Shown one piece after another: positions 1 through 64,000 of a stretch of 64,000 nt of DNA. Numbering within the stretch: position 1 is the first letter of the stretch; the number at the start of each line of letters is the position of its first letter. The DNA is from Blasia pusilla (lineage: Eukaryota): positions 42,532,001 to 42,596,000 of the forward strand of contig CM114271.1 of NCBI GenBank assembly GCA_050084515.1, in the 5' to 3' direction. The translations under genes were made by a program, and so were the position numbers. Under the pieces are notes generated by a model. The model did not search any database. It was not told the DNA's origin and saw only the letters and a program-made list of their open reading frames with translations.

Positions 1-786
1 TCTATTTCGCAACTGGCGGGAACGATTACATCCACAACTATGTTACCAACGACACAGACGCTGCACTCCTGCCCCACGAGGCATTCAATGCCCTCCTCCT
101 CACGACTTTTGAAGCCCAATTGAAGGTTAGATCTACTCGAAATAAGTCTAAAAGACCGCGGAAGCTGCTACTAATGACTACTCTCGTGAAGCTTGCTTTT
201 ATGTGAGAGACCAAATGCCTGACTGACTGTCGAGATATACCTTGGATCATTTGGCCACAATGTTCTGAGCTTTCAATTGGTTGTGATGTGCAGACGCTGT
301 TTTATGCGGGAGCTCGCAAGATTGTTGTGCTCGGGATCGGGCCTGTGGGATGTGCTCCTCACTTTCTGTGGGCTACCGGCACGACAACCGGCGAGTGCAT
401 GACGAAAGTGAATGGGTATGTATCCGAGTACAACGATGGACTGAGAACTATGATCGGGACCTTCAATGAGCAGAATCGCGGAGCTCATGTCATATACCGA
501 GATATCTACAACGTTGTCTATCAGCTCTCCAAAAGCCCGCTCGATCACGGTGAGCTCCTCTGACAACAGCATGGGGACTTGTTTGTAGGTGTCCGTCACA
601 GGTGGCATTTCAAATCTGAACTTCAGATTTGCTCGAATTTGTCGGGGTCTGTTCACCCGCGACATAGAAATCTTACCCTCACCCGCGACCTGGCCATTGT
701 AAAATTGCTGCGACGCGGTCGGAGAAGTTTGTGTGCGATCTACTAAACACCCGATGTGTCATGCGGTGAGCGTGGATCGAACACGC

Positions 787-829
<43 letters not shown>

Positions 830-1209
830 CCGCGCATGTCTTCTTTTTCCTTTGTCATTCTATTGAAATAACTATTACTGAAATGATCGCAGGTTTTCTC
901 GTTGGATCCACGGCATGTTGCGGTGCAGGGCCTTACGGGGGCGGCAATCGGTGCCTAACTCCTCTCATGGCGTGCTCCAATCCGTCGCAGTACGTCTGGT
1001 GGGATTTGTACCATCCTTCTCACCGTGCCAATCACTTCATAGCATCTCAAATCTGGAACGGCGTGGATCCTGCTTTCGAGATCAACACACCTGCTCCTTC
1101 ACCTTCTACCGATACCGGCGGTCTAAGCAACAGCACCATGCGCAAGCCTACCATCACCTTCATGACTCTTCAACAACTTGCGCTTCTTGACTTGGGCGAT
1201 ACGGACTGA
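1..1209 (+). CDS. GDSL esterase/lipase, 3' part; exons <1-125, 294-549, 893-1209
   Basis: Block III GGNDY, LFYAGARKIVVLGIGPVGCAP, ACCGAGPY, catalytic WWDLYHPS (DxxH); GT-AG introns 126-293 and 550-892 preserve the frame. Confidence 0.92.
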
Positions 1210-1789
1210 TCTCAAGCTTCACAAACTCTTCATTTCAAATGGGCCCCAAAATAGCTCATGAGCTGCCGTAAGCGACTGAAATGGTTCACCGTGAACAATT
1301 TTTTCATGCAAGTCCATCTTAGTGTTATTCTTTATGGTCGATTTTCGCTTGGGCAGGAAGTCTCCGTTTTGAATGTAGGAAACCAACTTTGTATGAGTAA
1401 CAGAAAGTTAATTTCGCCATGAGTGCGGGCAGTCACGTTGAATGTCAATAAATGTACATGTTTCTATTCGGATTTGATCGATTGGGCCTGGCTGTGCGAA
1501 CGGGCCATCTGCGTAGACAATTTTGGGACACTCCGCAACATTTGCAGACATGAAAATCGGGACGAGGATATTTTTTACGAGACAGCAACCATCCTCTGAG
1601 AGTCCCGAGACGTGTGGAAGGTCCACACGGTATGAAAAGCATTGCATATACCCTGTGCATCCTCCCATGACATGAAATGCTTCCCCAGGTTTGGATTCAC
1701 CTTAACAGCACGAGGTCGAAACTGGGTCCATATCTAGTTGTCATCCGGAAATTGTCGATCCGAGTCCTTATTTCCTATAAGGATTACGG

Positions 1790-1877
1790 ATGTCGTACAT
1801 TCGTTCGAAGCTTTTCTTCTATCATCCGCTAATGTCGTACATTCGTTCGATGCTTTTCTTCTATCATCCGCTAATGT
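1790..1877. repeat. 42-bp tandem duplication (2 copies)
   Basis: ATGTCGTACATTCGTTCGAWGCTTTTCTTCTATCATCCGCTA at 1790 and 1832. Confidence 0.9.
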
Positions 1878-2611
1878 GGTATGTACTTAGTGGTCAAGGA
1901 AGAGCCTTTAACGGACCATGTTGAGTGGGCTCCGTATCTCACATAAACCAACACATGGTGGAAGAATTTCTCACATCGCACTGCAGGTAGCTTGGATATT
2001 AGAACAGAGATTCATAGGTTAACGCATGTTTCTCGCTTTTCTCACCGGCGTAACTGGAATTGATTTAGCCGGGAATCATTCCCACTGGGTTGAGCGCCTA
2101 TTCGTAGGCTTCTTCCGCGCTGGTGACAGGGTATCCAAAAGTCTTAAGTTTTCAATGGAATTTCTGATCTTCTATGTTGTATTATCCTTGGAAGGATCGG
2201 CAGTGATGCCAATCCTAAAGGGTTGAAAGAAATTTTGTCGGCCATATGTCTTGATAGTCCATACAGCACACATCCGAAATGCGCGTGGTATACATAACCA
2301 ACCGACCCTTTTTAATACCAGACAGGGCTGGTTTCTCAGAGTATATAGCTTGCACGAACTAGTTTTTTGTTCTTCACTTATGGGTTATCCCATTAAACCG
2401 TAACAGTTTGTCATCGTGAATAACGGAGAGACGAGTTACATACCCATCCACAAATGAGAGAGCATGACACTTGGAGCTCGTTGGTTGTATCATAGCGACA
2501 GGGCTGCTTGTCGCAGTCTCGAGCGAGAGCGGAGTCACGAGATTGGTGTACTAGCAAGTGAGCCAACCAATTAGGGTAGGTGTGTCAGGGGACCCACCGA
2601 AGGATCCTACA

Positions 2612-3210
2612 ATATCGACCTCGTCCGTCCACTACTCCGAGTGCTATCTACCACGGCACTCGGAGTAGTGGACGGACGTGAAATATAGCACACTATCGAC
2701 CTCGTCCGTCCACTACTCCAACGGAATATTCTTTGCCAATGTCCTCTTGGTTCGGGGCAACCCGCTACATGGATTTCATGTAAACCCGCCAAAGGATGGA
2801 TTTCATGTACATATAATATGCACAGAATCTTTAAGAATTTTGGAAATTTCTTTTTCATAATAGTAAAAAGATTCTTGTTGTTTTTGTCATGTGCCAACCA
2901 AAGAATTGTTTGCAAATAAAAATAAGGTGCATGTTTGGGAGAGGTGAGGTGTTAAAATATGCGGACGTGAAATATGGTCTTGGGTGGGTATATCACGTCT
3001 TTTAAAATACATCGGTGAGATCTAGTAGACCGCTTTCGTGAGTAGTGGAGGATAGACTCAGTACATCAAGGACGACCTGCTGAGGCCTCGAGAACCATAT
3101 TAAAAAACTTTGTTTCGGCTCATTTGGAGTCATTGAAAAACTTATTATTTTAGGTAAGTACCATTTTGTGTATATGATCAACTTTATATTTTTGGTAAGT
3201 GATCATTGAC
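2612..3210. mobile_element. Probable ~600-bp non-autonomous insertion within the 5' terminal segment of copy 1
   Basis: Flanked by ATCCTACA (2604-2611) / TTCCTACA (3211-3218); contains a 23-bp perfect stem (2622-2644/2656-2678); no clear TIRs. Confidence 0.4.
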
Positions 3211-3293
3211 TTCCTACATCATGTCAAGAGCCAAGCAGGTGACTTGAGAGAATAGGTTAGTTACCATGGAGAGAGCTTGGGAGAGGGTAAGGG

Positions 3294-3512
3294 TATACTT
3301 CAAGGAGAGAGAGCTTGAGAGTTCATTCTCTCTTTGTTTAACCTCTTGGCATAAAGCGGCGGAGCTATGGTCCCTTGCCTTGTGAGTGTAACCCAAGCCT
3401 CTCATCAGGAGAGTGAGTTTGGTTTGACATGAGAGAGAGTGCACACCTTTGAGAGCTATGGTGTGAAATGGTGTAGAGAGAGATTGGATCTTATTTTACA
3501 AAGAGAGAATGA
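3294..3512 (+). promoter_or_regulatory. Copy 1 putative TATA-like box, transcript 5' end and self-priming PBS
   Basis: TATACTT at 3294; TCATTCTCTCTTTGT (3323-3337) is the exact reverse complement of ACAAAGAGAGAATGA (3498-3512). Confidence 0.7.
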
Positions 3513-6500
3513 GAGAGCTTCATGGGGGAGCTCACTCGTCACTCGTTGTTTTTGCAGGTTGGGGACCGTGGTCCCCGTTCAACGGCTCATGGGAGTGCTC
3601 ACCGGAGCAAGGGCTGCTTTGATTGTTCTTTGCATTTGCCGATTTTTGGTGTGGAAGAGTGGTGCGCGGAAGCGCTGCCCAATTTTTGATAGGGATTGAT
3701 TATAGGGGCGGGTTGCCCCATGCCAGTGCTCTCGGGAGCACTATGTAGCTTGTTGATTTGAACTTTTACAGGTTTTACATTTTCGTTGGGAGAAATCAGT
3801 GCGGAAGCGCTGCCGAATTTTGTGTAGGAGAAAGAGACATTGGGCTTTACAAAAGTCCCTGTCAGTTTTTACTGGAATGTCCGATTCTAAATATTTTTTG
3901 GTGCTGTTGTAGATCATCAAGCTGTGCACACTGTGCAACAAATAGTGCGCAATTTGGAGTTTTGAGCAAAAATTATGGTCAATCTTGAAAAATTTCAATT
4001 GCTAGGCAATTTTTAGGGTTAAATTGTTCAAACCCTAAACCAGCGCCCACGCCGGCGGCGGCCCTTGCCGTCATAGTCACCATCAGCGATCAACCATCAT
4101 CGTCAACGGTCCATCGTCCATTGTCCACCCTTTGGTTGCTATTGCCGCCGTTACGGAGTGGAGGGTCTTCTACGACGTTCATTGATTCTCTGACTTGCGT
4201 TGCCACCACGTACTTTGTTTTGGCCGCCACCGTCATCGCAGTTTTGTCATCAACCAGTGATGGCAGACGACCTCCGGTTATGGTGTTTGAGTTGTGATTT
4301 CATGCTGCTATGTTGTGATTAGTAGCCGCTCGACGACGATCGAGTACCGTGCTGTGACGCCCGTAGCCGCAACGCGCCGCCGATTGCCACGCCGTGCCGC
4401 TCGTGGCCGCATCCCATCGTCTCGATCGTGGAGCCGCACCATCATTGTGGAGCAGAGTGTGGGTTTATTGTTGATTGAGGAGGGTATGCCGCCAAGTGCC
4501 GCATCCCACCATCGAGGGCCGTGCTGTTCGTAGCCGATTTGTGCCGCCTGCAACGCCGCACCGTTCCGATGGAACCGCAATGTCTATCGAGGAGTTTTGA
4601 GCAGCGTCAGTACGGGAGGAGTATGACTTGCTGATTGGAGGAGTTATCTCCACGACAGAGTTGGGGTCGAGATTTGCAATTGCTGAGGAGCGACATCGAC
4701 ATGTGTTCAGGTTATCCATTATGGTCCTTTATCCTGCACGTGTGAGGGATTCTGGGATTTGGGTAGTTTATTTGGGGATATTCGCTGTGTGGATACTGAG
4801 AGCATCATTTATGCATGTGGTTTAGGGAACATAGAACTATGTGGGATGTCCAGAGTTGAGGGTAGGTTGTCGATGAGATGATAGTCTGGTCGATTTGGCG
4901 CACCACGCCTCTTGTTGCCGCACGTTACACGTCTTGGGGAGGGAGAGTGTAGATTGAGTGCCGCATGTTTGGGATGAGAGATTGAGGGATTACTCGTGAG
5001 GCGAGAGTGATCGGATGAGAGGGGCAAGAGGGTCATCACGGCGACCATTCGGGACTTTGAGAGGCGAGGTGGTGAACCCAAGAGTACCTGTAGAGGTTTC
5101 AAGCAGAGTGGCGCGAGGTTGCGAGGATCTCCATGTGAGGGACCACCTCGACCTCCTTCTTTGTCATCGTCAGACGAGGAGGAGGGTGTAGAGGAGTTTG
5201 TGAGCACATCACCACACATTGTGAGTGGTCCAACCAGTTGGGCATACGAGATGGACGACCGGGGTAGAGGACCTCGTAGGTTTTCAGGTGCAGTAGGTAC
5301 GATTGAGTTGCATGATGTCAAAGCAGAGTTTAGGAGCTGGCCAGAAACTCTAGAGAGTTCAACCCGTTTACAACATGGAACGGTATGTTCCAGAATTTAG
5401 AGGGGGCGCCCATGGACGATTACCATGAGTTCTCTCACAGATATGCACGTGAGATCGAGGCATGGAGGCCCTACTATGACCCACATTATGTGTCATGGAC
5501 GGAGCCGTTCCCAGATGAGGAGGAGGAGTTAGGAGAGGCTACTTCCTCTTCCACTAGTGACGTTTTAGGAGGGGTCACTCGCACAGGAGTAGTTGCATCG
5601 TGTAGTCGGGTTCGTCCCAGGTTCAACCCTATGATTGAGTTCTTTGCTGAGTTGAGGGCGAGCTACTAGGGGGTAGGGATGGAGAAGTTGCGGAGCATCT
5701 ATGACTCCTAGAGGCGCCCGAGTGAGAGTTTGCGTGAGGTTTACACTCGCTTGCGCCGGTTGATCAACGTCACTCAGGGGGTGACAGAGGCTCACGCTAT
5801 CTACTCATGGTACGCGATGCTAGACCGGACCGTGCGGACACGGGTGCGGGAGGGGTGCTTCTTATGAACACCTCCCCTACATTGAGAGATGTTTTTAGGA
5901 GCGCCGAGAACATTGAGCACAACATGGCGGAGGAGATCGTAGTCACCATGGGTTCAGGGCGAGAGCAGTCGCGATTGTCTACACCACCTATGCAGCAACG
6001 TGGACTCCGAGATAGGTTAACTGTGGCACCACGAGCTCAGGGAGGATACCGGGAGGCCGTGCCACAGAGACCTGCGCCTTCATATGCGGCTCAGCAGCAA
6101 CCACCTACTATCACTTGTTGGTCATGTGGTGGAGCCCATCATCAGCACGATTGCACTCGTCAGGGTCATGGACGTGTGCCTCAGCATGGAGAAGGAGATG
6201 GTGCTGCACCAGGAGGTTATCAGTGTGACTATTTTCAGAGGTATGGTCATAGACACGCCAGGTGTTTCACTTAACATCCTGAGTTACGTCCAAACCGAGG
6301 GCCAGAGAGGGCACCAGAGCGAGTAGCCGGTCCGGATGGGCTAGAGATCGTGCACCAGGTGGTCCCGTTGGGGGATGAGGAGCTGGAGTTGCCCAACACG
6401 GTGGTGGAGCTGCCCGTGGAGGAGGTAGAGTCCTACCACCTAGATGCATCGAGGGAGATGCCTGGCGTGAGGCTAGGATGGTTGTTCTGATACATCAGCT

Positions 6501-7934
6501 ACAGGAGCAGATTGCTGCTATAGGATTGAAATTACCCGATGCCGGATCAGTGGCATCGACATCATATGGAGCAGTGAGAGATATGGAGGATCCTGGTTGG
6601 ATGTGGGGCATTGCCTAGATGGAGGCAGCCGCAGTTGTGATGTGTAGAGCAGCCGCAGAGTTGGATCCACAGCGAGGGGAAGCCAGGAAACAGACTAGGC
6701 TTCCTCAGTCTTTCACGTTGTCCGAGGCGATGAGGACCCCATCGGTGGGTCCTGATCAGACTTCCTGGAGAGTTGGTGATGTTGGTTTGCAGGCACGGAG
6801 GGCAATGGGAGAAGCAAGTGCGACCACTCCTATTGTTGAGGGGCATGTGTCGAGTACGTTTTTGGGGGCTGCCACCATTGTGTACCGCGCTCCTTTATTT
6901 TCTGCTTTCGATGTTATGACGTTGGGGGGTACGCCCGCCGAGGCTTTTCGGCTGGCCGCTATGCTATGTGAGCGTGGAGTTTGAGTTCTTCCATCACGTT
7001 TAGAGGTGATTGCAGAGGAGGTGATGGACCTGCCCTTGGAGCGGATGCTCGGGCCGTCCACGTCAGATTCATGGCAAGCTGTGGTTGCTAGGATGGCGGA
7101 GATGCCCGTTAGACCCGAGATAGAGCGTGCCATGGCTTGTCTTGGTGTTGTGTTGCTAGATAACCAAGGAGAGGTCTTCCAATTGGTGAGTCCCGGAGGT
7201 AGAGCTTTTAGTCCAAAGCGCATTTTGTTGGATTAAGGAGCGCAACCCCTGATGTTAGGGAAAGCGTCATTCAAAGGATTGGGCTTGACGAGAGCCAATG
7301 TGGAGCGTTTTCCATTCCGGATACAGACATCCTTGGGTGGAGCAAGTACCACACAATATATCACTCGATAGGAGGTTGTGGTGAGGATTCTCCCGGGACA
7401 TCCTACAGATGAGTCCGTGGGGCGAGCCAAGGCGATAGTGACTGATGCAGAGTCCTACGACGTCTTGGTTGGTGGAGCAGTGTTATACCCAATGGGGTTT
7501 GCCCTTGATTATTGGGAGGAGTCAACGTCCTACAGACCAGGATGGCAGTCAAGTGATGGGCGCTCATTACCCGTTCAATTCACAAGTGTAGTGATTGAGC
7601 AACGGCCAGGAGAGATGGCGACCTTAGCAACATTTACCATTGCCATCACTTGGCCTAGTGATTTGATTGAGGGACATGTCCATGTAGAGAATACTCCTGT
7701 TCTTGACATTTCTATGGAGAGGAGTGTTATGGTAGCCGCATCATTCGGTGGATGAGAGGTGCCGCTGTGGGGTTTGACTGAGGAGCTTTGACGATTGGCA
7801 GATGAGCACGTGTAGACCACGTGGAGCGAGGCATTTGCACCGGAGCGTGACGGGTCTGAGGAACCCGAGGTAGTTGGGAGTGCTATGATGACACCCTTGG
7901 ATACCACATCCATTGTGTGGTGTAACCGGAGGAG

Positions 7935-8865
7935 GGTATTCGAGTGTTAGATCTCTTTGGAGGGATTAGCACCTGGTTAGCTCTTGTTTTGCAGGCAAGA
8001 GTGCGAGTACAACAGTACACGTATGTAGAGAGTGATGATGTTATGAGGCGCGTCTCACTATGACATATGGCGCAGTTACGCCTACGTTTTTTTGACTTGT
8101 TGTCTGCGTCCACGGTACAAGAGTACCAGAGTTCCCTACCGAGGGATATTTCGTTGTTGGGGGTGCAGGACTTAGAGCGGGTAGGGATCATTGATTTGGT
8201 TATTTCTGGTTGGCCATGTCAGAGCCAATCGAGTGCTGGACGAGGCCGCGGGTTGGCTGACACTCGGTCCAGTTTGTTTTGGGAGATGTTGAGGGTCTTA
8301 TGGTAGTTGCAGGAGCACCAGTCTCGTTCTCCAGCCTACATTCTGGAGAATGTGCCGATCTTAGGAGACTCCAGGTCACGGGTGGTGACGAGTGGTCATA
8401 AGGTGCGTGTCTGGATTGGCCCAACAATGTTCTTGGATGCGGCGAGTGTAGTATCTAGAGCCCATCGCCCGCATCTATGGTGGACCAACTTGGTGCCCCA
8501 TGCGATGTTACGGAGGGCGTATGTAAGAGTGGAGCACCCCTCCCATTTTTTAGTGGATTCCATTATGGATCCAAGTCGTCAATCACAGGTAGTGAGGCAC
8601 GATGATCGACCACCGTTGACTGTGGTCAACAAGGTAGCGAGCAGAGCGAGCGCCTTGCCCACGTTGTGAGTTTTCCGCTTCCTATGCATACAAGGAGGCC
8701 GGTCCTGGCTTGGTTTGGGATGACCAGGTTCAGCGGTTGGTGGAGCCCAACGCGGACGAGAGAGAGCGAGCGATGGGATTTTGGGGTAGCGGCAACACCG
8801 TTAGTGTCAGAGGCATCACGACGCCATGTCTTGGGTCAGGAAATGGACCTGAACTGCTTGACATG
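7935..8865 (+). other. DNMT3-like C5 cytosine methyltransferase domain within pol (copy 1)
   Basis: Motif I VLDLFGGIST, IV ISGWPCQ, VI LENV, VIII AHRPHLWWTNL, IX ERERAMGF, X RRHVLGQEMDLN, in linear order. Confidence 0.9.
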
Positions 8866-11800
8866 GATCCTCAGCTTGGGAGTGGCTGAGCAGCGTCGTA
8901 TGAGATCGCGACAGATCATAGCGGTTGTGTTGGTGAGCCCCATGCCTACCAAGACGGTGGAGGCAGTGGCTAGGGGCGAGACCTGAGGAGACCTACACAC
9001 CATGAGAGATCAGGAGAGACACCCTTGGACTTCTTGGGATGTTTTGTAGGTACGCCAGAGATGATAGCCACAACATTGAGCGTGGTTTCGGACACTGCAC
9101 GTGGAGGAGATCAGAGTTTGCAATTGGCTGCAGGAGAGCGACCGAGTGTTGTTGTTCGAGATGAGGTTGCACCATAGCAATCACCGATACCCGCGCCGGA
9201 GAGTCCTACCGTAGTAATGATGGAGATTTGGGAGCCATATATGGGCCCTAAGTTGACAAGAGGAGAGTGGCGCCGGATTCATCAGTTCCTCAAGAGTTAT
9301 AGGAGCTGCTTTGCGTTTAGCATGGAGGATTTGGGTACGCTGAAGGGACCGGGGATCCGCATTGAGTTGTCGAGTGGTACGCCGATCTTTCGACGACCCT
9401 ACAGGTACAGTGATATGGAGAGGGCTCTGATTTAGAGTAGGAGCCAGGACTTGGTCGGAGTAGGATCTAGTGGAGATGTCGCATGGGGAGTATGCATCTG
9501 CCACTATCATGCCCGCCAAGAAGGATGTGCATGGCAACTGGATGGATAGGCGGATGTGCGGGGATTACCGACCTATCAATATGCAGACAAAGCCTGATAG
9601 GTATGCCATGCCCACCCCTAAGGAGATCTTTGATGCGATTGGTCACGCAAACGTCTTTAGTTCATTGGATTTGCAAGCGGGATACCATCAGCTGCCTATC
9701 AGATTGGAGGACAGACAGAAGATGGTATTTTGGGGCATCGATCCTCACGGGAAGGATTGTTTGTACCAGTGGCGGTTCTTACCATTTGGGTTAAAGAACG
9801 CCCCGACTGAGTTTCAGAGGGTCATAGATAGGATCTTGGCTGGTCTGGATTTTGCTAGGTGTTATATTGATGACATCGTGGTCTTTAGCGCCACGGTTGA
9901 GGAGCATGAGCGACATCTAGAGGAGGTGTTTTGACGATTGCAATTACATGGGCTGAAGCTACATCCAGGCAAGTGCAAGTTCTTCTATGACCATATTGAG
10001 TACTTGGGTCATATGATATATCCTAGGAGCCTTGGTGTTCAACAGACAAAGGTAGAGGCTATCTCACGCATTCCACACCCTACAGATGTGAGCCGTGTTT
10101 GCGCATTCATGGGATTGGAAAACTTCTATCGGCGGTACGTCAAGGGATTCAGTTCGATTGCAAAGCCGCTAACCTTGCTGACCAAGGTGGATCACGAGTG
10201 GCATTTGGGGGATGAGCAGGAGCAAGCATTTCAGTTGCTCAAAGACATGTTGACGTCCGTGCCCATCTTGAGGAGACCGATTAGGGGGCGTCCTTTCCAG
10301 TTGCACAGAGATTGGAGCATGTTGGGGCTTGGAGCGGTGCTCATTCAACATGATGATGAGGGTAGAGAGTTCATGGTGGCTTACACTAGCCACTTGAACA
10401 ACGCTGCAGAGACAAAGTACAGCTCGTATGAGGGTGAGTGCTTGGCTGCGGTGTGGGCTGTCGCGCATTTCAGGTGTTACTTATTCGGCAACGCCTTTAC
10501 CATCATCATTGATCATCAACCACTAAAGTGGTTGATGGAGTCCGACAAGCTTATAGGGAAGCTTACGAGATGGGCTCTATTATTGCAGGAGTATGTTTTT
10601 CAAGTGGTACATAGACTTGGGATGCTCAACCAAGATGCGGATGGGTTGAGTCATAACCCATGCCCGAGTCAGCGAGATACGACTGGAGCTCGATGGCATG
10701 GAGAGAGTGATGAGGAGTCAGTGCCAAGATGGCACGCGTTAGCCTATTTAGGCATGTTGGCTATGGAGAGCCAGAGTGTGGAGACTTCGATGGCGAGGTC
10801 TAATGGAGAGTCCTTGGATCCCGAGGCCAGTGAGGAGATGACAAGTGGCCGAGATATTCATGATGATGGAGTAGTCTTGGAGTAACTTTGTACTGGTAGC
10901 GTTGCGAGCACCGTGGATGCTAGAGAGCGGGATCGGATCCTACAACGAGCCAGACGGTTCCATTGGGAGGGGACACATGTTTTGAGGGTTTGGGAGGATG
11001 GCAGAGTACACGCGTAGTGCTGCATCCTTCACAAAGAGCACGACTAGTGCAGCATGCCCACGAGGAGTTGGGTCACTTTGGGGTGAAGCGGACGTACAAC
11101 TTGCTACAGATTCAGTATTGGTGGCGAGACATGCAGATTGACGTTCAACAGTTTCTTGCCAAGTGTATGGTGTGTGATCGGGTTTGAGCATCGTTCAATG
11201 CTCCGACTCCAGAGTTGCATCCATTACCAATCATGGGCTTAGGGTATAGATGGAGTTTGGATTTTGCAGGACCTTTGCCTTTGACGGAGCGTCACGGTCG
11301 TTATGTGTTGGTGATGGTTGATCACTTCTCCAAGTGGATCGAATTGATTGCATTACCTGACAAAGCGAGTGAGGGAGTAGCTTATGCCTTCCTTGACAGA
11401 GTGTTGAGTCATTATGGCGCACCGGCTGAGATGTTGACAGACCACGGTACCGAGTTTCACGGTGAGTTCCAGGCCTTGTGTGATCAGGCGCTGATCGACC
11501 ACCGCACGACTTTGCGAGATCATCCCGAGGCGGATGGATTAGCGGAGAGAGTTGTCACCTAGGAGATTGGGACCTCCAATTTCCCTCGTTGGCGATGGGA
11601 TACAGATTCGGCAAGCAAGCACCCTTAGCGTCTTTTTTATCGTACTTGCTTCTTTATGGCCGAGAGCCAGATTTACCTGCGGCCATTCATCGAGATGCTA
11701 GTGAGGTGCTGGACCTTGATCACCCAGATGTATGGATGCGAGCATGTTCTCGGAGGGTTGAGTTATTTTGGAGAGTGATGCCCATGACGCTCGAGAACTT

Positions 11801-12111
11801 GGCGATTGCACAGCATCGGAATACGTTGAGGTATGCAACTATTTGGGGTGGTGGTTATCGACAAACTATTTGGAGGTTTCATCAGGAGAGATTATGTCTA
11901 CTTGCAGTAGACATCACCGACGACGTTGGATGTGACTACAGGGCGCACTATCGTGAGAGTGCGTGACGTTTTGCCATCCGGTGTTCTCTTGTTGGAGGGA
12001 CGCGATGGTATGGTATGGAAGGATCATGTGCATAATTGTGCACCATGTCACCTTCCTAACATTGATGGTCAAGTAGATCCGAGCTTAGCAGTAGTTCATG
12101 CAGGCTTGCGT

Positions 12112-12252
12112 TGTATGTTGTGTGGTTCTGTCCGTGATGCGGCCACGATGCTAGTCTGTGATGGATGTTCGAGAGGTTGGAATATGGCATGTATGACGCC
12201 ACCTCTCACTAGGGTTCCTCGGGGACGATGGATGTGTCCCAGATGTACATAG
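12112..12252 (+). other. PHD finger at integrase C-terminus (copy 1)
   Basis: CMLC...[33 protein letters not shown] (His ligand changed to Asn in this copy). Confidence 0.9.
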
Positions 12253-12429
12253 AGGAGATACTAGGTAGGTTTCGATTCTGAATTTTTCTATGACATGGAT
12301 GACAGGAAGGCGACTAACGATGGGACCACATGAGCACCCGACCTTTTTGCTCTTAGCGTTCTAGAGATGTATGTCGTGATACCTAGGGATAGAGGACTAT
12401 TTGGAGTTAGAGGGACCTAACCACCAGCT

Positions 12430-12566
12430 AGGGGGGTCATTAGAGATATTTTAGTACTTGTTGTCTCGTTGTTTGGATGCCATGAGTTAGCATGGGATCG
12501 TGCGTGTTTGTGTGTGTGTTCGGTGACAGCCATGTATGTTGTGTAGCGATGTGTATGCACATGACA
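12430..12566 (+). repeat. PPT (AGGGGGG 12430-12436) and ~128-bp terminal segment B of copy 1
   Basis: Ends GTATGTTGTGTAGCGATGTGTATGCACATGACA, a tail shared with the ends of copies 2 and 3. Confidence 0.85.
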
Positions 12567-12949
12567 GGTGCGTCAGGTGAGGTTTTTGCTTTGAATCCTA
12601 ATTGTGCCACATAGCGGGATCTTTGTCGCTCACCCATGTACATGGTGGAGTTCTTGTGCGCGAGGGAAGGTAATGCAATTTTTGTACTTAATGGCATTGT
12701 TGATCTTGTCCCATTAGTAAGTGTCTTGGTGGCATAATACCCTCTACATGGGCAGATTGGACTATCATAAGGGTGTCATCCAATTATCTCATTTTTGGTC
12801 ATTAGAGAATTAGAAGATCTTGATCGTTACGATCTCGCTGATCTCGTCTCTCATTAGCATCCTTGTCATACCCATGCTACTGAGGTGCCCGTAATATAAT
12901 TGCAAATTTTATTTCATCCCAAGGATTTCTTTGAACTCTACATTTTGTG

Positions 12950-13440
12950 TGTAGTTACCATCCTTATTTCAATGTTCATCACTTCCAATAGTAATGTGGA
13001 TGAAACTTCTCTTCCCTACTCTAGATGATACTACGTACAATTGACCATCAAAGAATATAAGAGTAGGCAAGTAAATGCCAACCTTTTGCAAGGTTTGACC
13101 TTGAGACTTATTAATAGTCATAGAAAAAGCTCGTCGAATAGGAAATTGAAACCTACATGAATCAAATGGAAACAAAAAATTTAATGTAATTATTGGGATA
13201 CGTGGAATAAAAATTTGATCTTCAATATTCTTCCTTGTCATGATTTCAACATGTATGCAATGTTGCATAAATCCATAAATCACCAATGTAGTCCTGTTTG
13301 CTTATCCATATGACCAATTCATATTTCGTAAGATCATGATTGATGCACCAATCTAAAAACAAAACGACGCGAAAGTAGTCTAGAGGACAAATAGGTATTC
13401 AAAAATTTAGTTGGATAGATATAATTCATCTTCTCATTTG
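12950..13440 (-). mobile_element. Helitron Pif1-helicase remnant
   Basis: YPTKFLNT, IGASIMILRN, FIPRIP, QFPIRRAFSMTINKSQGQTL, GQLYVVSSRV. Confidence 0.88.
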
Positions 13441-13444
13441 GTAT

Positions 13445-14426
13445 TGCGACCCTTATAACCAAACGAGCGCCAAGTGGAACATCAGAACTTTAGCGGGTTC
13501 ACACTAGGATGGTTTGCACGTTGGAGTGGTCTCTTGGAAGAGACACCCAAGACACAAGAAACGAGACTCTGAAAAAGTTGAGCGTTTCATGCATTTATGG
13601 TTGTGACCGGAAAAACTTAACCAAATGTGAACCAAATCTTGAGAGGAATCAAGTTCGGAAAGATTGGTTGCTAGAGAGTGTGAACCGAATTTAGAACCTG
13701 ATTAGCGTTTTTGGGTTTGACTATATTTTGGACCATAAATTTTAGATCATGCATTTGTGACTCGTAACGTAGTATTGGAAAGCTTATGCAAAGTTAGTTC
13801 CAACAAACCAAAGATCTTAGCAAACGCAAAAGTAAAGATTGAGAAACTTTCCAAAAATGACTATATGAGAAGTTGGGTTGAGGGCCAAAAAGAATGGCCC
13901 AAACATCTCTTCCAAAAATTTAGGGGGAGGGTAGAGAACCCCAAAAGTACTAGTAAGGGGGAAGGTCTCCAAGAGTGCTTGGGACTCAAACACCACTTTG
14001 GGGCGCCGCGACTCCGTGAGATGATCCAAGGGCACGAAATGGATTGAGAGTTTTGGCATTGGGATTTGAAATCCTAATCAAGGTCAATAGAGTGGATTTC
14101 GGAGGTTTGCTATTGGATTCCAACCCGTGACTCATTTAGCTAGATCTCCGTTTGGGGCTCATGCAAGGTCCATTGATAATTAAGACCGCTAGGTGCGCAA
14201 ACGCCATTTTAGGTGATTGGACTAACCAAAAAGTTTGTCCCAAGTCTAGGAAGATTGAGGTTGATGAGGTGTTGAGTTGAGAACTCGGTGGGTTATAAGG
14301 CTGATTGACCCAGACCAGACTAATGTGAGTGTGTTTGGGTGTAGATCAGCAGTGAGAGCGTTTCCTACTGAACGTACGCTTCCGCAATACGAAAGATTGA
14401 CGTTCAATAGGAGTAGGTGTACGACA
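13445..14426 (+). repeat. 5' LTR of chromovirus remnant
   Basis: TGCGACCCTTATAACCAAACGAGCGCCAAG...GTACGACA; colinear with 18778-19718. Confidence 0.8.
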
Positions 14427-17400
14427 TGTGGTTTTAGAGGGATGTTGTTGAAACTTTGGGCGAACAAGCTGAACTCGAATATGGAGAAGAGTGAATTCGG
14501 ATTGCACAAGATCAAGTTCTTGGATCATGTTGTTAGCGCAGATGGAGTTAGTCCGGATATGGATAAGGTAAAAGCGATTTCCGAGTAGAAATCGCCTCCT
14601 ACAATGAAGGGAATGAGGAGGTTCATTGAAGCGGTTCACTTTTCAGGAATAGTGAAAACTCTCATAGATTGAATCACAAAGTTTGCTAATATGACTCGGA
14701 CCCAAGAAGTGAATAAAGCGTTCAACCAAGTCAAGAAGATTCTATCGCAAGAGCCAATGCTGAAGCTTCTGGAGTTCGAAAAACCATTCGAGATGCATCT
14801 TGATGCTAGTGATTTTGCAATTGTAAGAATTTTGGTGCAGGAAGGAAGACTTGTAAGACTATGCAAGACTTCTTCTTGCCCGCTCCTCCTGTCCTTGCAT
14901 CTCCACTAACAAACCTTCTGCCGTTGCTTCTCAAGTCTATGCCAATGTAGTGCCCTTCAAAAGGGCTAGGTCAAGAGGCCCTTCTGGTTTACATCCATAC
15001 GCCACAAGAAATGAAGATTCTCGAGTTGCAGAATGCTTGGTTGAATTATAGAAATACGCAGCCATACTTAGCCACTTTGCCTAATCTTGCAGATCTATGC
15101 TCATGTAATAATTCCTTAAGTACTGATTTACGATTGAGTTTACCTTCTCTGTTTTTCCATCTTTCTGGGGATGGAAGATGGTAATAAAACTCAACTTGGT
15201 CCTAAACCTTATGAATAAGTGCTTCAAAAAAGAAGTGCTAAACTTTGGATCCCAATCTGAAACAATACTCCTAGGCAACCCATGAGCTTGCCACAAACTA
15301 TCCAGGAATAGTTGGGAAGTTGCATAGGCCGTCGCGGTATCCATTGTCGACACGGATCTCCCCAACTTGCTGAACCGATCAACTATCACATGCAAGTATA
15401 GTGTGGTAATAATAGTTAGACTCCAGAAGGCTCGTAATGAAATCCATTCTTACACTCTGGAACTCTTCTAGTGTCAACAAAGGGTGAATCAAACCTTTTT
15501 TCTTTTCAAAAGAAACTCTGTTCGCTTGGCAGGGCACACACGTCTTTACATAGTGAGCAACATCCTCTTTCATGTTGGGCCATAAGAACCTCTTAGTCAG
15601 AACAACCAATGTGAATTTCTCCCCTTTATGTATTGCCAAGTGTCTGTTGTGACATTCTACTAACTCCTTGGTGTGCAACCTACCTTCGTCTACATAGATC
15701 TTGCTTTGCTTAAACCTTAGCAAGCCATACCTCAAACTTATGTTGGCCACCTTCTCACCCTGTTTCAACTTCCTTAAGTACTTTCTCGCTTGGTTGTTCT
15801 TCATGTATCCTTCACAAATTCTTCTCTCCAGATCTATTTCCTTAGGGAACATTGCTCTCAAGATTCTTGGATGGCATATATGTACTCATCCATGCGACTC
15901 AATGCATCTGGAATGACATTATCCTTCCTTGGCTTGTGGACTAGTTCCACATTCATCAATGCCAAGGTATCATGCCATCAGAGTTGCTTCAGTGTCATTC
16001 GATCTTGGGTCTCCAAATACTTGAGTGATATATTATTGGTGAAGACTAGAGTCCTGTGAAGTCCCAAATAGTAACGCCACTTCCTCAAGAGTCGACGCCA
16101 AGTGAGGTTCAAAGTAGGGGAGCAAGTGTGGTTGAGTGTGAAGATTAATCTCACTCTTCTGAAGGAGTTGTCCGCGAAGCTATTTGCCAAGTATGCTAGA
16201 CTGTATGTGATCAAGGAAAACTTTTTTGAGGATGTATATACATTGGAGCTTCCAAAAGAGTTTAAGATTCATCCAATTTTGATGTGTCATTATTGAAGAA
16301 GCGTCTTGAGGATAATATGGGTAGCAAGTGGAGACACGTATTGAGACCACAACTAGTGATCGCCAATGAAGAACCAGAGTTTGAGGTGGAGACCATCTTG
16401 CGTTCAAGGCGTAGGGCCATGTAGTGCCCACGTTTTTGGAATTTTGGTAGAAAGAGCATTTTTTGTACAGAAGTCTTCCTTGAGCAAAGACTAAAGACTC
16501 AATACCGAAACTAAAGAGGCATACTTTATTGAAATTGTGTGAAAACCTTGACTGACAGAACTCTGATGAGAGGACATGAGATGTTAGAAGATTAAGGATT
16601 GTCTTGGAAGAGAGAATTGTGTAAAAGTAGGAAAAGAAGTTAGGAGAGGAAGCTCGGGTGCTTCGCAAGGAAGACCGTAGTAAGAACAGTGTAAAAGACT
16701 GTCAACGAAGACTGGAAAGAGCTTCTTTGTAAAGAAGACTAAAGGTAGTCTTTGTGCGAGGACCGGGTACAAAGAACAAAGAGCGAAGATCCAAGAGCAA
16801 AGACTAAGAATTCTAAGAAGGAAGAGGAAGAAGCAAAAGAAATCAAAGAGTCTTCACAAAGCAAGAAGGTGTATTAAGAATAGGAATAGAAAGATCGAGA
16901 ATGCTTTGAAGAAAGATGATTGAAAGAAATTATAAAGGAGGACTCTTCACGGCGACAGAAGGATAAAAGAGTCTTCTCGAAGATAGGATCGTGAAGAGAA
17001 GACTGCGAAGAGCGCGAAGTCTATGAAGATCGAACCGTCACGGCGGTTTCAGAAGTCGAAAGTGGAGCGGTGCAGCAACTTAAAAGGGAGCGCAACTGAA
17101 TCGCGAGGGCAACCAACCATCTTGGGAAGATGGAGAGTTGGGAATTTGAATGGAGAAGGTTACGATTAGCAGTTAGAGATTTAGGGTAGAATAGGAAGAC
17201 CAATCGAAAATTGTAAAAGATTATTTAAGGAATAGAGCAAAGAAGCACGGGGTCATTCCCTGGTGTTTTGAATCTTCCAAATACTTGTGATTGAGCGGAT
17301 GAAGAGGGATCATGCCCTTGCGTATGGAATTTCCTAGTACTTGTGAGGGTTGTGTGGTTAGGTTTTTGGGGGATGACCCAAGCTGAAGAGTCTTTTACTT

Positions 17401-18777
17401 TCTGAAGCTTATAATACTTTCTAGTTCTTTCCACTCTTTAATGCAAAAGAAGAGTCTTCTCTCATGCTTTCTAATGTGCGGAGTTGAGTGTAAAATCTTT
17501 TTGGGTTGCAATAGAGATGAGAGTTGAGTCTTGTGATTTCAAAATTTCCGAAGATAATCAGGAAGAGCTTAGGAAAGTTGTTAGACATTGAGTAACATGC
17601 CATGATAGATTCGGTTTTGACAGTATGGTGAGCCGCCATTCTTGAAGTTTCTTTGAAGTCTTCGTTGGAGCTTTGTTATTCAAGATTCGCGAGAGTCTTT
17701 GTTTGCACTCGAGAAGAGTTTTTTTCAAAAGGGAAGAAAATACTTTATTTCTTTTGTACTTGTAAGACAATGTCGTTGTAGTTAGTCAGTAAAGTTAGCA
17801 AAGAAGGAGTTGTTCTTATTATTTCTTATAAAACTTCTCTTTACTCAAGAAACAATGGTCTCTTGGGAACGAACTTAGTACTTTGCGATAGAAAGAGTAC
17901 CTTTTTCCTTGAGTTGTACATTACAGGCCAACAAGTACAAGTACTTACTCAAGTAGAAAGGCTACCATATGAAAGAGGCCACTTGGATTGCGGAGGTAGA
18001 TTTGGAACACGCGCAAGATTTTTTGCAAGAATTAAAACGGATGGAGGAAAAGCATACGCCCTAGTACACAGAGTATAGGGATATGACTTGTGACCATAGG
18101 AAGCTTGGGCCAAAGGCCGATGTATCTAGAATAAGCTTATGTTGCAATAAAGGAATGCATGGATTTGGAGATTCCATGCTTGTGGTTGATTGCAATGTGT
18201 ATGTGGTAATGCATGGCAATAAGTAGTTCATCATATGGTTAGGATGTAAGTCTAGAGGAGAGACAAAGATTATTTGAAGTGAAAGATTGTATTTGGATAA
18301 GCACCTAGAACAAGACCAAGTGTTGGGTGACTAACACTTGGGCTCGCCCTAGCGTTGGCGGGGTAAATCACTCTATCTTGGGGCTTGAAATGGTCTTACT
18401 CATGATAGCATGAGTGAACTTAGTGATGCGCCTAAGTCAAATACGAGAGCGATCCAAAAGTATTATGACTTGTGTACCTTATAAATAGGTGGGATGTTTA
18501 CATGTTATGAGATAGAGAATTCTTAGGTAGTAGACTTAGTTAGCTTAATTATTTGATAGGTTAGGTTAGTTTTGAGAACTGATCTAGGTTTATCAAAGAG
18601 GAGATGCTTAATGATGCTAAGTAGTGCAGGCAAAAACTTAAGACTTAAAGCTAAACAAGGAATTGCGGGTTATCTATTAGAAGGCAATTCGATGTGAAGG
18701 GGTTGGCTTCCCAAAAAGACTTGACATTCGAAGGTTTGCGTTGATGAGGGAATCAACCTCTAAAGAGGGATGAGTGA

Positions 18778-19718
18778 CGTGACCCTCATAACCAAATGAG
18801 CGCCAAGCGGATCATCAGAACTCTAGCCGACCCATGCTAGGATGATTTGCGCGTTGGAGTGGTCTCTTGGAAGATACGCAAGAGACACAAGATATGAGAC
18901 GCGAACAAGGTTAAGTGTTTTATGCATTCATGGCCGCGTCTATGAAACCTGAACTAAATGTGAACCAAGACTTGAGAGGAGTCGTGTTTGGGAAGAGTGG
19001 TTGCCAAAGAGGTGAGAACCAAAATTGGAACGTGATTAGCGTTTGGGATTTTGAATGTATTTTGGACCATAAATTTTAGTTCCAAGATGAATTTGGGACA
19101 AGTAAGATGGCGTTGGAAAGCTTATGCAAAGCTTCTTCCAAAGAACAAAAGATCTTAGTAAATGCATAAGCAGAGGTTGAGAAAATTCTCAAAAATTTTT
19201 TTATAGGGAGTTGAGTTGAGGGCCGAAAAGAGAGGCCCAAATGTCTCTTACTCAAAGATAAGGGGAGGGCGGAGAACCGGATAGTTACTAGTAAGGGGAA
19301 AGATCTCCAAGAGTGCTTGGGACTTAAACACCAAACCAAGTCCAATAGAGTGGATTTTGGAGGTCCTTATTAGATTCCAAGCCGCAATTCATTTATTTGG
19401 GTCTCAGCTTGGGGCTCATGCGAGATCGATTGGACAGTTGGAACCGCTAGGCGTGCGAACGCCATTTTAGCTATCTAGACTAACTAAAAAGTTTGTCCGA
19501 AGTCTTGGAAGACTTGCCCATGTAGAAAAATGAGGAACGAGGAAGGTTTAGCTTGATGAGGTGCCAAGTTGAGAACTTGGTGGGTCGAAAAGCTGATAGA
19601 CCCAAATCAGACTAAGTTGAGTGTGTTAAGGTGCATATAAATAATGAGAGCGTGCTCTCCTAAACGTACGCTTTTGCAACACTAAAGATTGACGTTCAAG
19701 AAAAGTAGGCACATGACA
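18778..19718 (+). repeat. 3' LTR of chromovirus remnant
   Basis: CGTGACCCTCATAACCAAATGAGCGCCAAG...CATGACA; preceded by a purine tract. Confidence 0.8.
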
Positions 19719-19879
19719 CAAACCTCTTTGACCATAGATAAATAATAGAATAAAGTGTAATGAAATGTATGCTTTATTGAGGTTAGATATATGCCTTACA
19801 TTTCCTCCATATAGTCATACAACCAAGGTTGCATGTGGAAAAAGTCCGTGTCCGCGGACATGTCCATGTCAATGGACTT

Positions 19880-20810
19880 ACGTCTGTCTTGTTGAAGGAT
19901 CATAGGTACATATTGTTCATGGTGGAGCATTTCTCCAAGTGGATAGAGTTAGTGGCACTACTAAACAAGCCAAGCAAGGAAGTGGCTTACGCATTTCTAG
20001 ATTATGTGCTTAGTCACTTTGGTGCAATGACGGAGATGTTGATTGATCGGGGTATCGAGTGCAAAGGAGAGTTTTTGGCCTTATGTGATCATGCGTTGAT
20101 AGATCACCGCACCATGTCCAGAGATCATCTCGAGGCAGATGGATTGGCAGAGAGAGTAGTATAGACAATGAAGAGAAGGTTATGCAAGTATGGCTTGCAT
20201 GGAGGACATTTGAGGAAGGAGGACCTATAGTTGCTATGGTTGGCTTCAGTTGGCAAGCATCCTTCGTGTTATTTTCACCATTCTTTTTGCTCTAGAGGAG
20301 AGAGTTGGACTTACTTGTAGCAATTCGACGTGACATGGCAGAGTTGTTGGATCTTGATAACCCAGATGTTTGCATGTTCTTAGAGGGTGGAGATTTTTTG
20401 TAGAGTTATGCATATGGCCTTTGAGAACTTGGCTATTGCCCATCATAGGGACACGTTGAGGTATGCGATCATTCATGGAGGAGGTTCTCATATAGGGATT
20501 AGGAGATCTTCATGTACATGCAGGAGCTCATGTGTGTGGATCTATCCGTATGTTGGGAAGATTAGTGTTATGTGGTGTGGATATGACAAGCGATATGTAT
20601 GCGCATGACATCTTGCTCTTAGCATCCTAGAGATGTATATCACAAGTAGGTAGAGATAGATGACTATCTAGAGTTAGAGGGACATAACCACCATCTAGAG
20701 GAAGATTGGAGATATTTTGGTAGCTAATCGACTTCATATTTGGATTCCATAGTGGAATGTGTGAGTCTAGTATATTGTGTGTTTCCTAGATGACAACAAT
20801 GTATATGCGT
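19880..20810 (+). mobile_element. Fragments of the DNMT/PHD Gypsy family: integrase core plus copy-2-type segment B (ends 20610), joined to a copy-1-type 3' UTR
   Basis: MVEHFSKWIELVAL...EADGLAERVV; GATATGTATGCGCATGACA end at 20610; TTGCTCTTAGCATCCTAGAGATGTAT resembles 12346 onward. Confidence 0.8.
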
Positions 20811-21123
20811 AGAATAATTCTTACTTCTTTTGTAGAGAAACAAAGAGAATCCACCCAATCCTTCAAGGGAGATTGGAAGTCGAGCCTAAGAGGTCAAGGA
20901 GTTGGGTGATTTGCAATTCCAGGTTTCTCCTTAGTTTGGGCCTCTTTGGAGCCTATTTGATAGACCAACTATTTCAAAAAAATTCCATTTTGAGAGAGAA
21001 AGTTCACTTATTATTTTTAGAAAGTGTTCCTTACACACTTTTGAAATTTTAGGATCAAAGAGGTGATTTGTGTATATCTATCATAAAGGAGAGGGCATGG
21101 GGAGAGAGAGGGTATACCTTTCG

Positions 21124-21283
<160 letters not shown>

Positions 21284-21449
21284 TCATTAAGTAGTGCCTG
21301 TCGTAGCCTTGCGACCATAGACGGTGCTTGAGAGTGGGATGGGTGTAGAGAGAGGAACAAGTGAAGAAGGTACCATATGAGAGGAGGAAGACACTCTCAT
21401 ATGGTGTGAGTGCTGACCAAAAAACGTGTTGGTGCAAAGCTTCTAAGTG

Positions 21450-21800
21450 TCAACCAAGAAAATCTTGTCCACACCATCTACTTTATCTAATTGGGATCCC
21501 CAATATAAATTACTTACTAGTGCAACAGCTTTGGGCAATGAATCAAGGCTACCGAATGTGTTGAACAATTCTACTTTTACCAGCTTAGCGATATCAGCAT
21601 ATGCTCTTGCTTTGTGTGTTGTGAGAGTTTTGCGCAGGAGACCAAGTAATGACTAGAGGTTTCATCCCCATCGTCACACAAGGCGCAAGAGTTTAGTTGT
21701 GTTCCCATCTTGCTTTTCTTATGTTTCAAGGGAATTTCCTCCGTCCTGAACTTGAACTTGAGCCAGGTTCCCAAGCAAGGGGTTCCCCGCAAATAGTTCT
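21450..21800 (-). mobile_element. Non-LTR (LINE) ORF2 C-terminal zinc-binding remnant
   Basis: CALCDDGDETSSHYLVSC resembles the CxxC...ETxxHLFxxC motif of L1-type elements. Confidence 0.5.
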
Positions 21801-22979
21801 TCAATTATGCCTTCTCAGGATATACCGTCAAAAGAGAGAGGTAAGACATTTTCATGGCTTCCTCCGTGCTGTTTTGCTGCGAGCGTTTGCCCACCATTTT
21901 GGTTATGGTATCCATGAATCTCATCTTGCTCCCATAGTTCAGGCCCTCTTGGGAGCTTGGATGCTTGCACAATCCCTTGAACCTTTTTTGTTCAATATTT
22001 GGCATGCTTTACGGGTCTTATCTGGGTCCAAGTTTTCCCATCACCTCTTTAGGATAGCGATGGGAGTCCATTTTCTCCAACTGCCTACCTTTCCCTTCTT
22101 TCTCATTCCCCTTACTTGCCTTCGTGTTCCATACTCCCCCATTTCTTCCTCCCTCCACCTCCCCTCCCTCCTCCCTCATTGTTCCTCTCATCCTTGGCTT
22201 GCCTTTCATCGTGGACTAAAATTGTGGATCCCACCTCATGGAACCCATGTTCGTGGACATGTCCAGACTTGTCCGTCCACGTCCGTCCTAAGGAAGGACT
22301 TTTCCCTTTTTGTGCAACCATACCTGACGATCCGTCTCATGTCCGCAATACGAAACCCTAAGAAAAAACTTTATAAGATACATTTATAAAAGAATACTTG
22401 CATGAGCCAAGGGAGCGTTGTCGCTTATTGGTTAGGGACTCGAATTTGGCCTTGGAGACTTGGGTTGGATTTTGACTAGAACCATTTACTATGTTTACGC
22501 TTACCTTAATTAAGACACTAACCTTTTTAGGTTAGTGTCTTAATTAATATTTTCAAAGATTCATATTAGGATGTAATCTTTTGTGAATATTTTCCTTGTT
22601 CAAGTTTTTTTATTTTAGTTTTGATATAATTTTTCATTAATTTTTTTGGGTAAAATATTTTATTCCAAATTTCAATTTCCATCTTTTCTTATTATGCTTT
22701 ATAAGAGAAGAAAATTTTAAAAGTAAATCATTCAGGGTTTAATATGTGGGATGTATCCTATAGTGCATCACTTATTGTTTCAATATGTTATTTACTCACT
22801 ATTGAGAATGCTAGTGCGTGCAACATCAAATTTTAAATGATAAAATATTATACTATATTATTTTTAAATAATAAATATGTCAGATTATTAAGTCAAAGAT
22901 AATGAAAATATTTTCATTACACAGAAAAAGAAAAAAAATTTAAACCCATAACCTTCTCGAATTAATGTTTTGTAATAAA

Positions 22980-23194
22980 AATGTGTGTAAAAATGACTTA
23001 GATGATTGACTGAATCATGGGATACGACTTGTAGATAACTGAGTCATTTATACTACTCTTTCAGTTGTTCACTTGTGACTATTTGGGTTTTCTAAGTGAT
23101 ACAAAATGACTACACCAATAGAGTCATACTTTTAGTCATTTCATTTATAAGTCATTCATAGTAGAGTCATAAAAATTGTAATTTTCTTCTACTG
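22980..23194 (-). mobile_element. CACTA-type transposon end
   Basis: CAGTAGAAGAAAA terminus on - with many ATGACT/AGTCAT subterminal repeats; inverted homolog at 54768. Confidence 0.65.
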
Positions 23195-26100
23195 TTTATT
23201 TCATTCAAAAATGTCAGAATACAACAATATCTATCTCGGATTTATTATATTATCTCTTGAATTCCAAGATTAGTTTGAGCTATACAATCGTAAGATAGAG
23301 AGACAATTGAAGAGTTTTTCCAAATCCAGATTAAAGACCACATTTGTCTAGCTAGATCAAACCAGTCCACTGCCATGCATCGAAGCGGTTGGCATGCCGC
23401 CCTAGAGCCACAAGGTTCCATCTAATACGAAGAGACAAAGAGCAAAAGCATAGGAAGAACACGACATAGAATGAAGAGACGCTGGCCAGACATTATTAAA
23501 GTAATAGGGTGTCTCCACAAATATCGTAGACATAGAAGATCATGAACGATGCACATCAAACTCAAACAAGTTTGGAAGAAACATCCGAATTCTTGTACAA
23601 CGTCAAACAAAAAGTACCTCTTCACTATAGATTCACTCAGCAGCTTCATCCAAGTATCACCCATCTTCAAAAGGCTCCTTATTCCTCAGACCTTCACTTC
23701 GGGTACTTACCTATGTTTCCACTGACCTTATCATCACCTTATTTGGATATAAACCAATAGATGTAGTTTTTGGAATTAGTGAACCTCCAGTGTTAGAGTG
23801 AGTGAGGACCTCTAGTAATTGTCACTTTATGAACAATTCCCCTCACCATAGACCGCAAGACCTGAAGAGACAATAGAACTCTAGAGCTTAGGTCCAGAAA
23901 TACTTGGCTGAAAGTGCACGCCTCGCTTTGTGGCTCAGGCATTTTATGACTTTTGCGTCCTTATCCCCGTATTGCTGGTTGGGCCAATGATCTAGCACCG
24001 TCCATAGCAAGAAACCTCTCATGTAGGCATAGAGGTGCCGCTATGGCTACTACTCAGGTCTATCCGCACACATGTATCCCCACTGACATTGGTTGTTGCT
24101 TGCAGATGCAAGAACTTACCAGAGATGCATGAAGTATGAAGTGGCTATCTCTCAATCATTTAAACCGCTTGAGCATGGGATTGGGTCTATGCGCGCTGTG
24201 TCAACAACCCTGAGACAAAAATCAGAAAATCAGTAGGATGCAAATAGTCCGCCTCCTCTTGAAAGTCTGTCCACCTCCAAATAGTCTATCCTTGTTACCT
24301 CGTAGGAATCATGTGGAGCCATGAGATTTACAAAGGATAGCTTCCCTTTGCTCTCTAATATCGATCATTCCGCTTTTGTGCTCACTATCATGATAATGGA
24401 GCCTAGCATATAGTCAAAACTTACTTAACTGATTCAATCCAACATGAACGTGATTGAGAGATCATTTTTGCATGGTAGGGAGGAATGGCTGCATTGAATC
24501 ACAAATCAATATCATCAGAGTAGTGATGACTTCCCTTCCATCGTAGGAACGTGACAGTGAAGACTTAGATCTATCCTCGCAAATTTAGTGTCCGTGATGG
24601 CATAGGATTGTAAGAAAGCTCATGCGATGCATGGGCATCAAATTTGACAATGATAAAAAGGGATAAAACAATCCATGACTAAGATCTCGTTCAAGGTTTA
24701 CACAGCCCGGAAGGGTGTAGAGCATAGAGTGTTTATGTAAGATCGGGAATTCCCAGTTGTACATTTGCCCGTGTCTTGGATGTGGGAGTTCCATCGATTC
24801 AGTTTTACTTGAGGGAATATGTGGTCTTGAAAAAACATGCTGAATGAGCACATTGGAAATTGTGGAGCTGGAGGTGCTTTGATTTATGCTCTGAGATAGG
24901 GTGGTGCCTTTCGTGTATGTGCATGGGTGGTAATAATAATGGTTCTTCCCTAAGCTCTGCTTGAGGTGCGATCACGAGTTTCCAACCAGTGTAATGAGTG
25001 GATTTTGATGTCCGCTCAGCACATGATCAACATGAAGCAATTGAGGGTGCAAAGGGAGAAATCAAGCCACAGTAGTTGTCTCTGCTCTAGGTGTATCTTC
25101 ATGGCTGTCTCCTTCGCCTTCGGCTGGCTACTCTTTGTTTTGCGCTTCATCTCAGTGGAACACACTCCCGAGCTCATCAATACACCTCAGGATTCTCCTT
25201 CCCATCTTTCCCTCGGCCCTGACCTCCAACTTCACCTCCACCGAGAAATCCAATTTCACCTCCACCCACAGATGCGACTCCCTTGATAACAACTTTGGCT
25301 GTGCAAGCTCTGTGTCTCCAACTTTGGCTGTGGAGGCTCCAGTTATACCATAGTAACTATCATAACTATCACACACTTGTGTGGATACATGTAACTAACC
25401 AATCCAATATTAACATTTGTGCACAATCCCTTTGAGCCAAAAATGAAAGGACTGCACTTTTAGGTGGGAGATTTGATACGGAGGGAAAATTAGTCTTGAG
25501 TCCTTCGCAACACATTTTTTTAACGATGGCTTCACTTCTTATAGATAGACCTCTTATAAATTTTTTTCCCTTTCTGCATTTTGTAACTCCCCGTGTTTCA
25601 GTATTAGTATAGATGTCGGGCTCTAAAAATCCTAATAGGTCTTTGTGTACTCTCTCATATTTTTTACAATGCATCTTGGTGGCTCTAAATGTGCATAGGC
25701 ATTGGCGTTGATATGTCAAGTCGAAGTGGTTGTAGGCTAGTCATCAATTTGTCCATGGACGTCTAACCAACCACTAGTTTCTTACCATGTTTTAGATTAT
25801 TAATCTTTGTTTTCTGGACTTATTTCCTTGTTTTCTATTTCTTTGTTCTCTTTTTAAGTTTTTTTATAATGAAATAACGTATTTAATAGATCAGAAATTT
25901 TAACATCCATTTTTTCGAAATTTTCCGCTGCGGGAAAAAAATTTGGACGTCCTCTCACCGTAACCTAGGGGCTAGAAGGTCCCTCGAGGTGGGTAAGTGG
26001 TAACCTGACAAATGTTCAGTGCCACGCGTCGCGCTATCGGATGGGATTTCCAAGCGATTCCATGTCAACGGACACGTACACGGCCTACGGCCCTAATTGA

Positions 26101-26622
26101 AGTATCGAGAGGTCCGTCAACATCTAAAACTAGCACTTTGAGGCATCTCGACCGACCACGTGGAGGGTGACCAGCGGCTCGAGCGTCTCGCTGGTGGTGC
26201 CAGGTGGATGCGTCTCGGCGTTTCACCCGATACGGACACGTGGGTATTCGAAGTCTAACCAATGTCATGAGAACCATGGCTCCAGAACTCCGGATTGCGG
26301 AAAGAGAAGCGGTGAAGAATGGAGAAGATTCTCCTCATCTGACCACCGCAATTGCGGAAAAAGGGAGAACAAAAGAAAATTTCTCTGTGGGATCGAATCC
26401 GACGCATGCATAAAGGCTTGTGCCAGGTGCCTCCGAATTCAGAATTACATCTTGCCAGCGTCCTCGCGAGCTGCCGATCTCAGAGTGCTCTTCGATAATA
26501 AAAGCAAAGCAGTACAGTCAAGCTTGGAAGCCTCTTTGTTGCAGAGCCTTGCGAGTGATAGAGAGTTGCAGGGCATTGCGAGCGATTTGTGGGGTCTAGG
26601 TTAGAGATTTGGATCGAGAAAT

Positions 26623-28917
26623 ATGGCTGCTGCCGTGAGTTTCCTCCCATCGACGGTGATTCAGCATGGTGGTAGGATCAGTGGACTCTGCGGCGATGGC
26701 GCTTGCAGCGCGGAGTCGCGGAAGTTGGGCTGGGTGAAGGCGCAGAATGTGGCCCCGTTGCCACTCTTTTGGACTTCGAAATCCGCCGGTCGCGAAAACC
26801 CGCAGGGCCGCAGGCGTGGGGGAATTTTGGCTTCAGCCACTCCTCTCGCGGCTGAGACGGAAACGGCAGGGGAGATCGAAGATGTCGGCACTGACGATGT
26901 AAAGCGAGAATCCGAGAAGCCGGCTGAAAGTGCGCAGGCGGCTGCGTCGGGAAGTGGCCTTAATCCGGATCCTCTTCGTCACATTCTTTTTCAGGTAACA
27001 TGACGGTCTAGCGCAATTTCCTTCTGTTGTGGCGATTGTGGAGGCCAAGATTGGGACATCGGTTTGGTCTCGGATGACGAAAGTGTGTGTATGCGTGAAC
27101 GATTTCTCGTCTCACTAGACCCACGACATGACCGTTTCTCGTTTCGTTCCGGTGGACAGAAAGTGTCTACTCAGTCGAGTCACTTATGTAATGAAAGGCC
27201 GAATACATTCAGTTACGGACGGACCAATACGGAAGCAATGAAAGCAATTGGCGAAAATTTCGTACGCCGAATGCCTGACGATGATACACCCTAAAAGATG
27301 ATACATCGTTCGGCAACGCTACAGCACTGCTAGGCAGCTCGCCGCTCCAGCTCTTCCCAGCGATGAAGTGAAACTTCCTGTCAGGCGATGTAGCCGTCAG
27401 CAGATAGGCGGAGGACTTCTGAACTGACATTGTTTCCTCCTGCGTACAGGCTTTCAACTGGGAATCGTGGAAAAGTGACTGCTGGTACGATGTTGTGAAG
27501 GGAACGGTCGATGAATTGGCCGATGCCGGAGTGACGGACGTGTGGTTGCCGCCTGCTAGCCAGTCCGTTGCTCCACAGGGGTACATGCCCAGCAAGCTAT
27601 ACGATCTGAATTCTTCGCAGTACGGTAATGAGCATCAGCTGAAAGAGCTGATCAATGCCTTCCACGCGAAGGGTGTGCGGTGCATTGCCGACATCGTTGT
27701 CAACCATCGGTGCGCGGACGAGCAGGACGAGAGAGGGGTGTGGTGCCTTTTCGAAGGTGGTACTCCTGATGAGAGACTGGACTGGGGACCTTGGGCAATT
27801 GCCAGAGACGATCCCTACTCGGACGGAACCGGCCAGCCTGATACCGGCGATGATTTTGGTGCCGCCCCTGATATTGATCACACCAACGATCGTGTCCAGA
27901 GGGAGCTGATTCAGTGGATGAAGTGGTTGAGGAAAGAGATAGGCTTCGATGGATGGAGATTTGATTTCGCGAAAGGATTTGGAGGAGAATTTGTTGGGGA
28001 ATATATCAAGGGCACTAAACCTGCTTTTTCAGTGGGAGAGTTGTGGACGTCTATGCGATATGGTGATGGCTTAGAATACAATCAAGACGGCCATCGCCAA
28101 GAACTGGTGAACTGGGTTGATGCTACCGGTGGAACTTCGACCGCCTTCGATTTTACGACCAAGGGTATCTTGCAGGAGGCCGTCAATGGTCAGTTGTGGA
28201 GGCTGAGGGATCCCAACAGCAAGCCGCCCGGTATGATCGGTTACTGGCCAGAGAAAGCAGTCACGTTCATTGACAACCATGACACGGGGTCGACACAAGG
28301 CCACTGGGCTTTTCCAAGCGACAAAGTCATGCAAGGATACGCTTACATTCTAACGCATCCAGGAACTCCAAAGCTCGTAAGTGACGAATATCTCTCTTCT
28401 GGGATATACGAGGATGTTGAATCTGTGATATGTAGCAACGAAAAAGCTACACCGAACGCGAGGCTGTATGTTGGATGAATCTTGTGTCCAAAATTAGCGT
28501 TTGTCACGAGCCGCTAGATTCTGCTAGAGCTGGACAAGCGTTGCATTTCAATGGCATTGAATATTTCCATAGAAGGTTTCGGTGCACTAACCTTGCGATG
28601 TTGTACTCCCCTTGCAGTTTTACGATCACTACTTTGAGTGGGGCCTCAAGGACGAGCTGAAGGCTCTCATTACTTTGCGCCGAAAAAACGATATAAGGGC
28701 CAACAGCAAGGTCCACATCATGATTGCTGAAGGCGATTTGTACATGGCTGAAATAGATGATCATGTGATAGTTAAACTCGGACCAAGACTTGACATCGGA
28801 GGTCTTGCACCCTCAGATGAGTACACCATAGCTGCTTTCGGCAAAGACTATTGCGTGTGGGAGAAAGCTCCTATTGCAGAGAAATCACCCCAGCTATCCG
28901 AAGAATCAACTTCCTGA
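26623..28917 (+). CDS. AMY: Alpha-amylase (GH13, plant type), 532 aa; exons 26623-26994, 27450-28376, 28618-28917
   Basis: [26 protein letters not shown], catalytic WRFDFAKG / VGELW / [21 protein letters not shown]; two phase-0 GT-AG introns. Confidence 0.96.
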
Positions 28918-30104
28918 GATGTAAAGGAGATGTCCTAAATGCCTTTCTCATCCAACTCCAATATCCTGTAGCCGCACTCGGGAAAAAAGTTCTTGGGTGG
29001 GAGAGGAAGACGTCAGTTGTATAAAATATCCACAGTCTCCTAAGAAGAACCAGAAACAACACCCGGAGCAATCTTCTCATCCCACCCTGAGGAGAAAAAT
29101 AGCAGGCCATCTCAGTTTGGGTTGACTGATTCACACAATGAGTCTAGTTTTGTAAAAACTCTATAAAGACCGCTTATACCAAAACATAGGTATTCCGATA
29201 GTAATCTCATAACCACTGCAGAGCGCTAAGAAATAGCCTTCAGCGTTTGCGCCTCTGTTAATGAGACCAAATCATTCCGTTTCATGCAAAGAAGAGAAGT
29301 TTTGCAAACACACAATTCCATTCAGAGAGGAGAGGCTCTGGAACACACGGAGGAGCATGATGCCTCTATGAGTGGTGACATAGGTACACGGGTGAATTTA
29401 CGGAGCTTGGCCCGACGAGGTTGGCAGCGAACCCGTAAGATGTAGTGAGTTACAATTGTTAATACTCAAACCACGACTTTCATCAAGTGCGTAGCAGCAT
29501 CAAACATCTTAAATCATCTGTGCACAATTTTGAAAAAATCGTTCCGCGTCGTTTCGAGTGATGGTAAAAATACCGAAAACAAGACATCATGGTATGTTTT
29601 GTAACCATCTGTCCAACAACTAATTATACTGTAAATCGAACATATTTCATTCAACTGACAGCGTAGCAGCATTTGCCTCCATATCATTTCAAAATTCCCA
29701 AGCCTGCAAAAAAAATGTAGAGTCAGCAGCACAAACATAGACTGCTAGCTCTTCCATTTCAAAGTAATATATTCCCACCACAATAAACTCCTACACTTGC
29801 GCACATTTGACGGACGAAGATTACTTCCCAATTGCACTTCACCTTCTCCTTCGGATTATTCGTGTGTAAGTTGTTGGATCAGTTACATTGACACAATCTC
29901 CAAAAGTGGTGCAAAACTGTCGCAAATTTCGGAAGAATTGAAACCACTCACATACCACTTCGCTTAACTCAACGGGCCGGAATTATGGGAATACAAAAAA
30001 ATCATGATGAAAAAAAACTCTGCGTCGATCTAAATCTACTATCATGTGTTCGAATTAGTAAGGTATGTATTTTTGTTATTATATTCTTCTCATCTGTAGC
30101 GTCC

Positions 30105-30178
30105 GCTTGGTTGGTGTAGTTGGTCGTTACGCTAGTTCCACACACCAGAAGTACTCGATTCGAGTCCGGAATAAGACA
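30105..30178 (+). pseudogene. Degenerate tRNA-Val(CAC) pseudogene
   Basis: GGTGTAGTTGGT A-box, CTAGTTC-CAC-ACACCAG anticodon arm, GATTCGAGTC B-box, ends AGACA; resembles plant tRNA-Val but the stems are mismatched. Confidence 0.7.
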
Positions 30179-32750
30179 GAATAAACTCTGATATGCTTGT
30201 GTGTTTTAAGGTATTTGAACAATAGGTTGGAAATATTTGTCTATCAAATCAATCTTTATTGGTGAGGAATAGGGAACTTTCATTTTCAGAGCTTGGATCC
30301 ACATGTTGTCTATCAAGTCATTTTCTTTTCGGTTAAGGAGCATCCACACAATGACATACTAGTAAGGTACCACTAACTCATGTTTAGTTGTATATGGGGC
30401 ACATTTGACTAGTGTTAAACTAAGGTGCTTCCATTTGGAGTTGAGCTTCCCATGGTAGTATAGATATATGTTGGAAATGGGAGGGGAGGGAAGACTTGGC
30501 AAACCAATAGGTGTCCCCTTGGGAAGGTAATCCTCCTTTAATAGTTGGAAATAGTTGTCAATTGAATTAGTTGTCTTATGATTGATTGTGGAAAAATGAT
30601 GGCAACCAGAGTTATAGTTTCCGTTTCTTTAACTATCTATAAAAGCACTTACCTTGTCAACCTTTGTAATTTATAGTGAGCATCTACCTATTTCTCTAAG
30701 ATAATAGTGAAGAATCTTGCTTACTTTCCTAAATTCTAGTGAAATACATCATTTCGTCTTTTCATGAGAATTTTCATTAGATTAGCAAGTAGTGGCCTTG
30801 GAGACATTCGCTCAAAAGGCTGGAATATTTTGATGGGTTCTCTTATCAAAGAGAATCCCAAGAGGTTTTTATGTTTCGTTAAATCCATCCCTTTTTCATG
30901 TCTAGGAGGATGGAACTTTGATGAAAACACATAAGGAATTTGGAATCAAAGCTACTTTGCTAATAGAGGAATCAACGAATGTTTACCCCTACTAGTAAGA
31001 ATGCTTGTGACGTGCATTGACTTTTCATTAATACATGTTAGGTTTCCTAAGTGATAATTTTTTTCCCATTTTTTATTATATTACTAATCTTATTAAATAA
31101 ATAATCTCAATTCCATAAAAGGCATGATACACATTATTATTCCACCATGATACATCACCTCCTTTAAAATTTTATTTCCATGATAATCTTGCTTCCTTCT
31201 TAAAATTTTAAAATAAATGAGATTACCAAGTATTCCATTTATGCGTAACCATAAGTATCTTAATGACTCATTTCATTTGATTTCTTTTCCATTAAAAAAA
31301 ATCTTACGTTCCCCTTAAAAAGCCGAACTATTCATTTGAATATGTGTCTTGCGCACACACATTAACATATATCTAGATTTTTTTTATATCCACACAACAG
31401 ACGCAATCGATCTTCTCTAAATATAGGTGTTTGAAAAATGCAATGCATGTCACTTACACATGCATATCAGCACCACACAGCAAAATCAAAGTAAATATAG
31501 TTTACATGCCCAACTCTCTTAAGGAGTTTACAAATTATTGTTAAGGAATATCTACCTTCCACCATGACGGAATTTCAGACTTTAATACCAAAGATCCTAC
31601 TAATTCCTAGAATGAAGAATGTTTCTTAGGCTCAAGATGGTTTTTGAAATTCATACCTCTTATATCCTTCGGAAGAACCGAAAGTGTCCTCCCCCCAAAT
31701 ATAGCTGAAATTAATGCCTAGGCATACAAGTTATGAGTGATTCTGGATTGGGTCAAAAGATCACGTGCTAAGAAACAGGGAGAAAAGGGAATTTGTTGGA
31801 AACTGGGATCCTTGCGTAATAGAGTGCTTACTTTTCTGGTCTTGTTGTGGCCTTCAGGTTTTGACTCTTTGAGTCCCCCTCTTTTGTACTTCCGATGGGT
31901 TTTCCATCACTCGTTTTTATCGAAGTGCATCTTTTCTCTTCGTAATAGAGTGCTCTTACCAAACTCCTCCAACCAATCGAGACAAAGTTATGCTGGAACA
32001 ACCTGCTCGCTCCTTCCGTCACCAACAAGATATAACTCTATGTGTCACAAGAACTAACTAAGATGTGACACATGAAAACCCTATATGGCGAAAAAGAGTA
32101 CCAACAAGCTCATGTGATTTCATTTCTTCATAATATCTAGACATGTAGCAAGGAAATGGAGAAAAATCTGCAGTAGAAAACTGGGAAAAAGAACCAAAAT
32201 ACGATGGAGAAACAACGATGATAACTTTCCAACCATGGAGGGGAAAAACATAAAAAAGTGAAGACGCTAATGCTGATTGGGCGAGAAACTGTAGTGAAAA
32301 AAAGATAAAACTGATTGCAGCAAGTTATGGATGGCGCGCGAGAATCGATGCACCTTCATACCCGTCCGAAAAATAGGCGTATCATCCGTCCTCGCCCTGC
32401 CAAGCGCAAGTCTGCAAACTGACCGCGCTTCTGTCAGTGATAGGAGCACGGTCCAATGTCCGGGGAGAACCGGGGTTACGTGTTGAGCTGGCCGGAAGAA
32501 TTTGAGAATTACCGATTCAATTTGCCACTTACTGGCCAAAAACCGAGGGTTGAGGGAGGGTGTCCTTTGTATTCGTATCTGTTTAACCGGCTGGAATGAC
32601 GAAATCTTCAAAAACTGCCGCTCGGTTTTGTAGCGACCGGAAATGTACCGGTTGTCACGAAAAAACTCCCCGGACCTTGGCGCGGTCAATTGGACAGATC
32701 CACGAGTGCTTCGGCTACCAATGGCATAGGGTACCTACCATGGCAGCGGG

Positions 32751-32849
32751 CACTTCTATGCTGAAGATATGGTGACACTTCTACGCCGAAGACATGGCGA
32801 CATTTCTACGAAGAAGATATGGCGACACTTCTACGCCAAAGATATGGCA
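32751..32849. repeat. 25-bp minisatellite, 4 copies
   Basis: CACTTCTACGCCGAAGATATGGCGA units at 32751, 32776, 32801, 32826. Confidence 0.9.
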
Positions 32850-32889
32850 GCGTTCCTCCTCAATTCATTCATGAAGATAGGGTATGGAT

Positions 32890-33341
32890 CCAGCGAGCCT
32901 CATGCGCGCAAGCAAGAAAACACAAAAAATTATTGCCCTTGGCACTTGCGCGGAGCAGTGGTATGTCGCGCTGGCAGCAGCCCGAGCGCTCTGTTCATAG
33001 TCAGGGCAGACCGGCTAGCCATTGAGATGTACGGGGTTATGGGGGAGAGGTTTGACTCGTTCCTTACGGATTGCGCCCATCATCTCCAATCGAGAAATGG
33101 GTTGTCCTTAGCCACTGCGATATTTTATTGTAGGCAATGGGTCTCCATAGCTTTGCAGCTTGCCCAGGAAAATGGGCTTTTGCAATGGGCTCAGGCGGTT
33201 GGAGACGCCAATGCTATAAGCCCTCTTAGTAGTAGTCATAGTTCTCTATGTATTGCTGATATTGTCTCTGCTGTTGGTGATTTTGGTCGTTTGGGGGGAA
33301 GGCCCCCTTCTTTCTCCTCGGGGCCGGTTTTGGCCCCTTGA
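32890..33341 (+). mobile_element. C-terminal remnant of an RLE-type (CRE-like) non-LTR retrotransposon
   Basis: ARKQENTKNY...LAIEMYGVMG...FL...RQWVSIALQLAQ resembles the conserved tail after the restriction-like endonuclease. Confidence 0.55.
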
Positions 33342-34690
33342 GGTTTTTCTTTGGCTCTCTATGCCCCCTCATTTGTGTCCTGATGGGTTTCCCATCCAGC
33401 AAACCGGCACCGCAGCACACTTGCCAACTCCTATTCCCTACTCTTTCTTCATCGTATTTATCTAGTTTTCTTTCGTTTTTTACTTAAATATCCACATCTA
33501 TAGTATAAGAGGAGGAGAGGAAAGTATTTTTTTCTGAAAGAAGTGGAGTTTTATTTTCTAAAGGAGGATATGCTTCAAGATAATAAATTTAATATTTCAT
33601 AAAATTGGAAGAAATTATGCACATTCTGCATGGCCGTTTATTTTTAAAAGATTGGATCTTCTCTAGCATCCATAAAAAGTTCTATCAACATTAGAATTTC
33701 GACTCCGTGCATGGTTAGAGAATACATGGAGTAGAGTTTCAAGATGTCGGAGCCGCTAAAAGATGCGGCGGAGCTGCGGTAACAATATTTACATGGATTT
33801 AGGTTCTTATTTAATGGTGTTGTAGAGTGGAAAATATGGAAGGTAGATACATTGATACTTATGCCAATGCATCGCACGGACACTTTGACTAGGTATTAAT
33901 GAAGGAGGAAAGTGTTTTCAATTTTTTATTAGCAAGAAAATGTTTTCATTAGAACCTCGACCTTGAATGCAACCAAGAGCAACAAAATGTTTCCAAAGCT
34001 CGACCTTGAAGAGAATGGAGATGGGAAATAATACTCTAGGATCACGAGTTGAACATCTCACGCATAAAGGTTTGAGTTATGTTAGCAAACCTCAAATCAT
34101 GGATTTTTTTTCATCTCAATGTCCTATGCAAAATCTTTTACCTTTTCTCTTCTAATGACTAGTAGTAGCAAGTAGTTGTGGCTTGCCATTTCCACCCACA
34201 ACATTAAACTTGGTTGCTATGTACAGGGATAATCGCTAGAATGCTCTATGGTTGAGTTTTGAGCGGCCCTATTTAAAAATCATCTAAACAACATATTTTT
34301 AGGTAGCATGACAATATATTAGCTCACCATGCACTAGTTCACAAGAATAATTTCCTTCTTGTCTTTCTTTGCCTTGTCCTTAAGGCCTCAATAAGACAAG
34401 AAGAGGTCCTTAAGAGGCTCCACCTAAAGGTTGAACACTTCTTTAACTAAAAGATTTATGACGATCAATTTTCTGATAGATCAGTTTTCATCAAGGATAA
34501 TCCTTTTGTCTATCTTTATTTCCATTTATCAAATCAAATGTGAAAGTCAGGAAAATCTTCTTCTTTTCATTTTCAAAAAAGAAATCTCTTTTATTCCCAC
34601 CTCTTCATTCAAAAAATTGAAGACCAAATTTCCCCCCGTCACTTTAATTCCTCTACATCTATATTGAAAAAAAATGTTTAGTGTCTAGCT

Positions 34691-35143
34691 TGTTATATCT
34701 GGGTAGCCGATAGGCCGAGATCTATCGTGGATAGGGCGTAGGAGCCAGCGGACTATCTTGAGTGTAACTTTGTCCCACAGTGTCGGATGAGGTTGAGGAT
34801 AGGTCCATTGTGTCAGGAACGTCGTTTCTGACGACTTTCATGTTGAGGTCTTTTACAACCGGGTGACTTGTTGACCAGGTCACCCGCCCCTGGTAACCTG
34901 TGCGTGCAGGTTACCAAGGGAAGGGCTATTTTTAGGCTATATAAGAGAGGAAGATGGCTTTCCTAAGCCATCTTTCTCATGTTGGGCCGTTGGAGCACCT
35001 CCCTTGTATGTGTGTGAGCTAGGACTAGGGTGCTAGCGTCCGGATTCCTTGATAGCACAGGGTGGACGAGGCTCGATATGCCGATGTAGATTGAGGAGTG
35101 GAGTTTTAGGCCGGGTGTGCCGTTTTTACTACTCTTTATTTTT
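34691..35143 (+). repeat. Repeat A1 (453 bp; contains TATATAA at 34938)
   Basis: Near-identical to 43856-44334 apart from a 26-bp hairpin indel and a few mostly C/T changes. Confidence 0.95.
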
Positions 35144-35157
35144 ACATGAGAAAGATG
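35144..35157 (+). promoter_or_regulatory. Putative self-priming PBS of copy 2
   Basis: ACATGAGAAAGATG is the exact reverse complement of CATCTTTCTCATGT (34969-34982), 31 nt after the TATA start. Confidence 0.75.
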
Positions 35158-36648
35158 TCAGGGGGCTGGTGGGAATTCGTTATTTGCAGGTAGGCAAGCG
35201 AGTTGCCTTGGTCGGGAGCCCCTGGAGACGCGTGTGTGACGTTTTGTGTCATTTTTCTGTTCGGAAGGCCGTGGGCGGAAGCGCTATCCGGTTTTCTTAG
35301 ATTTTGCTGGTACGGATTGATGGGGGACAACAGCCGAGTGTAGCGTGTGGTGGGGTGTCGGTGTACGCAAGTGAGGGTGTCGAGAAAGAGAAGAAAGGAA
35401 ATTTTGGGTCTTGCAGCCGCCGGGGGGCTGTTAAGTAAAGACGGCTAGCTAGGTCGCGGCCGGTCTAGGGTTAGGTCACGGGTGAGGGACGGCAGACGGG
35501 CGCCCCGAGGTGGGAGGAGCGCATAGGTGCGCGCGCCCCCCCTTCCCCCCCCCCCTTTTTCCCCCTCTCACCTCTCTCCTCCCGCAGGCAGGCCACGGGC
35601 CGGACGCCCCCCCATTTATTGCCCTCCCCAAAAGTTGGGGAGGCCCATAGGGGTGCGGGCCAGGCCCTCCCCCCCACATTTAGGGCCCAGGGGCCCGCAT
35701 TGGGCCGCGGACCCAAGTTCTCCCCCCCACTCCAACGTGGTAGCATCGACCATAGTCGGTCGGACAATTGTAGCATACGTGGTTGGCAGGACAGACGAGG
35801 TTAGTCGGGCGAACGTGAGTTGAGATTTGCCGGACATGAGTGGGAGCCGACCAGGGTGAGTCACGTTACATGCCGCGCGTGGAGATAGACAAAGGGGTTT
35901 GCGCGACATGATGTTTTGGGGCGCGATAGGGTTGCGAGAGTTTACGATGGAGGGGCAGTGTGCATGATGCCGACGGGTTTTCCGCATCTGTTGACGGGAG
36001 GATCGACGTGTTGGTCGAGGGGAGTGTTATGTGGCGGAGATTGTCATATGATGTGGAGGAGTGCATATTGACGGTGCAGCAGGTTGGAGGGCGTGATGAG
36101 GTTACCCATTCGAGTCCCTTTTCCCGCACTTGTCGTGTGTGATTGAGAGTGTTGGGTATCGGGTAGTAGCTGGTGCTAGATGGGTGCAGTGATGGTGACG
36201 AGTGTAGATTCTTTTCATGTGTAGCATGTTGGTGGATATACGGCCGTTGCCGAGTAGGGGTCGCGTGTATGACCCGAGAGAGTGTCGCTAGGTTAGGTGA
36301 GTCAGTTGGGAGGCTCATGGTAAGCCCGAGTGTTGAGCGTGCGTGAGGCCGGGTATGTCATCACGAGATTGACATTAGCATAGGTCAGCTAGTGAGGCGT
36401 GTGGGAGACTCTCGGTGAGTCTGAGTGCTTGAGCGGGTGAGACAGGGTTTGTCATCACGGCGTTCTTCCAAGGTTCGAAAGAACGGGGTAGTGCGAGCAG
36501 TGGTAGTGGTGTGACACGGAGTGGAGTGAGATACTGAGGGGTTACCAGTGAGGAGCTCCCTTGACATCCATCCGTGACTGGATCATCATCACTGGACACT
36601 GGGTCTGGTGACGAGATCACCGACAGAGACAGTAGTACTTAGTAGGAG

Positions 36649-39600
36649 ATGGACGACATGGGCCATCGGGGCATGCGTCGTTTCTCGGGTGCAGTGGGCA
36701 CCATCGACTTAGATGATTTCATCCAGGAGTTCGACACATGGTGCGACTTCCAAGAGATACGGACCCCGACACGGTTCAACCCTTTCATGGCATGGAAGGG
36801 GTTGTTCCAGCACTTGGATGGTCCTCCGATGGATGACTACATGGAGTTTCAATCACTATATTCAGTAGAGATCGATGCCTGGAGGATGTATTGGGCTCCA
36901 CTAGTGGTCGCGAGGCATATGATGGGATTGTGAGAGGAGAGAGACCCACACCATCAGCCCGGAGACTAGACGGAGAGGAGGGCAGTGAGACAGGCGATGT
37001 GGCATAGACCTCTGGTGGTAGAGGGCCACCACTTCAGCCCCACAAAGTGGAGTTCTTCCCGGTTGGGGAAGAGCTACCAGGCGTCATTTGACAAGCTGAA
37101 GAGTCTACAGGATTTTCAGCGACGATCGGGTGAGAGTCTGAGAGAGGCATTCACACGTATGAGGAGGCTGATCATTGCTACGTTTGGAGTGACTGAGGCA
37201 CAGTCAGTCCAGTATTGGTACGGGGTTCTGGACCGAGAACTACGGAGGTGAGTCCAAGATGCGGTCTTTGATTTCAAGCCCACATTGAAGGTGATCTTTG
37301 AGTTGTCTGAGCGTATTGAGCTCAACATGAGTGAGGAGCAGGTAGTGACCGCTGGATTTTCTCAAGAGTCGACGGGTCCACAAGCGGCGGTGACCCCACA
37401 AGTGCCACAGCGAGCACCAGTACCACGGGAGCAGGCCAGTGTGCCTAGAGAGCAGGGCGAGTACCGTGAGCCTATGAGGCAACGACCCGCACCTACATAT
37501 GTTGCCCAGCAGGGACATATGTGGTCTTGTTGGACGTGTGGAGGGGCCCATAGGCAGAGAGACTGCCCACAGCATGGGAGAGGACCACCAGCGCCTCCGA
37601 TTGCTCAGGAGCCATAGAGGATGGCCCCACCACAGCACCAGTGTGACCATTGCCATAGATATGGTCACACTAGGGATAGATGTTTTGACCTTCGACGAGG
37701 GGCACGTCCAGAGGTAGGCCGAGGGCCTGGGGACGGTCGTCCTGGAGGAGGTCGGGGAGTTCTTCCTAGACGTGGTAGTAGAGGACCACCACCAGCCAGA
37801 GGAGATGGAGCAGGAACACCAGAGCCGGCGCTTCTCTCACGCATCGATTAGTTGGAGCAGGGGATTGCTGCCATGACGATGATGCAGCTTAGGGAAGGCA
37901 CGGAGCTACGAGCAGCTAGTGTGACTCCGATCTCTACCTCTTACCCTGACCCGGGTGAGGATCTCTCCAGTATGGGATTCATGAGTAGTGCAGCCTGGGT
38001 TGAGGCAGCTGCAGTGGTGACTCGGGGTGCTGCAAGAGGCACCGAGCCATTGAGAGGTGGAGTTGAGATTGACCCACCGGAGGGGACCGATGGGCGGCAG
38101 GCCAGGGTTCCACAATCGTTCACATTGTCGGAGGCACTACACACACCATCGATGGTGCCTCGACGACCAGCGGTGCCTACAGTTCATGCACCTACGTCGA
38201 CCTCACGAGGAGTTAGAGTGACAACTCCTATGCCAGCTCGAGTGGAGTCAGTGTCGACTATAGTGTTGGAGGTGGCCACTAGAGTGAGTCAGACTCCGCT
38301 ATTTTCCGCCTTAGAGTTGGCGACGTTGGGAGTTGGACCAGCTGAGGTGTTCCGGTTGGCCGCCACGTTGTGTGAGCGTGGAGAGATGACTGCTTCTTGT
38401 TCAGAGGTAGTTGAGGAGGTGGTGGACTTGCCCTCAGAGCCGGTGCTTGGGGCGTTCCCCAAAGAGTCATAGCATGCGGCGGCGACGAAGTTGGTAGATA
38501 TGCCAGCTCGACCGGCCATAGAGCGAGCAGTGGTGACACCTGGAGTAGTGTTACTGGATAACCGAGCTGGAGTATTTCGCTTGGTTAGTCCAACGGGGAC
38601 GGTATACCACCCGCAGCGCGTCCTACTTGATTCGGGAGTGCAACCCTTGATGTTAGGGAAGGCGGCGTGTTTAGCGTTGGGGTTACGGAAGGCCGACATT
38701 GAGCCTTGTCCCTTCCAGATACATACCTCAATTGGGGGCGTATCACCCACTCAGTATATGACTCGACAGGAGATTGTTGTCAGAGTCCAGCCAGAGCATG
38801 CGACGGATAGTGCTATGGTGCGCACACGTGCGATTACGACACCAGCTGAGTCGTACGATGTGTTGGTGGGGAGTACAGTGTTATATCCCCTAGGATTCAT
38901 CCTTGACTTCTGGGAGGAGACCGTTGCTCATCGGCCAGGATGGCGGTCAGGTGACGGCCGGATGAGTCAGTTACCCGTGCAGTTTGCGGGACAAGATGGT
39001 CGATCACGAGGCGAGTCTGTGACCACGTTGGCGGCTTTCACAGGTAGTGTTAGCTGGCCAGGAGAGTTGTTGGAGGGAAACGCACATGCGGAGGATGTCC
39101 CAGTAGCGGATAGTCCCACGGAGAGATAGGCCATGGCGGGTGTCTCTTCCCATGTTGGCGAGGCCTCTTCACCATTGCGGGGTACGACTCGGGAGCTCTG
39201 AGAGGAGTGCCAACGACCGTGAGGCAAGCGGCGTGGAGTCATGTTTTTATCCCGAGCAGCGAGAGTCACGTGGCGATCGGGCTCTTGGAGTGGAGACGAT
39301 GACCCCACTAGATACCACACTTTGTGGGCGGTGCCGAGGAGGGTGTTAGGGTGTTAGATCTCTTCGGAGGGATTAGCACCGGATTGGTGCCATATTGCAG
39401 CGGGCATACGGGTGCATCAATACCTTTATGTGGAGAGAGATGTGTGAGCAGTATCATTAAATCACGTGGCAAGATTGGTCCAGAGGTATCATGAGTTGTT
39501 GTCGGATCTGCGATGACGGGGATACCAAAGATACGCTACCCGCCAACATCTCTTTGGTGGGGTGCGGGGATCTAGATAGAGTTGGCACCATTCATTTGGT

Positions 39601-42600
39601 GATTCTTTGGATGGCCATGTCGTGGTCATTCATCATCTGGCCGAGGATTTGGATTGCGGGATCCGAGGTCGGGATGTTTTGGGAGATGTCGCGAGAGTAT
39701 TACGACACTTGGGAGAGTCGATATGTTCTCCAACAGACATTTTGGGAGAACGTGCCGTTGTTGGGAGACACTCGTGCACGTGTGATGACGAGTGTACATC
39801 ATGTGAGGTCTTGGTTGGGACCTGCTGTGTTGTTAGATGCAGCGAGAGTTGGGTCACGTGCCCATCGTCCACGACTGTGGTGGACAAACCTGATACCATC
39901 GAGGTACTGAGTCGAGCCTGAGTGGAGTCAGAGAGCACCACATCTCACAATGGATGCTATTTTGGGCTCAGGGCGTCGATCTTAGGTGGTGACACGGGAT
40001 GATAGACCACCGTTGGCCATGGCCAATAGGGTGGGGGAGTTGAGGGAAGCCTTACCTACGTTGGTGAGCTTCCCAGCATCCCATGCCTTTTGTCAGGGAG
40101 GGCCAGGCATGATTTGGGATGAGGCGATCAAGTATTGGAGGAGCTACAATGATGAGCGCGAGCGCCATGGGGTTCACTACCGGTACTACGGCGGTGCGTG
40201 GATGATTGAGGCATCACGGAGACAGGTGTTGGGGCCGGCGATGGACCTCAACTGTCTCACATGGATAGTTAGCCTAGGTATGGCTGAGCAGAGACGGATG
40301 CGAGTGTCATCCACGCCGTCACGTCCACGAGCTGGACCATTGCCTACAAGGTCTGTACAGGCATTGGCTGGGGGCAAGACGAGGAGAGATAGGCACCCAT
40401 GGACTTCCTGGGACGTCGTTCAAGCAGAGAGTGCAAAGGCGGCTAGAGTAGCACATGTTCATTTTTCGGATGTGGAGCATGGTGTAGGAGGTCAGAGTGG
40501 AGTGGTTGTTGCGGAGGTGGCTAGGATTGCTACATAGCAACCAAAGCCGGAGGTTGCGTCCTCTCCGAGTGAGGTCACGATTGAGACTTGGGAGCCTGTG
40601 ATAGGTCTCAAGTTGATAGGAGGAGAGCGACGGCGAGTTCAAAGGTTTTTGAGAGGGCATGTCAGTTGTTTTGCCTTCAGTATGAGAGACTTGGGTACGC
40701 TAAAGGGTCCCGGGATACGGATTGAGTTGGCTAGTGATACGCCGATCTTTCGTCCACCCTACAGGTATTCTGATATGGAGCGAGCCTTGATTCAGAGTAG
40801 GAGTCAGGACTTGTTGGAGGCAAGACTTGTGGAGTTATCACATGGGGAGTATGCATCTGCCACCGTCATGCCGGCGAAGAAGGATATGCATGGCAATTGG
40901 ACGGATAGGCGGATGTGTGGAGATTACCGTCCTATCAACCGACAGACGAGGTCAGATCGGTATGCCATGCCTACTCCTGAGGAGATCTTTGATGCGGTAG
41001 GGCATGCAAAGATCTTCAGAATTTAAATCTCCAAGCTAGCTATCATCAGCTTCCTATCAGGTTGGAGGACAGGGAGAAGACATCATTCTGGGGGATACAT
41101 CGGTTCGGGAGAGATTGCTTGTATCAGTGGCGGTTCTTACCATTTGGATTGAAGAACGCGCCTGCGGAGTTTCAGAGAGTGATGGATGGGATTCTGGTTG
41201 GCTTGGATTTTGTACGATGTTACATAGATGATATTCTTATCTTCAGTTCCACGGTTGAGGAGCATGAGCGACACTTGGAGGAGGTATTTCGGCGATTGCG
41301 GTTACATGGACTGAAGTTACATCCAGGCAAGTGTAGATTCTTTCAGGAGCAGATTGAGTACTTGGGACACACCATATACCCGAGTGGGTTAGGTGTTCAG
41401 CAGACGAAGGTAGAGGCTGTTGCGCAGATTCCACGCCCTATAGATGTGAGTCGAGTCCGAGCATTTCTTGGACTTGCGAACTTCTATCGACGGTATGTCA
41501 AGGGTTTTAGTGCGATCGCAGAGTCTTTGACCTTGTTGACGAGACTTGATGAGGTGTGGTTGTGGGGAGATGATCAGGAGCGAGCATTTCAGAGCTCAAG
41601 GACAAAGTTGCGTCCTCACCCATTTTGAGAGACCGGTTAGGGGTCGCCCATTCGATTACATACGGATTGGAGCATGTTGGGTCTAGGAGCAGTGCTTACT
41701 CAGAGGGATGACGAGGAGAGGGAGTTCGTTGTGGCTTACACGAGCCGATCGAAAAACATTGCAGAGGCGAAGTATAGCTCCTACGAGGGAGAGTGCTTGG
41801 CTGCAGTGTGGGCCGTGGCACATTTTAGGTGCTATTTATTCGGCAACCCTTTCACACTCATCACTGATCATCAGCCGTTGAGGTGGTTGATGGAGTCCGA
41901 CAAGCTTACGGGAAAGCTTGCCAGGTGGGCTCTATTACTACAGGAGTATGAGTTCGAGGTGGTTCATAGGCCAGGTCGGCTGAACCAGGATGTGGATGGG
42001 TTGAGTCGTAACCCATGTCCGAGTCAGAGAGACGTCACGGGAGCTCGATGGCACGGAGAGAGTGATGAGGAGATGGTGCCCGGTTGGCATGCATCTGCCT
42101 ATCTTTGTTGGTTGACTATAGCGGTCACCATACGGTGATGACTCAGTGGTGGGATTGGATGATGAGTCTTTGGATCCGGAGGTTAGTGAGGAGGCGGCGG
42201 TGGTCGTGATATCCATGACGACGTGGAGGTTGTGGAGTTTTTCAAGACCTTTGGCGTCATTTGAGTACAAAGTGAGTGCTAGGGAGAGGATCGGATCCTG
42301 AGAGAGCCAAGAGGTTCAGGTGGGAGGGGACTCACATTTTACGGGTATGGGGAGATGGTAGGATACGAGTGGTACCTCATCCTTCCCAAATGAAAGCACG
42401 TGTAGTGCGACATGCCCATGAGGAGTTGGGACATTTCGGAGTAAAGCGCACTTACAACTTACCGTGTTCAGATTGGTGGCGCGGCATGCATACTTTGGGG
42501 TACTGTGATTTGTGGCCAGATGTATGGTATGTGACAGAGTGCGAGCATCCTTCAATGCTCCCACTCAGATTACATCCTTTGCCGATTATGGGTTTAGGTT

Positions 42601-43639
42601 ATCGGTGGAGTTTAGACTTTTGGGACCTTTGCCATTGATGGGCGTCATCAGTGCGTGTTGGTCATGGTGGAGCATTTCTCCAAGTGGATAGAGTTGGTGG
42701 CACTACCGGACAAAGCGGCGAGGAACAGCTTATGCGTTTCTAGATCGTGGTGCTTAGTCACTTTGGTGCACCGGCGGAGGTGTTGACCGACAGGGTACCG
42801 AGTTCAGGGGAGAGTTTCAGGCCTTGTGTGATCAGGCCGATAGATCACCGCACCACGCCCGGGATCATCCCGAGGCGGATGGGTTGGCAGAGAGAGTTGA
42901 CGGTGAAGAGAGGATTGCGCAAGTATGGCTTGCAGCGGGGCGATTGAGGGGTGGGACCTACGATTTGCCATGGTTGGCTATGGGTTATCGCTTTAGTCGG
43001 CAGCATCCTTGGCGTCATTTTCACGTACTTTTTGCTCTTTGGGAGAGAGCCAGATTTACCTGCAGCGATTCGACGTGACATGGCGGAGGTGTTAGATCTT
43101 GATGATCCAGATGTGTGGGTGCAAGCATGTTCTCAGACGGCATAAGTTTTTCGTAGAGTTATGCCTATGGCCTTTGAGAACTTAGCTATTGCCCATCATA
43201 GAGATACATTGAGGTACGCGACCATTCGTGGAGGAGGTTATCGTCCAGGGATTAGGAGGTTTCATCCTGGAGATTACGTGTATTTTAGCAAGCGGCGGCA
43301 CCCACGACGCTAGATGTCATCGTAGGGCGCCGCGATCCTACGTGTGCGCGAGGTATTACCGACCGGAGTCCTCATGTTGGAGGGATGGGATGGTATGGTT
43401 TGGAAGGATCATGTGCGCAATTGTGCGCCATATCATCTTCCGAACGTAGATGGGATGGTGGATCCGAGCTTGGCAGTGGTACCTGCAGGCTTGAGGTGTA
43501 TGTTGTGCGGATCTGCGAGGGGTGCAGCCACCATGTTGGTATGTGATGGTTGTTCTCAAGGGTGGGGCATATGTCATGTCTGACCCCCCCTCTTGATGTT
43601 GTTCCCACGGGACGATGGATATGTCCGAGATGTGTATAG
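36649..43639 (+). pseudogene. gag-pol of copy 2, interrupted by many short indels
   Basis: CWTCGGAHRQRDC and CDHCHRYGHTRDRC knuckles, VLLDSG protease, DNMT, YIDD RT, RNase H, integrase, PHD (43497-43639). Confidence 0.95.
39345..40260 (+). other. DNMT3-like methyltransferase domain (copy 2)
   Basis: VLDLFGGISTG (39351), GWPCRG (~39609), ENVPLLG, GSRAHRPRLWWTNL, RRQVLGPAMDLN. Confidence 0.9.
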
Positions 43640-43706
43640 GGTAGTAGGTCATGTTAGAGAGGTGTGATATTTTCTATCTGGAGTTAGGGGGATCCAACTG
43701 CTAGCT

Positions 43707-43853
43707 AGGGGGGCGGTTGTGTGATCTCCATGTATATGTATGAGTTGATTTTTGTACATGTGTGGATCGACCCGTGTGTGGAGAAGATCGGTGTTGTGTG
43801 GTGTAGATGTGACGAGGGATGTATGTTGTGTAGCGATATGTATGCCCACGACA
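43707..43853 (+). repeat. PPT (43707-43713) and repeat B1 (43716-43853, 138 bp)
   Basis: AGGGGGG-CG then GTTGTGTGATCTCC...CACGACA; repeated at 44335-44472. Confidence 0.95.
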
Positions 43854-43855
43854 GC

Positions 43856-44334
43856 TGTCACATCTGGGTAGCCGATAGGCCGAGATCTATCATGGATAGG
43901 GCGTAGGAGCCAGCGGACTATCTTGAGTGTAACTTTGTCCCACAGTGTCGGATGAGGTTGAGGATAGGTCCATTGTGTCAGGAACGTCGTTTTTGACGAC
44001 TTTCATGTTGAGGTCTTTTACAATCGGGTGACTTGTTGACCAGGTCACCCGCCCTTGGTAACCTGTGCGCGCAGGTTACCAAGGGAAGGGCTATTTTTAG
44101 GGGAAGAGCCTTTTGGCTCTTCCCAACCTATATAAGAGAGGAAGATGGCTTTCCTAAGCCATCTTTCTCATGTTGGGCCGTTGGAGCACCTCCCTTGTAT
44201 GTGTGTGAGCTAGGACTAGGGTGCTAGCGTCCGGATTCCTTGATAGCATAGGGTGGACGAGGCTCGATATGCCGATGTAGATTGAGGAGTGGAGTTTTAG
44301 GCCGGGTGTGCCGTTTTTACTACTCTTTATTTTT
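43856..44334 (+). repeat. Repeat A2 (479 bp)
   Basis: TGTCACATCTGGGTAGCC...TACTCTTTATTTTT; separated from B1 by GC. Confidence 0.95.
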
Positions 44335-44472
44335 GTTGTGTGATCTCCATGTATATGTATGAGTTGATTTTTGTACATGTGTGGATCGACCCGTGTGTGG
44401 GGAAGATCGGTGTTGTGTGGTGTAGATGTGACGAGCGATGTATGTTGTGTAGCGATATGTATGCGCACGACA
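44335..44472 (+). repeat. Repeat B2 (138 bp), element 3' terminus
   Basis: Near-identical to B1, ends CGACA, followed by TSD AGCT. Confidence 0.95.
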
Positions 44473-47400
44473 AGCTTCTTTGTAGATAGAATGATATTCA
44501 AATGTCTTTTTATTTTTACCGCAAGTAATCATTTGTAAATATCTATAATTATATTTCCCAATGAATATTTAAACTAGAACAAAAAAATTATATGTGAGAA
44601 AGGAAAGAACATATACAACTACTATTATACTATATATAACTTCAACCTAAGATAATTGATCTTAAGAAAAGAGAAATTTTTCAGTTTTCCCTATTAAGAA
44701 GACCATCGTAGAGTCCATCCTCTACTTCACCAAGCTTCATTCCAAAGTATTTCTGATCTTTAGCTTTGCCAGTAGAAGACTTGGATTGAGTCCCAAAGAC
44801 TCAATCGATTGCACGTTTCATACGTAGCCGAGAACTTCCAGCTGCCAAGTGCTGATCCGGTTGAGTCTCCCCAAGTGCGTGTTGTCTCCTTGGGAAGGCT
44901 CTCCCCAACTCGTTCCCCGGGCCTTGACCAATCTCCTCAAGTCGCTCGCCTAAATCAGAGCACGCTAGTTAATTGCTCAAGGTGTGTCCCTTAGCTCAAA
45001 ATTGAACTAAACACAAATTATAATTAGTTCATGGTTCAAGGGCTTGAGCGGGTAGATTAGGAGAGTGTTCCCCCTATCTAGGTACTTCTAGAGTTCTCTT
45101 AGGAAATCCCACCTTCACCGTTGTCCCCCTCAGGCCTTTGATTTTTGCCCTCAATCCAAACGTAGTTTGCAATGTGCGGATCAATGTTTGACTAGTTATC
45201 CATCAAGATGGTTTGGCAGAGGCTTCTTACAGCTTATTCAACTCTCAGCTCCCCAAATGCATATTGGATCTTGGACGTGCATGTGCCTCATGCATAGCTA
45301 GCGCCCATTGTGACTCCTTGTTTGGTGTCTCATGGTTGTTTTGTTGTCCTTTGCATTTAATGACTAGTCTCGTGGCGTCTAGCCCATCTTAACAACTCAC
45401 ATGTTACTTGCTTCCTTTCCTTCGTTCCCGCGATTACCTTTCTCACCTAAGGCTAGTCACAAGACACGTACGCGTCTGGCCAAGTGTTGGTGCCGCAATT
45501 GATTATGTCGACTTTCCTCACCTTGTGACTAGTTAGTCTAGGTTTCAGCTTTGGTAGATCCCACCAAGGTCTCTCCTCCTTGGACCCACGATCATAACTC
45601 GCTTCCCGGATCCCTGTTAGTGTGGGCGTCATAGACCTAGTTAATATTCATAAGGAAGAATCAAATGATTTTAGTTATATAGAAATTCACCTTTTGAGAT
45701 CTATAATCTTGATTACTTCTAAGAAAGTTTGTGCAATGCAATTACATCTTACAAGACTATGTTAAGTTTTTATTGGTATATAGTTCTCCATTTATCAAAA
45801 TCATAAATGTATTTTTTACTCCTAAAAAATTCTCCAAATTTCATAAGAGATAATTTAAAGAGATGCATAATCATTTCAATTATTTTAGAAGGCAATTTTT
45901 GTAGCAAATACCCTCTTGTCTTTCAATTATAACATCCCTACCCTCTGACAACCCGACTTCCCTTTCCCTTAGGCCACTCTTGCCCTGCTGTCATAGAGTC
46001 TAACTTGTACCTCTCCTTGCTTTGCCCCAAAGCAATCCCAACCTTGAGCCTTGCAAGTGGAAGACATAAATTGAATCCTAAAGACTAAACCCGTTACACA
46101 TTCCCTTAGGTGGGTACAAGGTGGGTGTATCCACCTAAGATTACAATCTTAGGTGGAGACATCATACAAGTTGGCAAAAGAATTGTAAGTGTTTTTTTCA
46201 TGGTGGACCCATTGCAACAAAATATTCAAGATAGTTAGGGATATGAAAACTTGTAAAAAGAAGGGAGACAAAGTGAAAAAAAAAGACAGCAGGTCAATTT
46301 TTCAATATAGCACACCATTCATGGATCACAAGAATATTAAATTCAATATAGAACAATTCTAAGCAGAACATTCAATAAAATATCTAGTCTACTTTTCAGC
46401 AATTCTCTTTAAATTTCAGGTTAGTATAGGGGGGAAAATGCAGTTTGAAAGATGCATCACTTAGTGCATGCAGGGAACTTGTCCCCAGCGTGCTAACACT
46501 AAAAACGCTCTAAGAATGCTTTCGGCCAGACGCGAATGGACGGCGCACCGGTTTCCAATAGACGTTGACACCCAGGAAAAACAATCCTCCGGTGAAATTT
46601 CAAATCTATCGTTTGCCACCTATATTAATCGATAACTTTTCTTACGTAGAGACAAACGATGGCAGTTCTTCCGGACTCCAATCGGAAAGGAGAAACAGGT
46701 GAATCGGAGGGGAGCGTGGTACGGTAGTCGTGCGGAGGACAGCGGGACCAGAAGCCATTTTGTGGCCAGCCCATGCCAACGGAGCGTGAAGCATGGACAG
46801 CAAAGGTGATTGACTCAAACGAGGTCCTCCGGCAACCCCTGTTGGTGCATGAATTTGCCCTCATCTGTCAGTCAGAGACTTCAAGATCGCCACGTCCAGC
46901 CGCCACCAATTATTCATTTCCAATACGGAGAAACCTCGACGAAGAGGAGTATAGACGCCGGCGGAGGGGCTCTCGGGACGGACTAAGACGACGAGTTGAT
47001 TCCTTGATTGGAACCGCGTTGCCACAAAATTGCAAGTCGACCACGCACGTTGGAAGTATACGATATGGCACATTCTCTACGCGGAGACGAACGAAGCAAA
47101 TGTAAAGGAAATCTTGGTTGCTTTTCTCGTAGGGTCATTCCAGGGTGAAATGTTGTAAATCTCGATCGGCTTCTCCTTGAAGTAATTCTAGATACTGCAG
47201 GCATGTCCGTAGTTCAGTTGATTCTGGCGTGGATCTGTGGTAGTTGACGTCGCCATGCCGACTGAGAAGGATTTGCTTTTTCACAGATGGCGTAGCGAGT
47301 CTCTGAACTACATATTGAATGTTGAGGATCCCCTGATCATCGCCGAGAAGTTCTCATTACCGTTGAGTTAAACTCATATTGACCATTATTTCTGAACATT

Positions 47401-48732
47401 GAATATTGAACTCAACAGCTACTCCTCTGCCGCAGTTCGTTTGCAGTAGTCGCTTATTCTCACGACGTGTGGAACGCCCGACTCTCTACCGGTGCTCGAA
47501 ACATTGGTCTGCGTGATCACTTCCGCAGTGATAATCTCTTCACATCGATGGAGATCTTACAAGTCTAGCGTCTGGGATTTGTACGTAGATCTCCATCAGC
47601 TGTACATACATACGTGCCATTCGAGAGGTTTTTCAATGAACGTAGCGCCTGGTTGTAATAGAACAGATCGGCCCATGATGTCTTCATCTAGGCATCTGAA
47701 TCTTGTCTTCAATTGATGGCTAATCGCGGGATCGTGACTTCCACTCAAGTCAGGAATGCGTGATCACTCTTCTATAGTTGCAGGGACCTGCGGTGTGTGG
47801 TAGACACAGAAGATCTTCCTACCGGTCCGTGCACGGCATATCTCCAAGTTTGCTGGAAAATGCAGAGGGGATTGATCACATGCATGGATTTCAGAACTTT
47901 TTTCTGAAGTAGAGTAACTATATGCAGTAAACGAGACGGGCGATGACTCTGGAGCTGTGCTATGCTCACTAGAGTGGATCAAACAGAATGGCGAAGAGAC
48001 TAAAATCCTTCCACAATCACCAACACAAGATGTGATGTCACCAATATAAAATAGAACCAGATTCGATCCTGTTGCATAGCTAGTATAATAAAACCGACTT
48101 CACCGATTCCGACATCGCTGCAAACACGAAATGCTCTCCGATCCCCGGTGCGAGACAAGAAAACGACATACATTTGTGGGCCCACCGTTCGAGGGTAAGA
48201 CAAGATCGGGGCTACAATCCTGATACTTTCGAGTGGCCAATGATGAATATGAACTGAGACGATGAGAATCATGAGACGCAGGTGACACGGCATTCTCAAG
48301 GACCTTTCCACGATACGACCACAATGTAAGTAATATTGAAGTAGAGTTGATCATTGTCATTAGCAATGAGTGATTGTAACGGTACGATGGTGTCATTAAA
48401 CATGCCTCGGTAACCTCACATTCCATCGAATCAAGCAGGACACGCAGTGCGACCATGCTAACGTATATCAAACTCGACGTTTATTGAGAGTCTCTGAACT
48501 GCTACTGCTCGCATCAGGTTACGAATCTTCAAGTCAGAATCTAGTCTCTAATGCGTGCACGACATTGTGCACGTGGATGAATAATGCGCTGTGGAACTAT
48601 ACAATAAGTGAGGTGAGGTTGGATGCTTTATGACTACAGAAAAAATTGACGAGTTAGGCGTGAAACTTAGAGTTGAGTTGGATGTTTCGGAATAGGGAAT
48701 GGTTCCATCAGATGCAACATGTGGCCATCCCA

Positions 48733-49622
48733 TCAAACTCTTCTAGTTTTCAGAAACCTCTTGCACAACCTTTGGAGTGCATCTCCATCTGCATGGGCAT
48801 TCTGTAGAGAAGCCCTTGCGGACTTCGCTAACTCATCCGAAAACAACCCGCCGGCCAAACGCAGATCAATGATGTGAGAAAGAAACTCGCTTGAGAATTC
48901 CGGATGACCTTGAATGCCCAAGACATTGTCACCTACAGCGTACATTTCGATGCCGCACCTGTCCGAGAAACCAAGCAATTCTCCTCCTGGAGGCACGACT
49001 TTTACCTGATCGCGATGTACTTCAAGAATATTGATGGCTGGCGGCAATTGGAGTCCCACAGCGTAAGTCTTGGTTGCAAGAGCATCAGTCATTGTGACTT
49101 TTCTCAACCCTAACTCCCAGCCGACTGTGGATCTCCAGTCTTTCCTCCGAGGGCGCGGCTAATAATCTGGTGTCCAAAACAAACGCCTAGTATCTTTTGC
49201 TTCTTCTCTTTCAGAGACTTTATCATTGCACACAGCTTCGAAACCCACTCGTCACACGCATGTGCGTCATGTCGACTGCCGGACACAACAATCCCATCAT
49301 ACTGCTCCAGGGCTTCTTCCGATGGAAACTTACCATTACAAACCGCATACACGTCCCAAGTATCACGAGGGTCCCCAAGAAATGTGACAAACATTTGCGA
49401 ATATCCACCATATTTCCCCAGATCGTAGTCATCGCCTGCATATATGTCGGCAAGAAGAATTGAGTATCTCCCGCCTACAATGTACTCACTCGTACCCAAA
49501 CCATCCGACGGCATTCTGTCCCGCTTCGTCACCAGATCACACCTCCGATCCGAGCAATACTTCCACGGTCGGCAGCACTCTCCACAAATTTCCCCAGTGT
49601 TGGACTCAGGTCCACAATCCAC
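48733..49622 (-). pseudogene. Class I glutamine amidotransferase-like / gamma-glutamyl peptidase (GGP/GAT1-like), intronless, one 1-nt frameshift at ~49134
   Basis: YDGIVVSGSRHDAH, nucleophile GVCFGHQ, EVHRDQV, QGHPEF; adding one base gives GGKTGRSTVGWELGLRKV; TATAAATAG on - at 50016-50024. Confidence 0.85.
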
Positions 49623-51848
49623 CCCGGGTCTTCCTATTCATATCACAAACTCTCCGCGCCACCATGTCCCCCACCCACAAGTGGATCACGAGAAACAGTA
49701 AGACGATAATTCAAAAAAACCAGGCATCTCTCGGATCTTCACGAAAGGATCTCGTGAAAGCACTCACTCACAGTAGAATGAGAAACGATTCCAAAACAAT
49801 CGTCCAGCGCCTGGATCTGTCCATCAAGAATCCAACTGAGCATAGCAAGCTGTAGCAGACAACCTCTACCCGCTCGGGTTCGGCGGCAGCGCAACAAGCG
49901 CGCGGAGTCAGTGCTCGGCTCGCACACACGAAGCGCGATACACCTTCCGAAACCGAAAGAGTGCAGTGCACATGAACCTGCGGCCAATGAAAGGCGGAGC
50001 CGAGGTCGACTCCTTCTATTTATACATTCACATTGACTCGGGGTTCGCGTAGTCGCGCGCGCCTCCAGCTAACGAGCAGCAGCATCATCCTGACCGCTGC
50101 CTCTTTTCGTCGCATGCGCTCTCCTCGCTCTCTGGCGGAGCGGAGCATGTTCGCCTGTTAGCGCCGCCGCCACTCACCGACTCACTGACTGCGGCGACCT
50201 GAATCCCTCACCGCTTCGGCGTAACGGGTGGACGTTATTATCGTGCATGTTTAAGAGCCAGTCCCCATGAGTCGCGGCTGAAGGTCCCTCTCGGCCCAGG
50301 CGAACGGTCCTACGGGTCCCAAACGGTTTCCGACTCTCGGCTATTAAAACAACCGGTCATAGTATTTTAATCGTAAGAGTATTTATGTGCCGTAAATTCC
50401 AGTGCCTATAAGGACCAGGATCCACCTATGGTTGGCGAATTGATAACCATTGATTTAATCTTAGAAGTATCCTCGACCGTGGAATTCCTCATGGAGTCGC
50501 GGTGGGAAGTCCTTTTCTGCCTAGGTGGACGGTCCTACCAATTTCTAAGTAGGGTCCCAAACGCTTTTCGGTACTCATGACTCACCCGCCACAGTTCTTT
50601 AGTTTTTCAAGTATCGTCCTAAATTTCATGGCGAGTGACACACTCATGGTCCGTGAAATGATGACCGCGGATTTAACATCGGAAGGATCCTGCGACCATG
50701 GAATTGTTCCATGGGGACTTGCTCTAAGAGGGGTCAAACTAATCCCTCTAATGTCTGTATTCGAGCTCTGTTACGTAAACCGGGTTTTCATTGCCTGGAC
50801 ATGTGTATAGAGGTCATATGGATACATAGGTTACCACTCCCTTTTCCTTCTAATAAAATTTTAATTTCATTAACAATAAGAATAAGTACATTTTTTACTT
50901 GTGTTTTCTAGATTTATGTTTTATTCACTTTAGATTATGCTTTTGTATTCCATTATTTTTGTAAAATTGATACTATTTCTATGTGTGTCATTTCAAATCC
51001 TACCGACCCAATCCTTCTAATCTTTCATTCAAACTAGTACTAACGAAAGTGTAAAAAAAAACACACTTATTCAAATTTCAGTAAAGATTGAAAAAATTCA
51101 TGGCCAGCCGCATGATTCTCCCGTTGAAATGAAGAGGTGTTTATAAGTTAAAAAATTGTTCTAGTATTATTTAATAATTATACATTACTATTTAAACCCA
51201 TTAAAGGAGAGGTTCAAGGGTTTTACGTCCACATATGGATTCTTGTAATATAGAATTATTTGTGAATTTTTAATAGTGATAATAATTCATTTATGAATCC
51301 AATAATTTATAAATATGGCACTTTCGGCCAATCAAGCAATAGCACGCTATGCTTTTAATATGTGTTCTTCTCACAACTCTATAGCCATTTAGGACACTTT
51401 AGGGTTTTGGTGCATAGGGTGTAATGTTTTTCTTTAAACATATTCAAATTTTTTTGTCATGGTGACAGTTACAATCTTCTCAAAAAGGGAGATCCGTCGA
51501 TAAAATTGCCGTCTTGCTTCTCCAAGAGTTATCATGGGGAGATAGGCTACCTTTAGGGTTTTACAACTTTCAGGGAGCTTGAAATGTAGACAATTTATTC
51601 ATTACACTCAAATTAGACACACAAACTCATATTGTGCACACTTCAACCTCTTACTCATGTAATGTTAGAGTCTGAGGTAGGGAGAAAGGAGAAAGGGCAA
51701 AAGCGGAAGGAACGAGCATAGCAGCAAAGCAATCTCCACTATTGGATTTGAGATCTAATGGCCACTTAGATCTAACCCTGATAGGTCACAGTTGTTGGAT
51801 TTGTGGAGGCGGCGATGGCGCTCAAGTAGGGTTGGGTTGGGTTGGTAG

Positions 51849-54767
<2,919 letters not shown>

Positions 54768-54990
54768 CATTAGAAGAAAAGTATGGTTCTTATGACTTGA
54801 CTAAGAATGACTTATGCACAAAATGACTGGTAGTATAACTCTATTGGTTAAGTCATTTTGTATAGTCATAGTGTAATGACTCAAATAGTATCAGAAATGA
54901 CTCGCTCATTTACTAGTCATATCTCGTGACTTGTTCAGTAATCGAAGTCATTTCTTCACACATATGTATTAGAAAACATAATTTGGAGCA
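54768..54990 (+). mobile_element. CACTA-type transposon end interrupting the hAT transposase
   Basis: CATTAGAAGAAAA terminus with ATGACT/AGTCAT subterminal repeats; homologous (inverted) to 22980-23194. Confidence 0.65.
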
Positions 54991-55568
54991 TTAATTAAAT
55001 TAAATTAATATATTACCAAGGCCTCATTAAAACCAACCCTAGGAGGTATAATATTATATTAAAATATAATTAATTAATTAATTAAAAGAAATAAATTAGT
55101 AAAATTTTATTTCCTAGGAGAATGAAGGAATCCACAATATCTTGTAAATTTTCTAACATTTATTAGGAAATCAAGAATATGAAATTATTTCAAAAAAATA
55201 ATAATATAACTATAAAATAAATTCATGAATAAGAAGTAAACCTAATACAAAAATAAACCATTAAATTAAATCAAACATTAAATATTTGGGAATAGAAGAC
55301 GGAGTCCAATAAAAGTTTGAATATAGATCATTAACATTAAACAATGAAAAAAGGTAGTAAAATTTAAATATCAAAGAGTAAATGAAAATGAGTACCATCA
55401 TGAATAATTAGGAAATGATAATATATTTATAATAAATTTTTTTCCACAAAACAATCCATCTTGAGTACGTCCGAGAATCACTAAACCTAATATAAGTAGA
55501 CCTAGAGTTCATTGAAAAAGAGCAAACAAAAGAATACAATATTCACTGGTTTGTTTCCTGGCTTCCCC

Positions 55569-55924
55569 TCATTGTGAATCCAACTCTACGTCTGCTCCAC
55601 GCGTAACAACTACGACAGCCTTCATCTGGGCAACCCCGCACATCCCACCTGGATCCTCCATATCTCTGGAGGCTCTATAAGACATCGATGCCACAGATCC
55701 GGCTTCGGGTAACCTCAATGCCATAGCGACATTCTGCTGCTGTATCTGAGTAGCCATACAAGCCTCACTCCCGGCGTCTCCCTTGATGCATATAGGTGGT
55801 GGGACTCTAACTCCTCCACAAGCAACTCCACCATCCCCTCGGGAAAATCCAACTCCTCGTCCCCCAACGGGACTACCTGGTATACGACCTCTAGGCCAAC
55901 CCGGACCGGCAACTCGTTCTGGTG
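55569..55924 (-). mobile_element. Gag-linker fragment of another member of the same family, the insertion target of copy 3
   Basis: Homologous to ~6312-6672 and ~62275-62635 (ATQIQQQNVAMALRLPEAGSVAS). Confidence 0.85.
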
Positions 55925-56923
55925 TGTCGTGCGCATACACATCGCTACACAACATACATCGCTATCACTAAGCACACACACAAATATGCACGATCCCATG
56001 CTAACTCATGGCATGAGTTAGCATGGGACAAGAAGTACCAAAATATCTCCAATCGCCCCCCTAGCTGGTGGTTAGGTCCCTCTAACTCCAGATAGCCATC
56101 TATCCCTACCTACCATGACATACATGTCTCGGACGCTAAGAGCAAGAAGGCCGGGTGCTCATGTGGCCCCATCATTAGTCGCCTTCCTGTCATCCATGTC
56201 AGAGAAAAAGTCGGGATCGAAACCTACCTAGTATCTCCTCTATGTACATCTGGGACACATCCATCGTCCCCGAGGAACCCTAGTGAGAGGTGGCGTCAGA
56301 CATGCCATATGCCAACCTCTCGAACAACCATCACAGACTAGCATCGTGGCCGCACCACCGGCAGAACCACATAACATACAACGCAAGCCTGCATGAACTA
56401 CTGCTAAGCTCGGATCCACTGTACTATCAATGTTAGGAAGGTGACATGGTGCACAATTACGCACATGGTCCTTCCATACCATACCATCGCGTCCCTCCAG
56501 CAAGAGAACACCGGAGGGCAAAACGTCACGCACTCTCAGGATAGTGCACCCTGCAGTCACATCCAACGTCGTCGGTGCCGTCTGCTGCAAGTAGACATAA
56601 TCTCCTTGATGAAACCTCCGGATAGTTGGTCGATAACCACCACCCTGAATAGTCGCATACCTCAACGTATCCCGATGTTGCGCAATCGCCAAGTTCTCGA
56701 ACGCCATGGGCATCACTCTCTGAAATAACTCATCCCTCTGAGAACATGCTCGGTCCCATACATCTGGGTCATCAAGGTCCAACACCTCACCACCATCTCG
56801 ACGAATGGCCGCAGGTAAATTTGGCTCTCGGCCATAAAGTAGCAAGTACGGTGAAAAAGACGCTAAGGATGCCTGCCTGCTGAATCTGTATCCCATCGCC
56901 AACCATGGCAACTGGAGGTCCCA

Positions 56924-57330
56924 CCAGCCTTCGGCCCTTCTTTGGTTTTACCAAAAAAGGACCAAAAAACAAAATTATATTTTTCAAACTTTTTTGCGGC
57001 CTAGGCCTCGGATAAAGAAAAAAGAAAATCAAAAATAAAAGTGAAGTAGAAAATTTTATTTTAGGCACGTAATGCTCAACCCGATAGGCGAGAGGGGTAG
57101 AAAAATCTATATTTTTTCCGCTACGTGCCTTCTTTCTTAGCCATTTATAGAAGTGTCGGACCTGCGGGCAGAAAATGTCAAAATTTTTTTTTTTTTGTAG
57201 AGTATATTTCCAGAAACTTATCAGAATCGTCCCTTTGTTTTGTCTAACAGTGTCTGGCCCTTTTTTTGTCAGAAAAAAAATTTTCCCGACCCGCAGGGCC
57301 TCTCCCGCGGGTATCGTCCCCTTTGGCCAA
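56924..57330. other. ~400-bp foreign AT-rich insertion in the integrase of copy 3
   Basis: Splits HLGD|WDLQ, which is contiguous in copy 1 (CTAGGAGATTGGGACCTCCA); no clear TIR or TSD. Confidence 0.7.
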
Positions 57331-60059
57331 AAATCTCCTAGGTGACCTCTCTGCAAGCCATACTTGCGTAGACCCCTCTTCACCGTCTGCACAACTCTCT
57401 CCGCTAATCCATCCGCCTCAGGATGATCTCGTGAAGTCGTGCGGTGGTTGATCAACGCTTGATCACACAAGGCTTGGAACTCACCCCGAAACTCGGTACC
57501 TTGGTCTGTCAACACCTCAGCCGGTGCGCCATAATGACTCAGCACTCTGTCAAGGAAGGCATAAGCTACTCCCTCACTCGCTTTGTCAGGCAATGCAACC
57601 AACTCGATCCACTTCGAGAAGTGCACGACCATCACCAACACATAACGACTGTGACGCTCTGTCAAAGGCAAAGGTCTTGCAAAATCCAAACTCCACCTAT
57701 ACCCTAAGCCCATGATCGGTAATGGATGCAACTGTGGAGTCGGAGCATTGAACGATGCTCGAACCCGATCACACACCATGCACTTGGCAAAAAACTGTTG
57801 AACGTCAGTATGCATGCCTCGCCACCAATACTCAATCTAGAGCAAGCTGTACGTCCGCTTCACCCCAAAGTGACCCAACTCCTCGTGGGCATGCTGCACT
57901 AGTCATACTCTCAGCGAAGGATGTGGCACTACGCGTACTCTGCCATCCTCCCAAACCCTCAAAACATGTGTCCCCTCCCAACGGAACCGTCTGGCCCGCT
58001 ATAGGATCCGATCTCGCTCTCTAGCACCCACAGTGCTCGCAACACTGCCAGTACAAAGGTACTCCAAGACTACTCCATTATCATGAATATCTCGGCCACC
58101 TGTCGTCTCCTCAGTGGCCTCGGGATCCAAGGACTCTCCATTAGACCTCGCCATCGAAGTCTCCACACTTTGGCTCTCCATAGCCAACATGCCTAAATAG
58201 GCTGACGCGTGCCATCCTGGCACCGACTCCTCATCACTCTCTCCATGCCATCAAGCTCCAATTCCATCTCGCTGACTTGGGCATGGCTTACGACTCAACC
58301 CATCTGCATCTTGGTTGAGCGTCCTAGATCTATGTACCACCTGAAAATCATACTCCTGCAACAATAGAGCCCATTTCGCAAGCCCTTGTAAGCTTGTCGG
58401 ACTCCATCAACCACTTCAGTGGTTGATGATCAGTGATGATGGTAAAGGGGTTGTCGAATAAGTAACACATGAAATGCGTGACAGGCCACACCGCAGCCAA
58501 GCACTCACACTCATACGAGCTGTATTTCGCCTCTGCAGCGTTGTTCGAGCGGCTAGCGTAAGCCACCATGAACTCTCTACCCTCATCATCATGCTGGGTG
58601 AGCACCGCTCCAAGCCCCAACATGCTCCAATTTGTGTGCAACTGGAAAGGACGCCCCCTGATCGGTCTGCTCAAGATGGGCGCAGACATCAACCTGTCCA
58701 AAAGCAAGTGAAATGCTTGCTCCTGCTCATGCCCCCAGTGCCACTCGTGATCCACCTTGGTCAGCAAGGTCAGTGGCTTCGCAATCGAACTGAATCCCTT
58801 GACGTATCGCCGATAGAAGTTCTCCAATCCCATGAATGCGCGAACCCGGCTCACATCTGTAGGGCGTGGAATTCGTGAGATAGCCTCTACCTTCGTTTGT
58901 TGAACACCAAGGCCCCCAGGGTATATCGTATGACCCAAGTACTCAATTTGGTCGTAGAAGAACTTGCACTTGCCTGGATGTAGCTTCAGCTCATGTAATT
59001 GCAATCGTCGAAACACCTCCTCTAGATGTCGCTCATGCTCCTCAACCGTGGTGCTAAAGACTACGATGTCATGAATATGACACCTAGCAAAATCCAGACC
59101 AGCCAAGATCCTATCCATGACCCTCTGAAACTTAGCCGGGGCATTCTTTAACCCAAATGGTAAGAACCGCCACTGGTACAAACAATCCTTCCCGTGAGGA
59201 TCGATGCCCCAAAATGCCGTCTTCTACCTGTCCTCCAATCTGATAGGCAGCTGATGGTATCCGGCTCGCAAATCCAATGAACTAAAGACCTTTGCATGAC
59301 CAATCGCATCAAAGATCTCCTCAGGGGTGGGCATGGCATACCTATCGGACTTCGTCTGCCGATTGATAGGTCGGTAATCCCCACACATCCGCCTATCCGT
59401 CCAATTGCCATGCACATCCTTCTTGGTGGGCATGACAGTGGCAAATGCATACTCCCCATGGGACATCTCCACTAGTCCTCCTCTGACCAAGTCCTGGCTC
59501 CTACTCTGAATCAGAGCCCTCTCCATATCACTATACCTGTAGGGTCGTTGGAAGATCGGCGTATCACTCGACAACTCAATGCGGATCCCCAGTCCCTTCA
59601 GCATACCCAAATCCTCCATGCTAAACGCAAAGCAGCTCCTATAACTCTTGAGGAACTGATGTATTCGGCGCCGCTCTCCTCCTATCAACTTAGGGCCCAT
59701 ATATGGCTCCCAAGTCTCCATCGTGACTATGGTAGGACTCTCCGGCGGGGGTATCGGTGGTTGCTATGGTGCAACCCCGTCTCGAACAACAACACTCGGC
59801 CGCTCTCCTGCAGCCAACTGCAAACTTTGATCTCCTCCACGTGCAGTGCCCGAAACCACACTCGATGTTATGGCTATCATCTCCTTGCGTACCTGCAAAA
59901 CATCCCAAGAAGTCCAAGGGTGTCTCTCCCGATCTCCTCGGGTCTCGCCCCCAGCCACTTCCTCCATTGTCTGGGTAGGCATGGGGCTCACCAACGCAAC
60001 CACTATGATGTGTCGTGATCTCATACGACGTTGCTCAGCCACTCCCAAGCTGAGGATCC

Positions 60060-60995
60060 CATGTCAAGCAGTTCAGGTCCATCGCCTGACCCAAGACATG
60101 GCGTTGTGATGCCTCTGACATTGACGGTACTGCCATCACTTTGTGGGAAATCCCATCGCTCGCTCTCTCTCGTCGGCGTTGGGCTCCACTAACCGCTGAA
60201 CGTGGTCATCCTAAACCAAGCCAGGACCGGCCTCCTTGTATGCATAGGAAGCGGGAAAACTCACAAACGTGGGCAAGGCTGCCCGTGGCCTGCCTACCCT
60301 ATTGACCACAGTCAAGGGTGGTCGATCATCGTGCCTCGCAGCTTGTGATTGACGACCTGGATCTAGAATGGAATCCACTAACAAATAGGAGGGGCGCTCC
60401 ACTCTCGCATACGCCCTCCGTAATACCGCATGGGGCACCAAGTTGGTCCACCATAGACGCGGGCGATGGGCTCTAGAACCTACACTTGACGCATCCAAGA
60501 ACACTGCTGGGCCGATCCAGGCACGCACCTGATGAGCACTCGTCACCACCCGTGACCTGGAGTCTCCTAAGATCGGCACATTCTCCAGAATGTAGGCTGG
60601 AAAATGAGACTGGTGCTCCTGCAACTACCGTAAGACCCTCAACATCTCCCAAAACAACCTGGACCGAGTGTCAGCCAACTCGCTGCCTCGTCTAGCACTC
60701 GATTGGCCCTGACATGGCCAACCGGCAATGACCAAATCAATGGTCCCTACCCGCTCTAAGTCCTACGCCCCCAACAACGAAATATCCCTCAGTAGGGAAC
60801 TCTGGTAACCCTGTATTGCGGACGTAGAAAATAAGTCGGGAAAACGTAGGCATAACTATGCCACATGTCGTAGTGAGACGCGCCTTGCAACATCATCACT
60901 CTCCACATACAGTCTTTGTTGTACTCGCACTCTGCTGCAAAGCAAAGAGCTAACCGGTGCTAATCCCTCCAAAGAGATCTAACACTCGAATACCC
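60060..60995 (-). other. DNMT3-like methyltransferase domain (copy 3)
   Basis: IRVLDLFGGISTG, IAGWPCQGQS, ILENVP, GSRAHRPRLWWTNL, ERERAMGF, HVLGQAMDLN. Confidence 0.9.
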
Positions 60996-63900
60996 TCCTC
61001 CGGGGTACACCACACAATGGGTGTGGTATCCAAGGGTGTCATCGTAGCACTCCCTGCTACCTCAGGTTCCTGAGACCCGTCACGCTCCGGTGCAAACGCC
61101 TCGCTCCACGCGGTCTGCACGTGCTCATCTGCCAATCGTCGAAGCTCCTCAGTCGAGCCCCACAACGACACCTCTCCTCCACGGAATGATGCAACTACCA
61201 TAACACTCCTCTCCATAGAAATTTCAGGAACGGGAGTATCTTCTGCATGGACATGTCCCTCAATCAAATCACTACGCCAAGTGATGGCACTGCTAAATGC
61301 TGCTAAGGTCGTTATCTCTCCTGGCCGTTGCTCGATCACTGCACCTGTGAATCGAACGGATAATCAGCTAAGGCGCCCATCACTTGACTGGCATCCTTGT
61401 CTGTAGGACGCTGACTCCTCCTAGTAATCCAAGGAGAACCTCGGGTATAACACTGCTCCACCAACCAAGACGTCGTAGGACTCTGCATCAGTCACTATCG
61501 CCTTAGCGCGCACCACGGACTCATCTGTAGGATGTCCCGGGCGAATCCTCACCATGACCTCTTGTCGGGTGATATACTGTGTGGTACTCGCTCTACCCAA
61601 GGATGTCTGTATCCGGAATGGACAACGCTCCACATTGGCTCTCGTCAAGCCCAATCCTCTGAATGACGCTTTCCCCAACATCAGGGGTTGTGCTCCTGAA
61701 TCCAACAAGACGCATTGCGGACTAAAAGCTCTACCTCCAAGATTCACCAACTGGAAGACCTCTCCTTGGTTATCCAGCAACACAACACCAGGAGAAGCCA
61801 TGACACGCTCTATCGCGGGTCTAGCGGGCATTTCCGCCATTCTAGCAACCGCAGCCTGCCATGACTCTAACGTGGATGGTCCGAGCATCCGCTCCAAGGG
61901 CAGGTCCATCACCTCCTCTGCAATCACCTCTGAACGTGATGGAGGAACTCCAACTCCGCGCTCACATAGCGACGCGGCCAGCCGAAAAGCCTCGGCGGGG
62001 GTACCCCCCAACGTCATAACATCAGAAGCTGAAAATAAAGGAGTGCGGTACACAACGGTGGCTGCCCCCAACAATGTGCTCGACACATGCCCCTCCTGAG
62101 AATCAACAATAGGAGTCGTCGTATTAGCTTCTCCCATCGCCCTCCGTGCCTACACACCAACAACATCACCAACTCTTAAGGAACTTTGATGGGGACCCAT
62201 CGATGGGGTCCTCATCGCTTCGGACAATGTGAAAGACTAAGGAAGCCTAGTCTGTTTTCTAGCTTCCCCTCGCTATGGATCCAACTCTGCGGCTGCTCCG
62301 CACGTCACAACTACGGCGGCCTCCAGCTGGGCAACCCCGCACATCCAACCTGGATCCTCCAGATCTCTAGCTGCTCCATATGATGTCGATGCCACGGATC
62401 CGGCATCGGGTAACCTCAATGCCATAGCGGCAATCTGCTCTTGTAGCTGTTGTATCTGAGCAGCCATCCCAGCCTCACGTCCAGCGTCTCCCTCGGCGCG
62501 TCTAGGTGGTGGTACTCTACCTCCTCCATGGGCAGCTCCACCACCCTATTGGGCAACTCCAGCTCCTCGTCCCCCAACGGGACCACCTGGTGCACGATCT
62601 CTAGGCCCACCCGGACCGACTACTCGCTCTAGTGCCCTCTCTGGCCATTGGTCCGAATGTAATCAGGATGTAAACTGAAACACCTGGCGCATGTGTGATC
62701 ATACCTCTGACAATAGTCACACTGATAACCTCCTGGTGCAGCACCATCTCCTCCTCTATGCTGAGGCATATATCCATGACCCTGACGAGTGCAATGGCGC
62801 TGATGATGGGCTCCACCACATGACCAACAAGTAATAGTAGGCGGCTGTTGTTAAGCCGCATATGAAGGCGCAGGTCTCTGTGGCATCGCCTTTTGGTATC
62901 CTCCCTGAGCTCGTGGTGCCATAGTCAACCTATCTCGGAGTCCATGTTGCTACACTCGTGGTGCAGACAATCGTGACTGCTCTCGCCCAGAACCCATGGT
63001 GGCTACGCTCTCCTCCGCCATATTGCGCTCAATGTTCTCAACGGTCCGAAAAACATCTCTCAACGTAGGGGAGGTGTCCATAAGAAGCACCCTTCCCGCA
63101 CCCGTGGCTGCGGGGTCAAGTCTAGCATCGCGTACCATGACTGGATAGCCTGAGCCTTTGTCACCCCCTGAGTGACGTTGATCAACCGGCGCAAGCGAGT
63201 GTAAGCCTCACGTAAACTCTCACCTGGGCGCCTCTAGAAGTTGTGGATGCTCCGCAACTTTTCCGTCCGTACGCCTTGGTAGCAAAGAACTCAACCACGG
63301 GGTTGAACCTGGGACGAACCCGACTAGACGGTGTAACTGCTCCAGTGCGAGTGACCCCTCCTAAAACATCACTAGTGGAAGAGGAAGTAGCCTCTCCTGA
63401 CTCCTCCTCATCTGGGAATGGCTCCGTCCATGACACATAGTGTGGGTCGTAGTAGGGTCGCCATGCCTCAATCTCCTGGGCATATCTGTGGGAAACTCAT
63501 GGTAATCGTCCATGGGTGCCCCCTCTAAATGTTGGAACATACCATTCCATGCTGTAAACGGGTTAAACTCTCTAGAGTTCCTGGCCCGCTCGGAGCCGCA
63601 CCAACTCCTAAACTCTGCTATGAAATCATGCAACTCAATCGTACCTACTGCACCTGAAAACCTACGCGGTCCTCTATCCCAGTTGTCCATCTCGTACGCC
63701 CAACTGGTAGGACCACTCACAATGTGTGGCGATGTGATCACAAATTTCTCTACACCCTCCCCCTCGTCTGACAATGACACAGAAGGAGGTCGAGGTGGTC
63801 CCTGAAGTGAAGACCCTTGGAACCTCACGCCACTCCGCGTAAAACCTCTAGAGCTACTCTCGGGTTCACCACCTCGCCTCTCAAAGTCCCGAACGGACGC

Positions 63901-64000
63901 CGTGATGACCCTCGTGCCCTTCTCACCCGATCACTCTTGCCTCGCGAGTAATCCCTCAATCACTCATCCCAAACATGCGGCACTCGATCTACACTCTCCC

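Follow-up and report, generated by a model that had tools for sequence, protein, structure and literature searches.

How does a Ty3/Gypsy retrotransposon with a DDE integrase come to lie in its host genome between split direct repeats, and not between two complete, identical LTRs? The question is raised by an element (el2) of Blasia pusilla, found in a window of 64,000 nucleotides (assembly GCA_050084515.1, contig CM114271.1, positions 42,532,001 to 42,596,000, forward strand). The copy in the window has the order A1, body, polypurine tract (PPT), B1, GC, A2 and B2 (Table 1). Its left end consists of A only and its right end of B-NN-A-B, where NN is a 2-nt spacer, and this departure from paired LTRs is family-wide. 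The termini are TG and CA, and AGCT is duplicated at either side. The GC (43854-43855) lies within a perfect 10-bp palindrome, GACAGCTGTC, and B1 starts 2 nt past the PPT. A1 and A2 were identical at 445 positions, with 8 mismatches (every one a transition) and one 26-nt indel; B1 and B2 differed at 3 of 138 positions. Because the A repeats (1.8%) and the B repeats (2.2%) have diverged to a similar degree, the array fits a single insertion event. The first-pass annotation had placed A1, B1, the GC, A2, B2, the TG..CA ends and the AGCT duplication, and all of these coordinates proved correct.

Table 1. Features of el2 and of its sister elements in the window (PBS, primer binding site).
Feature	Position	Strand	Basis
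Left target-site duplication AGCT	34687-34690	+	Read from sequence
A1, 3' part of the reverse-transcription LTR (remaining U3, R, U5), integrase end TGT at its start	34691-35143	+	Repeat comparison
TATATAA box within A1 (putative promoter)	34939-34945	+	Sequence reading; function predicted
Predicted first transcript bases (self-primer), exact PBS complement	34969-34982	+	14 nt exact
PBS, self-priming type, from first base past A1	35144-35157	+	Complementarity to 34969-34982
gag-like and aspartic-protease region, frames broken	36646-38988	+	tblastn with ORF1 of intact relative L017, residues 67-834
C5 cytosine DNA methyltransferase domain remnant	39530-40294	+	37% identity to L017 ORF1 residues 1003-1260, E 7e-36
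Reverse transcriptase (RT) and RNase H	40580-42138	+	RVT_1 2.6e-26, RT_RNaseH 1e-34
Integrase: H2C2 zinc domain and frameshifted DDE core	42276-43080	+	Integrase_H2C2 5e-06; D, D, E motifs spread over three frames
PHD finger at integrase C-terminus, frameshifted	43450-43640	+	Match to L017
PPT, AGCTAGGGGGG	43703-43713	+	Conserved in el1, el3 and metagenome relatives
B1, 5' part of U3, integrase end ..CGACA at its end	43716-43853	+	Repeat comparison
Internal att site, head-to-head integrase ends GACA-GC-TGTC	43850-43859	.	CA-NN-TG conserved in relatives
A2	43856-44334	+	Repeat comparison
A2/B2 joint, U5 end against U3 start	44334-44335	+	Sequence and read support
B2, right end of insertion	44335-44472	+	Repeat comparison
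Right target-site duplication AGCT	44473-44476	+	Read from sequence
Sister element el1, 65-77% identity: A'-PBS-body-PPT-B', TGTCA..TGACA ends, GGTG duplication, without NN-A-B extension	2583-12566	+	
Sister element el3, right end PPT-B'..CGACA at 55925; 5' end outside the window	55925-64000	-	

The domain order RT, RNase H, integrase and the Gypsy-type RT_RNaseH are those of Ty3/Gypsy (Metaviridae) elements. The protein set of the lineage comprises gag, protease, C5-DNA methylase, RT, RNase H, DDE integrase and PHD finger. The protease domain was recognised in L017, and PF00145 was found in L017 (1.8e-13), L022 (5.4e-12) and el1 (3.3e-09); el2 gave no Pfam match of its own to a C5 methyltransferase and carries only the remnant homologous to L017. 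The rve domain was detected in el3 (7e-13) and L017 (9.8e-14), as was the PHD finger (PF00628; 9e-12 and 2.6e-10, respectively). The integrase-PHD reading frame is intact in L017, L022 and many database proteins. No tyrosine recombinase (PF00589 or other) was found at E ≤ 0.01 in 20 ORFs of el2 (at least 100 aa) or in the 4 ORFs of L017, which agrees with the first-pass reading that the enzyme is a DDE integrase without a tyrosine recombinase ORF beside it. Named database relatives came from Marchantia, Riccia and Calypogeia, and also from the alga Closterium. The hosts of the lineage are of bryophyte type, and el2 is a dead, degraded copy of an abundant plant Gypsy retrotransposon lineage.

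We examined the array in raw reads of the host (X20; ∼2 Gb sampled, at least 90% alike). Read depth was ∼790-810 on the body side, ∼1520-1620 in B and ∼1300-1835 in A. Among the matches listed, the A end ran into the PBS in 555 reads (agreement 0.86) and into the B start, exactly at the joint of el2 (44334 to 43716), in 288, while the A start was entered from heterogeneous flanks in 541; these counts derive from different detection windows, and corrections to them are rough. The GC was crossed by ∼1035 reads, 217 of which represent a sister subfamily with a different A; once these were removed, GC-spanning reads were about as many as flank/A reads in the host family. At least ∼70 more reads joined A to B within a few bases of the el2 joint, and the variants among the matches listed carried an additional T (19 reads), TT (5), ACA (3; the first PBS bases) or G (15; the PPT-side base). 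Since A and B reach about twice the depth of the body and the four junction types occur in similar numbers, the array is not a one-off. It had been considered at the outset that most copies might have ordinary paired LTRs, that the A2/B2 junction might vary randomly or that reads might fail to support the B1-A2-B2 array. Instead, no class of flank/B-start or A-end/flank reads, as expected of ordinary LTR ends, was present among the matches listed, the A/B joint was ∼81% uniform within the host family among the same matches, and reads spanned both the GC and the A/B joint. Four runs, each from a different study, had the B-GC-A and A/B junctions in their raw reads and contigs, and the array is not an assembly artefact. 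Junction-spanning contigs were obtained from two further organisms (X7 record 22 and X12 record 4).

The same anatomy was found in metagenome relatives. Of 51 related loci extending 1 kb or more past the integrase, 27 had the B1/B2 pair; these 27 represent 18 separate insertions, which fall into four subgroups. Among 80 related loci, 36 kept CA-NN-TG, and the spacer NN was GC, AC, AT or GT. Five complete metagenome copies had the order of el2 and the ends TGTCATG..CACGACA; their duplications were exact in four cases (AAGG, ACCT, CATA, GTGT) and matched at 3 of 4 positions in the other (GCAT/ACAT). The 4-bp duplication was exact in 7 of 8 insertions checked (el1, el2, L001, L002, L065, L067 and L079; 3 of 4 positions in L058). 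The A/B joint contained CGAG from the PPT side plus filler in L006, and GA in L008. Ends of the form B/flank, without the array, were seen in 12 metagenome loci (10 distinct, about one third of insertions) and in el1. We read these array-less copies as products of recombination between B1 and B2, since el1 and L001 keep their target duplications and the young host family shows almost no such copies.

The PBS of el2 is complementary to a stretch of A1 over 14 nt, a length that 5000 shuffles never approached beyond 10 nt. The corresponding complement measured 15 nt from the first base past A in el1, 16 nt in L002 (0 of 2000 shuffles equal or better), 15 nt in L058 (1 of 2000 equal; the site lies directly after a TATAAAAGG) and 11 nt at offset 2 in L065 (9 of 2000 equal). 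The complementary sequences differ among these five families and the pairing covaries. Exact complementarity just past A1, combined with this covariation, indicates self-priming of the Tf1 type at a putative transcript start, which was predicted from the TATA box alone. An aberrant copy (L038/L040) reads B-GC-A-PBS and then continues into 176 nt that repeat the first part of A in inverted orientation (94% complementary), as expected if a plus strand whose end is the PBS copy folds onto the transcript-start sequence. This suggests that the plus- and minus-strand ends of the lineage are retrovirus-like. Given the positions of the self-priming PBS and the PPT, the repeat produced by reverse transcription would be B-NN-A, and A/B would be the joint of the U5 end with the U3 start. 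The first-pass annotation had taken B-GC-A as the true cDNA LTR, the A2/B2 junction as joined cDNA ends and the internal CA-GC-TG as the site of the insertion ends; the PBS/PPT logic supports the first, the second coincides exactly with the U5-end/U3-start joint, and the palindrome was confirmed for the third.

The integrated form is probably an ordinary two-LTR provirus that has been circularly permuted, always in the same way, arising when the cDNA tips are joined and the LTR is reopened internally. The data show the anatomy, its lineage-wide spread, the 4-bp duplications, the covarying PBS complementarity and the single permutation of the lineage; from genomic DNA we infer the transcript ends, the cutting chemistry, the way and time of tip joining and the choice of a single site. 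Transcription would start in A1 ∼25-30 nt downstream of the TATA box; fold-back pairing of its initial 14-16 bases with the PBS directly past A1 would let the RNA serve as its own minus-strand primer, as in Tf1, and the plus strand would begin at the PPT. The product would be linear, each end carrying the LTR B-NN-A, with U3 comprising B and the first part of A, and R and U5 the rest of A. Its tips would have no usable integrase ends; the integrase ends would sit head to head inside U3 (..CGACA-NN-TGTCA..). A nick 3' of either CA, the two being offset by two bases on opposite strands, would cut the duplex and leave recessed CA-OH ends resembling the products of retroviral 3' processing, and integration of the two CA-OH ends would then take place at cuts staggered by 4 bp. 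Joining of the U5 end to the U3 start, the original tips, would give A/B, whether in a two-LTR circle ahead of insertion or through end joining afterwards; the joint does look made from cDNA tips, since its few-base variation falls exactly where primer removal varies. If the site in the upstream LTR alone were cut, the result would be A-PBS-body-PPT-B-NN-A-B. A precedent for such palindrome cutting is the cleavage of LTR-LTR junctions by integrase described for foamy virus (PMC1180852) and HIV-1 (PMC1905944) in the consulted parts of those reports.

A-body-B-NN-A-B was the only permutation seen; A-B-NN-A-body-B never occurred. The head-to-head motif was found upstream of the integrase in none of 80 loci, ∼15 of which had at least 8 kb of upstream sequence, and all 10 resolvable 5' ends read flank/A-PBS. 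A two-LTR circle holds two identical palindromes, so random opening predicts both permutations equally, unlike the data, and a simple circle model needs an extra rule. Our guess is that the upstream LTR becomes double-stranded first, or that its site is the one nearest a DNA tip. Of the circle integration proposed in the first-pass annotation, the permuted ends and the internal palindrome are supported; a free circle is no more than a candidate intermediate, as only one permutation was seen and an added asymmetry is needed.

Taken by itself, the window, with a single copy of the exact family of el2 and a sister (el1) without the array, could point to a rearranged, recombined or mis-assembled copy of a paired-LTR Gypsy element. 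We regard such an accident as virtually impossible: it is refuted by the host reads, in which the four junction types are about equally frequent and no ordinary LTR ends occur among the matches listed, and by the 18 related insertions, which are independent, fall into four diverged subgroups and have their own target duplication wherever this could be checked. The contigs from X7 and X12 span the junctions as well. A different order of events, in which integrase cuts linear cDNA at both internal sites so that A-body-B is the primary product and the NN-A-B tail is added later, would draw on el1 and L001, which have that form with intact duplications, and on the similar copies that make up about one third of metagenome insertions. 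It is very improbable, because A-body-B has no 3' copy of R and could not be recopied by the retroviral scheme, and because nearly all copies of the young, abundant host family have the array. We also know of no process that adds exactly NN-A-B.

Split repeats are otherwise known from tyrosine-recombinase elements (PMC5890265, legend of Fig. 1e), and a DIRS-type recombinase acting in trans might insert a circle with the DDE integrase uninvolved. The exact 4-bp duplications in 7 of 8 insertions, the TG..CA inverted ends that mark a DDE integrase, the intact integrase-PHD frame of L017, L022 and many database proteins, and the lack of a tyrosine recombinase among the ORFs searched in el2 and L017 make this extremely unlikely. 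To our knowledge, tyrosine-recombinase elements of the DIRS order make no target-site duplication. Unlikely, but deserving more weight, is copying by DIRS/Ngaro-like logic combined with a DDE integrase: a transcript from A1 to B2 would carry the A/B joint, template switches would rebuild linear A-body-B-NN-A-B, and the natural TG..CA tips would be used with no circle or end joining. This accounts for the single permutation and for the ∼81% uniform joint within the host family among the matches listed, and the repeat order is that of tyrosine-recombinase elements in the same legend; the GT-rich B resembles a downstream polyadenylation element, and transcripts could end in or after B2. However, we could devise no succession of strand transfers with its endpoints precisely at the TG of A and at the CA of B. 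The PBS adjoins A1, the PPT adjoins B1 and the snap-back copy reads B-GC-A-PBS, all as for retroviral strand ends; these place the minus-strand 5' end at the end of A and the plus-strand start at the start of B, so that B2 would not be copied from RNA. Joint variants with PPT-side or PBS-side bases also resemble joined cDNA tips.

The first-pass annotation knew of no Gypsy family with an A-B-A-B design. One is already in print: a single figure legend (Fig. 4c) of de Mendoza et al. (2018; PMC5890265) mentions split repeats together with Gypsy domains in KnitGypsy-Dnmt3 of Klebsormidium nitens, and the same paper defines DIRS-type repeats as A-coding-B-A-B (Fig. 1e). That description contains nothing about TG..CA termini, a target-site duplication, PBS, PPT, an internal palindrome, the permutation that occurs, a PHD finger, self-priming or a mechanism. 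Compared by description only, this element resembles the el2 lineage in its Gypsy domains, a C5 DNA methyltransferase inside the polyprotein, DIRS-type repeats and a streptophyte host. That host is Klebsormidium, whereas those of the el2 lineage are bryophyte-type, and Klebsormidium was absent from the named matches of our database protein searches with the lineage. Our literature searches found no published mechanism for a split-repeat design with a DDE integrase. Elements of the DIRS order (PAT, Ngaro, VIPER and TOC1, the last a non-autonomous DIRS element; PMC9940879) share the repeat order A1-body-B1-A2-B2 with el2. They have a tyrosine recombinase, whereas the el2 lineage has a DDE integrase, TG..CA ends, 4-bp duplications, Gypsy-type RT/RNase H and, unlike them, the 2-nt spacer between head-to-head ends. 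Tf1/sushi elements and plant Tcn1 likewise have a PBS complementary to the start of their own transcript (a predicted start in el2) and not to a tRNA, but they combine ordinary paired LTRs with a chromodomain, in place of which the el2 lineage has split repeats and an integrase PHD finger; in the consulted part of one survey, the Tcn1 clade, from mosses and club-mosses, is the sole group of plant Gypsy elements reported to self-prime (PMC6317226).

Retroviral two-LTR circle junctions, as described in the consulted parts of PMC1180852 and PMC1905944, are like el2 a palindrome of head-to-head integrase ends that integrase can cut. In retroviruses this palindrome is the U5/U3 joint of a circle that arises as a by-product, with no permutation of the provirus, whereas in el2 it is built into U3, and the U5/U3 joint is separate, non-palindromic and retained in the inserted copy. 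The circle junction as integration substrate is a long-abandoned model. It is quite possible, if somewhat short of probable, that a streptophyte DDE-integrase lineage moved its att site into U3 and came to depend on the joining of cDNA tips, whether in a circle or through end joining where the element inserts, with a built-in asymmetry that always picks the site of the upstream LTR. The design of el2 implies that the two ends of the cDNA would have to be linked to each other, and the repeat opened internally, ahead of insertion or in its course, and if this is true, the lineage would be a natural, obligate version of the circle-junction integration model.

Examination of the sequence and a repeat search placed every part of the degraded Gypsy element el2 where the first-pass annotation had put it, in the order A1-body-polypurine tract (PPT)-B1-GC-A2-B2, with A and B as split direct repeats. 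The insertion starts with TGT, ends with CGACA and has AGCT on both flanks, and B1-GC-A2 contains the perfect palindrome GACAGCTGTC. A1 and A2 are separated by 8 transitions and a single 26-nt indel, B1 and B2 by 3 differences in 138 positions. With such similar divergence, the A pair and the B pair are equally old, as expected from repeats that are identical at a single insertion. The 26-nt segment of A2 (44101-44126), which can form a hairpin, is absent from A1; it was probably lost from A1 after insertion, since read depth suggests its presence in most family copies. Outside the elements, the window also carries a long (CT)n-(CA)n microsatellite (52549-52690) and a 42-nt tandem duplication (1790-1873).

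Parts of el2, and the C5 cytosine DNA methyltransferase domain in el2, its sister elements el1 and el3, and the metagenome relative L017
Feature	Coordinates	Remarks
A1	34691-35143	repeat search and sequence
el2 body		8.6 kb, between A1 and PPT
PPT, AGCTAGGGGGG-CG		directly before B1; polypurine tract, then CG
B1	43716-43853	
GC spacer		between B1 and A2
A2	43856-44334	
B2	44335-44472	
C5 methyltransferase, el1	8064-8303	protease-RT interval
C5 methyltransferase, el2	39530-40294	protease-RT interval
C5 methyltransferase, el3	60142-60954 (-)	protease-RT interval
C5 methyltransferase, L017	L017:3793-4233	protease-RT interval

The 14 bases after A1 (35144-35157) are perfectly complementary to positions 34969-34982 within A1, a site 24-30 nt downstream of TATATAA; none of 5000 shuffles exceeded 10 nt. 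El1 has a different 15-nt sequence at the same position, complementary to 3323-3337. The same test, applied to three related loci on metagenome contigs, detected complementarity of 16 nt in L002 (0 of 2000 shuffles), 15 nt in L058, after TATAAAAGG (1 of 2000), and 11 nt in L065 (9 of 2000). The pairing is thus conserved across elements, with complements that differ in sequence from one element to another, and this would be the signature of Tf1-type self-priming. A plant survey, in the passages dealing with self-priming, reports it among Gypsy elements only in the Tcn1 clade (PMC6317226). This primer-binding site (PBS) makes the last base of A the end of U5, and B, which begins just past the polypurine tract, opens with the U3 start. 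The PBS directly after A1 and the polypurine tract before B therefore make the reverse-transcription repeat B-NN-A, where NN is the 2-nt spacer, and the A2/B2 joint a U5 end joined to a U3 start. We rejected a reading in which the true LTR is A-B (TG..CA) and B1-GC-A2 is a circle junction of the retroviral type, since it would need a PBS behind B and a PPT ahead of A, whereas the PBS lies behind A and the PPT ahead of B. Nor was a further PBS-like site, able to template the joint, visible by eye where B begins in the sequences inspected.

Public reads were mapped to 43600-44365, using raw whole-genome reads of set X20, possibly the same sample as the assembly (∼2 Gb sample; 10598 reads mapped, similarity 90% or higher). 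Depth was ∼790-810 on the body side, 1520-1620 over B and 1300-1835 over A; there are two A and two B per body. From the end of A, 555 reads continued into the PBS sequence and 288 into the start of B at the exact joint of the window, with ∼70 more within a few bases, and 541 reads arrived at the start of A from unrelated AT-rich flanks. The GC spacer was spanned by ∼1035 reads, 217 of which switch to a different A after 10 bases; these come from a sister subfamily that shares the junction. The end of B led into unrelated flanks in 1307 reads (a total that includes other families, similar only in the final 36 bases of B), and 1446 reads broke at 43818 with el1-like sequence. Among the X20 junction classes listed, a set that leaves aside 323 loose-end rows and 13 joint rows, none joined a flank to the start of B or the end of A to a flank; agreement at 44334 was 0.86, so reads of the latter kind are a small minority at most. 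After rough correction for differing detection windows, the four junction types were about equally frequent, which is the prediction of A-body-B-NN-A-B and not of ordinary paired LTRs. Contigs of two other coded organisms span the A/B joint (X7, record 22) and B-GC-A (X12, record 4). The B1-A2-B2 array described in the first-pass annotation is thus supported by the depth and junction counts of the X20 reads and is not a one-off. Differences between the family reads and the el2 copy were mostly C>T, at 33 places, and G>A, at 62. Two of these places are inside the CAGCTG palindrome: 43854, where 362 of 1040 reads showed G>A, and 43855, where 215 of 1030 showed C>T. Such a pattern is consistent with deaminated methylcytosine at CHG and CG sites.

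A metagenome scan with the single el3 integrase ORF gave 80 pattern matches and no confirmed relative; a second scan, with an alignment of integrase homologues, gave 80 loci. Fifty-one of these extend at least 1 kb past the integrase, and 27 of the 51 have the B1/B2 pair, 380-480 nt apart and directly after the polypurine tract. One paired locus (L043) is a messy tandem; the others collapse by identical flanks to 18 distinct insertions. They form four subgroups by integrase identity to the query (46-51%, 57%, 62-63% and 72-82%), with B of 98-181 nt. All of these read ..ACGACA-NN-TGTCATG.. at B1/A2, NN being GC, AC, AT or GT. Five copies are complete and have the full order, four with 4-bp duplications (AAGG, ACCT, CATA and GTGT) and the fifth with a 3/4 match (GCAT/ACAT).

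The 24 unpaired loci comprise 12 (10 distinct) in which B is followed directly by flank, 6 with the head-to-head junction and an incomplete or unusual end, and 6 that are unresolved. The B-to-flank form fits loss of NN-A-B through recombination between B1 and B2, because el1 (GGTG) and L001 (TACA), which both end in this way, retain their target duplications. Such copies seem rare in the young window family, judged by the X20 reads. In one insertion (L075:1983-2290, also in L077), B-AC-A2 is followed not by B2 but by unrelated sequence that includes an RT-like frame of another retroelement; the array may have been broken here, or the copy may hold a nested insertion. An 82-84% copy of the el3 region downstream of the gag zinc knuckle was observed immediately beyond the right-hand end of el3 (55546-55924 and 62247-62634, minus strand). 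We considered this stretch (55924-55546) as a second array and rejected it, as it is only such a copy; it probably reflects a nested insertion into an older relative, the far side of which falls beyond the window.

El2 itself is a dead copy with many stops and frameshifts. Its stop-free ORFs match the Pfam profiles of the integrase zinc domain, RT (2.6e-26) and RNase H (1e-34); an integrase core with its D, D and E motifs is scattered across three frames, and a broken PHD finger follows. El1 and el3, both in the window, are 65-77% identical to el2, and el3 matches rve (7e-13) and PHD (9e-12). The metagenome relative L017 is almost intact, with two long frames and one in-frame stop between them: frame 1 (1369 aa) encodes an aspartic protease and a C5 DNA methylase, and frame 2 (1047 aa) encodes RT, RNase H, H2C2, rve and PHD. 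The stop at this gag-protease-methylase/RT-integrase boundary (L017:5083-5085) is also present in L022 (4661-4663), another fairly intact relative from a different sample, which suggests possible stop-codon read-through between the two frames. All three window elements have homology over the methylase region, and el1 itself matches PF00145 (3.3e-09; L017, 1.8e-13; L022, 5.4e-12). Single-chain database proteins with protease, methylase, RT, RNase H, integrase and PHD exist, several of the named matches being from Marchantia. The first-pass annotation had seen no tyrosine recombinase ORF, and our Pfam search likewise detected no tyrosine recombinase in 20 el2 ORFs (at least 100 aa) or 4 L017 ORFs. 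Named protein neighbors come from liverworts (Marchantia, Riccia and Calypogeia) and the alga Closterium. The el3 integrase core is 82-90% identical to proteins (P0001-P0009) of liverworts in different classes (Calypogeia, Riccia and Marchantia), unusually high for a transposon over such distance, which suggests strong constraint or transfer. An isolated related integrase fragment lies at 19853-20512, with 46% identity to L017 ORF2 residues 688-914 and 78% DNA identity to el2.

Given a PBS behind A and a PPT ahead of B, a retroviral scheme would yield B-NN-A-PBS-body-PPT-B-NN-A as a linear DNA. The tips of this molecule, GTTGTG.. and ..TTATTTTT, have no CA close to the U5 3' end, and each end of the insertion is instead one half of the internal palindrome. 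If each CA were nicked on its 3' side, the two nicks would be 2 bp apart, one per strand, and so would sever the duplex; the resulting CA-OH ends would be recessed behind 5' overhangs of 2 nt, equivalent to the product of retroviral 3' processing as expected from established integrase chemistry. Foamy-virus and HIV-1 integrases have been reported to cleave LTR-LTR junction palindromes (PMC1180852, PMC1905944). Tip joining would also be needed, because the observed order has the U5 end next to the U3 start; the joining of U5 tip to U3 tip may precede insertion, producing a two-LTR circle, or may follow it, by end joining once the palindrome halves are in place. Variants of the A/B joint were observed in the X20 reads (+ACA, with which the PBS begins, and +G, which lies next to B on the PPT side) and in relatives (CGAG plus filler in L006, GA in L008). 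This variation falls exactly where primer removal varies, which supports joined cDNA tips over a templated joint. The aberrant insertion L038:3361-3878 (also in L040) has the order B-GC-A-PBS, after which 176 nt from the first part of A recur in inverted orientation (arms 94% complementary and 166 nt apart), ending at the inverted A start ..GTCATGACA and then flank. It looks like a snap-back, in which a plus strand that had copied the primer and ended in the PBS copy folded back on the predicted transcript-start sequence. The insertion thereby locates the 5' end of the minus strand where A ends, again in support of joined cDNA tips.

A two-LTR circle contains two identical palindromes, and opening the other one would give A-B-NN-A-PBS-body-PPT-B. 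This form was not seen: the junction motif lay upstream of the integrase in 0 of the 80 loci (∼15 with at least 8 kb upstream) and 234-512 nt downstream in 36 of 80, and the same search also returned four matches that were degenerate and unrelated. Wherever the 5' end could be resolved, in 10 cases, flank runs into A-PBS; the 3' end shows 18 arrays. Such an exclusive permutation complicates a free-circle model; either the choice invariably falls on the upstream LTR site or the joint arises in some other way. The upstream site might be preferred by being double-stranded first or by lying only 98-181 bp from a tip, both of which are guesses. A DIRS-like templated route would account for the single permutation and ranks second, yet it conflicts with the PBS, PPT and snap-back evidence, and we regard it as unlikely. 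The core of the first-pass proposal stands: an LTR of the form B-NN-A, an internal att site and an A/B joint made of joined tips are well supported by the PBS, PPT and joint variants. A free circle is a possible intermediate, although random opening of such a circle does not predict the exclusive permutation.

The el2 lineage shares its repeat order with DIRS-order elements (PAT, Ngaro and others), but it is not a member of that order because no recombinase was detected in the ORFs searched and target duplications are present. By proteins and ends it fits Gypsy, although it fails the paired-LTR criterion. The first-pass annotation knew of no Gypsy family with this design; the design is already in print in one figure-legend sentence, where KnitGypsy-Dnmt3 of Klebsormidium is given DIRS-type repeats and Gypsy domains (Fig. 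4c legend of PMC5890265). KnitGypsy-Dnmt3, compared by description only, is the closest described element, carrying a Dnmt3-type methylase where the el2 lineage carries a C5 methylase (PMC5890265). The passages of that article on the element contain no account of ends, primers or integration, and besides the legend we found in the literature no published mechanism or further description of the A-body-B-NN-A-B design. The TGTT/AACA non-canonical LTR families of Rosaceae were considered and set aside as different, being Copia-like elements and TRIMs with odd dinucleotide ends (PMC5659011). The design itself is thus not new to print; what appears to be new is the anatomy, together with what it implies for integrase biology.

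We concluded that the A-body-B-NN-A-B layout is normal for a streptophyte Gypsy lineage that is both widespread and abundant. Standard LTR finders would pair A1 and A2 as a TG..TT "LTR" without a target duplication, and a very abundant lineage of this genome would be mis-annotated or discarded. To our knowledge, the ends made by reverse transcription are also the integrase ends in every well-studied retrovirus and LTR element. Because the el2 design separates the two, the lineage is a natural system in which to ask whether a retroviral-type integrase can act from an internal palindrome, whether host end joining or circle formation is a productive step of the cycle or a dead end, and how DIRS-like split repeats arose independently of tyrosine recombinases.

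Follow-up and report, generated by a model that had tools for sequence, protein, structure and literature searches.

The self-primer of the retrotransposon Tf1 is 11 nt long. Tf1 of Schizosaccharomyces pombe and Tj1 of S. japonicus are self-priming Ty3/gypsy elements (PMC4600332, PMC6317226), and a survey of plant LTR retrotransposons predicts self-priming for 12% of its elements, those of the Tcn1 clade, which is found in mosses and club-mosses, and of the Ty1/copia lineage TAR (PMC6317226). The main text of the latter paper mentions neither Marchantia, liverworts, Klebsormidium nor a methyltransferase. Self-priming frees an element from host tRNA, and in the parts of the literature drawn on here it has hitherto been tied to chromoviruses of the Tf1/sushi-Tcn1 type and to TAR copia elements. 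With regard to repeat architecture, a matching element has been described as KnitGypsy-Dnmt3 (de Mendoza et al. 2018, PMC5890265), which, according to the legend of Fig. 4c, combines DIRS-type repeats with Gypsy domains. The terms "primer binding", "circular", "target site" and PHD finger do not occur in the main text of that paper, and neither "self-prim" nor "primer binding" appears in a 2026 preprint that refers to streptophyte Gypsy-DNMT3. The order A1 … B1-A2-B2 is also that of Ngaro, PAT and other tyrosine-recombinase retrotransposons, as described in the relevant parts of PMC4157794 and PMC7192593.

The window analyzed here, a stretch of 64,000 nt from Blasia pusilla, contains Ty3/gypsy-type elements with split direct repeats in the order A1 … B1-A2-B2. 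As in Tf1 and Tj1, the putative primer site beside the 5' repeat complements a 5' part of the element's own transcribed repeat, here the predicted start of the RNA, and no TGG occurs in the first 23 nt past repeat A; unlike Tf1 and Tj1, these elements have arms of 11-16 nt, a PHD finger in place of the chromodomain, and repeats arranged as A … B-A-B. They also differ from both plant groups predicted to self-prime, because Tcn1 elements are chromoviruses with ordinary LTRs and TAR elements are copia-type. With KnitGypsy-Dnmt3, as far as the element is described in the main text of PMC5890265, they share the Gypsy domain set, a cytosine methylase in Pol (copy 1) and the order A-coding-B-A-B; this order was found in copy A and in 10 of 51 metagenome loci, and some of the relatives carry the methylase. 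The primer site, the polypurine tract, the 2-nt spacer and the 4-bp duplications described below are absent from that main text. The mechanism of self-priming is thus already known and widely predicted in plants, whereas the family and the split-repeat context are absent from the papers searched, in the portions consulted. We put the probability that the arm pair is a Tf1-type self-priming signal for reverse transcription at roughly 0.7.

Comparison of the window with itself showed that copy A spans 34691-44472 in the layout A1 … B1-A2-B2. Its features are as follows.

34687..34690, + strand: left target-site duplication AGCT; the same 4 nt lie at 44473-44476
34691..35143, + strand: repeat A1, which starts with TG and contains the TATA box and the 5' arm
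34938..34945, + strand: TATA box TATATAAG, by direct reading
34951..34974, + strand: palindrome AAGATGGCTT / AAGCCATCTT, by direct reading; a clearer counterpart is present in group S
34969..34982, + strand: 5' arm, predicted RNA start and proposed self-primer; 14/14 complement, closes the minimum-energy fold
35144..35157, + strand: 3' arm, directly following the last base of repeat A and proposed as primer binding site
35158..37851, + strand: long leader, without a Pfam match in its ORFs
37852..43640, + strand: degenerate coding region, its frame split into many ORFs
40993-41628, 41641-42138 and 42276-42635, + strand: Pfam matches to RT, RNase H and the integrase zinc-binding domain, respectively
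43703..43713, + strand: polypurine-tract-like AGCTAGGGGGG, just upstream of B1
43716..43853, + strand: repeat B1, ending in ...ACGACA, 97.8% identical to 44335-44472
43854..43855, + strand: spacer GC of 2 nt, separating CA at the end of B1 from TG at the start of A2
43856..44334, + strand: repeat A2, in which the 5' arm recurs at 44160-44173 and which has a palindromic insert of 26 nt
44335..44472, + strand: repeat B2, directly abutting the end of A2
44473..44476, + strand: right target-site duplication AGCT

A1 and A2 (43856-44334) are 92.9% identical over 479 alignment columns, with the 26-nt indel included. Rfam gave no match in 34600-35600. Readings of A-B, or of X alone, as a canonical LTR were rejected, there being no B after A1 and no A before it. 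Two further copies lie in the window.

3016..3497, + strand: A-like 5' region of copy 1, with weak homology to A1
3323..3337, + strand: 5' arm of copy 1; 15/15 complement, 29 nt past TATACTT
3498..3512, + strand: 3' arm and proposed primer binding site of copy 1, following CTTATTTT
12426..12566, + strand: AGCTAGGGGGG tract and repeat B at the 3' end of copy 1, with no A2-B2 downstream
55925..64000, - strand: third copy, 89% identical to copy 1

Copy 1 (about 3016-12566) ends at the end of B; self-comparison found neither an internal repeat in it nor an A2 for it in the window, and its repeat boundary is set by similarity only. The minus-strand copy (64000-55925), whose 5' end lies beyond the window, likewise ends at the end of B without A2-B2. 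Such copies could have arisen by recombination between B1 and B2 or from a one-LTR circle. A further repeat pair (13448-14426 / 18781-19718), considered as a possible control with a TGG-type primer site, has no clear site.

Pfam assigns to the elements RVT_1, an RT-linked RNase H, an integrase zinc-binding domain, rve and a C-terminal PHD finger, and the gypsy order of RT, RNase H and rve integrase is kept in all three copies. A C5 DNA methylase domain (PF00145, E = 3.3e-9) lies upstream of RT in an ORF of copy 1 (8064-8303), while it is absent from the Pfam matches of the more degraded copy A and of the minus-strand copy. The PHD finger (PF00628), found in copy 1 and the minus-strand copy, occupies the position of the chromodomain in Tf1/sushi-Tcn1 chromoviruses, and assignment to that clade by the chromodomain therefore failed; PF00628 also occurs in many of the relatives listed, and PF00385 was noticed only in P0101 among the 120 listed. 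Placement in the DIRS order was set aside as well. Elements of the Ngaro/PAT type have a tyrosine recombinase and no DDE integrase, whereas the split repeats here come with rve, the zinc-binding domain and 4-bp duplications, and no tyrosine recombinase match was obtained among the 94 ORFs scanned (18 + 76). The best protein relatives are from liverworts, namely Calypogeia fissa (78%), Marchantia polymorpha (73%, with a methylase domain) and Riccia; the window RT is 52% identical to Klebsormidium nitens proteins, as against 73-78% for the liverwort proteins. Many metagenome proteins have the architecture of RT, RNase H, integrase and PHD finger, with the methylase present or absent, and outside the family the named matches are mostly metazoan Ty3/gypsy proteins at 42-47% identity.

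The pairing at the center of our proposal is exact in both window copies in which it can be read. For copy A, all 14 of the 14 nt at 34969-34982 (CATCTTTCTCATGT) match the reverse complement of ACATGAGAAAGATG at 35144-35157, with no extension either way, and in copy 1 the segment 3323-3337 is the reverse complement of 3498-3512 at 15 of 15, again without further extension. When the upstream repeat was shuffled and the longest complement to the bases around the repeat end was scored, complements of at least 14 nt for copy A and at least 15 nt for copy 1 each appeared in 0 of 5000 shuffles, the maxima being 12 and 10 nt. Measured from its first base, the TATA box of copy A (34938) precedes the 5' arm by 31 nt, and TATACTT of copy 1 (3294) does so by 29 nt. 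The two arms begin 175 nt apart in either copy, and a TTATTTT tract precedes the 3' arm in both. The first-pass annotation had pointed to the complementarity of 14 and 15 nt, the spacing of about 30 nt, the TTATTTT tract and the lack of a TGG-type primer binding site after A1, all of which held when measured or read again, TGG being absent for at least 23 nt past the repeat. The homology between A1 and A2 ends at 35143 and the 3' arm begins at the next base, while A2 retains the 5' arm (44160-44173) and then runs into B2 instead of a 3' arm. Because A2 lacks it, the 3' arm can be placed just outside repeat A, at the position expected of a primer binding site. The local palindrome at 34951-34974 overlaps the first 6 nt of the 5' arm of copy A, and its upstream half resembles the primer site. 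The arms are low-complexity sequences, either pyrimidine- or purine-rich.

Relatives were obtained from metagenome contigs, the scanning of which with an RT/RNase H alignment gave 80 loci; the 51 longer loci were self-compared, and the 29 short ones were left out. The full A1 … B1-A2-B2 layout is present in 10 of the 51 (L006, L020, L031, L037, L044, L047, L048, L057, L061 and L071), A1 and an A2 cut by the contig end in two (L017 and L034), and the B-A-B 3' end alone in nine. L047 and L048 are near-duplicates. For 13 elements, 50 nt around the end of A1 were compared, unaligned, with complements within A1, with the following results for six of them.

Copy A: longest complement 14 nt, 0/1000 shuffles
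L031: longest complement 16 nt, 0/1000 shuffles
L020: longest complement 11 nt, 1/1000 shuffles
L061: longest complement 11 nt, 2/1000 shuffles
L057: longest complement 11 nt, 6/1000 shuffles
L017: longest complement 9 nt, 50/1000 shuffles

The end of A1 in L017 was set too early because its A2 is cut. The other 7 of the 13 (L006, L034, L037, L044, L047, L048 and L071) were not significant in this unaligned test.

Alignment of the 5' ends splits the relatives into two groups. Group T consists of 13 copies whose RT is 44-52% identical to that of the window. The majority sequence of the 13 5' ends gives the arms TAGTTTTTCTAGAATT and AATTCTAGAAAAACTA, a perfect 16-nt complement, and the 5' arm starts 30-31 nt past TATAAAAG. 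The longest Watson-Crick runs in the individual copies are 16, 8, 11, 8, 8, 7, 7, 7, 5, 4, 11, 11 and 12, so that a run of at least 11 is present in only 5 of the 13; the decay consists mostly of one-sided transitions, and L044 carries a deletion. Group S consists of five copies with RT 64-79% identical to that of the window. The primer site of this group, ACTCAAAGAAC, begins where A ends; it complements GTTCTTTGAGT, which lies 32 nt past TATAAAG, and has a similar second candidate partner about 84 nt further on (about 116 nt past the TATA box). In L004 of this group, the arm has changed from TTTGAG to TTCGAA along with a change of the primer site from CTCAAA to TTCGAA, giving two compensated pairs, to which we attach little weight because both transitions are at a possible CpG. 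A direct copy of the primer-site core, CTCAAAGAAC, stands between the TATA box and the 5' arm of group S and forms a perfect local hairpin with the arm; weaker versions of this hairpin are seen in copy A (34951-34974) and copy 1. The hairpin would compete with the arm pairing if transcripts begin further upstream. In many relatives the pairing has been lost; they are old copies, with A1/A2 identity of 79-91%, and the changes within groups are mostly one-sided.

Four lineages, two from the window and two from the metagenomes, thus share one layout, which consists of a TATA box, 29-32 nt, the 5' arm, 132-175 nt, the end of A and the 3' arm. The arm sequence differs in each of the four, with arm lengths of 14 nt (copy A), 15 nt (copy 1), 16 nt (group T) and 11-14 nt (group S), and the distance from the TATA box to the start of the 5' arm is 31 nt in copy A, 29 nt in copy 1, 30-31 nt in group T and 32 nt in group S. 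Relative to the end of the A1/A2 homology, the 3' arm starts at +1 in copy A, at +1 in group S (with one ambiguous base) and at -3 in group T. With each lineage represented by a single element (copy A, copy 1, L031 and L017), the pairs were tabulated by a script anchored at the end of A, because MAFFT lost the register of both arms. In the resulting helix of 11 pairs, 44 of 44 cells pair (43 Watson-Crick and one G:U), as against just 18-26 of 44 when the partner is slid by 1-3 nt, and at least two pair types occur at 9 of the 11 positions. Since the lineages have diverged too far for base-by-base homology, the pattern is best read as four independent realizations of one design rather than as classical covariation. 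The first-pass annotation had claimed covariation between subfamilies, which stands insofar as every cell pairs while most positions vary, but not in the sense of covariation in an alignment. Its inference of self-priming gains support from the fact that arms of different sequence pair in register in all four lineages, and its term "Tf1-like" is apt for the mechanism but not for kinship, as a PHD finger is found and no chromodomain, and split repeats in place of plain LTRs.

RNA from the 5' arm to the 3' arm was also folded. The minimum-energy and centroid folds both close with the arm helix in all four lineages, with the following energies.

Copy A: -69.5 kcal/mol, z-score -2.0 against shuffles
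Copy 1: -60.8 kcal/mol, z-score -1.9 against shuffles
L031: -41.5 kcal/mol, z-score -4.9 against shuffles
L017: -49.8 kcal/mol, z-score -0.4 against shuffles

The arm helix persists in the consensus fold of seven group-T copies, and it hardly varies within that group. Scanning all DNA examined for a loose pattern (TATA, 26-36 nt, an arm of at least 11 nt, and its complement 90-280 nt downstream) recovered the known cases and about 12 others, compared with about 8 rows per shuffled replicate, and was not counted as evidence.

The sequence of events by which such a signal might work can be pictured as follows. Transcription from A1 would start about 30 nt past its TATA box, either with the 5' arm or shortly before it, the arm being predicted to comprise the first bases of the element RNA. 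The 5' arm would then fold back on the 11-16 complementary bases that start right after A1, and RNase H would cut at the 3' edge of the paired arm. Extension of the freed 3'-OH through the transcribed part of A would give a strong-stop DNA of about 130-175 nt, which could transfer to the identical sequence that A2 provides towards the RNA 3' end, and plus-strand synthesis would proceed from the G-run tract just upstream of B1. The data themselves show the complementarity, where it lies with respect to the repeat boundary and the TATA box, its recurrence with different sequences in four lineages, and transcription through the B1-A2 and A2-B2 junctions; we infer where transcription starts, that RNase H cuts there and that priming takes place. 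A start site slightly upstream of the arm still fits, because the primer could bear extra 5' bases.

RNA reads bear on parts of this scheme. Three raw RNA-seq runs with the same species label (153, 136 and 166 reads placed) and one DNA run, as contigs, were placed on 34541-35500 at 85% likeness. The RNA reads cover the whole of repeat A, and none fell on the unique flank 34541-34668. The joint B1-GC-A2 is crossed by 10, 12 and 11 reads in the three runs and the joint A2-B2 by 9, 7 and 10, which indicates that transcripts hold a complete downstream A and that the A2-B2 joint is common to other copies; the transcribed part of A would therefore be available downstream to accept the strong-stop DNA. 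Depth on the transcribed part of A is about twice that on the upstream part in X22 and X23, a step that is ambiguous as a sign of the start site, and in X21 the depth step stems from a single divergent expressed copy whose alignment is confined to 34953-35006. Read starts exceeded the threshold at no position near 34969 in any of the three runs, so that the start site proposed there fits the reads but stays a prediction. An excess of the + strand among first mates over the transcribed part of A (X21 and X22) was considered as a trace of minus-strand DNA and discarded, the share in the leader being similar in X22.

It is conceivable, though in our view unlikely, that the helix instead has a structural role in the leader RNA, comparable to that of the stems beside retroviral primer sites, or is a signal for packaging, dimerization or translation, and that a tRNA or a fragment of one primes further downstream. 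No TGG occurs within 23 nt past A in any lineage, but one does occur 24-27 nt past A in copy A, copy 1 and group S, and the absence of a pile-up of read starts near 34969 leaves room for such a primer. The comparison with host tRNAs leaves room for it too, because ARAGORN found a single tRNA gene in the window and the 80 loci (about 0.85 Mb), one for Phe-GAA without a match to the primer site, which is too few for a test. The surroundings of the TGG, however, differ by lineage, and group T has none within 40 nt. Moreover, if the end of A comes from reverse transcription, the boundary of the A1/A2 homology is where minus-strand synthesis must start; with a primer at the TGG the homology should extend at least 24 nt further, whereas in each of the three lineages with an A2 it breaks off where the arm begins. 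The bases past A differ completely between lineages and yet match the 5' arm of their own lineage, which, like the absence of TGG close to A, is an indirect argument against a tRNA primer.

A role at the DNA level, in which the complementarity rebuilds the split repeats, for example by bridging cDNA ends in the manner proposed for the internal complementary region of DIRS-1, and no primer is involved, seems distinctly improbable to us. The repeat layout is indeed known from tyrosine-recombinase retrotransposons (legend of Fig. 4c in PMC5890265), and there is no established route that regenerates it with a DDE integrase, but no strand-transfer scheme was found in which this pairing yields the two joints observed, B running into A and A running into B, and the arms match neither of these junctions. 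Their placement, 29-32 nt past the TATA box on one side and at the boundary of A on the other, is what is predicted for a primer and its site. We give hardly any credence to a chance match in low-complexity sequence or to terminal inverted repeats of a small inserted DNA transposon. The purine- or pyrimidine-rich composition of the arms, and the loose scan with its roughly 12 other matches against about 8 in shuffled DNA, might be taken to favor chance, but none of the 5000 shuffles of either copy reached the observed length and the same layout recurs with other sequences in two further lineages. The reading as a MITE or other terminal-inverted-repeat element is ruled out by A2, which has no 3' arm, so that the arms cannot both be ends of one insert.

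If self-priming, as we propose, operates in these elements, the split repeats can be read within the fixed frame that primer site and polypurine tract provide. A G-run stands directly before B1 in eight of nine relatives compared (in L037 the reported B1 boundary lies inside B, and the base before B is unreadable). In the same eight, A2 is followed immediately by B2, the start of which is the first base past the G-run tract, and the last base of A directly precedes the primer site. The A2-B2 joint therefore joins the last base before the primer site to the first base after the polypurine tract, as in a two-LTR circle or a head-to-tail dimer. CA-NN-TG at the B-A joint, with its 2-nt spacer and short inverted ends, is present in nine of nine elements examined. 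With L047 left out, the 4-bp flanks are identical in four of nine elements (AGCT, CATA, ACCT and ATAA), agree at three of four bases in another four and at two of four in one. Given the primer site after A, the G-run before B and the 4-bp duplications, the integrated unit looks circularly permuted. Two-jump reverse transcription from these sites would yield B-A-internal-B-A, and one tentative interpretation, which we regard as possible but rather doubtful, is that the integrated A-internal-B-A-B is the same molecule circularized end to end and reopened at the B-A joint. In that process, the DDE integrase would cut both strands after CA to give A…B-A-B with recessed 3' ends, and this unit would then insert with 4-bp duplications. 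On this interpretation the elements would be reverse-transcribed like ordinary LTR elements that have B-A as the LTR, self-primed after A and with the plus strand started from the G-run, and then integrated in permuted form. If true, a retrotransposon with a DDE integrase would here be integrating from a circle or tandem junction, and it would show a possible origin of DIRS-like split repeats from an LTR element; the permutation makes a DDE-integrase route to the DIRS-like layout directly testable. Self-priming in a separate streptophyte Gypsy lineage, with a PHD finger and sometimes a methylase, would point either to an independent origin of the mechanism or to old inheritance.

Among the variants listed at 85% likeness or more, none falls in the primer site (35144-35157) and only one, at 34970, falls in the 5' arm, while the flanks vary; the 34970 variant is frequent in RNA reads and accounts for 10 of about 415,000 in the DNA depth. 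In the DNA run, word depth along the first 100 nt of the leader falls to about 2e4, then 2e3 and then a few hundred, whereas over repeat A it reaches about 3.8e5, which implies that repeat A is far more abundant, or far better conserved, than the leader, and that the family is very abundant in its host.

The DDE integrase and the split direct repeats in the order A1 … B1-NN-A2-B2, where NN is a 2-nt spacer between B1 and A2, were found together at window 34691-44476, the locus of copy A of this Ty3/gypsy-type family, and in the metagenome relatives L006, L020, L031, L037, L044, L057, L061, and L071. The flanks of four of nine elements carry exact 4-bp target duplications, and in another four of the nine, three of the four bases agree. 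A G-run resembling a polypurine tract lies immediately 5' of B1 in eight of the nine relatives examined, and the boundary in the remaining one, L037, is unreadable. In the split-repeat elements, the A2|B2 joint brings together the base before the predicted primer site, i.e., the complementary bases right after A1, and the base after the tract.

Copy 1 (3016-12566, +) and the minus-strand copy (55925-64000, -) of the same family stop at the B end and have no A2-B2. For copy 1, the 4-bp flanks differ when taken in register (TCGG versus GGTG), while GGTG is found on both sides once the 5' boundary is moved by 2 nt. At its 3' end, the minus-strand copy adjoins a 380-nt fragment (window 55546-55924, -) that shows 79-81% identity to part of the family's internal region (62247-62634, -; 6312-6698, +), and the minus-strand copy has probably inserted itself into an older family member.

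An ORF of copy 1 contains a match to the C5 cytosine DNA methylase domain (PF00145, E = 3.3e-9; window 8064-8303, +) located 5' of the reverse transcriptase, and the same domain is also found in relatives from Marchantia and metagenomes. A PHD finger, which is frequent among the relatives according to their precomputed domain lists, was detected with Pfam in two copies:
11911-12249, +, PHD finger (PF00628), copy 1
56240-56947, -, PHD finger (PF00628), minus-strand copy

Downstream of the TATA box and ahead of the 5' arm, which is the proposed self-primer, there is also sequence resembling the primer site. It can pair with the 5' arm as a local hairpin (window 34951-34974; L061, 4255-4301; L017, 4259-4305), a perfect 10 bp in the group S lineage. 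Directly 5' of the TATA box, A2 has a 26-nt palindromic insert (44103-44128) that A1 lacks at the corresponding point (34937); judging by loose ends in the RNA and DNA runs, the insert is present in most family copies.

Summed word depth in one DNA run reaches ~3.8e5 in repeat A (34701-35148) and falls by orders of magnitude before 100 nt of the leader (35149-35500) have passed, which means either that repeat A is vastly commoner than full elements or that variability is far higher in the leader. The leaders of copy A and copy 1 have otherwise diverged but share the conserved motif GCGGAAGCGCT with a T-run after it, once in copy A (35275-35285) and twice in copy 1 (3666-3676 and 3801-3811). 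Repeat B of the group T lineage (L020, L031, L044, L057, and L071) begins with ATACATGAGAA; 9 nt of this are also present in the predicted primer site of copy A, ACATGAGAA (35144-35154), a likeness in sequence that may be coincidental.

The window also contains the following features:
761-836, -, tRNA-Phe(GAA) gene
27423-28478, +, ORF with an alpha-amylase catalytic domain
21127-21282 and 52559-52670, two long dinucleotide microsatellites, inverted matches of one another
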